63,969 nucleotides of DNA from Octopus bimaculoides (lineage: Eukaryota). The DNA is taken from the NCBI RefSeq assembly GCF_001194135.2, contig NC_068987.1:13631646-13695614 (forward strand), in the 5' to 3' direction. Under the pieces are notes generated by a model. The model was given only the letters and a program-made list of their open reading frames with translations, did not search any database and was not told where the DNA came from. This document shows, one piece after another, positions 1-63,969 of this stretch. A program made the translations under genes and the position numbers. Every line of letters begins with the position of its first letter. Within the stretch, counting starts at the first letter, position 1.

Positions 1-2175
1 ATATATATACACACACACACGATATAGTCAAGTAAATTTTATTATTTTGTAATTACATACACAAACATAAAATTATTTTTTAAAAAAGCGAAAATGAAAA
101 TAACAGTTATAGACGTTATAATATTGCTACAATAACTCTATAACATTGTAATGCTCAAGGCATGACATAATCTCAGATCAAACCATTTCCCAAACAACAG
201 AAATTCAAGAACTTTTAATATAAATAAGACTGGGTGGGTGAGGAGGATAACACAGCATTTGTATTAGTTGCTGGGGGCACACTTTATTGATTGTGTGCGT
301 ATGCATAGCCTCTTCTTTCTCAAATGAGTATGTCTACCTGATTTTAACTGAAGTTTTAATCTCTACAGTATGTCACATGTTCCGCAGATTAGTTGTGAGC
401 TGGTTAGCAAGCACTCCAGTCAGACTGCTTCTAATTTCCAACATAGAAAACAAGCATATCTTGATTGGAACCGTTTTCAACATGAATTCATGCAAATTCA
501 GTAAACTATAAACCAGTCATGGACAAACTGCAGCCCATTTCTGAATGGCGTACCCAACATAAAAAAAAAAAAACTACCTTTAATTTTTTTAATAGTTTGG
601 CTCACCTGAAGATGAACCATGTTTTAAGCACCTGCTTCTTGAAGAAGGTTTCCTTGTGCCCTTCATTTTTAATGCAACTGATATTTAACATTGTACCCAT
701 GCAAACACTAAATTAAAGCAAAAAAGAGCAACAACAACAAAAAACCCAGCAGACCCTCTAACAAACCTAGAACCATATACCTTTAGGTAGCAGTAGGGGT
801 TAGGTGTTTATTTTTTATCTTTTATTTATCAAATCAATGATTACATGAATATAATCTATAAAAATTGATGTTAAAAAATGTTATCCCTTAATTCACATAT
901 TTTATACATTTACCTATTTTACACATTGGACTGTGGATATGCTGGGATATTCAAGGTTTTTAATTGATCCTAGCAACAACCAGTACTTATTTCAGTCTAG
1001 TACTTATTTTATCAATCTCTGTTTGTTGAGTGGCTCAGATACAAAAAAACACACCTGAGTACATTGGCTTATACCTTGGGGGGGAGTAGTCTTGCGATCT
1101 GCTGGCAGCCTCACTAATGCTGGTAGCACTAAAAAGCACCCAGTGCACATTGTAAAGTGGCTGACATTAGGAAGGGCATCCATCTGTAGAAACCATATCA
1201 ATGCAGACAATGGAACACATGCAGTCTTTGAGTTCATTGGATCTTGTCAAAGTACCCAACCCATGCCAGCACGGAATGTGCTGCAGAGTTTCCATCAACT
1301 AAAGTTCACACATGTGATATCAATCAACCCAAGACACTTGCCCAAAGTGCTATGCAATAGGATGAAACCCAAAGTCATGTGGCTTGAAAGCAACCCTCTT
1401 AACTACGCAGTTAAGCCTACACTTACAGGTAAGTCTAACTCAACAACTATATTAACAACACATAACAATTACACCTAACCAGATTATCTACGTGCAGAAG
1501 ATTATTATTTGTTATTCTCAAAAATGCAAATTTTTATATAACTAGAGTTTTAACTTCAGTAATGACTATGAAATTATCTCTTTGAAAAATCATAATTGTA
1601 TGAGTTTAATGTATTTAAATGTTTCACAGAATCAAAGTTATATTCCCATTAAAAACATGAATTAAAAGAAAAGGAAAAAAGAAAGAAAAAAATCAGATAC
1701 TCTCATAGATTCAAAAATAAACCTTTGTGTATGATTTATTTCTTGGAGTAACATTTTAGAAAATTCATTTCTATACAAGAGCAATCACATCGAGACAGAT
1801 ATAAAAGATAAAAATAATAAAAAGAATGCATTAGTTATAATCCATTAATGTGGAAATATTAGTTAATCATACTGTCTGATATGAATACAGAAAATGTTAA
1901 TACAGCTGTTAAATTAGAATATTAAACCAGTTGATATCACATAACTAAGCTTGGTGAATTCTGGAGACAGATATATCGACGAAGAATAGAAGCAGAAAAA
2001 AGAGAAGACTGCTCAGTTGCAACTATTCCAATATTGACACAAAACAAATGATATTCTGACGTGGGGGATTTTTCAGTTGATTTTTGTGAAAATTATGCAC
2101 TTAGTTTATACATAATAATCTTAGAGAATTATTGAGAGAATATTCCAAGTAATAAATATGTAACTGAAAGAAGTA

Positions 2176-2715
2176 CCATATTTTCCGGTCTATAAAATAG
2201 ATTGGTATTTAAGCTGCAGGACTGAATTTGGAGGAAAATTTTGGTTTTATCCACACATGAAGCGCACCAGTGTTTAAAAGACCTTTAAGCGCTACAGGTC
2301 CGTAGCTAGCTTTTTTGTTGTTGATGGGTATGTAGTTTCAAAAATACCTTATTTTACAACTATGAGAGGTATTGTTATTGTTATGATTTTATCTCACTAT
2401 AATCAACAAACACATACATCACTATCAAAGTCTTTATTAGATTAAAAATAACATTATCAAAACATGAAGGTAAAACAAAACAAATATGCTTTGTTTTCTT
2501 CTGGGCACCAATGTACTGTAGCAGTAGTCTTTTACGTTGTTCACCGACCAACCTTTCCTCTGAAAAATATCAGTGGAATCATTCGATCTCCATACACAAA
2601 TTATTTTCCTCCAGAAACTTATAAAAAATACACAAACTAGGTACACCTTTCCATAAGCTGCACACTTAATTTCCCAGGTAAAAAAAAATAACGGCTTATA
2701 CACCAAAAAATACGG
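2176..2715. mobile_element. pogo/Tc2-like (Tc1-mariner superfamily) non-autonomous MITE
   Basis: Left end TA|CCATATTTTCCGGTCTATAA; reverse complement of right end TA|CCGTATTTTTTGGTGTATAA. Imperfect TIRs with TA on both sides (2174-2175, 2716-2717). Confidence 0.8.
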
Positions 2716-5700
2716 TATACAAAGTTTATTTATAAAACGATCTATATTTCTGTATGTACAAATCTATGAATGCTATTACAACTTTTTTGGAAATATGCAA
2801 ATAATTGCTATAAAGGAATAATTTGAAATTAACAGAGCCAGAGAAAGAGAGACAGCATTCAGTTCACTGGTAGAATAAATTGTACTACAACTGCAACCAA
2901 CAACAACTCATTTTCAATTTTCTGTTACTATATTTTGCAAATTCAACATATGCAGACAAATGGCTGCTTGCATAATCCTCTCTGGATCAAATGCTTAAAT
3001 TAAGATAGGCTAAGAACCAGAATACAATTGTTATTTAAATATAAAACATTTAACAAATATTTAAACGCTGCCAATATAGTACATAGAAGGATTAAAAGAG
3101 TAGACAACCAAAGACAAAAACAAAATCTTGATAGCAATTAGATCCAATAAAACTCCTTGCTCATAGAATGAAGTTATTTCTTTGAGGCTAGGATGCAACC
3201 AACAGATTATATCTGATGGTTGTTTATGAAAAGAATTTTTCCTCTTAATAAAAGCAAGAAATTCATACTGAAGTTTATTGCATTAATACTAAAGGGTAAA
3301 CCTACAAGAATTCAGAAATTAAAGATTGAATTGTCTACAACATGAATTCTCAACAAAATATTCTTTATATAAATGTTTATATAAAGAAATTGGCATATTC
3401 AATCATTTGATATCTATTGATTGCTACACTGTGTAAGAAGTATATAAGATAATTAAACAAACTTACAGGAAAATAAGGAACTTTATATTGCAAAGTATAG
3501 ATATATTCTAGTTTTCAGAATATATGCATATATGGACATTTAGATTATCAAACTGATATGAAAGTAACAGAATAATTAACATGTGCACACTAGTCTCATG
3601 AAATTTCATCCAAATATTATTATAAATTTAGTGTAGGATAATTAGTTAAAGTTCCAAGTGATGACCATCCAATGCTATAACCAATTGTTCTGTAATATAC
3701 CAGTTATTACTAAGAGATAGAGACATGAAGATAGAATTTAGTTATTATTGCTCCTGACCAATCAGACATGATAGAACAGATCAAATGACTTTCATCTGTA
3801 GCCATCTCCAATCTTCTTTTGGACACCCACAAATGAACCTCCTGTGAAGGTATACATCAACCAGTCAATGGATCACACTGGATGTCACTGATGAGAACTA
3901 TTACAAGCATTGAATGATGAAGATTAACTGAAGGATCAGGATCATGGAAGTTCAAGCAAACACGACCTGATGGTGATGACAATAAAGGGAATACTATAAC
4001 TCAGACATTATCCAATGTGTCCTTTCTTTTCAAGTGGTAAAATTATGATTTGAGAGAAGGATGGTAGCAAGTCAAGAGACCCTGTGGAGACTTGCTCATT
4101 AACCTATGATTATTGCCTTTGTATGGCTTATCTTCTTAAACTCTTTCGCTTGTTTCAGTCATTGGACTGCAGTCATACTGGGGCACCACCTTAAAAGATT
4201 TAAATCTTTTTGTGTGCATAAATGCGTACCAGGTGTGGAAATATTAACTGCCACAGATTGACAGGTATTTGGTGGTGATGGAGGTCTCTCTTTTGTCTCT
4301 TTTATGCTAACAGACTGGAACTAAATGTTGACTAGTGATAAATTTCCACAATTATAAAAGACATATTTCTTTATCATTTTTATTTTCTCAAGCCTTAGGA
4401 CTCATAAGGCTGGTTGCCTGGTTTCCATGGCATATAATGTGATCAAGTTCAAGGCCAGCAATTTTTTAGGAGAGAAGAAAAAAACCAATATCAACTGATT
4501 CCAGCACTTGACTAGTACTATATTTTTATCAACCTCAAAGGGACAAAAAGCAAAGCTGACCTTGCAGGATCTGAACCCAGAATGTAGACAGCCAGAAGAA
4601 ATGCCACTAAGAAATGCCACATTTTGTTGAATGTACTAGAAATTCTGCCAACTCACTGCACTTATCTAATCTATTACTAATCTCTATTTTATCAATGTGA
4701 TGCTGCATTAAGCTGGATAGAATAAAATTGTACAGCATAAAAATTTAAAAAAATAAAAATAATAATAATAAATAAAAATCAGAAATGTATTATCACACTT
4801 CCTTTTCTCCCAGACAACTAACTGCAAACAAAAGATTTAAACATAAAACTGCACTCAATGCACATTAGTGCATTTTTTAAATTAGAATTATCCTTCAGTC
4901 TGAAATGTTTGCCAATTTCAGTTCTCGTATTTCTAGTATTTAAATTCGTAAGTAGATACATTAAGGCCGCTGTCAATATAGAACTGATAATATAAGATTG
5001 TAAGAGACTTTTATTACAAATATCAAACTACAAGCTAAATTTACTGGCACAAGTCCATCTCGGAGAATAAACTAAAACAGTAGATGACATCATAAGCAAA
5101 AAATAATTCATGAGTAAAAAGACTAATCTTGGCAGAAATTCAAGCAACAAATTTTTTTATCCAAAGTATGTAACCAGGCGGTGAAAGAACTGAAACGAGT
5201 TCCACTATCAGATCTTACACAATGAGTCTTTATAAGCTTATCTAATATGAAATTATACTTGTTTATACATTTAATTTATTTATCCGCCAGCTTTACTTAA
5301 CCAATCATAAAATACTTTCTGTCAAAATATATGCATGAATATAAATTAAGCTCTGTAATTTAAATACGCAAGCAGAATTTCTTTTGCTTTCCTAAGGAAA
5401 CATCAAGTTTATGAAAATAAATATAGATTACAAAAATAACAATTTCAAAATTAGTTAAGAAGAGAAACAAAAGCATATATTGTCTCAAACTCAAAATATC
5501 TAAATGCTCGAATAATGTCATTTATTAAAAAATAAATGTTGAAACAAATAAAATGATTAGCTAAAATATAGAAGGCAACAGCCAAAAGGTTCTAATGTTG
5601 AACAAAGGGTTTAATAAGTTAATGTGTACTTTACACTTTTTGAAACTCAACTAAATACAATACACAAAATTATTCTAAAACAAAACTACTCATTGCAGCG

Positions 5701-6317
5701 TTCACACAAGACCTTCATTTGTTTGAGCATGTGTACGCACAGTGCACATATACATTTAAAAATGCATGTTTACACATTGTGCACACATGCATTTAATAAT
5801 GCACTGCTAAATAATAGTGCAAGCAATCTATGAAATCCCTTTTCCTGGGTTGATATCGTTTAAAATTGAAGCTAACCTTATGGTATGTTATCATGAAGAA
5901 ATAACTAATGCAATATCAATTTATTTCACAAGCTGTAGTAATGTGAAAGCAATTTCCAATGCAATCTGTCACAAATTCTGCAATTATACATCATTGTAAC
6001 AACAGCTGCAACAAGTTATGGTTGTTTTGACAGTAAGAAAGACAGCTAAACTTTTAAAACATTTATATATACATGATTAAAAGATTCATTTACATTGTAA
6101 GACAATCTGTTAGGTGTTGAATTTGATAAGGAAAATATAAACATACACTGGCATAGTTTAATTATAATTTCAGAACATTTAATAAAAGATGCTTTGTGAG
6201 ACGAAACACTTCCATTTATGCTTCATATAATTTTACCCAGGAATAATTTATCAATCTTCAGCGTGGGCTAAAATTTCATTTCTTAAGTCACTATTATGTA
6301 AACTGTATCAGTATTTC

Positions 6318-6700
6318 TATCTTTTACTTCTTTCGATCATTGGACTGCAGCCATGCTGGCAAACCACCTTCAAGAGTTTAGTTGAACAAGTCAAAGCTGG
6401 TACTTATTTTAAATTAAGCACTTATTCTATTGGTCTTTTTTTTAAACAAAATGCTAAATTGAAGGGATGTAAACAAACCCACACCAACTGTCAACTGGTC
6501 ATGGGAGACAGGCATAAACACACACAAGCATATATAAAACAGGTTTCCACACAGTTTCTATCTATCAAATTCATTCACAAGCCATTGATCAGCTTGTGGG
6601 TATAGCAGAAGACACTTGCCCAAGGTTCCACACAGTGAGATTGAACCCAAAGCCATGCACTTACAAAGGAAACTTCTTATCCATACAGCCATACATGCAC
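6318..6700 (-). mobile_element. SINE family A, diverged
   Basis: TACTTCTTTCGATCATTGGACTGCAGCCATGCTGG ... GACACTTGCCCAAGG ... GATTGAACCC. Confidence 0.8.
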
Positions 6701-7229
6701 TCTAAGTTTATATACTTTTTAGTCAAACTTTTGTTGTTTATATAAATTTCTCTTTGACCAACAAATGCAACAAACAAACAAAACAAAAAACACAGATCCA
6801 ATTAGATTTCATCCATTACCAAAACTATCTCTTAGATGATGTTAGCCTCAGCACTGCCAATAATGCTAATCTTCAGTATTTTAATAAGCACTTCTTTCTG
6901 CTGGCATCACAAGACGAATTTACACAACAGCCTGTATCTCATTAAATTTACTTCCACATTGTCTTTAAGACCCGAGATTTGACCTCCGTTATAATCCACC
7001 CATGTATAATATTCCAATGTAAAAGGTGACTACTTCATCACATGACTAATATCTGCAACACCCAATGAATCTTATTTCACTCCCCCATCCTTTCAGATAT
7101 CAATTCACTACACTTTATTCCACCCACTTTGTACCCCCTAGAAGCTGTAATAATGGTAACGACAAACACAAAAGCAAATAAATAAGAAAAGTTATCTAAT
7201 TTCACCAAGCCCTCACAGTACACGATACA

Positions 7230-7420
7230 TAGTCTTCATCCGTCATGCTTCACTGCTTGTCTGAGAACATGACACAGCTGAAATCTTTGTCAGTCTTCCA
7301 AAGTTCCCTTACACCTCTTTATGCACCCAGTAATTGCACCCTCGACAAAGAACTGAATTCTTGTGAACATTCCTACATTCTCATCACAATAATTTCCTTT
7401 ACCATCTTCTAACTCTGGTA
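7230..7420 (-). mobile_element. Old RTE LINE relic (Cys-rich region)
   Basis: Minus-strand frame NSVLCRGCNYWVHKEV resembles the RTE motif NSIxCxxCxxWVHKRC; the flanks are purine-rich and degenerate. Confidence 0.55.
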
Positions 7421-7829
7421 CTACTCACTAGGGTGCTGTAAAGGATACCATTTACCCATTTATACTTCGTACTATATTCCTAAGGCTGCCCCTCCTCCCT
7501 GACTCACTCTTATTTCCTTACTTCACTTCCCCTCCCCACAAACCGATGTTCACTGCATCCACCTCAATCTCCATTTCCAATCATTCATCACACTTTCCAC
7601 ACGCTAGTGCACTTACCTACTCACCCACCTTTTCTGTCCCTCTCTCCCTATTCTCTATCTCATATTCACTTTCTGCCTTGACCTCATCTATCTCTCCCTC
7701 ATCTCCTCTTTCCAAAGGAGGACATTATGTATTCACCTCTTCAGTGAGACACCTGATCCAGCCCCTCTACCATACTTTGACATCCTTCAGTACTATACCC
7801 CACTCAGTTGAGTTGAGGTCCTGACTTTC

Positions 7830-8052
7830 ATGCGTACATGGTAACTTTACCAGTGTTGTTACCACAAAAAAAAAAGCACCAAGTACACTCTGTAAAGTGG
7901 TTAGTGCTAGAAAGAGTGTCAAGCAGAAGAAACCATGTCCAAGCAGATGTGGGAACTTGGCACAGTCCTCTGATTCATCAGCCTTCTGGCTCACTAGTCC
8001 TCAGTCAAACCGTCCAACCCATGCCAGCATGGGAAGCGGACGTTAAACGATG
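7830..8052 (+). mobile_element. SINE family B fragment
   Basis: AAAAAGCACC...CCTCAGTCAAACCGTCCAACCCATGCCAGCATGGGAAGCGGACGTTAAACGATGA. Confidence 0.8.
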
Positions 8053-8269
8053 ACTTTCGTTACCATACTGCTATCAACATACTCTGCTTTTGTTTCAACT
8101 GATTTTGAACATAACGAAGACTTCAATAAAATAACTGTCATAATTAAGCTGGTATTTGTAACGTAAATTGACAAGATGCTTGGAAGGTTTCAATTTAGAT
8201 CACTTTAAAACCAAAAGTTTGTATTCTGGAATCAAAGGCTCTCAGGCAGGTTGGTATCAAAAGGGTTAA
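8053..8269. mobile_element. TTAA-flanked MITE family 2
   Basis: Ends GGTATCAAAAGGG|TTAA; internally similar to 55241-55454 (GTTTCAA...ATTAAGCT...GGAAG.TTTCAATT.AGATCA). Confidence 0.6.
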
Positions 8270-9058
8270 ACGACCAACTTATTTTTCATCATCACCATCA
8301 TCATTTAACACTCATCCTCCATGCATGCATGCGTAAGATAGTTCACAGGAACTGGCCAGGTAGAAAACTACCCTATGCTACATTGTCCATTTTGGCAGGG
8401 TTTTTATGGCTGGATGTCATTCCTAACACCAACTACTCTGCAGAGTGGACTGTGATTTTTACATGGCACTAGCACAGGTGAGGTTAGTTTTCACATGATT
8501 TTTACAGCTGGATACCTTCGAAATGCCAACCACTTTACAGTATGGACTGGATGCTTTTTATATGGCACCAGCACTGGCAGGGTTACCAAGTAACTTGCAA
8601 GACAAGGAATTATGAGAATGGCAGGGGCATTTGAGAAAGGGAACTTGTGTCAGAGGATGACAGGTTAGAGGGTGACAAAGAGACAGAGAGGCAGAAACAG
8701 GTGTCTTGCTATAACTGAATTTGAAACTAATGGGATTTAAAAATTAAAAGGTAATATACAGAACAGAGAAGCTTGGTAACAAGTCTGAGCATGTAACTAC
8801 TAGACATCAGACATCCATGTTTATCAAATTTGTAATATATTAAATTTTTTTTAGCTGCACATATTCAGACATTTTACTTTATTTGAACACTTCTGAGTAG
8901 TTGTCAGAAGTTGATATTTCACATATAATGTATTGATATATTAATAGAAAAGTTTAAAACTATTTTATTGATTCCATTCAATCTTTTCTTTGATTTTTAC
9001 CCAGGAAAAGAAAGTCACAGAGTAACACACAGATAATATTAAAATTTAAATAAAATCA

Positions 9059-9229
<171 letters not shown>

Positions 9230-11775
9230 CTATTGAAAAAAAAAAAGATAAATATTAGAATTATTTTTATCATTATTATTATTATTACTGATAAATGAAT
9301 TAGAGGTAAGTACTATTCAGCTGCAATGNNNNNNNNNNNNNNNNNNNNNNNNNNNNNNNNNNNNNNNNNNNNNNNNNNNNNNNNNNNNNNNNNNNNNNNN
9401 NNNNNNNNNNNNNNNNNNNNNNNNNNNNNNNNNNNNNNNNNNNNNNNNNNNNNNNNNNNNNNNNNNNNNNNNNNNNNNNNNNNNNNNNNNNNNNNNNNNN
9501 NNNNNNNNNNNNNNNNNNNNNNNNNNNNNNNNNNNNNNNNNNNNNNNNNNNNNNNNNNNNNNNNNNNNNNNNNNNNNNNNNNNNNNNNNNNNNNNNNNNN
9601 NNNNNNNNNNNNNNNNNNNNNNNNNNNNNNNNNNNNNNNNNNNNNNNNNNNNNNNNNNNNNNNNNNNNNNNNNNNNNNNNNNNNNNNNNNNNNNNNNNNN
9701 NNNNNNNNNNNNNNNNNNNNNNNNNNNNNNNNNNNNNNNNNNNNNNNNNNNNNNNNNNNNNNNNNNNNNNNNNNNNNNNNNNNNNNNNNNNNNNNNNNNN
9801 NNNNNNNNNNNNNNNNNNNNNNNNNNNNNNNNNNNNNNNNNNNNNNNNNNNNNNNNNNNNNNNNNNNNNNNNNNNNNNNNNNNNNNNNNNNNNNNNNNNN
9901 NNNNNNNNNNNNNNNNNNNNNNNNNNNNNNNNNNNNNNNNNNNNNNNNNNNNNNNNNNNNNNNNNNNNNNNNNNNNNNNNNNNNNNNNNNNNNNNNNNNN
10001 NNNNNNNNNNNNNNNNNNNNNNNNNNNNNNNNNNNNNNNNNNNNNNNNNNNGGGGGGGGTGCATTCAACTAAAAATTCTTCGTCTAGTGACTAAAAACTC
10101 TTCATGGCCACAATTTGATGACTGAAACAAGTTCACGATAAAAAGTAAAAGATGGTTACGGAGAACCAAAACAGTCTTTCTTCAGTTATCAACTCTCACT
10201 ATTGTTTCCATCACACCACATGAAAATATAGGTTGCATGTTTGTGAACAATGTTCATTAACTCAATGATTCAACCAAGTTTTAGCAAATTCTGAAGAGAT
10301 TTCTATGACTGTTATAAACATTTATATTACATTGCTAATTGTTTTTCTTTGGAGACTTGGTTTTAAACAAATGAAATCAGTTAAAATAACTACAAAACCT
10401 ATCAAATCTCATTCCGTGACTTTCGGAGTAATATTCCAATACCTTATATAGACTATCTACCAACAACAACAATTTTTTTTTTTTTCTATTCTTCCCAACA
10501 AAAGCACTGAAACATCTAGTCATAGACATAATATTTAATCACTTATTTTAGAATTTAATCACAAAGTAAATTAATTCCTAATCAATCAGTAATTTCCTCT
10601 TTGACAGATTAAATCTTTTATTCCTTGAAAGGAATGTGAGAGCTGATCTTACGCACAAGCATTAAAACCTGAATTAATACTGCTCTCTAAAACACCTTTA
10701 CAATTAACCTGCATTAATTAGTTAACATATTAGAAACTGATAATATGGGTTATGAAACGGACTTTTCTTTTTTAATTGAACAAAAGGATTATTGTCGTAA
10801 TTCACATAAAACAAAATGAAGGGCTCTCATAACAAAAAAATAAATTACATAAAAGAATAGTGAGAAAAAGGTTAATTAAAGTACAATTGGTTTTTCTCTA
10901 TTACAAATCTAATCCATTAATTATAACCACTAAAGTAAATATTATTAATGCAATTACTTTACTGTTGACAAATTTTCTCAGCAAAACTTGAGAGCACACC
11001 TATTTACCAGATAAACTGCTGTTCAGATAATTAAATGCTACATGTTTTATAAGAACTTAGAACAATTGACTGTTATAAGGAAATGCTAGCTTCTTACCAT
11101 TATTTGAGTAAAGAATAACATGCAAGTCTATAATGGAAGCAGTAGCTAATTTATCATATCTAGTGACCCTGTCTTCACTAAGGTACTTCAGTCAACTTTG
11201 CTTTTTATCCTCCTGAGGTACTAGTCCATGGATTGGTACGACAATGAGAAAGTCAGACTAAATGGCTTATGATATTTATTCTGGCTCTTTGCATTCTGAG
11301 TTCAAATCCCACCATGGCTTATTTGGATAGTAGGCTTAATCAATAATCTGATTCAATGTCACCACTTGGTATTTTGGGTAGTTAGTGTATCTTGGGTACA
11401 AGAATTCAGGTCAAGCCTCTGGTTTGAGGATAACTTACCCGCCCTGCCCCCTCACACACCCATGAGATTTGAAGATCTATAATGGGTCATGGGCTGTGCT
11501 TTGCCTCCTCGCTAAAGGTCAAAACTCAGACAACTGTAGTCTTAGTTGTAGAAAACAAACTTGACATACTGTTGTTTAGACATGGGTCAATTTCAATCAA
11601 GTTAATATAAAAGGTTTATGGGGCATATGTCATACCAGCCAGATTAAATCTGCTCGTACAGATTAATCCCATTTCCCCATAAAGAATAAAATTTACACTC
11701 ATTTTTATAGCATTACACACACATATATCTTTTACTTGTTTCAATCATTAGAATGAGGCCATGCTGGGAAATAAG

Positions 11776-11828
<53 letters not shown>

Positions 11829-14800
11829 TATCAAACAGTGACAATGGGTACTCAACACTGCATTGGTGGATAAATACTCCTTACTTGTGGCTTAACAAAG
11901 CTACCATTGGTTTCAAGCCGAGAGAAATCTCAGCAATTATCAAGCCTGCTACATGGGACATGTATACATATATAAACATATGTGTTTGTGCGTATTTGTG
12001 GACACATTCATTTACACAAAGCAAATGACTCAAAGTTTTTGCTATACAAGAAAACTAAAGGGTGACAACGTAATAATTTTCCTTGAATGAATAAATTCCA
12101 CTGAGCACTCTTTTTCTTTTGCCCATATAAATAGTGTGTGTGTGTTCAGGCTCTCATATATTCAAGTACTGAAACATTTTTTTTTTTTTTTAATGGAGAA
12201 TATTGATGCTCTGGTGAGAGATGAAAATTTAAGCTGAGTCACCTCCATGCAAAAAGGCTGATTACTAAGGATAGAGAACTTTGGCTTCTAGTAAGTTAAC
12301 TGTATTTTAAATAGTATATCTATTAAAGGGGCACTCCTTGTTTTCAGTAAAAAAAAAAAGTTTGAATACGTCTATTATAACCAGTGCAATATAAATAAGA
12401 TCTTGAAAATGCTTGCCAAGGCAAAAATAAGTTGGCATAAGTAGAAAACTGGATAACGTCTGAAACAAGATCTTGCTCTTTAATTTCACTCAATGTATAA
12501 TGTACATACATATATACAGATAATCTAGCAGCCTTTGTAGATGGTAAGCTGCAAAGCAATCATTATATAAAGTTACATTACTCAAGAACATTCTTTCATA
12601 AACATTTCTACAACTACTACTACTACTACTACTACTTTTTCTTCAATACAATTTGATTTCCAAATATGTAACCAAATAGTTGTAGGAATACAATAAGTTT
12701 ATTTACTCTTTTTTTTCTTTTTCAGAGATTCATTTGTAACTCATTAAAATCTTTATCGATTCACATTAATATTTCTTTTGATAACAATGAAATAAAAATT
12801 TTAAAAAAATAAAAAGAATGAATGTTATAGTTTTCCATTTCCNNNNNNNNNNNNNNNNNNNNNNNNNNNNNNNNNNNNNNNNNNNNNNNNNNNNNNNNNN
12901 NNNNNNNNNNNNNNNNNNNNNNNNNNNNNNNNNNNNNNNNNNNNNNNNNNNNNNNNNNNNNNNNNNNNNNNNNNNNNNNNNNNNNNNNNNNNNNNNNNNN
13001 NNNNNNNNNNNNNNNNNNNNNNNNNNNNNNNNNNNNNNNNNNNNNNCACACAAACAAAAAATGAAATGGATCTCAGTCAGAATTTCAAACAATGAGGTTT
13101 CAGTTATTTGATGACCAGAGCCACCTACTCATTGAATTAGTTATATAAGCGGGTGAGTATTGCAGAAGCTACCAAGCTATACTCACTCACAGCAGGCTAG
13201 ATCGAGACCTAGACAGTTTCTTTAGCAGATTCAAGTAGCCAGGTTGAAGATTGAAACTTTCACAAGGCTACATGATTCATTAATATTTTAATCATTTCAG
13301 ATAACAAAAGATATTTATGAAGATAATTTCTTTATTGATAGTTAATGGCTTTTAGATCAGTGCCAGAGATTATAACATTGAAAATATTGTGAAGTTATTA
13401 CACTGCTAACACCCCCGAGAAAGGATAAACATCGTGGTCTCATTCTCCCTCCCTTTATAAATCCAAAGTCTCCTATGGAAAAAGAAAAAAAAAAAAATCA
13501 ATAACTCAGTAGTTATGAAGTAACTTAGAAATTCAATTGATAAATAACAGAGCTTGCTAATGTTGAACATCAGTTTATTAATTTTATTTTAAATCAATTT
13601 ATTAAAACTCAAATGGTTGTTTTTGAATATTACAGAAAACTAACAACAGTCATGGAAAAATACAGAAAAGAACTTATTTAACCAGATTTGATAATAGCCC
13701 ATTACTAATTTTACAAGAGCTTCCTCTGCTTTCAACAGGTCATTCACACCCACTTAGTTTCAAGAAACAATGTTCTANNNNNNNNNNACAGAGAAAGCAA
13801 CAAATATAAAAAAATTAAATAAAATAGCCAGAACTCAGAATTATGTTGAAATCAGAATTTCAATAAAAATGTTCCAAGTTAATATTGATAGGATTCACAT
13901 AGCAAAAGAGGCGTCTAAAATTTCCTTGTCGTCTTCAGTTTCAGGCCAGCTGTTAGATTTGCAATGATTTTAGCTGGCTTTCATCTTTAAAGAATTCAAT
14001 GCACCACTGATGTCTTTCATCGCATTTGTTATCGTATTCTGCACACACACACACACACACACTTTTCGGATGTACTTCACAATAATATTTCTCTAAATAG
14101 TAATTCATAAAGTACCAGATCAAAGAGAATGTTTTATTCAACCAAAAGCATTGTTCTAACCCCCAAAAGGGCTTTAAATCTTCAAACAACAAAACTTCCC
14201 AACAACTAGGTGTAACATAATCAACATTATTTCAACTATCTGAAAAAAAGGAACCAGGAGATAATTACAATAGGCAGTTTGACAAGTGTGAACGTCTCCT
14301 AAAGTAGTAACAGCAACAAATCTGAAAGCTTTTCCAGTGGAATTTGTCAACATTTGATTGGTTCGACTTTCATATGAAATTTTGATCATTTAAAAGATGA
14401 CATGACTAACAACCATTAATTGCTAATTCCTATCTAGGAATAATAATGAAAAATAAGCCATGGCGATGTCCACAAAAACATGACAGGACAAGTTAATCAT
14501 GTGAATGGAAAATAAGAATTAAATTCGGGAAACAGCAAAAGAAAAAAAAAATACCAAAATAAAACACCAGAAATGAAAATGTATATAATCTTTACTATTG
14601 AAACCTGTTGTTCCCTTCCACCTCCTCTCTGCCTCTCCTCATCACCTCTGGTGAAGTTAATGTCATCATCATCAATGTCTTTATTATCATCCTTATTAAT
14701 TGCTCTATATTTGTTTTTTGTTTTTTTTTCTCATTGTATAACCCCCCAATTCAGTCCTAATTGAATAGTCCTCAAATCAAAAGAGTTCCAACCATGACCA

Positions 14801-14970
14801 TCCCTATATCTTTTACCAGGGATGTGGAGTCGGAAACGATTAAGGAGTAGCTGGAGTCAGAGTCGGTAAAATAGACCACAATCACTTAATTACATAGAGA
14901 AGTTGGAGGTACCAATAGTAGAAGAGTCAGAATCAAAGTTTTGTTTCAACGCTACAGCCCTGTCTTTTAG

Positions 14971-15028
<58 letters not shown>

Positions 15029-15039
15029 GCATGGATATA

Positions 15040-15199
15040 GGCACAGACATGACTGTGTGGTTAAGAAGCTTGTTTCCCAAACATGTGATCTTGGGTTCAG
15101 TCCTACTACATGACACCTTGAGCATGTGTCTTCTCTTATAGCACTGGGCCAACTAAAGCCTTGCAAGTGGATTTGGCAGACAGAAACTGCAAGAAGCCC

Positions 15200-15266
<67 letters not shown>

Positions 15267-15520
15267 ATGCGCACATGTATGTGTCCTTGTCTACACATCG
15301 CATGATGGATATAAATGAACATCATCATCATACAAGTGAGACTGTTCATTTCCAGTCTTCTGTGAAACACATCTACCTATGGGAAAATATTAACTTGCTT
15401 GGAAACAGGTGAGGATTGACAACAGAAAGGACATCCAACCATAGGAAATTTAATCTCAACAAATTTCATCCGATCCAAGCAAACACGGAATAGTCAACGT
15501 TACATATTGATGAGGAGAGC
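15040..15520 (+). mobile_element. SINE with family A head, (TG)n and an RTE-type 3' part
   Basis: Head GACTGTGTGGTTAAGAAGCTTG...GGGTTCAGTCC, then (TG)n, then GCTTGGAAACAGGTGAGG...AGAAAGGACATCCA...AACGTTA. Confidence 0.75.
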
Positions 15521-15556
15521 TACACTGCCCAATGTGTACTTCCATTCTAAGAGATA

Positions 15557-15937
15557 TACTCTTTTACTCTTACTTGTTTCAGTCATTTGACTGCAGCCAT
15601 GCTGGAGCACTGCCTTTAGTCGAGCAAATTGACCCCAGGACTTAATCTTTGTAAGCCTAGTACTTATTCTATCGGTCTATTTTGCCGAACTGCTAAGTTA
15701 CAGGGATGTAAACACACCAGCATCGGTTGTCAAGCGATGTTGGGGGGACATATACACACACATACATACATATCGACAAGCTTCTTTCAGTTTCCATCTA
15801 CCAAATCCACTCACAAGGCTTTGGTTGGCCCGAGGCTATAGTAGAAGACATTTGCCCAAGGTGCCACGCAGTGGGACTGAACCCAGAACCATGTGGTTGA
15901 TAAGCAAGCTACTTACCACACAACCACTCCTACGCCT
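15557..15937 (-). mobile_element. SINE family A, full length
   Basis: Collinear with 35584-35977 along its whole length. Confidence 0.9.
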
Positions 15938-17009
15938 ATATGGTTACTATTTCTCGATAGACATCACTCCTATGTTTTGTATTAAGGAAGAATCCTTTTA
16001 TCAAATCATAAGAAATTTTCTAAATATATAACATTCTCAAACTCTTCACATTTCCACATCTATTATCGAAGTTAAACAATTTTTTCTCTCCTTTCAGTGA
16101 AAATTAAATGTTTTGTCATTTCAAAAGAAAAATATCAGATTTTCAAAATTAATAACTTTACTAAGAAATATTCATTTGAACAAATTGTATCATTCCTAAG
16201 GTTGTAAATGTTCTAATCATAAAAGAATTCTTTTCTTTTAATGTAACCATCTGTTTTCTTTCTTTCTTTCTTTCTTTTTTTTTTTGTTTTTGCTTTATCA
16301 CATAAGTATTTTTTCTAGTATTTTTTTAATTTTTTTTTTTACAAAAACCATTCAGAAGTGTCTTAATTGCAGCTCTGTCTAATTCATGTCATCATTAAAA
16401 AAAACACAGGTTAAAAGAGTGAAAAGTATTTGAATTAGAGACAGCATAACTATTCTCAGTAGATTTAGTTTCTTTCCGATTAATTTTCAACTACAAAAAT
16501 TTAAAGACAGGTAAAAGATTGTACATGAGGTAGCATGAGCAATAATTTTGAATAAAAACATATAGACAGTAGAGGAAACTCTTTAGTTCTAGTAGCTTTC
16601 TATTTCTGGTGATATGATAAAATGCACCCTGTCCATGATAGAAAGTGGTTTGCAAATCCATCCATCCATCACCTCTCTCTCTCTCTAGAAATTAAAACAA
16701 TAACAGAGATAGGTGATTTTTTTGTGCGTATCAAATGATGAAGCAGCATGATGTTGTGCCAAGATAGACTTGTCCAAACTATAACAGCGGAGGAGAGAGA
16801 AGACAAAAGTTAAAACAATGATGATGACTGGATTAGCATTTGACACAAGTTTTATTCTCTTTCAAATGATTAACTTCAACACAATCTAGATATTAATACC
16901 AGTTTCCGGTGTACTGAACCAATGCTCCTTTTTATTTTTGTTTTCTTTCTCCTGTCTTTTACTATTACCACTTCAACTAACACATCATAATTTCCACTTC
17001 CATTGCTCC

Positions 17010-17041
<32 letters not shown>

Positions 17042-17217
17042 TGTCTGTCACTCACCATCATTTTTAGTATCACTATAACTATAAACAACCACAGTTCTCA
17101 GTTTTTACTATCAAAAACCCATGGAAATTCCATGGATTTTGCTGGTCATTCATTACAATAAAAAGCTAGGTTGAGAATATTGGATCCTTATATATATATA
17201 TATACATATATATATAT

Positions 17218-17610
17218 ACTTTTATTCTTTTGCTTGTTTCAGTCATTTGACTGCAGCCATGCTGAAGAACCACCTTTAGTTGAACAAATCGACCTCAGGA
17301 CTTATTCTTTGTAAGTCTTGTATTTATTCTATTGGTCTCTTTTGCAGAACCGTTAAGTTATGGGGATGTAAACACACCAACATCGATTGTCAAGCAATAT
17401 TAGGAGAACAAACACAAACACACAAATACATATATGTGTGTGTGCGTATACAACAGGCTTCTTTCAGTTTCCATCTACCAAATCCACTAACAAAGAATTG
17501 ATCAGCCCGAGGCTATGGCAGAAGACACTTGCCCAAGGTGCCACACAGTGGGACTGAACCTGGAACCATGTAGTTGGGAAGCAAGCTTCTTACCACACAG
17601 CCACTCCTGT
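17218..17610 (-). mobile_element. SINE family A, full length, flanked by (TA)n
   Basis: Collinear with 35584-35977. Confidence 0.9.
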
Positions 17611-17825
17611 GTATATACATATACAGGAGTGTATNNNNNNNNNNNNNNNNNNNNNNNNNNNNNNNNNNNNNNNNNNNNNNNNNNNNNNNNNNNNNNNNNN
17701 NNNNNNNNNNNNNNNNNNNNNNNNNNNNNNNNNNNNNNNNNNNNNNNNNNNNNNNNNNNNNNNNNNNNNNNNNNNNNNNNNNNNNNNNNNNNNNNNNNNN
17801 NNNNNNNNNNNNNNNNNNNNNNNNN

Positions 17826-18654
17826 CAGATATATTTACCAACATTACATGAAAATATCTTCAAATACTAAAGAGTACATTTATTCAATTAAATTGCCATT
17901 GGCTTCAACCATGGCCTCCAGACGACTTTAGAATCTCCTGCAACTCTTCTGGACAGGCTCCTTGTTTAAGTTAGTGAACGCTGCCATAATCCTTGCCTTC
18001 AGTTCATCTTTGGTGTTATAAGGAGTTTTGTTGGTCTCTCACTCAACTGCACCCCACACATAATAATCAAGGGGGTTNNNNNNNNNNCTCAACTGCACCC
18101 CACACATAATAATCAAGGGGGTTGCAGTCTGGGGAGTTAGGTGGCCAGATGTTAGGGGTGATGTGGTCGCAGAAATTGTCTGAAATGAAAGCCATGACTG
18201 GGTTCTCCTGCTAGGTGCAGAGTTCTGTTGCCAGACATAGGGTCTTCTAGCAACCACCCTCTTCACCCAGGGCAGCACTACCTCCTCCAGGTATTTGATG
18301 CAGGCCTGTGTGCAGAGTCAGAGGCTGTGTGGGGAAAATGAATGGAGGCATAACGTCACCATCCTGAGTGATCATTCCAAACACCATGATGTTGACTGGA
18401 TGTTTGATTTTATCACTCTCAGTATGTCCTCAGATTGACACCCAAATACTCTGAAATGTTTGTATAGGAGCTTCCAGTGTGAATACCAAGCAGTACAGCA
18501 TGTTGTTTCTAAATTTTTGGCAGAATGAGTTACGTCATGGTGCTGTTTTTCTCACAGACAGTGCCCAACTGACCCTATTATATCTTGTGGTCGATAAAAT
18601 CAAAAGCAAACAATGCACATGCATGAAATTAGAAATATTTACCCATCACACCCC

Positions 18655-18655
<1 letters not shown>
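17826..18655 (-). mobile_element. Internally deleted Tc1/mariner transposon, maT (DD37D)-like
   Basis: Frameshifted minus-strand translation: KHPVNIMVFGMITQDGDVMPPFIF...VLPWVKRVVARRPYVWQQNSAPSRRTQSWLS/DNFCDHITPNIWPPNSPDCNPLDYYVWGAVERETNKTPYNTKDELKARIMAAFTNLNKEPVQKSC..., stop at 17880-17882. Right end AAATATTTACCCATCACACCCCA followed by (TA)n; left end runs into a gap. Confidence 0.9.
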
Positions 18656-18687
<32 letters not shown>

Positions 18688-21600
18688 GGGCATTACTTTT
18701 ACACTTAAGTTTTGTGAAAGTTATCAAAAATCAACATAATCTTCAATGTTCAAAGGTTGTCTTAGATTAATGACAGAAAGTACCTGTGGGATGAAGTGGT
18801 TTCCTCAGACATAGTCTTAGGTACAAAGTGATGCAAGGTTAAGATTCACAGAAAGATGTGGTACCGCAGACGCATTTAACATGTAACCAGCATCAAAATC
18901 CAGGATAAAGCCATTTGATGAAAATTGATGATGATGATAATGAATGGTAACAGTGACAACAGACAACAATGTCCTCATTAAATAGAAAATTAAACTTGAA
19001 AGTGTACACAATGTTTTGCAGAATGATTACAGGAAATCTAATTTAATATGAGTGGAAAACATATGTACAATGTCTGAAGACAAATATAATTTCCACCACC
19101 ACCGCCCTCACTAGTACTAGTCACAGCAATCTCCACCAAAGACAAAAATCCTTAACATAAAACCCTTTCTCATTCCTAGGTAACAGTAATTGTGAGAAGA
19201 CTAAGGAGGATTTCTGGGGGGTTATTGATACACACAATTAACAAACCTGCAGACATTGTGGCAACTAATAGCTTCCTATTTCAAATCTTCCGTGTTCTAT
19301 TTTTAAACCCCAATGTACATCGAGTGAAAGTAAATGATATCATAAGGGTGGGGCGGGTATAGAGGAAAAGCCATCAAAATTTTACATGTGATGTTGTTGG
19401 TGAATGCTTCATTGAAACTCCATGATCAAAGAATGGAAACAGGAAATATGAGATAAAATACAACTGAGTTGTTGTCGTATGAAACATCTAAGAGAATTCA
19501 GAACGACTAATATCCTGTAATAAAAATAATAAGTGTATACCCAACCTCCAAAGATAAAAATTATCACAACTGCTGCCATGCTCTCGTGATTCCCTAGTGT
19601 TGAAAAGAATATCTATAAACTAATTTGAATATGAAGAGGCTTGAGATAAATTTCTTTCTAAAGTAAATATAAAGGAATTGTGAAATATTGATATTATATC
19701 AACAGCCTTTAATTTTCTTTCATCAATAAGATTCAAGAAAATTATGGAGCAATAAATATTTAAAAATAAAAAGAAAAAAGATACAGTAAAACATTTAAAT
19801 ATGAAGGTGAAAATAAAAATTCATTTTCCTCTTCATATGCAATGGAGAAATGAGAAAAGCTCAGATATAGGCATGCTGGTAATAAATACCTGCAGCATTT
19901 CATCTTATCCCCTTTCATAAAACAACCATACTAACATTTTATAAATGAACCACCTTTTTACCCTCAATGGGGTTAGCCAGTTACTATCCTATACTTTCTT
20001 ACCATCAAGCTGACAATAAACAGCTCATTCCCCAGTTTTGCTTTTGTTCTTTTTTGTTGGTTCTTTTATTTTTCCCCTTATTTTTTTTTTCCCCCCTTCC
20101 ATCTTTGTTGACCATTTAAAATGTTCTGAAGCAGAACATATTTCTGATACACAAGCACACAAACTGTGTACTTTTTTTAAAAAAGAAAAACTCTTTCTTG
20201 CAATTACTAATCAAGCACAGGCATGACTATGAGGTTAAGAAGCTTGCTTTGCAACCACGCGGTTCCAAGTTCAGTCCCACTGTGCAGTACCTTGGGCAAA
20301 TGTCTTCTTTAGCCTCAGGCTGACCAATGCCTTGTGAGTGAATGTGGTAGACAGAAATTGTGTTCTTGAGAAAAACACTTTCATCTCACATTGTTTCAAT
20401 CAATCCAATCAGCTGTAAAGGAGTTCTAGCAAAAACCAGGAAGTTAACCTTTCAATGACAGGTGCTCCTTTCAGAAAGGAGTGTTGAAACCAGGTTAAGG
20501 CTCCAGCCTTATTAGTTCTAGGGCTCCTGATAGACTTTGGCTAAGCTAAGAGATTACAAAAAGAACAACCAGTTTTGTGAGCTGATGGATATAGCATGTT
20601 GGTTAGTGAATCTTTGCCAATCAGTAAAAACATCCTTTTTAACTGGGGTTAGGCCCTACATGGCCTACAAAGAGCTAGCAAGTGATAAGGAATGGGGCTG
20701 ACAAAGGAGGCTTTTGAGATACAATTTTAGTAACGTTATATTTAAAATGATCACCATGGGTAAACATCAAAATTGAAGTGACTGCCATTTCTAGCAAACA
20801 CCAAGGTCTTTAATCGTGAAATGTTCAGGTGTAAGGTTGGCATGATGCAAATCTGTTCTTTTGATGTTTAGGGATGGTGCCTTGGTATTGTTCAAGTTGA
20901 CTAGATTGTTAAAATACAAGTGTGATGTGAAGTGTCTGGAGTGTGTGCAGACAAACCCTCAGTGCATAGGCTTAATGAATAATAAAGGGGAGTAGAAATG
21001 TATAGATAAAAACAAAATCCTGGCAATTTTTATAACCATGTTTCCTCAGTAGCTCTAGTAAATTTTTATGTCTCAAATTATACACGTCATTTAAAAATTC
21101 ATTCAACAAACCATCACCATAAGGGCTATGGGAAAAGGGAAGTTGAAAACAGTTACAGTGAACTTTAGTTTCACAAATGAAAATTAAATTTTAAAATTTC
21201 CTTTTTTTTTTTTTTTTTTTAATATGCTATTAATTTTGACTCCTAGCAACCCAACATGCAAGAGAGCTCTGATGTGTCTCTCTGCCAACCCTCAAATATA
21301 TTTTCATTTTTATTGCCTACTAAAGGCAGTGAGCCAGCAGGATCATTACAGCTTCAAGAGTGGGGTAGGGGTATGCTTTGTGGCATTTGTTCTGGATCAT
21401 ATCATTCTGAGTTCAAATCCCACTATGATCAAATGTGTCCGTCAGCCCTCCAGGGTTGATAAATTCAAGCACCTGTCAAGTACTGGGAGTCAATAGCACC
21501 AACTAGTCCCATTCCCCTCAAAATTGCTAACCTTGTACCTAAATCAGAAACCATTATTATTGTTTACTAAAAACACAGAAGCAGTTGAAATATTAAACAG

Positions 21601-22019
21601 GGTCTGGATGCTGCCTTTTCTAAATGTATACATACCATACACCTTTAAAATAATCTCTAGCTCATTTGTACTCTATTCAGTAAGGTTAAATAAATCTAGA
21701 GTAAACTGTGAAAAGAATTAGGAATTTCATGATGCTAATTTCAATTGAATTCATATCTATGATCTTTGGCATTAAATTAAAATCCAACTTAAGACTGCTC
21801 AACTGCAAACCAATAGGTCTGGCAAAATAATTTGTGGTTAAGTGACCAAGATAATTTGGTGATGGTGGGACCTACCTACTGCTCACAATTATGTCAAGAA
21901 AAAGGTGATGAAAAAAGACTTGTACAACATTGTCACCTTCAAAAATGAAATAGTTTAACCCTTTCCTGACATTCATTTCTAATTACACTGGTTATGTATT
22001 TGAATTAGCTTTTAAAATA

Positions 22020-22385
22020 GGCACAGGTATGGCTGGGAAATTAAGAGGTTTGGTTTGCAACTTCATGGTCTGTGATTCAGTCCTACTGTGTAGCACCTTG
22101 GGTTAAGTGTCTTCTATTATAGCCCAGGGTTGACCACTGCTCTGTGAGTGAATTTAGTAGACAGAAACTGCTGAAACTTGTTGCATGTAGGTGTGTGTGA
22201 TTTTGTGTTTGTCCCCTTGACAATTTGTGTTAGATTGTTCACGTTCTCATGACTTAACAGTTCAGCAACAGAAACTGATAAAATAAGTACCAGGCTGTAA
22301 AAGAAAAAGTATTAGTGTTGAACTGTTTGGCTAAACCCTTCACGGTGGTGTGCCAGCATAGCTGCAGTCCAATGATTCTAACATG
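22020..22385 (+). mobile_element. SINE family A, diverged
   Basis: GGCACAGGTATGGCTG...CACCTTGGGTTAAGTGTCTTC...AATAAGTACCAGGCT...GCAGTCCAATGA. Confidence 0.8.
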
Positions 22386-23283
22386 TAAAAGGTAAATAAT
22401 TGAAAATTTGGGGGCAGTTAGTAAAATAACTACACTTTTGAATTATTAAATTGATATTTGGAACTTAAGAAAATACTCCCATATAAAATTTGGATAGTTT
22501 TAACTTAGGAATGCTATGGAATGAGTAGAACAAGAAGTAGTCTCTTAGGCAGATTGATATCAAACCAATAAACTCAGAATATTTATATGTAGCCAAAGAA
22601 GGATTAATATCTCACTATTCTGATTCAATATTACCAATGATTGAACAGCTGTTACAGATAAAAAGGAAAATAGTCAATAGATATAAAACATTATAGTAAA
22701 CTATTGGGATCGTTTCTACGCAAAGCTTCAATAAAATTGTTGTTTCATGTCCATAAATGAGAATTTCAAAGAAAACTAAATAGAATAATGTAGTTAAATT
22801 TATTTGAAAATTAATCATTACTTTGTTTAAAGGAATAGTTAACATCAAATAATTTACATCAAGAGAGACAGAGCAGACAGGAGATAACATTTATTTGAAT
22901 AATAAATAATGATAATTATCTCTTCAACTACGATTACATCATTTTAGACTGAGGCTGTCATAAAGGTTAGGTCACTGTACCCTGAAAACTTTGATATCTT
23001 GCAAGCATTAGAAGCAGAATTAATCCTAACTAGCAATCATGAACATAGCTGGTGAAACTTGTAACTGGCGTTCAAAAGAAAATGAACAAGCATAGATACA
23101 ATGATCATTTACAAAGAAAAATTTCTGCTTTTATTTCCTACACTGTAAGCAAAAGGAAAGCTATGATGCTCTGAAGTGCCAGACATGCCAAGTAGAAAAG
23201 TTAAGCCTTCATTTTGAATTGCTTTGTAGAATTAAATTACAACTTCTTTACATAAAACAATCATGCTATTTATACATGTTTAA

Positions 23284-23504
23284 CCCCTTAGCATTTAAAC
23301 CAGCCATATCCAGCCAAAATATTCTGCCTGTTTTAAGTTCAAACTGGCCGGATCCAGCCTCTCATACCTATCCTACAATGTTATTCTAAGAATAAAACAA
23401 TCTCATCATTGAGATCTCAAAGCTATGAAATAATGCATGATCAATTCAAAACAATTTGAATAAATATGCATCGATTTTGACAGAATAATATGAATACTAA
23501 AAGG
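23284..23504. mobile_element. TTAA-flanked MITE (piggyBac-like), family 1
   Basis: TTAA|CCCCTTAGCATT ... AATACTAAAAGG|TTAA. A related, oppositely oriented copy lies at 34390-34612. Confidence 0.7.
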
Positions 23505-26297
23505 TTAATCATTGTTGTCATTGTTGCCACCATTGTCATCATTATTGTCTTAATGTTTATATTTCCACACTTACAAGGTCCAGATGAAATTCGTTGGGGC
23601 AGATTTTATACAGCCAGGTACTTTTCCTGTTGCCAACATTTCCACTGTTTCCAAGCAAGGTAATATTGCCCCCAAGTCCTCTGAACATGAACAGTAGAAT
23701 AACTGGACATATATTTCCAGAAAATTGCAAGCAAATGACACTGCTTGTTCGACTGTGGGTTTTGTTTACAAATACAGCACAATTTAAGAACAAGGATATG
23801 CGCACACATGCGTGCGCACACACACACACACACACGCACAAACACACATAATTTCTTATATTTCTGTCCACCAAACCCACTCACAAGGCTTTGGTTAGTC
23901 CGGGGCTATAGCAGATGGCACTTGCTCAAAATATCAGAGGTACTAAACACTATTACATGGCTGGGGAACCAAACTTTTTAACTGTGTAACCATGCCTGTA
24001 CCCTGATGTAATAAAACAATATTTAACATATTTATGAAAACTGGAGAAACACTGAAAAAAAGGGTTGANNNNNNNNNNNNNNNNNNNNNNNNNNNNNNNN
24101 NNNNNNNNNNNNNNNNNNNNNNNNNNNNNNNNNNNNNNNNNNNNNNNNNNNNNNNNNNNNNNNNNNNNNNNNNNNNNNNNNNNNNNNNNNNNNNNNNNNN
24201 NNNNNNNNNNNNNNNNNNNNNNNNNNNNNNNNNNNNNNNNNNNNNNNNNNNNNNNNNNNNNNNNNNNNNNNNNNNNNNNNNNNNNNNNNNNNNNNNNNNN
24301 NNNNNNNNNNNNNNNNNNNNNNNNNNNNNNNNNNNNNNNNNNNNNNNNNNNNNNNNNNNNNNNNNNNNNNNNNNNNNNNNNNNNNNNNNNNNNNNNNNNN
24401 NNNNNNNNNNNNNNNNNNNNNNNNNNNNNNNNNNNNNNNNNNNNNNNNNNNNNNNNNNNNNNNNNNNNNNNNNNNNNNNNNNNNNNNNNNNNNNNNNNNN
24501 NNNNNNNNNNNNNNNNNNNNNNNNNNNACAATATTTAACATATTTATGAAAACTGGAGAAACACTGAAAAAAAGGGTTGAACTCAATTAAAAAAACCCAA
24601 AGTTTTGAAGCCTCCTGCAGCACAAGTTGGTTCTGTTTTCATACCAATAAAACAAAAATTCTAAATGATTGCATGAGTATTATCTATTGTTGGAGGAATA
24701 TAGAAGGGAGTGGTGCTTAAGAAGGAATGGGATTCATGAGCTTGCAGCGGGGAAACAGCTACAAAAAGAAGGTTCTTCAGAAGAACAATCTTTCAAGATG
24801 AAAAATTTAGAAATTCCGGTTAAAACCCAAAGAAAAGGACACAATAGAAAATGTACATGTAATATTTTGTAGCCTCCCTAATTAGCTCAACTCTAGGATA
24901 GCATTGTAATCTTCAGGGATTACCAGGACTTCCATGTTTCTGCAGACGTTCATCCAAACACATATTATTGCATGTAGCTTCTGTGCTCATCGCTCACCTA
25001 TACAGGAGAGAGAGAGAGATAGGAAGGTGGAACATAGATGTAATATTCTGTAACCTTCCTAATTAACACATGTAACAAACAATATAGCAGAACATCACTG
25101 GAAGATATGAACTTATACCTATATACTGCCAAGAAACAAAAGATCAAATATTCATTGAAGAAACGGGGCAGCTCATATTGTGCTATCTTGTACTTCCTCT
25201 TATCTGGCTTATTGCCACTGAAAACAAATGAGTTCGGCAGGTTTTACTGCATTTTATGACCAAAAGCAATACAACATTCTGCTTTGGCTATTTCTTTATC
25301 ACTGCTACTTAACAGATAACAGATGAACTTCCTCCTTTCTTTTGTGTGTCTGTATGTGAGAGAGAAATTAAAATGTAAAATGGTCTAAAGTATAGCCAAA
25401 TCTTACTCATGATAAAACAGCATCAAATGCATTAGAAGCCAATATTTTGTTCTTGTTGTTGCTCTTTTTAACCATGTAAAAGAAAACAAAGGTGATATAT
25501 AACAATGTAACTTAATTAGACACATTCAAGGCCACAAATTCATAGAAATAAAAATAAGGTGGCACTGGCATCAACCATGCTCGAATGGTGCATTTTTAAA
25601 TGCCACCAGCACAGGAGCCAGTCAGGCAGCACTGCACAGGAGCCAGTCAGTGGATATAATTAAGCAAGCAATATCAACTTTTCTCAGTACAGATCTGGAG
25701 AAGGTTGACCAAAATGTCTAAGACATGCCACTAACAATAGTGTTCGCAGTAGAATAAATAAGACAAGTACAGATATCTAAGAACAGCTTATTTAAAATCA
25801 AAATCAATGAAATTCACAACACCAACNNNNNNNNNNNNNNNNNNNNNNNNNNNNNNNNNNNNNNNNNNNNNNNNNNNNNNNNNNNNNNNNNNNNNNNNNN
25901 NNNNNNNNNNNNNNNNNNNNNNNNNNNNNNNNNNNNNNNNNNNNNNNNNNNNNNNNNNNNNNNNNNNNNNNNNNNNNNNNNNNNNNNNNNNNNNNNNNNN
26001 NNNNNNNNNNNNNNNNNNNNNNNNNNNNNNNNNNNNNNNNNNNNNNNNNNNNNNNNNNNNNNNNNNNNNNNNNNNNNTATCTAAGAACAGCTTATTTAAA
26101 ATCAAAATCAATGAAATTCACAACACCAACAAGGAGGCCCTATTGTTCAAACATGAGATGTATTAATGAGGAAGAGTTTTGATTAAAGTATTTTGCAAAT
26201 CTTTAGACAGTATCACTACTGAAGTTGTTGTACTACAATAAACTTAAAAATTGGCTGACAATAACACATAAAAAAAAAAAAATCATTGCCCTATACT

Positions 26298-26523
26298 ACA
26301 GATGGCACCCATGCTCAAAGGGGCAAGAAAAATGGGTGTTAAAATTGATGGGAACATAACAACTCAGTAATGTTACTGATGCATTTTGAAAATTTAGTTG
26401 CCAAGAAATGTTTCACCTGTTTTAAATGAAACAGTGAAGCCAGTAAAAAATATATCAGCATTATCAAAGCTAATGCTAAATATGAGCATCTCTTTAAACA
26501 GTTTTGTGAGTGTCAAGACGAAA
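26298..26523 (+). pseudogene. hAT transposase relic, Buster/Charlie (ZBED5/SCAND3-like)
   Basis: Frameshifted translation TDGTHAQRGKKNGC*...ENLVAK/NVSPVLNETVKPVK/ISIIKANAKYEHLFKQFCECQD matches the family pattern TDGAPAMxGKxxG...HCxIHRENLxAK...VxxINxIKANAxxxRLFxxFC. Confidence 0.8.
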
Positions 26524-27462
26524 CCCAAGGATGAGGGGTTAGTTAAGGCTATTTTTAAAATAAAAGGAATCGTGATGGGGCTCTGTGATGAGACAAAAAT
26601 TAAATGCCCACGTTCAGCTGGTTTTGGAGAGACAGGATAATTCGTAACCGTTCTCACCTTAATGTTTAGTAGAATGTAGTTTGGTGCTTTAAGTGACTTG
26701 CTAGAAGGGGGGGGGGGGTACAATTCAATTAGATATCACAAAATAAGGAGATTTAAGACAGAAGCTAAGCACTTGAAATCAAAACTATTTATAATAAACA
26801 TCAAGCTGAAGAATCTCACTAGCCTGAGATGATCAAATTTTGAATTTGTTATATTTTTTCACCAAATATTACTTGAAAACCAACTTGAAAACAAATAGGA
26901 ATTGATGCAACATACTGCTTCAAGAAGCTTCACTTAATCCATCATAGTATGGAAGAAGCAGGCATAAAATCAACAAAGATGGTCAGTGAGGAGAGGGGCT
27001 ATTATACATGATTGTGTGTAAAAAAAAAAAAAGTTAATCAGTAAAAAAAAAAAAAAAAAATTAATGCCTTCAAGGAAAAAATTAATTATGGTGTTTGCTC
27101 TGTCCAAGTTGCATAGAGATTCCCTTCTCACTCTCATTAACAGAAATATTTTAAGTTTATGATTGGCTCCTTGAAAACTAGTTGCCAATGATGTTTTAAT
27201 TCACAGAATGAAAAATGAAAAATCAATAAATGTCACAAAGTTAAGTTTGTTTACTTCTTGTTCATTTCTTTTTTTTTATGGTTAATTAATATAGATCAAT
27301 ATATTTCATTTTGTTATAATAAATCTGATTATTAAAGATTTACATCATAGACATGCTATCCTGCAATATTTTTGAAAGACAAGCTGAAATTAAAAAAACA
27401 ACAACAAATTGACAAGTTGCAGAGTACAAATTATGAAAACATAAGTTTGTTATTAAACTTAC

Positions 27463-27564
27463 TCTAGTGTTATTTCGTTCTGCTTTCAATTCTGATATTT
27501 CTTCCTCCCTTTCTAATAGCTGTTCTCGAGCAGCACTCAATTCTTTAGTAATAGTAGCAAATTC
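27463..27564 (-). CDS. PPFIA: Liprin-alpha internal coding exon (coiled-coil), 102 nt, phase 0/0, spliced upstream of the 9065-9229 exon
   Basis: Translates to [34 protein letters not shown] (human recalled as [34 protein letters not shown]). Acceptor TTTCTTGCATTTTCAG, donor AGA|GTAAGT. Joins in frame to LLLEHL... Confidence 0.97.
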
Positions 27565-27950
27565 CTGAAAATGCAAGAAAGATTCCATCAGTGAATTTCA
27601 ATTTCCATATTTTTAAAATAATTGAAATGATTATGATTAAAACATTCACAAAAACTATGTATAAGCAAAGAGGAAAACTGTTTTGTAGAAACATTGCCAT
27701 CAATGCCACAAAAGAAACAAACATTGACAATATAAGAGGAGAATGTTGATAAACAATACTAAATTATTTCTATAATTTTCTCCTATCTGTTTTAATGAAG
27801 CAAAAACAAAAACGAAAAATTATATCAAAACAACTAATAAAAGTTCCATTAGGTTAATTACATCTAATATGATTTTTCAATTAATACAATTAATATATTT
27901 ATAACAATATAAATATACTGGCAGTAAAAATGTGCATGCATGCATACACA

Positions 27951-27983
<33 letters not shown>

Positions 27984-29778
27984 CTATATCCAGCTCGCAC
28001 AGATGTACCCTTACCATACACATACCATTAAGTAGCATCTTTTAAAACACAGAAAATCAGTTTACTTCATGTAAGAAAATTTGGAATGAGCATAGATTCA
28101 TTTATAAAATGTTGAACTTAACAGTTGTTTCTAGAAATATTAGGATGGTAACAGAATTTTAAAATTCATAAAAATTATTTTATGAATTTAAAACCTGGAA
28201 AAAGAAACTCCTTGCCTACTGGTATGAGACAAATACCATTATGTGATGAAGGGTAAATTAACACCTATCAAGGGAAGAAATCTTTTTATAGTGCTATTTT
28301 ACTCTTCATTGACCTATACACAAAAACTGAAGCATTTCACATTTGAATCTATTATGCTGAAGTAGATATTCACTTTACAAATGCAGGTATCTCTTATAAG
28401 TTGCTTGATCTGTGAGAAATAACCAAATCTTACATAAATCACATAATAACATCTTTAAAATGGAAAGACATTAGATAAAGTAATCCTAGATACACTATGC
28501 ATGAAAGGAAAATAAAAGGATCATGGCTATAGGTGTACTGGATCAGGCTGACCTAGGTTTAAACAATATCAGAGCCAACAGATATTTGGACAGTGAAACC
28601 AATGAATGCACAAGATAGGATGCTAGGAGACAGAAGGCAGATTTGTAATGATCAAGCTATGATATAAAATGACTAATATAAAATGAACTTGTAGCTAATG
28701 ACAACCAAGGTACACTAGAAGAAAACAATGAAAGCATTAATGAAGTGGATAAGAGTCCTCACTTTCAATTTAGAGTTTGCATTTCACAGGAAGTGCCAGC
28801 ACTATATTCTAGGACAAGAAACTTAAGCCATCTTACCTAATTTAGTAATTATCATTCACTCTTAAGCTTTTACATGCTAGAATAATTTGTGCAAAATCTA
28901 CAAATGCACACGTGTTCTCAGAGCAGATGTTCTAAGACAGGAACTTAGCTACTTCATTATCAAGACTTGCTTGTTTGACTGAACCCAATAGAATACACTG
29001 CACATGTGCAAACAAGCTTAACCATTTAGCTATGCGTAAAATTAGAACCACAAAATAATATTACTTTGGTGCTAAAGAAAAGAATATGCAATTTAGGCAC
29101 AGAAAATTTTAATATATGCATTTGAAGATCCTCTGCTGTTGAAATGACATTTCGAAGCTTATGTTCACTCACTGATGCTAACTAATCTAGTGTTGTACAT
29201 GGCTATCAATACCACAATATTGTATACTTCATTAGAATCACATAAAACCTTTTACACTAAGCACCGACAAATGAAGTCTTACAACTTAGTATTTTAACTA
29301 GCTTTGAAATACATTTATAAAAACAAACAAATAAAACAAACCCAATATTTACAATTCGCTCATGATCCGTTCAATTTATCAATATCTAGCTTTTAAAGGA
29401 AAATAAATATATATTTAGGTGTAATTCTGTTGATAAAATATCAAAGTTGGAAGGAAGACATACATGTATGAACATAAGTTTCACAATCTTTACATTGGAT
29501 GTTTAAAGACACAACTCTAAATCATATGGCTTCATTAACCCCTTTCAGTATATGTTTTAATATCAGATATCTTAGATGCCTTTACTTGTTTTATTCTGCT
29601 GATTGGTTATGTAACATATGACAAGCAAAATCAATTCTTTTAGTTCACTCAGGCTTAAAAATATATAACAAACTACTCATACCAAGAACCATTGTCTACA
29701 GCTAAAAGAAAGCCATGATAACAAAATCTACTTCCAATACCTATTCCACTCAATCAATAGCTAATCATTTTAAACTAC

Positions 29779-29955
<177 letters not shown>

Positions 29956-29980
29956 ACAAATTACTGAAGTCAAACAAAGT

Positions 29981-30257
29981 AGTGCCACTGGACTGGCTCC
30001 CGCGCAGGTGGCACATAAAATACACCATTTTGAGCGTGGCCATTGCCAGTACCGCCTGACTGGCCTTCGTACCGGTGGCACGTAAAAGCACCCACTACAC
30101 TCTCGGAGTGGTTGGCGTTAGGAAGGGCATCCAGCTGTAGAAACTCTGACAAATCAGATTGGAGCCTGGTGTAGCCATCTGGTTCACCAGTCCTCAGTCA
30201 AATCGTCCAACCCATGCTAGCATGGAAAGCGGACGTTAAACAATGATGATGATGATG
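29981..30257 (+). mobile_element. SINE family B (RTE-type tail ending in (GAT)n), 5'-truncated, young
   Basis: GGCACGTAAAAGCACC...GTTGGCGTTAGGAAGGGCATCCAGCTGTAG...CCAACCCATGCTAGCATGGAAAGCGGACGTTAAAC(A/G)ATGATGAT; CpGs retained. Confidence 0.85.
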
Positions 30258-30831
30258 TACATTTGAGATTGTTGCACAAAAGATAAAAAGTGGATTTCAT
30301 CTCTTACACAAATTCTTCCTTGGTTAAGGCATATCGAAATTTTGCCTAAGAAACGAAATTCCCTTTTTATCTTTTGCACAATTATCTGAAACCTGCATAT
30401 TAAATGCATTGAAAATATTCCTACTTGGTTTAACACCATTATCATATACATTATATGACAACAATACAAACTAACCAGCCCTAACTCCATTCATACTGGT
30501 ACTGTAACTAGGATTTGGAGTGGTGTGTTCTTTTTGATTTGAGTTGGAAATTCTGGTAATATGAATAGCTTCTAAGCATCTGTTTGTTATTCCCTCACCT
30601 GTCTCAATCTTTTGTTTTCTATATATTTGAACCATATCTATAGATGTTAAACATCTCATGTATTTGTCTCTATTTTCCATTATCCTTATGTTCTCCAAAA
30701 CACATCTCACTTCTCCTTGGAATTATCACCATGCAAGTGTGAATACTAATTTCTTAGGCACTTATGTGACATTTGGCTACCCTGTAACTGTTCCTCTGGA
30801 TCTTTCCTAGTAAACTGAACATATATATATA

Positions 30832-30981
30832 TGGTTGGCGTTAGGAAGGGCATCCAGCTGTAGAAACTCTGCCAAATTAGATTGGAGCCTGGTGTTGCCA
30901 TCCGGTTTCACCAGTCCTCAATCAAATCGCCCAACCCATGCTAGCATGGAAAGCGGACGTTAAACGACGACGATGATGATG
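30832..30981 (+). mobile_element. SINE family B 3' fragment inserted in (TA)n
   Basis: Near-identical to 30111-30257; (TA)n on both sides. Confidence 0.85.
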
Positions 30982-31219
30982 ATATATATATATGAATATT
31001 TCCTTTTAGTTTTGTAAGTAAAAGGAACAAATTTTATTTTCATAAAAAAAAAAAAAATCATTAATTAGACAACACATATTTCACAGGTATTGCTTGAAAT
31101 GATTTTCCGAAATTGTTTAACTGTTCCAGTTTCACAATGCAGACATGTCACAGCTTTCAATATCATAACATAGTGTTAACTATTTATTGAGCACATTGTG
31201 TTATAATTCCTCAGATCAG

Positions 31220-31237
31220 ATCTGGATATGTTGCGTT

Positions 31238-31310
<73 letters not shown>
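31220..31310. repeat. (TG)n microsatellite
   Basis: Directly visible. Confidence 0.95.
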
Positions 31311-31320
<10 letters not shown>

Positions 31321-32274
31321 TGAGAAAGAGGAGGTGGATAGAGGAAGAGTGGGAGTGAGTGAAACACCTCTTTTAAACATGTATTATAAACATAACCCAT
31401 ATTCTAGTTATCTTTTCTATCAACATTTCTTTCATATCCATTTAAATGAGTTCCAACTATTTTGTTGAAATTTAGGAAACTATTTTCCTAAATTAATCAT
31501 CAATGTTTCTAAGACTGTCATAGTCTCATCTTCAGGATGAAGTGAAATTGGTGACTGTTGCTGCCTCTAGGCAGGTCTAAGGTAATTTGTGCAAACAAAA
31601 TGATTAGCATTTATATTTTGTTAGATTTGAGTCCATAGTCAAGTGTTGTTTATTTTGGTTTGTGAAACAGTGCATCTTGCCTATGATCTCCACCTACCAT
31701 AGCATTTTGTTGGCTGTGTTATGAACATTACTTCCATCACAAAACATCTAGTTTTGTGGAGGGATTCTGTAGAGCATCAAGTTGTTATCTACTAATGTTT
31801 TCCTCTGCTGTGTAGTAAATACATTACAATTGCTCTTTGTAAGTCTACGGTGAACTGACAGGAGGCAGTCATTACTTGTATGACCAACATTATCAGTTGC
31901 AGTTGTGAGGTTTACAGTTGAATTCATAAACCACATTGAGCACTCGCATCTTATCTGCAACTTAACAAGTTTGTGTTTTATTATTAATTTATATATATAG
32001 TATAGATAAGATTCAATATTTTTGTAGTATATTATTACCGTGTGGGGGCGGGGGTGGACAAGCAGCATCAAAGCATTTATAAATAAGTTAGACATGTATA
32101 ATTAAGCAGAAAGATAGTCTATGGTAGTCCTTCTCAAATATATAGATGTCCAGAGGTTTAAGGAATAGGAAATATTACCTACTTCCTTTCTGCATAATTA
32201 TGTATTTATATGCTTATTTGTATAACATATCTATAAATGCCTCTCCACGTTTTATTTTATCTTTACTTTTGTTA

Positions 32275-32560
32275 GCTCAACCACGTGGTTCCAGGTTCAG
32301 TCTTATCGCTTAGTACCATGGGCAAGTGTCTTCCGCTATAGCCCCCAGCCAAACAAAGCCTTGTGGATGGATTTGGTAGACAGAAACTGAAAGAAACCTG
32401 TTACATACGTGCATGTTTGTGTGTGTGTGTGTGTACATGTCTTTGTGTCTGTGTTTGTCTCATACCACTGTTTGACAGCTGGTGTTGGTGTGTTTACATC
32501 CCTGTAACTTAGCAGTTCAGCAAAAGAGATCCAATAGAGTAAGTACCAGGCTTCAAAAAA
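32275..32560 (+). mobile_element. SINE family A, 5'-truncated
   Basis: GGTTCAGTC...GGGCAAGTGTCTTC...GGATTTGGTAGACAGAAACTGAAAGAA...GTAAGTACCAGGCTT. Confidence 0.8.
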
Positions 32561-34389
32561 AGCCCCCAAAAAATTACAGAAACCAGCAAAAAATAAATGG
32601 GTGTGTGCATGTGCATTGATTCACACATCCATTTCTTTCCAGGCATGCATGGATTAATGACTATTATTAAAGCAATGTTTTACATATGCACACACACACA
32701 CACACATTACACACACATACAACACATACAACACACACAAGTCGACACGGATGTCAATTAGATAAATTACAGCAGCTTGTCAGTAATGCTGCATTTCGTG
32801 GCCATGATCAACAGCTGAGTCCACTTGGATGTAAATAGCTCAAATGTTAAGTTGCAGCGACACTGTGGGATTGCAATACCCAAGAACTTCTAGAAAAAAG
32901 CTGTCTACAATGGATCGGTCTCACATTAGCTTAAATGCTATGGGAACCAGGAATACGAGCCAGCATCACGTATCCATGTGATTTGGAAAGAGTAGGGATA
33001 AGGATGTAACAACACTAATTGTGGCTCTACATAATTTAGTACTGTGTAAACAGCTAATTATTGCATGTAGTGTTTAAAGTAACTACTCTATAATGTATGC
33101 AATTGATTTCGATGCTACAACTAACTGCCCGGGAAAAATAAATAAATAAATAAATAACAACAAGAAAAGCAACTATCAACTTTTCAGGTTACATAATTTA
33201 TCAATATAACATGATATGAAGAGATGGTAAATGGCAAAAAGCAAAAAAAGAAAAAAGAATGTAATAACCTGTATATAAAAAAATATCACAATCATATCAA
33301 GGTCCCCCTCCCCACAAACACAAGAATAATACAATGTTGGAAGCATTAGGCTTTCCTGAAAAGGAATCTAATTGACAATAAGGTCTGGGTTTTTTTTNNN
33401 NNNNNNNNNNNNNNNNNNNNNNNNNNNNNNNNNNNNNNNNNNNNNNNNNNNNNNNNNNNNNNNNNNNNNNNNNNNNNNNNNNNNNNNNNNNNNNNNNNNN
33501 NNNNNNNNNNNNNNNNNNNNNNNNNNNNNNNNNNNNNNNNNNNNNNNNNNNNNNNNNNNNNNNNNNNNNNNNNNNNNNNNNNNNNNNNNNNNNNNNNNNN
33601 NNNNNNNNNNNNNNNNNNNNNNNNNNNNNNNNNNNNNNNNNNNNNNNNNNNNNNNNNNNNNNNNNNNNNNNNNNNNNNNNNNNNNNNNNNNNNNNNNNNN
33701 NNNNNNNNNNNNNNNNNNNNNNNNNNNNNNNNNNNNNNNNNNNNNNNNNNNNNNNNNNNNNNNNNNNNNNNNNNNNNNNNNNNNNNNNNNNNNNNNNNNN
33801 NNNNNNNNNNNNNNNNNNNNNNNNNNNNNNNNNNNNNNNNNNNNNNNNNNNNNNNNNNNNNNNNNNNNNNNNNNNNNNNNNNNNNNNNNNNNNNNNNNNN
33901 NNNNNNNNNNNNNNNNNNNNNNNNNNNNNNNNNNNNNNNNNNNNNNNNNNNNNNNNNNNNNNNNNNNNNNNNNNNNNNNNNNNNNNNNNNNNNNNNNNNN
34001 NNNNNNNNNNNNNNNNNNNNNNNNNNNNNNNNNNNNNNNNNNNNNNNNNNNNNNNNNNNNNNNNNNNNNNNNNNNNNNNNNNNNNNNNNNNNNNNNNNNN
34101 NNNNNNNNNNNNNNNNNNNNNNNNNNNNNNNNNNNNNNNNNNNNNNNNNNNNNNNNNNNNNNNNNNNNNNNNNNNNNNNNNNNNNNNNNNNNNNNNNNNN
34201 NNNNNNNNTTTTTTTTTTTTTTTTTTTTAATGAATTAAAGCATCTAAAAAATCCCTGAAACATAGAAACTCTGTCTCTAAGATATGAGCATTTATCATTT
34301 CACTGTAGACTCAATTGTTGAAATAGTCACAAAAAAGCTTGCAACAACTGTTTCTCACAAAAGTATTGGGTAAAGAAGGTAACATTTCA

Positions 34390-34612
34390 TAAGCTTTCAA
34401 CATTCAGATTACTGTCTAATATGATGCTTATTTATTCACATTGTTTTGCATTAATCGTACATTATCTTGAAACTTTAAAGACAATGATGTGAGAGCTTAT
34501 TTTTAGACTGACATTGTAAGATAGATCTGAGAGGCCTGGTTTGACAAGTTTGAACATAAAACAGGTAGAATATTTGGGCCTCATATGTTCAATTTAAATG
34601 CTAAAGAGTTAA
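34390..34612. mobile_element. TTAA-flanked MITE family 1, inverted copy
   Basis: Ends AAATGCTAAAGAG|TTAA. The internal GAACATAAAACAGGTAGAATATTT is the reverse complement of the 23284 copy's AATATTCTGCCTGTTTTAAGTTC. Confidence 0.6.
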
Positions 34613-35583
34613 ACATATACAACTATATTCTTAATGGTAATATAGTAATGATAAACAGAATAACTGTAAATCACTGCAGAAAAAGTATTTTGAAGAAATA
34701 ATCTTAGATTTGAAAACCAATAGAATTAATTAAAAGAATTGGCCAATATTTATTGCTTCCATGTAAAACAGCAATTACATGAAAAAATGTAAAATAATTT
34801 TCACAATTGTAAAAGTTTCAAATGTGAACAAAAATGACATTATTCGAAACATTTCTCTAACAAACAGGCTATGGGTTTGTCCTCTTTCAAAAGCACTATA
34901 AAATATATATATATATATAATTAAAAACAAATCAAAAGATTATTGTGTACAATTAGGTCATCAGTTATAATAACGTCCGTCTATTAGACAAATCAATTAG
35001 TAAAATGAAGACAATGTAGATACAATAAGCCAAATATATTAGAGAAACTTAATGATTATCAGTTGTTTTGGTTAGAGATTATTAGAAACAAAGTCATTAG
35101 ATATGTAAAAAATGTTTCTATGTGAAGAATTTACAAAATATGGCTAGCAACCAATAAGTGCTTCTATAGCAAATATCATCTTTCCTAAAGAAATAATGCT
35201 GCCTGAAGATAAAACCAACCTACAGTAATGATATAATAACAAAGTGAGTAAAAGTGCATATTTGCTCCTTGGTTACAGATATGATCTGTCAGGTTACAAC
35301 TGAATATAGCTACTCCTACGATTATGACCAAAGTGAGTCGAGATTAGCAAGTTCTCACACACATACACACAAGTTTTACACTGTATAACCTGCTAAAACT
35401 TAAGAAAGAGATGATAACCATCAGCCAAAGAATAAATGTAAGAACAAAGAAATGATTGATTACAGCTAGCAAAGAAACCAGCCCGAAATTCTGTATTTAG
35501 AGAGGTGGTACTCAGTCTTTTGATGCTCGGGGCTTACTTTAACCAAAAGGCATTTTACAAATGCTCCCTCCATATGTATTATA

Positions 35584-35977
35584 TACTCTCTTTACTTTTA
35601 CTTTTTTCAGTCATTTGACTGTGGCCATGCTGGAGCACCGCCTTTAGTCGAGCAAATCGACCCCAGGACTTATTCTTTGTAAGCCTAGTACTTATCCTAT
35701 CGGTCTCTTTTGTCAAACCACTAAGTTACGGGGACGTAAACACACAAGCATCGGTTGTCAAGCGATGGTGGGGGGGACAAACACAGACACACAAACACAA
35801 ACACACATATATACATATATACGACAGGCTTCTTTCAGTTTCCGTCTACCAAATCCACTCACAAGGCTTTGGTCAGCTCGAGGCTATAGTAGAAGACACT
35901 TGCCCAAGGTGCCACACAGTGGGACTGAACCAAGAACCATGTGGCTGGTAAGCAAGCTACTTACCACACAGCCACTC
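35584..35977 (-). mobile_element. tRNA-derived SINE family A (CORE-like segment, internal CA/TG microsatellite), well-preserved copy
   Basis: Reverse complement begins GAGTGGCTGTGTGGTAAG (A-box-like), GGTTCAGTCCC (B-box-like), CACCTTGGGCAAGTG (CORE-like); tail GCAGTCAAATGACTGAAACAAGTAAAAG-like. Many homologous copies in the window. Confidence 0.9.
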
Positions 35978-38900
35978 AAATAAAAATAAATAAAAACTGA
36001 TTATTTTAATCAAACAGAAGCTAATTTTGTATATTAGTTATTACCTATATTTTCTTAATAGATTCCAATCAGCATGTGGCTCCCTTCAGATATTTGTATG
36101 GATTTATGCCCCACTGCATTAAACTTTTATGAAAATACTAAAGAAGGTGATGATTGACATAATGAAATTACAGTGGAATGTTCAAGCATCAGTAGTCATG
36201 CTTCTGCTCACTGATAATGCAATGCCTTTCTTGTATTTTAATCCTGACAAAGATTTTTTTTTTTTTTCAAAATTTTATATAGAATACAACTATTGTATCT
36301 GGTTGAAATATTTTATTTCAAAGAAAAGTGTTGACCCTTCTAAAATACCCGTGTCTTCCCATAGCCCTCCTTGACAGTTGAATGCCCCTTTGTATGCTAA
36401 CACTACCTTAGTTAAGAACCACGTTCGACAAAATTTTAGAAGAGAGGAAAAAATAAGAATCACAAGAAAAGTACAGATGACATATCAGTAGTTTCCAAGA
36501 AAATGCTTACAGCAATTTCACAATATGTTATAGAACTAACTTAAATCACAGGGCAATTTTTAACAAAATCAAGGGGTTCGGTTCACAAGTATTTAATCAC
36601 AATTAGAATTATTAAAGTAATGTACTCAAGTCATTTGTGAAATGCTAATGTCCTACCTACACTTATTCCAAAGGTCAAGATTATCCAGCAGCCATGTTGT
36701 GAATGGTACCTGAGCTAAAGAAAAGGACTGTTTCTATTTTGTTCTATTCCAACTCTATTGAAAATACAATGCTAACATCTGATCACAACTGGACAAAGCA
36801 TTTTACATTTTTAATCTGAATATTATTATTATTATTAATTTTTTTCTCTTTCTCTTTTTTCTTTTCAGGAACGTAAAATATCAAATGATATTTATGGTCT
36901 GAAAATATCAATATGCTTAATGATTACTTGTTTGTTTGTATTTTTTTAATTTTTAATTACTTAGAGCAAGGGTGTGCAGCAGTACACATAGTCTTTGTAT
37001 ACATACTCAGACTGTTGAGTTCTATGGGGTCGGTGCCCATAGGAAAAATGTAAGGGAGAAAGAAGTGGGTTCTTGAACATTGTATTTTTAAGTAGGAAGA
37101 TTGAGTAACTAAAAGAATGATATATGAGATTTTTGTATATTATCTTTCGCTGTAGCATCTATGTAATTAGTAATAAAAAAATTTTTTTTAACCAGCAACA
37201 TAATTTCATTTGCACTCATGTCAGAGAGAAAATGGCAATTTATATCTTAAGATAAAATAAACTTTAGCTAATATAATCAAGTTGTTTTTATGTGAGTGTG
37301 TCTGTGTGTGGTGGTGGTGGTGGTGGTGGTGGTCTAGAGTTCTACATTCAGTATAACTGTTTTCTTTATAGAAGTGACAAAAACAGCCAAATACAAAAGG
37401 CAACAATATTTGCCAGAAACTGAGAACAAAAGCATAAAGATAAAAAATGGTGGCAGATAGCTTTTTGTTCTTTTTCTTCTTATCTCATAGTCAGGAGAGA
37501 GGAGGTGGAACCCATGGCTTTTACACAGCCTCCAAGACTAGTACAAGAGAGAAAGGAAGGTATGNNNNNNNNNNNNNNNNNNNNNNNNNNNNNNNNNNNN
37601 NNNNNNNNNNNNNNNNNNNNNNNNNNNNNNNNNNNNNNNNNNNNNNNNNNNNNNNNNNNNNNNNNNNNNNNNNNNNNNNNNNNNNNNNNNNNNNNNNNNN
37701 NNNNNNNNNNNNNNNNNNNNNNNNNNNNNNNNNNNNNNNNNNNNNNNNNNNNNNNNNNNNNNNNNNNNNNNNNNNNNNNNNNNNNNNNNNNNNNNNNNNN
37801 NNNNNNNNNNNNNNNNNNNNNNNNNNNNNNNNNNNNNNNNNNNNNNNNNNNNNNNNNNNNNNNNNNNNNNNNNNNNNNNNNNNNNNNNNNNNNNNNNNNN
37901 NNNNNNNNNNNNNNNNNNNNNNNNNNNNNNNNNNNNNNNNNNNNNNNNNNNNNNNNNNNNNNNNNNNNNNNNNNNNNNNNNNNNNNNNNNNNNNNNNNNN
38001 NNNNNNNNNNNNNNNNNNNNNNNNNNNNNNNNNNNNNNNNNNNNNNNNNNNNNNNNNNNNNNNNNNNNGTGTGTGTGTGTGTGTGTGTGTGTGTACGTGC
38101 ATGCATGCATGCATGCATGTCCCAGTACTGCTTGACAAACAGGTTGGTGTGTTTATGCCCCCATAACTTAGTGGTTCAACAAAAGAGACTGGTAAAATAA
38201 GTACCAGGCTTCAAAAATAAGTACTGGGGTTGATTTGTTTGACTAAAATTCTTCAGTGCCCCAGCTTGGCCACAATCTAATGATTAAAACAAGTAAAAGA
38301 TAATCTACCACTCTGGACTGGTATGGTTTCTTATATTGACTTCAATGAATAATGACAAGATAGAAGGAAAAGTTGACCTCAAACATGATTTGATCTCAAG
38401 AGTACAGAGAACTGGAACAAATACCACAAGGTATTCTGATGCACCAACAACTCTGCCAATTCACCACCCTAGATAAAACTGATAAAAGCTGGAACTCTTG
38501 TATACTTAGATAAGACATTTTCTTCTATATAAAACCTGGCAATCGTTCTGTATAAACATTTACAACTTGATTTTCCCACAAAGTACAAAAGACAAAAAAA
38601 AAAAAGATTAAAATTTGCTAAAATCAGCTCATTTTGCTTGGCAATTGGCTTTATCATACTTAATTGCAGAGACAGAATTATTAAAAATCGTAATTAACCT
38701 ACACCAAAAAAAAAAAGGAAATTACTAAAAGATATTTAATTATACATTTAATTTTGATAAAAGCTACTTAAAATATATGTTCATGGNNNNNNNNNNNNNN
38801 NNNNNNNNNNNNNNNNNNNNNNNNNNNNNNNNNNNNNNNNNNNNNNNNNNNNNNNNNNNNNNNNNNNNNNNNNNNNNNNNNNNNNNNNNNNNNNNNNNNN

Positions 38901-39221
38901 NNNNNNNNNNNNNNNNNNNNNNNNNNNNNNNNNNNNNNNNNNNNNNNNNNNNNNNNNNNNNNNNNATAATGGGTAACAGAGGACAAACAAGAGAAAGGGT
39001 GAGAGGAAAGAGATAGAAAGGAAAGAGAAGAAAACAAGATATTATCATCATTTAATGTCCACTATTCCATGCTTGCAAGGGTCAGATGGAATTTGTTGCC
39101 AACCCTCACCAGTTTCCAAGCCCATAGTTAGACATGTTCTTACAGAAAACTGAAAATAAATGACATCAATTGGATGATGAAGATTCTTCTTTATAATCAC
39201 ATGATGTCTAGACGGTGGCTG

Positions 39222-39259
39222 GCGCGCGCGCGCGCGCGCGCGCGCGCACACACACACAC

Positions 39260-39299
<40 letters not shown>

Positions 39300-39303
39300 C
39301 CTC
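39222..39303. repeat. Compound (GC)13-(AC)n-(CT)n microsatellite
   Basis: Directly visible; adjoins a minus-strand family A SINE head at about 39320-39470. Confidence 0.95.
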
Positions 39304-40095
39304 TCGCAACACTCACACAAACACACAAAAAGCTTCTTTCAGCTTCTGTCTAGCAAATCTACTCACAAGGTTTTGGGCACCCTGAGACTGAGAGTGCCAC
39401 ACAGTGGGACTGAACCCAAGACCACATGCATGGGAAGAAAGCTTCTTAACCACACAGCAACATCTGTGACATGACACACAAAAAGTAAAGAGAAATGAAG
39501 CTAGAAAGGAACAAAAACAAGAAAGTGAGACGCACTGAACAAAACAGAGAGGTGGGGTGGGAGGGTAGTCCAGAATATTTGCAGACAGTTGGCTAATTCT
39601 AAATGAGACTGTTGAAACGGAGACAACAGGTGCATATTTGAATCTAAGATTAATACAAGGACATAAATGTCAGACAGACACCAAACTAAGAAGAAGCCAG
39701 ACTACTCAATGTCATGTTCTGTAAGAATTTAACTTCACTAAATGATACATCATCATCATCATTCACTGTCCACTTTCCTTGCAAGGAACAGAGGACAAAA
39801 ATTACTGAGGCAGATTTTCTCCATCTAGATGCCGCCCTTCCTGTCATCAACCCTTACCTGTTTCCAAGTAAGGTGATATCTCCTTAAGGCCAGACATGTA
39901 CTCACAGGTTACTGAAAATGAATGAAACCACTTACATGACAGTGGCACTCATTTACAACCATCACATAATGTCAAGATCATGCGTGCACACACACAACAG
40001 GGTTCTTTCAATTTCTGCATACCAAATCCAGTTACAAGGCTTTGGTGGGCCTGAACCCATAATTATGAGGTTAGGAAACTCTCTCTCTCTCTCTC

Positions 40096-40153
<58 letters not shown>

Positions 40154-41266
40154 AGCTGACTATAATAATCAGTAAAAACTACCACCTCAACACAAAATGT
40201 GTGATTTGCATCATAAGTGAAATAGGAGTTTATGATGTTGGTATCTTTTTTTAATGGTATGCGTTTAATGTGTAATTAATGTGATTTCAAATTGCTTCCA
40301 ATGAAAACTGAAATTGGGTGGCAAACTCTTTTTATCAAGAACTTTGCTTGACAGTAAGAAAAAAAAAAAATTATCACTTTTATTTTAATCTTTAATTTAA
40401 TGTTATTTATATCAAAGATCAAAGTAGAAAATTAATCCCAGTTTTTTTTCATTATTTCTATCAATTGTCGCTAATTAAGCAATTTAGCACACATTTAACG
40501 CACTTTATGGAGAATATTGAATGAATTTTCAAATCCAAATGAATAAAATTACTTCTGATAAGAAATTTATCACAACTAATGCAAAGAACCAAAATAATAA
40601 TAATAATAATAATAATAATAATCCTTTCTTCTATAAGCACAAGGCCTGAAATTTTAGGGAGGGGCTTAGTCAATTACATCAACTCCAGTGCTCAACTGGT
40701 TACTTTTTTCATCAATCCTGAAAGATGAAAGGCAAAGTTGACTTTAAAGACAGGTAAAATGTCACTAAGCATTTTGTCTGGCATGCTAATGATTCAGCCA
40801 GCTCACTACCTTAATAATAATAATAATAATTGTCTGATATAGGCACAAGGCCTGAAATTTGGGGATGTGTTTTTACACACTGATTCTATTAAATACAGTT
40901 AAGAATCGAAAGTTTTGGTTTCTGATTACTATATGAAATCAGAAGAATCTGTTGAAGAATGGTTAACCTTAGTGACATTATAAGAGAGCAAAATGAATTT
41001 TAAGAACCACAACATTCTCAAGAAAATTTCGAAACCTCAACAACCAAGAATCAAAACTGTTTCACTGACTTTTCTTGCCAAGAACCCATCTCTAAACCAC
41101 AATGCTTACCATTTTATATTATTTTATTCCTTTACTCATGCTTGCAAGAGAACTACTTTTAAGGGTTTAGTCAATAATACTGTATTTTAGACGAGAACTT
41201 ATCGATTTCTAACTGCTAAGTGACAGGACATAAAAGTTCATAACATAACCACAAACAAAAGCATGA

Positions 41267-41297
<31 letters not shown>

Positions 41298-43004
41298 ACA
41301 CTCATAAAGCAGTGATCGATCAAAGGCTAGAATAACCCTAAGTATCAGGCAGTGGTATTGAACATGGAACCTCATGACTGTGAAGCAAACTTAACCAAAT
41401 AGCTATGCTGCCATCTGAATAAATACTTCAAGACATATGTGTACAAGTGTCAACAGAATCAGTTATGCATGCAAACATATCTACATGTGCCCAGTTAAAT
41501 TTACAAATTAGAGTTTATCAATAAATTTCCGTTGAATATTTTATAGCTACTTGACAGAAAAGATGAAAGACATAGAGGGAGTTAAGTGTCCTAAATATTT
41601 CAACATTTAATTTTTATGTTCTATCAAATTTGTTTATGTTGATTCCAGAAATGTGCAAATAACTTCCATCCAACAAATTGCCAGGCTAAGTATGTTAATA
41701 GAGACGCAATTACCAGCCTAATGTAGCTGCAATATTCATGAAGATTGTAACTTCAATGTAGATTCGTAAATTCAAACATTACTAGTGTTTAGTCAGAACA
41801 TAGAACCATTTATGGAGTCACTGGTGTTGCATGGAACATTTTCTGGGGATAAAACTGAAATTTATTTGGCTTGAGATTTCTATTTTGCCTCACAGTCATA
41901 TATAAAACACCTTCCACTAATCTATAAAATCAAAAATGAATCATAGAGGATTGAATAAGGAAACAGGTTTATCAGAGAGGCTGGCAATACACATTGTATT
42001 ACCAATACTACACGGTGTCTGAGATGATTAACTCTTAACGATCGAGTTCATTAGGTCGGAAGAGCAAGTGATATAGTTCACTGTGGTTTGCAGTAGCCGC
42101 ATAGTGAAATGAACAAGTGAATTATCAAACTTGCAGTGCTGGATTCAGTTCTAGTCAAGCAAAAGGTGGCCTGTTATTTTCCCATCCAGATAGGAGTAAT
42201 TCATTTCTAGAATACTTGATACTAAAGGTAAGCATCAACTCTGGGAGTACTAATAACTTAGGAGTGTATCTGGTGCCAAAGAGATGGTTGAGACAATTTA
42301 CACACGGAAAGCAGGTACTAGTGAATTAAAAGCCCAGACTTACACAATTAAAATATAATTTCTAACAGAGGTAATAATTCACTACCCCAGCCATTAAAAA
42401 AAAAAAAAGTAGAGAACATCACTTCAGGAATTGAACTGTGATCATGATAACAATAATATACCAAGATGACTTGATGGACAACTAAACAATAATAATGGTT
42501 TCAAATTTTGGCACAAGGCCAGCAGTTTTTTAGGGTATTGGGGAATTGATTACATCAACCCTAGAACTCAACAGGTACTTATTTCATTGACTCCAAAATG
42601 ATGAAAGGAAAAGCCAATCTTAGCAGAATTTGAGTTCAGAATGTAAAGATGGACGAAATACCAATAAACACTTTGTCTAGCATGTTAATAGTTCCACCAG
42701 CTTGCCATCTTCAACTAAACCATAACAACAACAATCTGGCTTCTATAGTCAACATTATGAATCTAATCCTCATTTTTGTTGTTGTTGCTTAAGTTACTAG
42801 TTACTGTTTAATAAGATTATTACTGTTGCTATTGTGTAATTTTTCCCACTGAATAATAGGCAGGTAAAAGAGTATTAAGTCATTTATTGCTTATAAGAAC
42901 TTGTTTGATTTATTAGCCAATGTAATTAGTAATTATATTTCTTGTAGTATGTATACTGTTTATATTAGTCAGACTAGTGTTATCATTTTGATCGTTGCTT
43001 TCAT

Positions 43005-43045
43005 TACATTTTGGCTGTTGTATGCTCCAGCCTTCTTCAGGTGTC
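43005..43045 (-). ncRNA. Degenerate hammerhead-ribozyme-like motif (Penelope-like element type)
   Basis: Minus strand reads CTGAAGA-A-GGCTG-GAGCATACAA-CAGCC-AAAATG. The perfect 5-bp stem II is present; the expected CCGAAACG is seen as CCAAAATG, i.e. two CpG-type transitions. Confidence 0.4.
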
Positions 43046-44439
43046 ATATGTTGAACTTGGTTGTTGTATTGGAATTTTAAACTTAACCCTTTATTCAATC
43101 TCCAAGGAGGCACACATTTCTCATGCAGCTCTCTGTGTTTCGTAGTAGATAAAGACATTGGTTAATGCAGTGCAATCACATAGGAGGTTCTGAGTTCAAT
43201 CCCAGACCAGGAACTAAGGTAATTCACAGAAATCAACTGAAGCAAAACATGTCATGAGATGCAGAGAGCAAAATGAGAACAGTGTACCCTTGTGGATCAA
43301 ATAAAGGGTTAAGTTTGAAATTCCGGTACAACAACCAAGTTCAACACAAGACATCCAAAGAAGGTATTTTATAAACATTTCTATATAATAACCCAATTAC
43401 GATATGATCAACAATCAACAATGAGGATTATAATTTGACAAATGATCAATCTCCTTTCCCAAAGTGCTAAGTTACAACACTAGTTGTCATGTGGCTGCAG
43501 GTGACAAATACACATACACACATGCATGCATGCATGCATGCATGTATGTATGTATGTGATAGACCTCCACACAGTTTTGTCAACCAAATTCACTCACAAG
43601 GCATTAGTTGGCCCAGGGCTAAGGTAGAAGACACTTGCCCAGATGTCACATACTGGGATTGAACCTAAAACCAAATGGTTGCAAAGAGAGCGCAAACTAA
43701 GTTTGGTCACTTAACCAGAAAATCATGACCTCTTTCTTGTTACAGCACAACATTGTATCCAGAATAAAAATTTATTTTTATTAAGTGATGTTATCCTATA
43801 ACAGAGAAAAACAGTAAAGATGGAACTGGTTTTAAATCATAGAAAAAATGTGGAAACTGGTGAATCACTTAGTTTTTTACAATGCTGAGCTTTGAATGCA
43901 TTCACAAAAATAAAATTTAAAAAAGAAAATTTTAAAAAGTAAATAGCTACTTATATAAAAAAAATATACATCAAAAACATATTCTTTTGCAGAAATAATA
44001 CTATTGTCATCGACAATAGAAGAAATTTGACTTTTCTTGCTATTACCAATTCTAGTTACTAAGCAACTACTGACTTTTAAACCAGACTTGTTCAGGTCAC
44101 CTAGATAACATAGCTTAGTTAATATTTAATGACTTATTACTGCAATCCATTTTCTTCATGTCCAGACTTTATGCACTGTCAATTTTGCATTAATGAACTT
44201 AGTGCACAAGCAAGCCAAGTTCACTGTCAGATGCCCTTAGTGTCAACATAGTAACACTGTCTGAATTATAATCTATCCTTCACACTCAAAGGCTGAACTA
44301 GTTAACTGCTGCTCAGTTTCTAGAGTCTGCAGACATTAGATATATTAGATAATACCATTTCAGCTTCTCTCATATTCATCTGTAATCCATTGATTCAAGC
44401 ACTTCTGTCCAGGTAAGAAACATGTGTCAGAAGAACAAA

Positions 44440-44805
44440 AACTGGTAATCATATTTTGTTTCAGTTATTAGACAGTGACTATGCTGAGGGCACCACCATG
44501 AAGAGTATTCATAGAACAAAGTGATACCAGTATTTCTTTCCCCCCCATCCCATGGTCTGGTACTTTTGCCAAACTACTAAATTACAGGGATGTAAACAAA
44601 CCAACACTAGCTGTCAAGAGGGTGTTGGCAAACACAGAAGCACATGCATACGCACACAAACAAACTTCCACAAGGTTTCTGTCGAGCAAATCCACTCACA
44701 GGCACTGGTTGGCCTGGGGCTATAGCAGAAACTTGCTCAAAGTGCCATTCAGTGGGGCTGAACCTAAAATCATATCGTTACAAACCAGGCTTCTTAACCA
44801 CACAA
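44440..44805 (-). mobile_element. SINE family A, diverged
   Basis: GGGATGTAAACAAACCAACAC...AAATCCACTCACAGGC...CTGAACCTAA...TTCTTAACCACAC. Confidence 0.75.
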
Positions 44806-45177
44806 CTTTTCTTCTTTTTACTGCTTTGGTTGTTGGATGGAAAATGATTTGGGGTTCAGGGCAGGAATGAAAAGTATGGCAGTTTAGTTTTAAATACCCC
44901 CCACCCCCACCCCAAAGTACATTTTGCTTCATGAGAAAGAGCACTGCCCCAGTTCAGGAATTGAAGAGTCAATTGGTTGGGTTAATACCCAATTTTAATT
45001 GCTCTAGGTGACAAACAAGAGAAAAAGAACAGACAAACAGAGTAAGATTTTCAATGAGATGCAATCTTTAAGAAATATTACAAAAAAAAAAGAGGGCTTA
45101 GAGGTTTGAGATATTGTGGGAAATGAGACAAAAAAAAGTGAGAGTATGAAATCAGTAGATTAGGATAGAAGGTTGGG

Positions 45178-45510
45178 CAGGCATGGCTGTGTGGCACTTT
45201 GGATGTGTCGTCTATTATAACACCTGGTCAATCAATGCTTCATGAGTGAATTTGGTAGATGGAAATCATGTGGAAACCTGCTGTGCCTATGTGCGTTTAT
45301 GTATCTGTTTCACCACCACCGTTGATTAACAATTAGTGTTGGTTTGTTTGCATCCTCATAATTTAGCAGTTTGGCAAAAGAAACAGAATAAGTAACAAAC
45401 TTTAAAACTTAGTGCTGGGAGTCAATTTTTTCGACTACACCCTTCAAGGTAGTACCCCAGCATGGCCACAGTCCTATAACTGTGGCCAAGCAAAACGTAA
45501 AAGATAAAGA
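45178..45510 (+). mobile_element. SINE family A, diverged
   Basis: GGCATGGCTGTGTGG...GAGTGAATTTGGTAGATGGAAA...CCCCAGCATGGCCACAGTCC. Confidence 0.7.
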
Positions 45511-46244
45511 TGTTTACCAACATCATTGTTGTAGCAATCACAGAAGAATTTGCCAGAACAATGGAGCAATGGTTAGAATGTGTTTGTGAATGGTGGCTTC
45601 TGATAGCAAATGACTGATATGCAAGACATTCACTTGTAAAGTGCACAAACTACTTTGAACTAAACTATTACATTATAAATACATAAGTTCAAGAAAGTGT
45701 AAGGTACAGCCAACAATTCCTGTTTCTGAATCAAGAAAATTATTACGAGTTGAAAGATGTTTGAGGTGGTAAAGATAGTTATCGTAGGGAATGCTGCCAA
45801 AGAAACAAACTGACTTCTTTTATAAGTGCTTTTATAAGTGAAAGTCTAACCAGGTAAGAATTATCAAACGTATTTCCATGGCCTACATTTCAATAATATA
45901 CAGCGTTCCTGAGGATATTTTAGCAAAGACTCTCTTCACTAATTACCTATTATCTTCAGATTCACACATAATTAAACAATATCTCCTTTCATGATCAAAC
46001 TGCCAAGCTATAAACTGATAAAAGAGTGTTCAATACCCAAAAATGCAATTTATCATGTAAATATTTTCTAAAAATTACTTTTTCACTATTATTTTGATTA
46101 AAAAATAGAAAAGCACCACCTCCCCTCCAAAAAACAACAAAAAATAATGAATAATGATTCTGTTTCATTATGAACTCAAAACCAATAGAGAAAGAGTATG
46201 TGAAGCCATGGAAACAATAGATAAAAATGCATTTTTATTTTTAT

Positions 46245-46277
<33 letters not shown>

Positions 46278-46517
46278 TNNNNNNNNNNNNNNNNNNNNNN
46301 NNNNNNNNNNNNNNNNNNNNNNNNNNNNNNNNNNNNNNNNNNNNNNNNNNNNNNNNNNNNNNNNNNNNNNNNNNNNNNNNNATATACTGATTAAAGAAAT
46401 CATTTTTATAGTAAACCAAGCTATCTTGTAAATTTTTTCATTACACAAATTAAATTATGTTAAAAATATAATCCAGCGATAAGGACAATTCATCTTTATG
46501 AGAAAATACCTCCTGTT

Positions 46518-46567
<50 letters not shown>

Positions 46568-47984
46568 ATACATATACACACGCGCAAGCGCATGTGTGTA
46601 CACATTGTATGTTCAGTTAAAAGAGTATAGCACAAAAAAGCTCCGACATGATAAGAAAGGAAATTAAATGCACTGACCAATATACTCTTGACTTCAGTAG
46701 TTAGCCTGAGGGAAAATTTTTCAGAACATTCCTAGCAAGGCTAGAATAAACATCTGGCAGCATCATAGCATGAAATTGGCAAATTAAAAGTCAAATATCA
46801 CAGGACTACCCTTTCATTTCCTAGATCAACAAGTAATCAATACATTTTAACTAGTCAAGCATAACTAGAGACAAGCTTACAGGATGTGTGATCCAATCTC
46901 ATGAAATAGATTTTAAAATGTCAGCAATGATTGCTTAAGTTAGTTTGTATTATCTTAATGGGTTTTAAATGGACTAGTTTTTATACATGCACAGAAAAGC
47001 AAAAAAAAAGAAGAAAGAAAAATAAATATTTAAGGAATTTCCACACTGTTTCTTCAAGAGATTGCCTATAATGGGAATATTTAATGTTTTATTGGTAGAT
47101 CTATTGATAATCTAAAACAAATCAAAATATCTATATTCTTTAATAAGTACAAGAGACTAAAATCTCTTCCATGAGTGATCAGAAAATTCATCATTTAAAA
47201 CATGCAAACACACACACATTTTCTAGTTTTATTAGTTTTATATAAATTTTTGTTTTTTTTAAACCTTTTTATTCCATCATCATTATTTTTACAAAGCCTT
47301 TTCTCTGCTAGCATGTGTTGGATGGGGCATCGTAGATTGAGTCAGCTCTTATTCAGATCACTGCCCTCCTAGACAGACAAGTCTGTCTCGTTCACTGGTT
47401 CCATTTTTGAATGTGCTTTTATAGCTGAATGCCCTTCCTATTGCCAACCCCTTTACAGGATGTACAGGATGCATTTTATCAGAACACCAGTACTTGAGAG
47501 ATTGTCTTGTCCTCAACAAGAGAAAAGAGTCTTTTCTTACCCAATAGGATTTCCATTTGCTCGTTTGCCAACACCAGAAGGTTGTCTTGTCCTCAGCAAA
47601 TAGAAGTGACTTTGATGTTAGACGACCAATGCAAGAATGTGATAGATGAGAGAGTAAAAGAAAAGAATCAAAGAGAGAAGTTTGAAAAGGTAACAGAGAT
47701 AAGTAGAGGGAAGAGAGTGGTGAACAGCTAGATGATAATTGTTGGTAAGGATATTCAATACAAATAGCACATTGGAGAGGAGAGAGAGAGAGGACAGGGT
47801 AATAGAAGAGAAGGTACTGTAAGTGAGAGAGAAGTGCTGGAAACAGAAAGAGAGAGAGAGCTTGGAAAGACAGTAGGCATTATAGATGTCAATAATGAGT
47901 GATAGAGGAGAGAGTAATCATCAGTTACTTTGGTGTAACCACCAGTTACTCTGGTTATCCTAGCATACCCCAGAGCTGCATCTT

Positions 47985-48182
47985 GTCTAGGCTAATTCTT
48001 TTTCTAATCAATTGTACTAGAACTGTTTCAGTAACTTTGATAACCTAGTTCATCAATTAAATGCTTCTCTAGCTAACACTCTCTAAAACATCTTTGCTCT
48101 TGTAGAAGTGGATGGTGATATTATTATGCCAGTAATTGGTGATAACACCTTCCTCTGCTACCTGACTGACTATGAGTGATGG
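47985..48182 (-). mobile_element. Second RTE RT fragment, paralogous to 49862-50062
   Basis: Shares TCTTGTCTAGGCTAATTCTTTT...GCCAGTAA...CTACCTGACTGACTA with 49862-50062, with many substitutions. Confidence 0.75.
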
Positions 48183-48573
48183 ATGTTGAGTGATGGATAG
48201 CAATAAAAAATTTGAGATAAGAGTGGAGGTGCCGGATGTCAATAATTAGTGGATAAGGGTTGGAGAAATGGGGGAGAGAGAGAGAGAGAGAGAGAAAGAA
48301 AGAGATAGTAGATGATGGCTATTGATAATGAGGGGATGGTGGTAAGTGGGAGACTGAATCAAGACAGATCCAATTAATAACATCCCTTGTTACATAGGCA
48401 GTACAATGGGGGGAGGGGGTGACAATAGGAAGATATATTAATGAGAAGGTGAGAGAACAATGGATATGAGAGTCTCAAAGCCACAAAGAAACAATATATG
48501 AAGGATTGATATGAGCATAGTAGTCAGGGGAGATCTAATTGTAGATATTAGGCATCTCATTTTCCATCTCTGA

Positions 48574-50062
48574 CATCAACCTTTTTATATCCAGTCTTCT
48601 GTGCTTGTATGTATTGAGTGAGTCCCTTTTAGTACACTGATTCATGGGCCTCTTTCCCTCCTCTCCTTCCCAAGATTCAGCTTTCTAAAATGAGTCTTCC
48701 AGAATTTATCCCATAGCCCTTCTTCTTCCACAGGTTCCATCCACAAAGAGCACTTGGCATATCATTAAACAAGTGGCATTCTCCATACATGACCATACCC
48801 ACATAGTTTTCTCTCTTTCACACTCCATCCAGTTACTCCATGTCAAGTCTTTTCTTTCACCTCATTTGTACTCCACTAACAACATTATGCATCCAGCAAA
48901 GTATGGTCACCGCATTTCTTTTCAATCTTCTCAAATCCTCCGCATTCAAGGTCCATTTTTCAGTCACACAGCATACATAAGTAGCATACAATCTGCCCTT
49001 CAATAAGAAAGAGAAATCTTTTGCTGGAAAGTAGAGGTAGCAGCTCCCTGAACTTTTTCCACTACATTTTAACTTTGGCAACTGGGCTTTTGGAACAGTT
49101 GCCTCCACTCCAAATTTGGTCATCTAGGTAACAAAATCTATCGACTACACCAGGGAACCTTCTGAACACTTGAAGGAATTCATTTCACATGAATTCTTAC
49201 TGCTAGCTACTCCCGTGCACCTGCCTCATATGAAGCCAACCTACATTCCTTGTCAGACTGCCTGTGGTCTCACAACACTTCTAATGTATCCATAGATCAA
49301 AATTGGGTATATTGTATTGAATTCCTACTTATTCTTTCTCTGCATATCAAGCATGGCCATTTCTAGTGACAGTAGGGTCCTATCATCTTCGCTAGATTTA
49401 CTGTGAAGCATCCTTTTTAAATATTGTTTCCAAGCCTGGAATTTCTTCATTAATTCTTTAAACAATTCAGCTATGGTAACTAGGTAGAGAGGTGTTTCTA
49501 AGGACAACCAATCTGAAACATCTATTGTGGCTTGAAGGACAACAGTAAACAAAGGCGGAAAAAGAACTAAGCCCTGATTAACGCCAACCTGAAAACTAAA
49601 TTCTTCATGGAACTCATTGTTAATCCTCTCTCAGCTTGATGATACCACCTTTGTACATGGCTTACAAGAAAGACACGCCACTGACCTAATAATACATGTT
49701 ACCTTAGTGACCACCAGTCTTGAGAGCACGAAGCACCGTCAAAGGACTTCTCCAGGACCACAAAAGCTAAATAGAATGGTTTATTCTAGCCAAGTACGTC
49801 TACAATTGTTGTTTCACTAAGAACATGGAATCAGTGGCACCTGTCTGGGCATTAACCTGAAATGAGTCTTGTCTAGGCTAATTCTTTTCCAAATCAGTTG
49901 TGCTATAACTTTTTTAGTAACTTTTATAACTTCATCCATCAGTTTGATGCAACCTGTCTCGCTCTAAAGCATCTCTTTTGCTCTGGTATAAGTTGATGCC
50001 AGTATTACGCCAGTAACTGGATATGACACATTCCTGTACTACCTGACTGACTACGAGTGGCT
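48574..50062 (-). mobile_element. Decayed, 5'-truncated RTE-clade LINE (RT, Cys-rich insert, C-terminus, 3' tail)
   Basis: Broken minus-strand frames: RT N-terminal YWRNTGINLYQSKRDALER; GVNQG (about 49585); ELFKELMKKFQAWKQYL; KWPCLICRERISRNSIQ; DRFCYLDD; LKGRLYATYVCCVTEKWTLNAEDLRRLKRN; GYGHVWRM...GTCGR-like. The tail near 48574-48625 resembles the GAT-tailed SINE end. Confidence 0.85.
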
Positions 50063-53000
50063 AGCACATTATCTACTTCAAATATTTTAAGTGTCTCAGT
50101 GATTATACCATCCCCAATGGCCCAGTACCTTCCCTTTCTTCATATCCTTAATTGCGCTTTTGATCAATTGGCTGTCAATTTCAATGGTTGATCCATCAAA
50201 GTTACATGATTATATTTTTCCATTTATGAAAATTATCACTGAATTCCGACTCTTAGAAATATACAATAAAAATATACATTTTTAAAAGGTTACTGACTAA
50301 CAATTAATAAAACTGTTTTTAAATGATTCATTACTTGTTTTATTCTAATAATTTTTTTTCCTCTTCTTCCATAAACTGAAACTAGTGATTGGAACATTAG
50401 GAACCATTCTCCATTTCTCCCTCCTCAACATTTTTTCTTTTTTTCTTTGACATTAAACTAACTGATGCAGCATTCAGCAACGTTTTGGTAAGGGATATTC
50501 AATACAAAGAAAGCATGTATGTCACTAGGACCATGTACCAAATATTTCAACTCAACAAACAGAGAGCAATCATCACCAAAATAAAATTTTTAACAACTTC
50601 CTCCTTTCTTTCTTTTTATTCTTTTACTGGTTTCAGGTACTGGTTTGCCTTCATGGATATAACCATTATCGCCATCCCATCATCGCTCTATAATCAACAG
50701 GTACTCATTTCACTGACCTCACAAGGTGGAAAGGCAACAGCAGCCTGACGATTTGAACCCAGAACGTAAAAAGGTATCACTATCACAAGCTATTTTCTAT
50801 GGTACTCTACAAATTCTACACTCTACCATTAATTCATTACAAATTTAATATGCTCAATCATCAGAGACATTCAAATAAGTGCTCTATTCAAGGATATCAC
50901 TTAATCCCAATATCCAAATGTTCTTAACTAAGTTCATTGAAGCAAACCAGTCCAATTCAGCCCATTAGCATGTGTGTGTGTGTGTGTGTATGTATGTACA
51001 TACGTACATGGTCATGTGTCACCCTGATCTCTAGACTCAGAGATATTAAGGTTTGCACACTTGTTACTGTTTTAAAAAGTTATCCCTGTCACTACTGAGA
51101 CCAGGGAAAAAAAAAAAAGAGAACAACCAGCCTATATTGCTTAATAAAAGAAAATATATGCCTACAAGTGGATCATTTGGAGAGAATCCAATGAACGCTA
51201 ATGTTCCAAATACCAATAACTCTTATAGATTTACTCCTCTACACAGACAGAAAGGAATAGCAGATTTAATGGAAAGCAGACTCCTGCAACTAGATCCATC
51301 TGTACTGAGATGTATAAAAGAGAACCCAATAAAAGTAGCAGCTATTTGATTTTATATATCAGCCCTGAGCAAGGAAACCTCAGATGTGCTTTTGCAACAG
51401 GATGTAGGAAGAGTACTAAAAATTTGAACTGTGCTTTGCTGTCCTCCACAAAAAAAACCCCCATTAGTGCACTCACATGCAAATGCACACATGCCAGTGT
51501 AAATGCATGTACATATGCATGCCCCCCCACACACACACACACATACGTTTATGTATACTAGTGTAATCCTTTGCCTCGAGCTGAGTCCCTCTTGGTGAAA
51601 AGGTGACTTATTCGTTTTTGATTAATAAAAATCATTAGGACTGAAATTAATACTGGGATCAACACAATTGATTAGTGAAGGTGGTGCCCCAACAGGGCTG
51701 CATTTTCTGCATGAAATGCAATAAAAGAATAAGGAAAAGAATAGACACATATACATACATGCACACAAACATAAACCAGACACATATAAAGACATATAGC
51801 TCGATAGACACAGTTTGTGGGTATTAAAAGGCAAGAGAATGTTTTAGGAGCTCATTTCCAAAATAGAACAGTATTCTTGTGCATTTAGCTTCGTTGATTT
51901 ATTATTTATCAACTGTCATTAGTCTATTCCTCAGAGGAATACACTCATCAACACACAACTCACTGCTAAAATGACACCTTGGAGTTCTTTCCTTCTTTTC
52001 ATTTTATATTAGTAATGATATGCAGTCAGTTTATTTGGCAGGAAATTTTTTTTTTTTTTTTCCTTTAGAGGAGCACACTAGTCTGGCATTAGCAAATGCC
52101 TAATGAAACAGGGTTAATGGTCACAAGTCATTGCAATTCTCATCTTCCTGAGAAACCCTCTGAGCATTTGGGACCTGCAAAAGAATAGCTACCAAATCCC
52201 CCTCAAATCACACACCCTATCTTTAAAAGGAAGGATATGGTAAACGTATTATGTCTGAAGATGGAAAAAAAAACAAGATGGGATGGTCATGGTAAGATTG
52301 TCATTGATTGTAAGTCTACTTAGTCGGAGCTGACTTGGCTTTTTTTGAAATTATATCTACACTTGTTCTCTAAATACATTAAGAAAGTAAATTTGCTTTT
52401 CAACAAGTTGATGTTGCAGAACAGTTTAGCCATCAACCTATCAACATTTTGATTTTCAGCAGAGCTATAACAATATCAACTGGTGCCCATCTTTACAAAT
52501 TCAAACCCATGGTCTTTATCTTAAAATAGTTTAAGAAGTTGTCTAAACTAATGAAATCCTGCATGCCGCATATAACTGATTAAAGAAATGATTTACGAAT
52601 AACTATGAGTAATACTTTGAATAAATATCTCATTCAGGAGAAGGAGGTGACAGAATTAGAAAATGAAAGTGAATACTTCTCAAGAGAAAAATAGCTTTCA
52701 GAACAATGGAATATAAACCACATTTTCAACTGGATTTCTGATCTATATAATAACTATTTCAACAATACATCTGAATGATAATGGAAAATGAAAAGCTAAA
52801 AACTACCCAATCCATAAATTTTATATGACTACATCAGCTCAGACCATATCCAACTATAAGCATACACAGAGATTATCTCACCAAATTTAACATGAAACCA
52901 TTTTTGGAATTTTTTAAACAAAATATACCAGATTAGAAAGGAAAAAAAAAGTTAAGGGAATTTTTTTCCTGTTTCTCAGCAGTTATTGTTTTAACTATAA

Positions 53001-53295
53001 AGAATAAATATTTCAATAGAAAACTAATTTTGCTTAATACATACAAAATATAACAGAAAAAGGAGAAAAAAGTTGCTGTTTTCCCCCCTAATTATTAGTA
53101 AATGTTTTAGCTATAAAGACTAAATATTTCATTAGCAAACTAATTTTCTTCACAAGTAAAATACTATTGTGATGTTAATTATATACAAATTAGCAACTAG
53201 TAAAAAGTACCTCTAACTAAGAAAATTGCTTTATTATACTTTCAAAACAATTTTTTTTTTTTTTTTTTTTTTTTTTGTCCATGTTAAAAACTTAC

Positions 53296-53403
53296 CTGAA
53301 CAAAATACTTGAGATGTTTTATATCATTATTCTTCAATCTTGACACAACATGATCAATCCCCCGCAAATTAACGTCTAAGTGTAGATTAAATCCGTTAGC
53401 CAT
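53296..53403 (-). CDS. Candidate alternative first coding exon of liprin-alpha: MANGFNLHLDVNLRGIDHVVSRLKNNDIKHLKYFVQ
   Basis: ATG at 53403, 36 open codons, consensus donor CAG|GTAAGT in phase 0 matching the 27564 acceptor. In-frame TAA at 53470-53472 upstream with no intervening in-frame ATG. Four CpGs in about 45 nt. No homology recognised. Confidence 0.55.
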
Positions 53404-54619
53404 CGAGTCAGATGACAACAAATATATACATATACATATATATATATATATGTATATATATATATTTATTTATATACAAACATAAAATATTAATGATCTC
53501 AAAAATATCTACTTTGACTTTCTTTAATGCCAAAAATTACACTTTTTGGCATTCTCTCCTTTAAAAAAATACTTTATATTCAAAGTTTCTGTGGTGTATT
53601 TTGGTTTGGTGGATGTATGTATGTGTAGGTATTATATATGTATATATAGATATATATATGGGTATGTGTGTATATATACTCATACAATGGTAGTATTATT
53701 TTCTTTACTCTTGCTTTTTTTTTACTTAGACAAAGTAAAAATAGACTAAAATATATATATATAAAAAAGGGGGGAAAAAAAAAGAAAGATAAAGTAAACC
53801 ACACAAGAGAAACTAAACTGCAAGGTGATGGGGTAATGAATGAAAAGATAAATTTATATCCAGAGGTTGCAGAATAAAGAGGTAAATCCACTCCAATGGT
53901 AGATATCCATGGAAAAAAGAGGTATCCATTAGTTTAATCCATGGTAGTAAATGTGAAATGTTCATCAGCTTGGAAGTAACTTTACACAGCCTCATTGTAG
54001 CCAAATAGTAACACATGGCTACAAACAATTGCATCCACTGCTGAAGAATGGTTATGGCTAATTACAGCTTAATGTTTGCAGACACTGGTGGGGGGTAAAA
54101 GAAAGGGGGGAACAAAAAAAATGAAAATGAATTGAATTGCTTCACAATTTACAAAGCTTTCACCACTGATTAGACACACAAGCTGCTGTTACTGTTGCTA
54201 CCATCCCAAAGTATCCATCATATGTATGCATCAAAAACCAATATATTTTATCCTTAGTGATTCTGATAGGTTGACAACACTGTGGTTACCAAAAGATGAA
54301 GCATGCTGATTACGTTCACATCACTATCTGCAATAGAAGCTACTCCAGCTGATGAAACTGGCTTGATAGTAGTAGCAGTAGGGGTGATATTAGCAGCGGC
54401 AAGATCAGCAGCAGCAGCAGCAGCAGCAGCAGAGATGCTAATGGCCATTCCTCTAATTCTGCTATTAACTTGTAACAGTAGGTAAACTGCAATACAAGAG
54501 CAGCATTGGGAAAGTTTTATGTCTTGTCTTACTAAAAACTAATGCAAGTTATAAACTGTGAACTACACAACTAACATCTATTTTTTATGTAGCAGAAGCA
54601 GAAAGAGAAAAATAAACAT

Positions 54620-54815
54620 GCACACACGCACATCCAAGTGTTATTTTCCAAACACAGGAACACACATCCAAATATTGTTTTCCATGCACACACACACACA
54701 CATCCAAATATTATTTTACACACACACACACACGTCCAAGTATTATTATCAAAAAGTATGCGCACACAGAAACACACATCTAAGTATTATTATTATTACA
54801 CACACACACACTAGT
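54620..54815. repeat. Irregular minisatellite: about 5 units of (CA)n + TCCAARTRTTRTTWT
   Basis: Recurrent catccaagtgttatttt / catccaaatattgtttt / catccaaatattatttt / cgtccaagtattattat / catctaagtattattat separated by CA runs. Confidence 0.8.
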
Positions 54816-55240
54816 ATTTTATGATAAAATGAAACAATAGAAGTTAAACATATCAAAACAGTCATTTTATAGACTAACTACTGGTTTCACATTTTGACAC
54901 AAGGCCAGCAATTTGGGATGGCAGGGAAGGTGATAAGAAAATTATATCAATCCAAGTTCTCAGCTGGTACTTATGTTATTGACCCCAAAAGGATGAAAGA
55001 CAAAGTCAGCCTTGACAGAGTTTGAACTCAAACCATAAAGACAGATGAAATGCCACTAAGCAAGAGGTAGCCGACACGTGAATAGGAATACGGGAAAATC
55101 AGAATTTACTATGTCACATAATTTAATTAAGATTCTATACTTTAATACTGCTTACAGAAAATATGTAGAAGAAATATCAAATATAAAAGCTAATCATCAC
55201 AACTGCATAGATTTTTCAGTCTTCACTCATCATTTTTAAA

Positions 55241-55454
55241 TTAACCTGTTCATTTCATTACCAAATTTCTGTAGATAAACACTGGGCTGTTTCAATTAAT
55301 GTTGAAAATAGTGAAGAATTTAGTAAAATAATTTTGTTGCTATTAAGCTAGTTTGAAACAAATTAACATGAAATCTTAATGGAAGATTTCAATTCAGATC
55401 ATTTAAAATATAAAGTTCATATCAGAAAGCTAAGGTCAGTTTCAGAAGGGTTAA
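55241..55454. mobile_element. TTAA-flanked MITE family 2, second copy
   Basis: TTAA|CC... start and ...AGAAGGG|TTAA end; collinear with 8053-8269. Confidence 0.6.
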
Positions 55455-55630
55455 GTGAAAAATTTATATGTCCTAAGGTTCTAAAATTGACCAGCTTGTC
55501 AGCAAACTTTTATATAGATTTATACAATTATTCTGTGCATAAGTGTATTTGTAGACAAAGACATATACACACACACACACATTATAAATGAATATGCAAA
55601 GCTAATTCCTTTGGCAATGTGAATATGAAT

Positions 55631-55681
55631 CAGTAAAAGCCTTGTGAGTAGATTTGGTAGACAGAAACTGAAAGAAGCCCA

Positions 55682-55731
<50 letters not shown>

Positions 55732-55925
55732 CCACCACTTAACAACCAGGGTTGGTGTGTTTACATCCCCATGACTTAGCAGTTTGGCAAAAGAGACAGC
55801 TAGAATAAGTACTAGGCTTTAAAAAAAATAAGTACTGGGATCGATTCATTGGACTAAAAATTATTCAAGGTGATGCCCCAGCATGGCTGCAATCTAATGA
55901 CAGAAACAAGTAAAAGATAAAAGAC
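55631..55925 (+). mobile_element. SINE family A 3' part with expanded (TG)n
   Basis: GCCTTGTGAGTAGATTTGGTAGACAGAAACTGAAAGAAGCCC, (TG)n, ...CAGCATGGCTGCAATCTAATGACAGAAACAAGTAAAAG. Confidence 0.85.
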
Positions 55926-56322
55926 AAGACACATGAAATGCCTTGACCAAACTTATTTTTTGATAGGTCCCTACAACAGATTTCCAACATCATTGCTTGA
56001 TCCTTGTAGAACATCATATCCTGAGTAATGGCAGGATGGCAACAACTAGAATGTACACAAGCTACTCTACTAGATATCTGATATGGGCTGCTGAGCCAGT
56101 GTGTCTCTCCTGGGTATTTAAATGGCCACCTCTGTGCCAGGTGTCTTCCTGAAGCAACAACAATAAACAGATTTTGTAATATTGAAACTAATGAGATAAT
56201 TTCACATGATCCAAGTATTCAAGCAAATAACAAATAAGATATCATGAGAGATTTGCTATTGCAAGCATTCAACTATGCAGGTTACACATAGGACCTAAAA
56301 GACAAAAGGTACGTCAATTTTT

Positions 56323-56356
<34 letters not shown>

Positions 56357-56658
56357 GTGTGTAGTGAATCAAAACCCCCCACCTCTGTCCACCTGCCAAA
56401 GACAAAAGAAGGTCTCATTTTAAACTTGGGACAAGAGATAATGTTCCCTTTGTCCCTGATGGATCCAAATGTACATCAGTCTAATGTCAATCTACCTGAA
56501 ATGAGAGGGAGAGTACACTTAGAGTTTGGATTGTTGATGAATCCAAAGAGATAGGATTATGAAACCAAGTTCTCACAATGCTTACTGGAATAGTTATCAA
56601 GTTACCCACCCTCCCTGAGACTCAATCATTTTTCAGCCCTTTCGATTGCTATATGCAA

Positions 56659-56950
56659 AGGCACATGGCTTAGTGGTTAAAGTATATGGCTCATGATCAT
56701 AAGGTCACAAGTTCGATTCCTGGCAGTACGTTGTGTTGTTGAGAAAGATACTTTATTTCACATTGCTCCACTCCACTCAAATGGCAAAAATGAGTAGTTC
56801 TTACATATCAAAGGGCCAGCTTGTCACACCCTGTATCATGCTGAATCTCCCTGTGGAGTGTTCAGCCACTTGCACTGTAATTTCATGAGCAGACTGATCT
56901 GATGATTGCATCAACTGGAACCCTCATTGCCATAACCAATGAAGTGCCAG
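56659..56950 (+). mobile_element. tRNA-derived SINE family D
   Basis: TGGCTTAGTGGTTAA (A box) ... AGTTCGATTCC (B box), followed by GTGTTGTTGAGAAAGATACTTTATTTCACATTGCTCCA. No tRNA 3' acceptor stem is visible. Confidence 0.7.
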
Positions 56951-58019
56951 TTCCTACAGCTATTAAAACAACCATTTACCTTTTATGAACTCTAACTTCA
57001 TTTCCCTCTTGATATACAGACTTCCCCTCCACTCATTATACCTACAGGTACTTATAAATCCCAGCAGATTCAAAGACCAAAAAGACCTTAAGAAAATTCA
57101 AATATAGAAACATATGGCAATGAACAAGATAAAAGGTATTTGTAATCACAGTGGGATTTAGACTACAAACAAGGGGGTATAAAGTATCTAAGCCCCACCA
57201 CCCGTTACTGTTAGGAACATTTCCATCAACCTTTACTTAACATCATGTTACACTCTTGTTACTAGAATTCTGCATGTTCTCGGTGATTTAATCTCAAAAC
57301 CTCTCATACATCTGGTAGGTAATGCAACTAAGACAAATATTTTTCAAGAGTGCTTTTATAAGAGTGAGATAAAACACAAAGTTGGATACTAATAAAGCTA
57401 ACAGGAATTTCAGATATATTATCACCAATGTACATTTGAGATACAGTTATTTATGTTTATGCAGATATTAGTTGAGAAGAATGAGTCAAAATGGGATCTA
57501 TTCTGAAAATCTGCCATCTGTGTGATGTATCACAGCCAAATATCCATCTACAAAAATTTTCTACTGTCTTATATCAACAGAATTAAGTACAAGTAGGAAT
57601 GTTGGTGGGGCATTCCCTATCTTTTGTTATAGAAATGGTAAAATATATATTAAGCCATTTACCCAGTAACAACCAAAAAATAACGAAGAAACACAAAAAA
57701 TTTTCTCTACCTACACAGTCAAAAGCTACACACTACTAGTGGCCATCAGGGCATATGTGAAAGAAATTCTGTTTCTATGTATATGTCTGTGTGCGATCAT
57801 AATTCTATAGCATCTTTCTTTCTTCCTTTCTCTCTCTCTCTCATATATATATCTTGTAAGTTGCTCAACATGTAATGTGATATGACAAAGAGAATTGAAC
57901 TCTTGTTTCCAAATAAAGATAATGACTTAAATCACAACTTCAGTCCGACTGAACAATGATTGACCCACTAAAGATAATGTGGAGCCTAGGATTGCATGAG
58001 CCAAATCACTCAAGTCTTC

Positions 58020-58717
58020 GAGTTGAAATCCCAATTTGAAAACAGATGGTATCATCTGCTTTCTAATGAAGATCTGCTATCATATTTACAACTATTTTAA
58101 TGCTCTAAAGCACTGCGATCTCAGTGTAAATCTTTTAACATCAGGTTATTTTGGAGAGTGAGTTCAGATGTGATTTGAAGCAGAAAAAAAAATTCGACAC
58201 ACATATTTAATTGGAACAGTACAATTATGAACAAGAGGATCCTCATTTTCTGATACACTTTTTTATTGTCCACCAATATTCATTCTTTGATATGGTTCGT
58301 AGTGGAGATGCATGTATTCTAGAGATACGTCTGAAGGAAATCTGGATTTCATTCAAAACTGGAAAATGATTTACCTAAGCTGCAATACCTTAAGCTTAGG
58401 AGAGACAAAATGCAAAGCAATGGCTCTCATTCATGCTCTCTCTGGATCAGACAGTACATCGGCTTTCAAGTTTAAGAGAAAGTGATTCTGTTTCAAGATG
58501 AAGAACAAGATTCAACACCTTACCAAAGAATTCACAGCTGTGCTAACAATTCATAACAAGATTCCCAACTGAAAGAGATTGTGATGAAGCAATTTATCTT
58601 GGAGCTACGCAACAAAAAATGATGTTCTGTTGTAAGATCAAGGACATGGAGTGTTACTGTCGCCTTACCTTGACCCCAACAAGAAATGCCTCAAATAAAG
58701 CATCAGCTTACAGGTGT
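58020..58717 (+). pseudogene. XPG/PIN-like nuclease-domain transposon relic, Academ-like
   Basis: Frameshifted translation YNYEQEDPHFLIH...LKEIWISFKTGK*F...LGETKCKAMALIHALSGSDSTSAFKFKRK...LTPTRNA matches the pattern CNHEEADTRxxLH...ELWxxFGTGK...LGxxKCxALPxxHAxxGCDTTSAFxGKGK...LPPTxxA. Confidence 0.7.
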
Positions 58718-59689
58718 GTGTGTAATATCTCTTTGTACTGACATCACATAATTAGAAGAAATTGTCACTGCCATGCAAGGGGTTCCCTTTATTCCTAATC
58801 TTTCACGAAAAACATATCTAGCCATGGGGAAATATTACCTTACTAGGCAACAGGAAGAGCTTTCAGCTCCAGAAAATCTTCCTAAATAAAATTCCATCCA
58901 GTTCACATAGACATGGAAAAGGGGACACTAAAACAATGATATATCATCATCATCAGTTAACATGCCTTGCTCAAGCTGACATTGGTTAAATGGGGTGACC
59001 ATAGCTGGAAAGCGGAGGGGGGGGGGCTTATTTTGAATGTCTTAAAGGTGCAGTACTGGCAGGTGATTTGTTGACAAGAAAATACAACAGCATCACAGTT
59101 CACAGTATTCAGAGAATATGTACACACACACACACACACACAAGAAGCTTATTTCAGTCTCTATCAAATACACTGGCACAGCTTTGGTTAGCCCAGTGCT
59201 GTAGAAGATATTGGCCCAAGGTGCTATGCAATGAAACTCAAAAGTAGCAAACTCCCTAATCACAAAGCCATGCTTGTGCCTTAGAAGTCGTAACACTACT
59301 TGTGGGACTACCACTAAACCAAAGAGACAAACAGATGAATAGACATGAAAACTGTATATATAGAATATAGAATCTACAATTAACTGCATTAATCTCACCA
59401 GCCTCAGAGGATCTGCAAAGGCTATAGCAGCCCTTTCCTCCAATCCAATAAAATAAATGAAACAAAATAAATTATATGAAATGTATATAATTTGTGTGTC
59501 CTCAAAATGAACTGAAGTTTCCCTATAGAAATTCTGAGTTTCTTATGGATTAGACTGTATTGGAATGGATTGCCCATGTTCAGTCCACTGGAGAACAAAG
59601 GCTTCAGTATATTCTCTCCACCAACCATAGTCTGATGTGGAGGCCATGAATCTGAGTTTGTGATCATACTGGTTTGATGAGCCTACTCT

Positions 59690-59925
59690 GCCATACAGGC
59701 TTGAAATGGCTTGGCAGAGGGGTGCAGTTTTTATATTTAGAAGTGGGAGTAGTTGAGTCAATCATACATTGACCCCAGTGCTCTACTGGTATTATTTTAT
59801 TGACCCCCGGAAGGGTGAAAGGCAAAATCAACCTCGGCAGAATTTGAACTCAGAACGTAAAGATAAAACGAAATACTGTAAGCATTTCGCTCAGCATGCT
59901 AACAATTCTGCCAGCTTGTTGTCTG
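59690..59925 (-). mobile_element. tRNA-derived SINE family C (MetaSINE-like central domain)
   Basis: Reverse complement: GCTGGCAGAATTGTTAGCA...GTTCTGAGTTCAAATTC (B-box-like) then GCCTTTCACCCTTCCGGGGGTCAATAAAATAATACCAG, resembling the recalled Meta domain. Homologues near 4400-4660, 21325-21535 (+), 38320-38465, 40628-40815, 42505-42710 and 54885-55045. Confidence 0.75.
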
Positions 59926-62900
59926 AGCTTCTTATATTTGATTAAATAACAGTCAATTCAAAAGTTGGAACTCCACAGAACTAGGAATAGGATAAAGAAA
60001 TAAATGCAAGCAACTTGAATTTATCAATAACATTAGGATGCCAAATTTTCAGCAAAGTATAGATATTTTTACAAAGGAACCTGAAGAAGAGGAAGGCCAA
60101 GGAGGATAAAGGGAAGATGCTTTTAAAGCTGATGTCTGAGTATTGAACCTCACAAGGAAAATGGCAAAGAATCACAAGTGGTGAGAGGTTACGCAGGAAA
60201 AGGCCCATCTAACTCATGCAAGCATAGAATAATTCACATAAAAATTATGATGAATAATAATTTTAATTTAATTATGAAATAAATATAATGGTTTTTTGGG
60301 GTTTTTTTTTTTTTTAAATTTTCAATCATACAAAAAACAAAAAAAAAGAGTTGACGGTTTGAAAGGGAAGGCATCTAGTAAAAGTATTTTATTGATGATT
60401 GCAGTGGTGGTGATGATTATATAAAAAAAATACTCTATTTTTGTCATGGCATTTAATCTATAGAGAGCCATTTTNNNNNNNNNNNNNNNNNNNNNNNNNN
60501 NNNNNNNNNNNNNNNNNNNNGTTACATTGACAGGTATTGAGTGATTATAGGTGAAAGAGGAATAACTTATTGATTACCAATTCCATGACTGTACAAGATG
60601 TTGCAGTGAGGAGAAATCCTCTGCAGGTAGAAAAATAATAATGATAATAATAATAATAATAATTGCAGATTTCAATGGAGGAAGGAGAAGGGGGGGGGGA
60701 GTATATTCAAAGTGATAACAGAAGTTCAACAGCCAGTAATATACTGTCTGGGTTTGTTAGTTCATAATGAAGGAAACTGGCATTTTAGTTCATTTGTATA
60801 TTATTTCTAATATCATGATGATGGTGATGATGGTGATAATCATCATCATCATCATTCCTTCCCTTCTTTACCCAGTAACCTCAGCTTTTCACAGAAGTTA
60901 TTTCTACTTGCTAAATTTACCAGGCGGGGGAGGAGGTGGAGTGTCATACCAAAATGGGAGAGGAGTAAATTACATAAGTAAAAAGAAGAAAACCCAGTGC
61001 AACTAAGTATTGAATTAAATGGGTGTGGGCGTGGCCGAGTGCTGAAAGATGTTTGCCTTACAACCAGAGCCTTCTGGATTTGATCCCACTGCACACAACA
61101 GAGCAACAGTTATCTACCACACTGACCAACACTCCACAAAATATGGTCAGTGGAAAATATAGTATGTGTAGAGCCATTGAGTAGAATGGGAGTGTATACA
61201 TGCACACATGCAGCACAACATATNNNNNNNNNNGGGGGGGGGGGGTACTGAATAGTCCCTGGCTTTGGGTAAAAGAAAATGTTCCCCTCTCAGATTTATA
61301 CACTTATTGCAGCAGTCCTTCATATTTTCTAAAACCCTGTAAAAGAACTCGGAAGGTTGGGCCACCAACCAGGCTTTCACAAAACTCTTAAAGCCGAGAA
61401 GTTTTTAGCATCCCCTTGTAAATACATTGGTTAGAGAACCGACAATAAACTGGTGCAGTGAAACAGAAATATCTAGCAGGATTTATTCCACCCAAGTTGC
61501 ACAAACACTCGCTTGTCACACTATTGTAAATACAATGAACCAGTGAGGAATGGCTTGTCGGAAACTTACAAGCAACAGCACTACTACTATTTACAAAATT
61601 AAAAGATCTAAAATTAAAAATTAAAATACGTAAACACAATTTCTTTTACATAATTAATTATCAGGAGTGAAAACTGAGCTGCACTGTTTATCAAGAATTT
61701 AATGTAAGGTTTATCAGAAGCAAAACTGCATTCGAAGATTGCATCAATAAGCTGTATCTGGTAAAAGTTTTAGATAGTGAACTGAAAACTACTAAGATAA
61801 TGGCTTACATGCAACTAAAGACATACTCTAGCAGACATCACGTACAATACAAAGTAATGTAATATTAGTGATGGAATGAGCTGTTGTTGTTCATGTTGTT
61901 TAGCGCCAGATTGGTTCTTATCTAGCAAATTTATACTTAAAAGCATTTCAGATATAACGAACCTCACTCCCGACCACCATTTCAAGGAAAACTACATTGC
62001 CCAATTTATCCTCTGATTTTTTGTTTTTAAACTAAGGAGGTACACGGGAGAAATTATTTGCTATTTTCAGTAAGTCAACCGACCAAAGAGGATATTATAT
62101 CTGCTCAAAATGGAATAAATGAATAAATTATATAGAAATACAACATTTAATTTGTGTATTTTCTGCACTCAGAAACCCCACCCAACCCATTTGTCTCTCC
62201 ACCTTTCACAACCCCTGCTGCATCCAAACCTACTGGCCCCAGACAAACCACTATATACATCTTGTCCTTCTTCCTTAGAACAACATCCCCCTGAAATTCT
62301 GTCTTTACACATGTCTTTCCTGCAGGTGTTAGTCAGTAACAATTTAAACCGATCATTAAATGGCATCAAACACATTGGTCTAGAAGGGTCTATAAAAGTC
62401 ATGAGCACTTCCCCTTCCTTTACAATCAGAAGAAAAAAAGAACCCCAAAATCTACAATTTCCAAATTCTTTCAAAATGACTCAAGTGTGAATGACAGAAA
62501 TAGGAGTAGAATATATGGTGTTATATCTTATCAATCCCAGAAGAATGAAACAAAAATTGATTCCACCTGAATTTGAACTCAGAACCTTAACTAAAGATCG
62601 CTATGTATTTTGTTCAATGTTCGAAGCATTCGGCTAATCCAACACCCTTGTTTGTATAATTGCTTGCGTAAATTATTGAAAATATAACCGAGTTGAAATT
62701 GTTTATCAGAAATACACGAACAATTCTCGTCGTCTTAAAATAAACAAAAACAAACAGAAAATAATTTTTGCAGTAACCCTTGAAGAGAAGCAAAACAAAA
62801 TTGTAAATTAACAAAGACAGCCATAGTTATATACGTTTTATAAAAGAAATTCGCCCCTCAGAAGAGTAGTGAAATCTTATTTGTAATAGTCGCCATTAGC

Positions 62901-63409
62901 ACCAATGTAATTCAGAAAAAAATTAAGGAAAGCGACATGAAAAGTGATGGAAGGGAGACAACTTATGTATTTCTAGTTCCATGAATTGCAGGCAGAAGTT
63001 TGATTGCCTTAATGGGCAGAGAATTCAAATATTTCGAGTTGGTCCTTATCTGTAGGGAAAATGAAGGGCGGGCTGAAATATTAGATTTTTTTTTTTAAAC
63101 TGTAGAGTAACATGTTTTAACTTTCTCAATAAAAGAACCATATTTTCGATAGCAAAGAGTTACATTCATTAGACAAACAGTTTGCATTTATGGGTAACTG
63201 ACACAATTCCACAGCATCTGCTGTTGGTCATAGACCGAGGTTGGTTGTTTTCCCCCAGCCCCTCTTCGACTGAATTCTTTAAATTGTGTTGTAGTTTATT
63301 GTATTCATATAACAGAACGACAAATTAACGAAGTTTTTGAAGGAAGTATATTAACATATAGTTCTAAATATTCCCAATTTATAAACTGTAAATCACTATC
63401 GTCATTTAA

Positions 63410-63600
63410 CCCCTTTATTTTTTTTTCCATGCTGGCATAGGTTTGCGAAGAACAGAGGAGCCGGAGGGCTCCGTCACGTTCTGTGCCTGCTTTGGTATGG
63501 TTTCTACAACTGGAAGTCCTTCCTAACAGCAGCCACTTAACAGAGTGTACTAGCTGCTTTTTCGTGGTACCAGCACTGAAGTCGCCAAGAACCTGCAAGA
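63410..63600 (-). mobile_element. SINE family B fragment
   Basis: TTTTCCATGCTGGCATAGG...CTTCCTAACAGCAGCCACTT...GGTACCAGCAC. Confidence 0.7.
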
Positions 63601-63924
63601 TAATTTCCCTCAACTGAACAGGGTACACACTGGAGTAAGAAATTATGATAGTGAGAGAGAGAGACACACACACACACATACAAATGTGTGTGTATATGTG
63701 TACGTGCGCGCGCGTGCATGTGTGTACACATACATATACACAATACAATTTTTTTTACAGTGCCATGCATTTAATCTTCTAAACTTAATCTCTCGTCTAC
63801 CCCTAAGATTTAACATTTCCTCAAACTTTTCGTCATCCCTTTCCTCTGGGAAGTAATACAAGTAATATACTTAAACACTGCCGTCTAATACAACTCACGT
63901 CCACCAAAAATTGTCCTGCGTTTA

Positions 63925-63969
<45 letters not shown>

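Follow-up and report, generated by a model that had tools for sequence, protein, structure and literature searches.

The DNA analysed here, hereafter the window, is a stretch of 63,969 nucleotides from Octopus bimaculoides (NC_068987.1, positions 13,631,646 to 13,695,614), and its minus strand carries exons 2 and 3 of liprin-alpha together with a 36-codon frame, here called exon 1b, which probably serves as an alternative first coding exon of the same gene. The features are as follows, with a slash marking the boundary between exon and intron:

9065..9229, minus strand: liprin-alpha exon 3, ending ...LDEK/gtaagt, phase 0 at both ends
27463..27564, minus strand: liprin-alpha exon 2, EFATITKEL...ERNNTR/gtaagt, phase 0 at both ends, containing the start of helix H2
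27565..53289, minus strand: remainder of the putative intron from exon 1b to exon 2, corresponding by analogy with a scorpion gene to the 3' portion of intron 1 of the canonical transcript
53290..53295, minus strand: 5' splice donor GTAAGT of exon 1b, its GT at the identical codon position in 5/5 orthologues
53296..53403, minus strand: exon 1b, probable alternative first coding exon of liprin-alpha, assigned from its sequence, its orthologues, a profile and dN/dS
53404..54500, minus strand: presumed 5'UTR and promoter of exon 1b, AT-rich, with a TA microsatellite adjoining the ATG

Exons 2 and 3 align to helices H2 (7D2H, E=5e-27) and H3 (7D2E) of liprin-alpha2, and in a protein search they also match over 1,200 fragments of liprin-alpha. 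The acceptor context of exon 2 is ttcttgcattttcag, directly followed by GAA TTT, and the first position of the exon is 27564, in phase 0. Neither a motif scan of the window nor tblastn at E<=10 revealed a canonical exon 1 of the MPTISE type; canonical exon 1 should therefore lie beyond position 63969, which places exon 1b inside intron 1. Exon 4 is likewise absent from the window. Congeneric octopus contigs that carry exon 2 (P0154, L002-L006) show about 81% nucleotide identity overall, with one synonymous change in exon 2. The scaffold is of draft quality, with 13 assembly gaps in the window amounting to 3,501 N (for example 9329-10051 and 33398-34208) and many CA/GT and TA microsatellites; the gap at 9329-10051 sits 100 nt upstream of exon 3.

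As the initial annotation had described, the minus-strand frame 53403..53296 consists of an ATG and 35 further codons, is translated as MANGFNLHLDVNLRGIDHVVSRLKNNDIKHLKYFVQ, and ends in phase 0 at CAG/GTAAGT. The phase match with the EFATITKEL exon 25.7 kb downstream, noted at the same time, also stands, since exon 2 starts in phase 0 at 27564, and the proposed intron between the two exons, donor included (27565-53295), measures 25,731 nt. On the 5' side the ATG is preceded by 22 open codons, mostly a stop-free TA microsatellite, and then by a stop, in agreement with the in-frame stop reported 23 codons upstream. The closest upstream AG was also found where it had been placed, at 53499-53498, 94 nt from the ATG and with a short T-run, and an exon opening there would measure 202 nt. 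The coding part of exon 1b is single-copy in the window, window-wide matches being confined to the poly-A run and the TA repeat on its flanks; with the coding part free of any other match in the window, a repeat origin of the exon was ruled out. The window is strongly depleted in CpG (observed/expected ratio, o/e, 0.25), and 4/4 CpGs of the interval 52900-53900 lie within the opening 40 nt of exon 1b (53364-53405), in codons of conserved residues, a cluster that fits coding constraint, local hypomethylation or both.

The pattern of an ORF with a donor is by itself not above chance. A phase-0 ORF that starts with ATG and has 36 codons or more precedes 4 of the 14 minus-strand GTAAGT sites in the window, the four cases being exon 2, exon 3, exon 1b and one junk ORF whose donor lies at 23574. 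This junk ORF (23575-23688, minus strand) is an ATG frame of 38 codons with a phase-0 GTAAGT donor, located in microsatellite-rich sequence; it served as an internal negative control, and no homologue of it was found. What raises exon 1b above chance is its conservation across species, not its anatomy.

A counterpart of exon 1b was found in the gastropod Batillaria attramentaria (L008) at 6322-6429, where MANGFNVHLDFRLRGLDYVVARLKRSDDQSLRKFVQ is followed directly by GTATGT, on the liprin-alpha strand and 3.6 kb upstream of exon 2. It was detected with a small profile of the octopus and scorpion N-termini, run over the six-frame ORFs of fetched loci. The Batillaria gene model P0038 (from 10001) opens at exon 2 (ELATVTKEL), both first exons having been missed. 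When the octopus ORF was compared by HMMER with all 1.84 billion representative proteins, exactly two matches were returned, P0240 and P0241, both of them unspliced genomic ORFs from Logan assemblies; P0240 (L010) reads MANGFNIHLELRLRGLDYVVSYLKGKNGDRRLRYFVQ before GTGAGG, and P0241 (L011) reads MANGFNVHLELRLRGLDYIVNHLKRSDERNLRKFVQ before GTATGA. L010 and L011 are short invertebrate contigs that end before liprin-alpha exon 2, and L011 is nearest to the Batillaria exon, with 79% nucleotide identity. Neither this search nor a word-indexed one yielded an orthologous ORF from a congeneric octopus. The word-indexed search, with the 45-aa octopus ORF, gave no candidate orthologue at all, a JGI metagenome scan with the exon profile gave no match, and comparison of the 36-mer with Pfam gave no family match.

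The mollusc-type exon thus defined comprises 36-37 codons with the consensus MANGFN.HL..LRGLDY.V..LK....L..FVQ and a phase-0 GT donor. When the scorpion exon described below is included, the five orthologues are all ATG-started, are 33-37 codons long and have a GT donor right after the final Q codon, and the residues M1, N3, G4, F5, G15, L23, K24, L31, F34 and Q36 are common to all five. With a profile made from the three non-octopus mollusc-type sequences, the octopus exon was the best of 2,778 window ORFs (E=9e-18), the next reaching E~2. When the DNA of Batillaria, L010 and L011 is aligned, the conserved stretch runs from the ATG to the GT, and on either side of it the sequences are unalignable. 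The initial annotation had proposed a dN/dS test among cephalopods; here the Nei-Gojobori method was applied to the exons of Batillaria and L011, the two closest orthologues: 13 synonymous differences at 24.3 sites and 10 non-synonymous differences at 83.7 sites correspond to dN/dS=0.14, with differences at the three codon positions numbering 5/4/14. An excess at third positions is seen in all six pairs, and in the deep pairs pN is 0.2-0.33, with synonymous sites saturated. Taken together, the match to the octopus-free profile, the exon-limited conservation, the dN/dS value, the single copy and the CpG cluster indicate a translated exon under purifying selection.

A related exon is already joined to liprin-alpha in the annotation of the scorpion Centruroides sculpturatus. 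The NCBI entry 'liprin-alpha-3-like isoform X2' (P0002), which is a computational (Gnomon) prediction and not a described isoform, begins with MATNGFDLRRYGMENLQNLLKTHGSQCLHHFLQ, joined to EFATLTKEL of exon 2. In the scorpion locus (L001), canonical exon 1 (MWNMMCDVMPTISE...) occupies 10001-10249, the X2 exon 64944-65042, and exon 2 starts at 79195; this puts the X2 exon, with the donor CAG/GTGAGT, within intron 1, 55 kb downstream of exon 1 and 14 kb before exon 2 begins. The same locus contains duplicated blocks (69927-70100 versus 85449-85622, and 91736-91834 versus 101492-101662) that include a partial second copy of exon 3, reflecting either tandem duplication or an assembly artefact. When the hypothetical spliced product (the 36-mer plus exons 2-3) was used as query, the more than 1,200 liprin-alpha fragments were returned, and nearly all of their non-canonical N-termini were intron read-through of prokaryote-style gene calls (...LLFILQ/EF), scorpion X2 being the exception. 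Among proteins of 46-219 aa, searched with 125-aa and 70-aa queries, there was no spliced fragment with a mollusc-type exon 1b N-terminus.

The scorpion and octopus peptides share about 34% identity with a 4-residue gap (p~7e-4 to 2e-3 against shuffles), and a local HMMER profile of the mollusc-type sequences does not recover the scorpion exon in the scorpion locus. The homology rests on an anchored global alignment to the octopus-free profile and on genomic position. In this alignment the scorpion peptide scores 41, as compared with -9.8 +/- 7.9 and a maximum of 29 for 5,000 shuffles in which M was kept first and Q last, so that 0/5000 reach 41. The exon also ranks first of 505 ATG.../GT pseudo-exons on both strands of the 119-kb locus, the next best scoring 2.7, and among about 1,500 pseudo-exons of control loci the maximum score is 16, belonging to a mariner transposase fragment. 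On account of these scores and of the identical genomic position, phase and termini, the homology of the scorpion and mollusc exons, judged from sequence, is well supported, and it would place the origin of the exon before the mollusc-chelicerate split. Scorpion X2 differs from X1 (P0018) in the manner proposed for octopus: it has its own ATG in intron 1, an MA(T)NGF start and an L..F[LV]Q phase-0 end, and its exon replaces the exon bearing MPTISE and H1 and is spliced to EFAT[LI]TKEL. The scorpion exon has 33 codons and GC-rich surroundings, whereas the octopus exon has 36 and lies in AT-rich DNA. The statement in the initial annotation that the peptide was not recognised from other liprins no longer holds, given that the exon is present in the liprin-alpha genes of a gastropod and a scorpion.

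The consequence of such an exon swap for the protein can be read against the known structure of the liprin-alpha N-terminus. It has been reported that an N-terminal MxxIxE short linear motif (SLiM) of liprin-alpha1 binds the B56 subunits of PP2A (PMC9519923) and that the B56 interaction modulates liprin-alpha1 phase separation (PMC12273559). The first coiled coil, CC1, consists of the helices H1, H2 and H3, and self-assembly into dimers and tetramers is driven by H2 and H3 (PMC8044993). The crystallised H2 construct 7D2H starts with (S)EFAALTKEL, that is, at residue 1 of exon 2, from which it follows that canonical exon 1, or exon 1a, is a 'SLiM + H1' module, exactly what exon 1b would replace. 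By analogy with the scorpion annotation, an octopus transcript starting at or upstream of exon 1b would be spliced from CAG/GTAAGT, in phase 0, to exon 2. The 36 residues of exon 1b (MANGFN.HL..LRG.D.VV.RLK..D...L..FVQ) would then substitute for the approximately 83 residues of canonical exon 1, which carry the MxxIxE docking motif for PP2A-B56 and helix H1 of CC1, while the H2/H3 self-assembly core and all downstream parts would be unchanged. The isoform would accordingly be expected to lose B56 binding. It had been proposed earlier that this isoform retains the oligomerisation region but is missing the MPTISE motif and the first helix; since exon 2 and 7D2H start at the same residue, the proposal is consistent with the structures. 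In a single-sequence AF2 model of scorpion X2, residues 1-7 are disordered, residues 8-23 form a helix, and after a kink a helix from residue 25 is continuous with H2; the model has a mean pLDDT of 82, with 44-85 over the new exon, and is indicative only. In the octopus isoform, exon 1b probably lengthens helix H2 at its N-terminal end through its final ~9 residues, and its first ~7 residues are probably disordered.

On this evidence, 53403..53296 on the minus strand is taken, with a probability of roughly 85%, to be a genuine alternative 5' coding exon of octopus liprin-alpha inside canonical intron 1. The central proposal of the initial annotation, an alternative 5' coding exon that gives the protein a different N-terminus, is supported by the orthologous exons, the purifying selection and the scorpion X2 annotation. 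Its proposal of a promoter near 53.5-54.5 kb fares less well, since the octopus interval 53404-54500 has no GC or CpG signal and no promoter-like composition. In the scorpion, GC content peaks at 0.66 just upstream of the exon, within a block of high GC content that spans at least 4 kb, the mean of the locus being 0.37, and in Batillaria the CpG o/e rises from about 0.5 to about 1.0 over the exon; both patterns fit a nearby transcription start, and by analogy with these two species octopus exon 1b may have a separate promoter beside it. About 850 nt upstream of the octopus ATG, at 54254-54448 on the minus strand, there is a (GCT)n repeat with a poly-Ala ORF (MAISISAAAAAAAADLAAAN...), where GC reaches a local maximum of 0.445.

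Alternatively, exon 1b could encode the N-terminus as proposed but follow one or more non-coding 5' exons, possibly from the canonical promoter and mutually exclusive with exon 1a, in which case there would be no promoter at 53.5-54.5 kb. The octopus composition agrees with such an arrangement, as does the AG at 53499-53498 with its short T-run, and Batillaria and L011 share TTCCGT..TAG 15-30 nt 5' of the ATG, which could be an acceptor. This arrangement is nevertheless considered unlikely, for the scorpion GC peak of 0.66 and the Batillaria CpG o/e of ~1.0 are typical of a transcription start, and in L010 the stretch from the T-tract to the ATG is devoid of AG. The encoded N-terminus is identical whether exon 1b has its own promoter or is preceded by an upstream exon.

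It is very unlikely that exon 1b instead opens a small gene of its own, nested within intron 1 of liprin-alpha. Such a gene would be compatible with the fact that no mollusc yielded a spliced transcript and that contigs L010 and L011 stop short of exon 2, but the NCBI scorpion model joins the exon to exon 2, the octopus, gastropod and scorpion exons agree in strand and in a phase-0 end that matches the exon 2 start, the AF2 helix is unbroken across the junction, and the position in intron 1 is kept across phyla. Hardly tenable is the reading of exon 1b as a regulated cassette or 'poison' exon that follows canonical exon 1 and provides no translation start; its location inside intron 1 would suit a cassette, and the upstream AG (53499-53498) would give a 202-nt exon with a stop codon, yet conservation at the protein level starts exactly at the ATG with nothing conserved upstream, the peptide is under a purifying selection that a poison exon does not need, and the scorpion annotation begins translation at the equivalent ATG. 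Finally, the possibility that a random 36-codon ATG ORF happens to abut a consensus donor in a functionless AT-rich intron, although an ORF with GTAAGT arises by chance about once per strand in the window (the junk case with donor 23574) and the stop-free TA microsatellite accounts for the 22 open codons before the ATG, is refuted by the conservation data, that is, by the same peptide, start, length, phase and donor upstream of gastropod liprin-alpha exon 2 and on two contigs, by the E-value, the dN/dS and the confinement of conservation to the exon, and by the failure of the junk control to yield any homologue.

As to the distribution of the alternative coding exon, the complete intron 1 was scanned in the ant Acromyrmex, in Nematostella and in one bird and one fish paralogue, as were the 7-10 kb preceding exon 2 in an ostracod and the moth Spodoptera; none of them gave an equivalent, all of these being weak negatives. 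The exon is therefore not universal, and in lineages where there is no match it has either been lost or become unrecognisable. Apparent matches in Nematostella were rejected as an unrelated tandem repeat on the opposite strand; the repeat encodes GLKNGFNIELDLH many times over, at about 24300-25000 on the minus strand of L009, and its match to the MANGFN.HLD start of the profile is weak and spurious. In a group of diverged liprin-like sequences from ENA/Logan (P0096, P0101, P0111, P0116 and P0120), a common N-terminus, MLEEIKNNGTLTNGHLEEVQKFPIAAE, stands directly before the equivalent of exon 2; it may represent either an exon 1 specific to that lineage or a further alternative N-terminus.

A broader reading, which is put forward tentatively and with slightly less than even confidence, is that two interchangeable N-terminal modules have existed in liprin-alpha from the protostome ancestor onwards, one consisting of MxxIxE(B56) and H1 and the other of 33-37 residues of the MANGFN type, the second probably with its own intronic promoter and either lost from or never present in insects, the sampled vertebrate paralogues and Nematostella. 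With the same reserve, the second module may be given as MANGFN.HL..LRGLDYVV..LK....L..FVQ, so far undescribed. If the two-module reading is true, the second isoform would be uncoupled from PP2A-B56 and would lack H1, it would differ in phosphorylation-controlled phase separation or in auto-inhibition, and the conserved peptide may bind a partner of its own. That the peptide has stayed conserved for hundreds of millions of years implies that it has a function in itself.

At presynaptic active zones and adhesion platforms liprin-alpha acts as a master organiser, and its N-terminus controls self-assembly, phase separation and B56 docking (PMC9519923, PMC12273559, PMC8044993). A natural isoform without the B56 motif and H1 but with the H2/H3 core would be a ready test of what both elements do, and exon 1b offers a way to ask whether neurons or other tissues tune liprin-alpha assembly by promoter choice. 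Gene models of mollusc liprin-alpha should include exon 1b. Alternative splicing of vertebrate liprin-alpha is credited to Zurner & Schoch 2009 in passages of PMC13311821 and PMC8044993. In the literature searched, 'alternative first exon' and liprin do not occur together in any paper, none describes such a liprin-alpha N-terminus, and the reviews of liprin-alpha do not mention an alternative N-terminus. The exon is already present in one NCBI computational annotation, that of scorpion X2, and is otherwise undescribed in the literature searched, and the mechanism is an ordinary one.

Alternative first exons are commonplace, and N-terminal isoforms produced from alternative promoters are found in RIM1alpha/beta and neurexin alpha/beta. 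Closer to the present gene, human PPFIA2 has several alternative first exons or transcription starts, as is proposed here for octopus liprin-alpha, and it is listed five times among the 261 tissue-specific first-exon variants of the FLJ cDNA collection (PMC2780955); among vertebrates, no MANGF-type exon was found in the complete intron 1 of the one bird and the one fish paralogue. Similarly, in the Bruchpilot isoforms (PMC3747298) an internal promoter or first exon drops one N-terminal interaction module and keeps the rest, which resembles the exchange proposed for exon 1b. Unlike octopus exon 1b, these examples from Bruchpilot, RIM1 and neurexin concern other genes that share no homology with it, and exon 1b would not merely truncate the protein but would add a conserved 36-residue peptide of its own.
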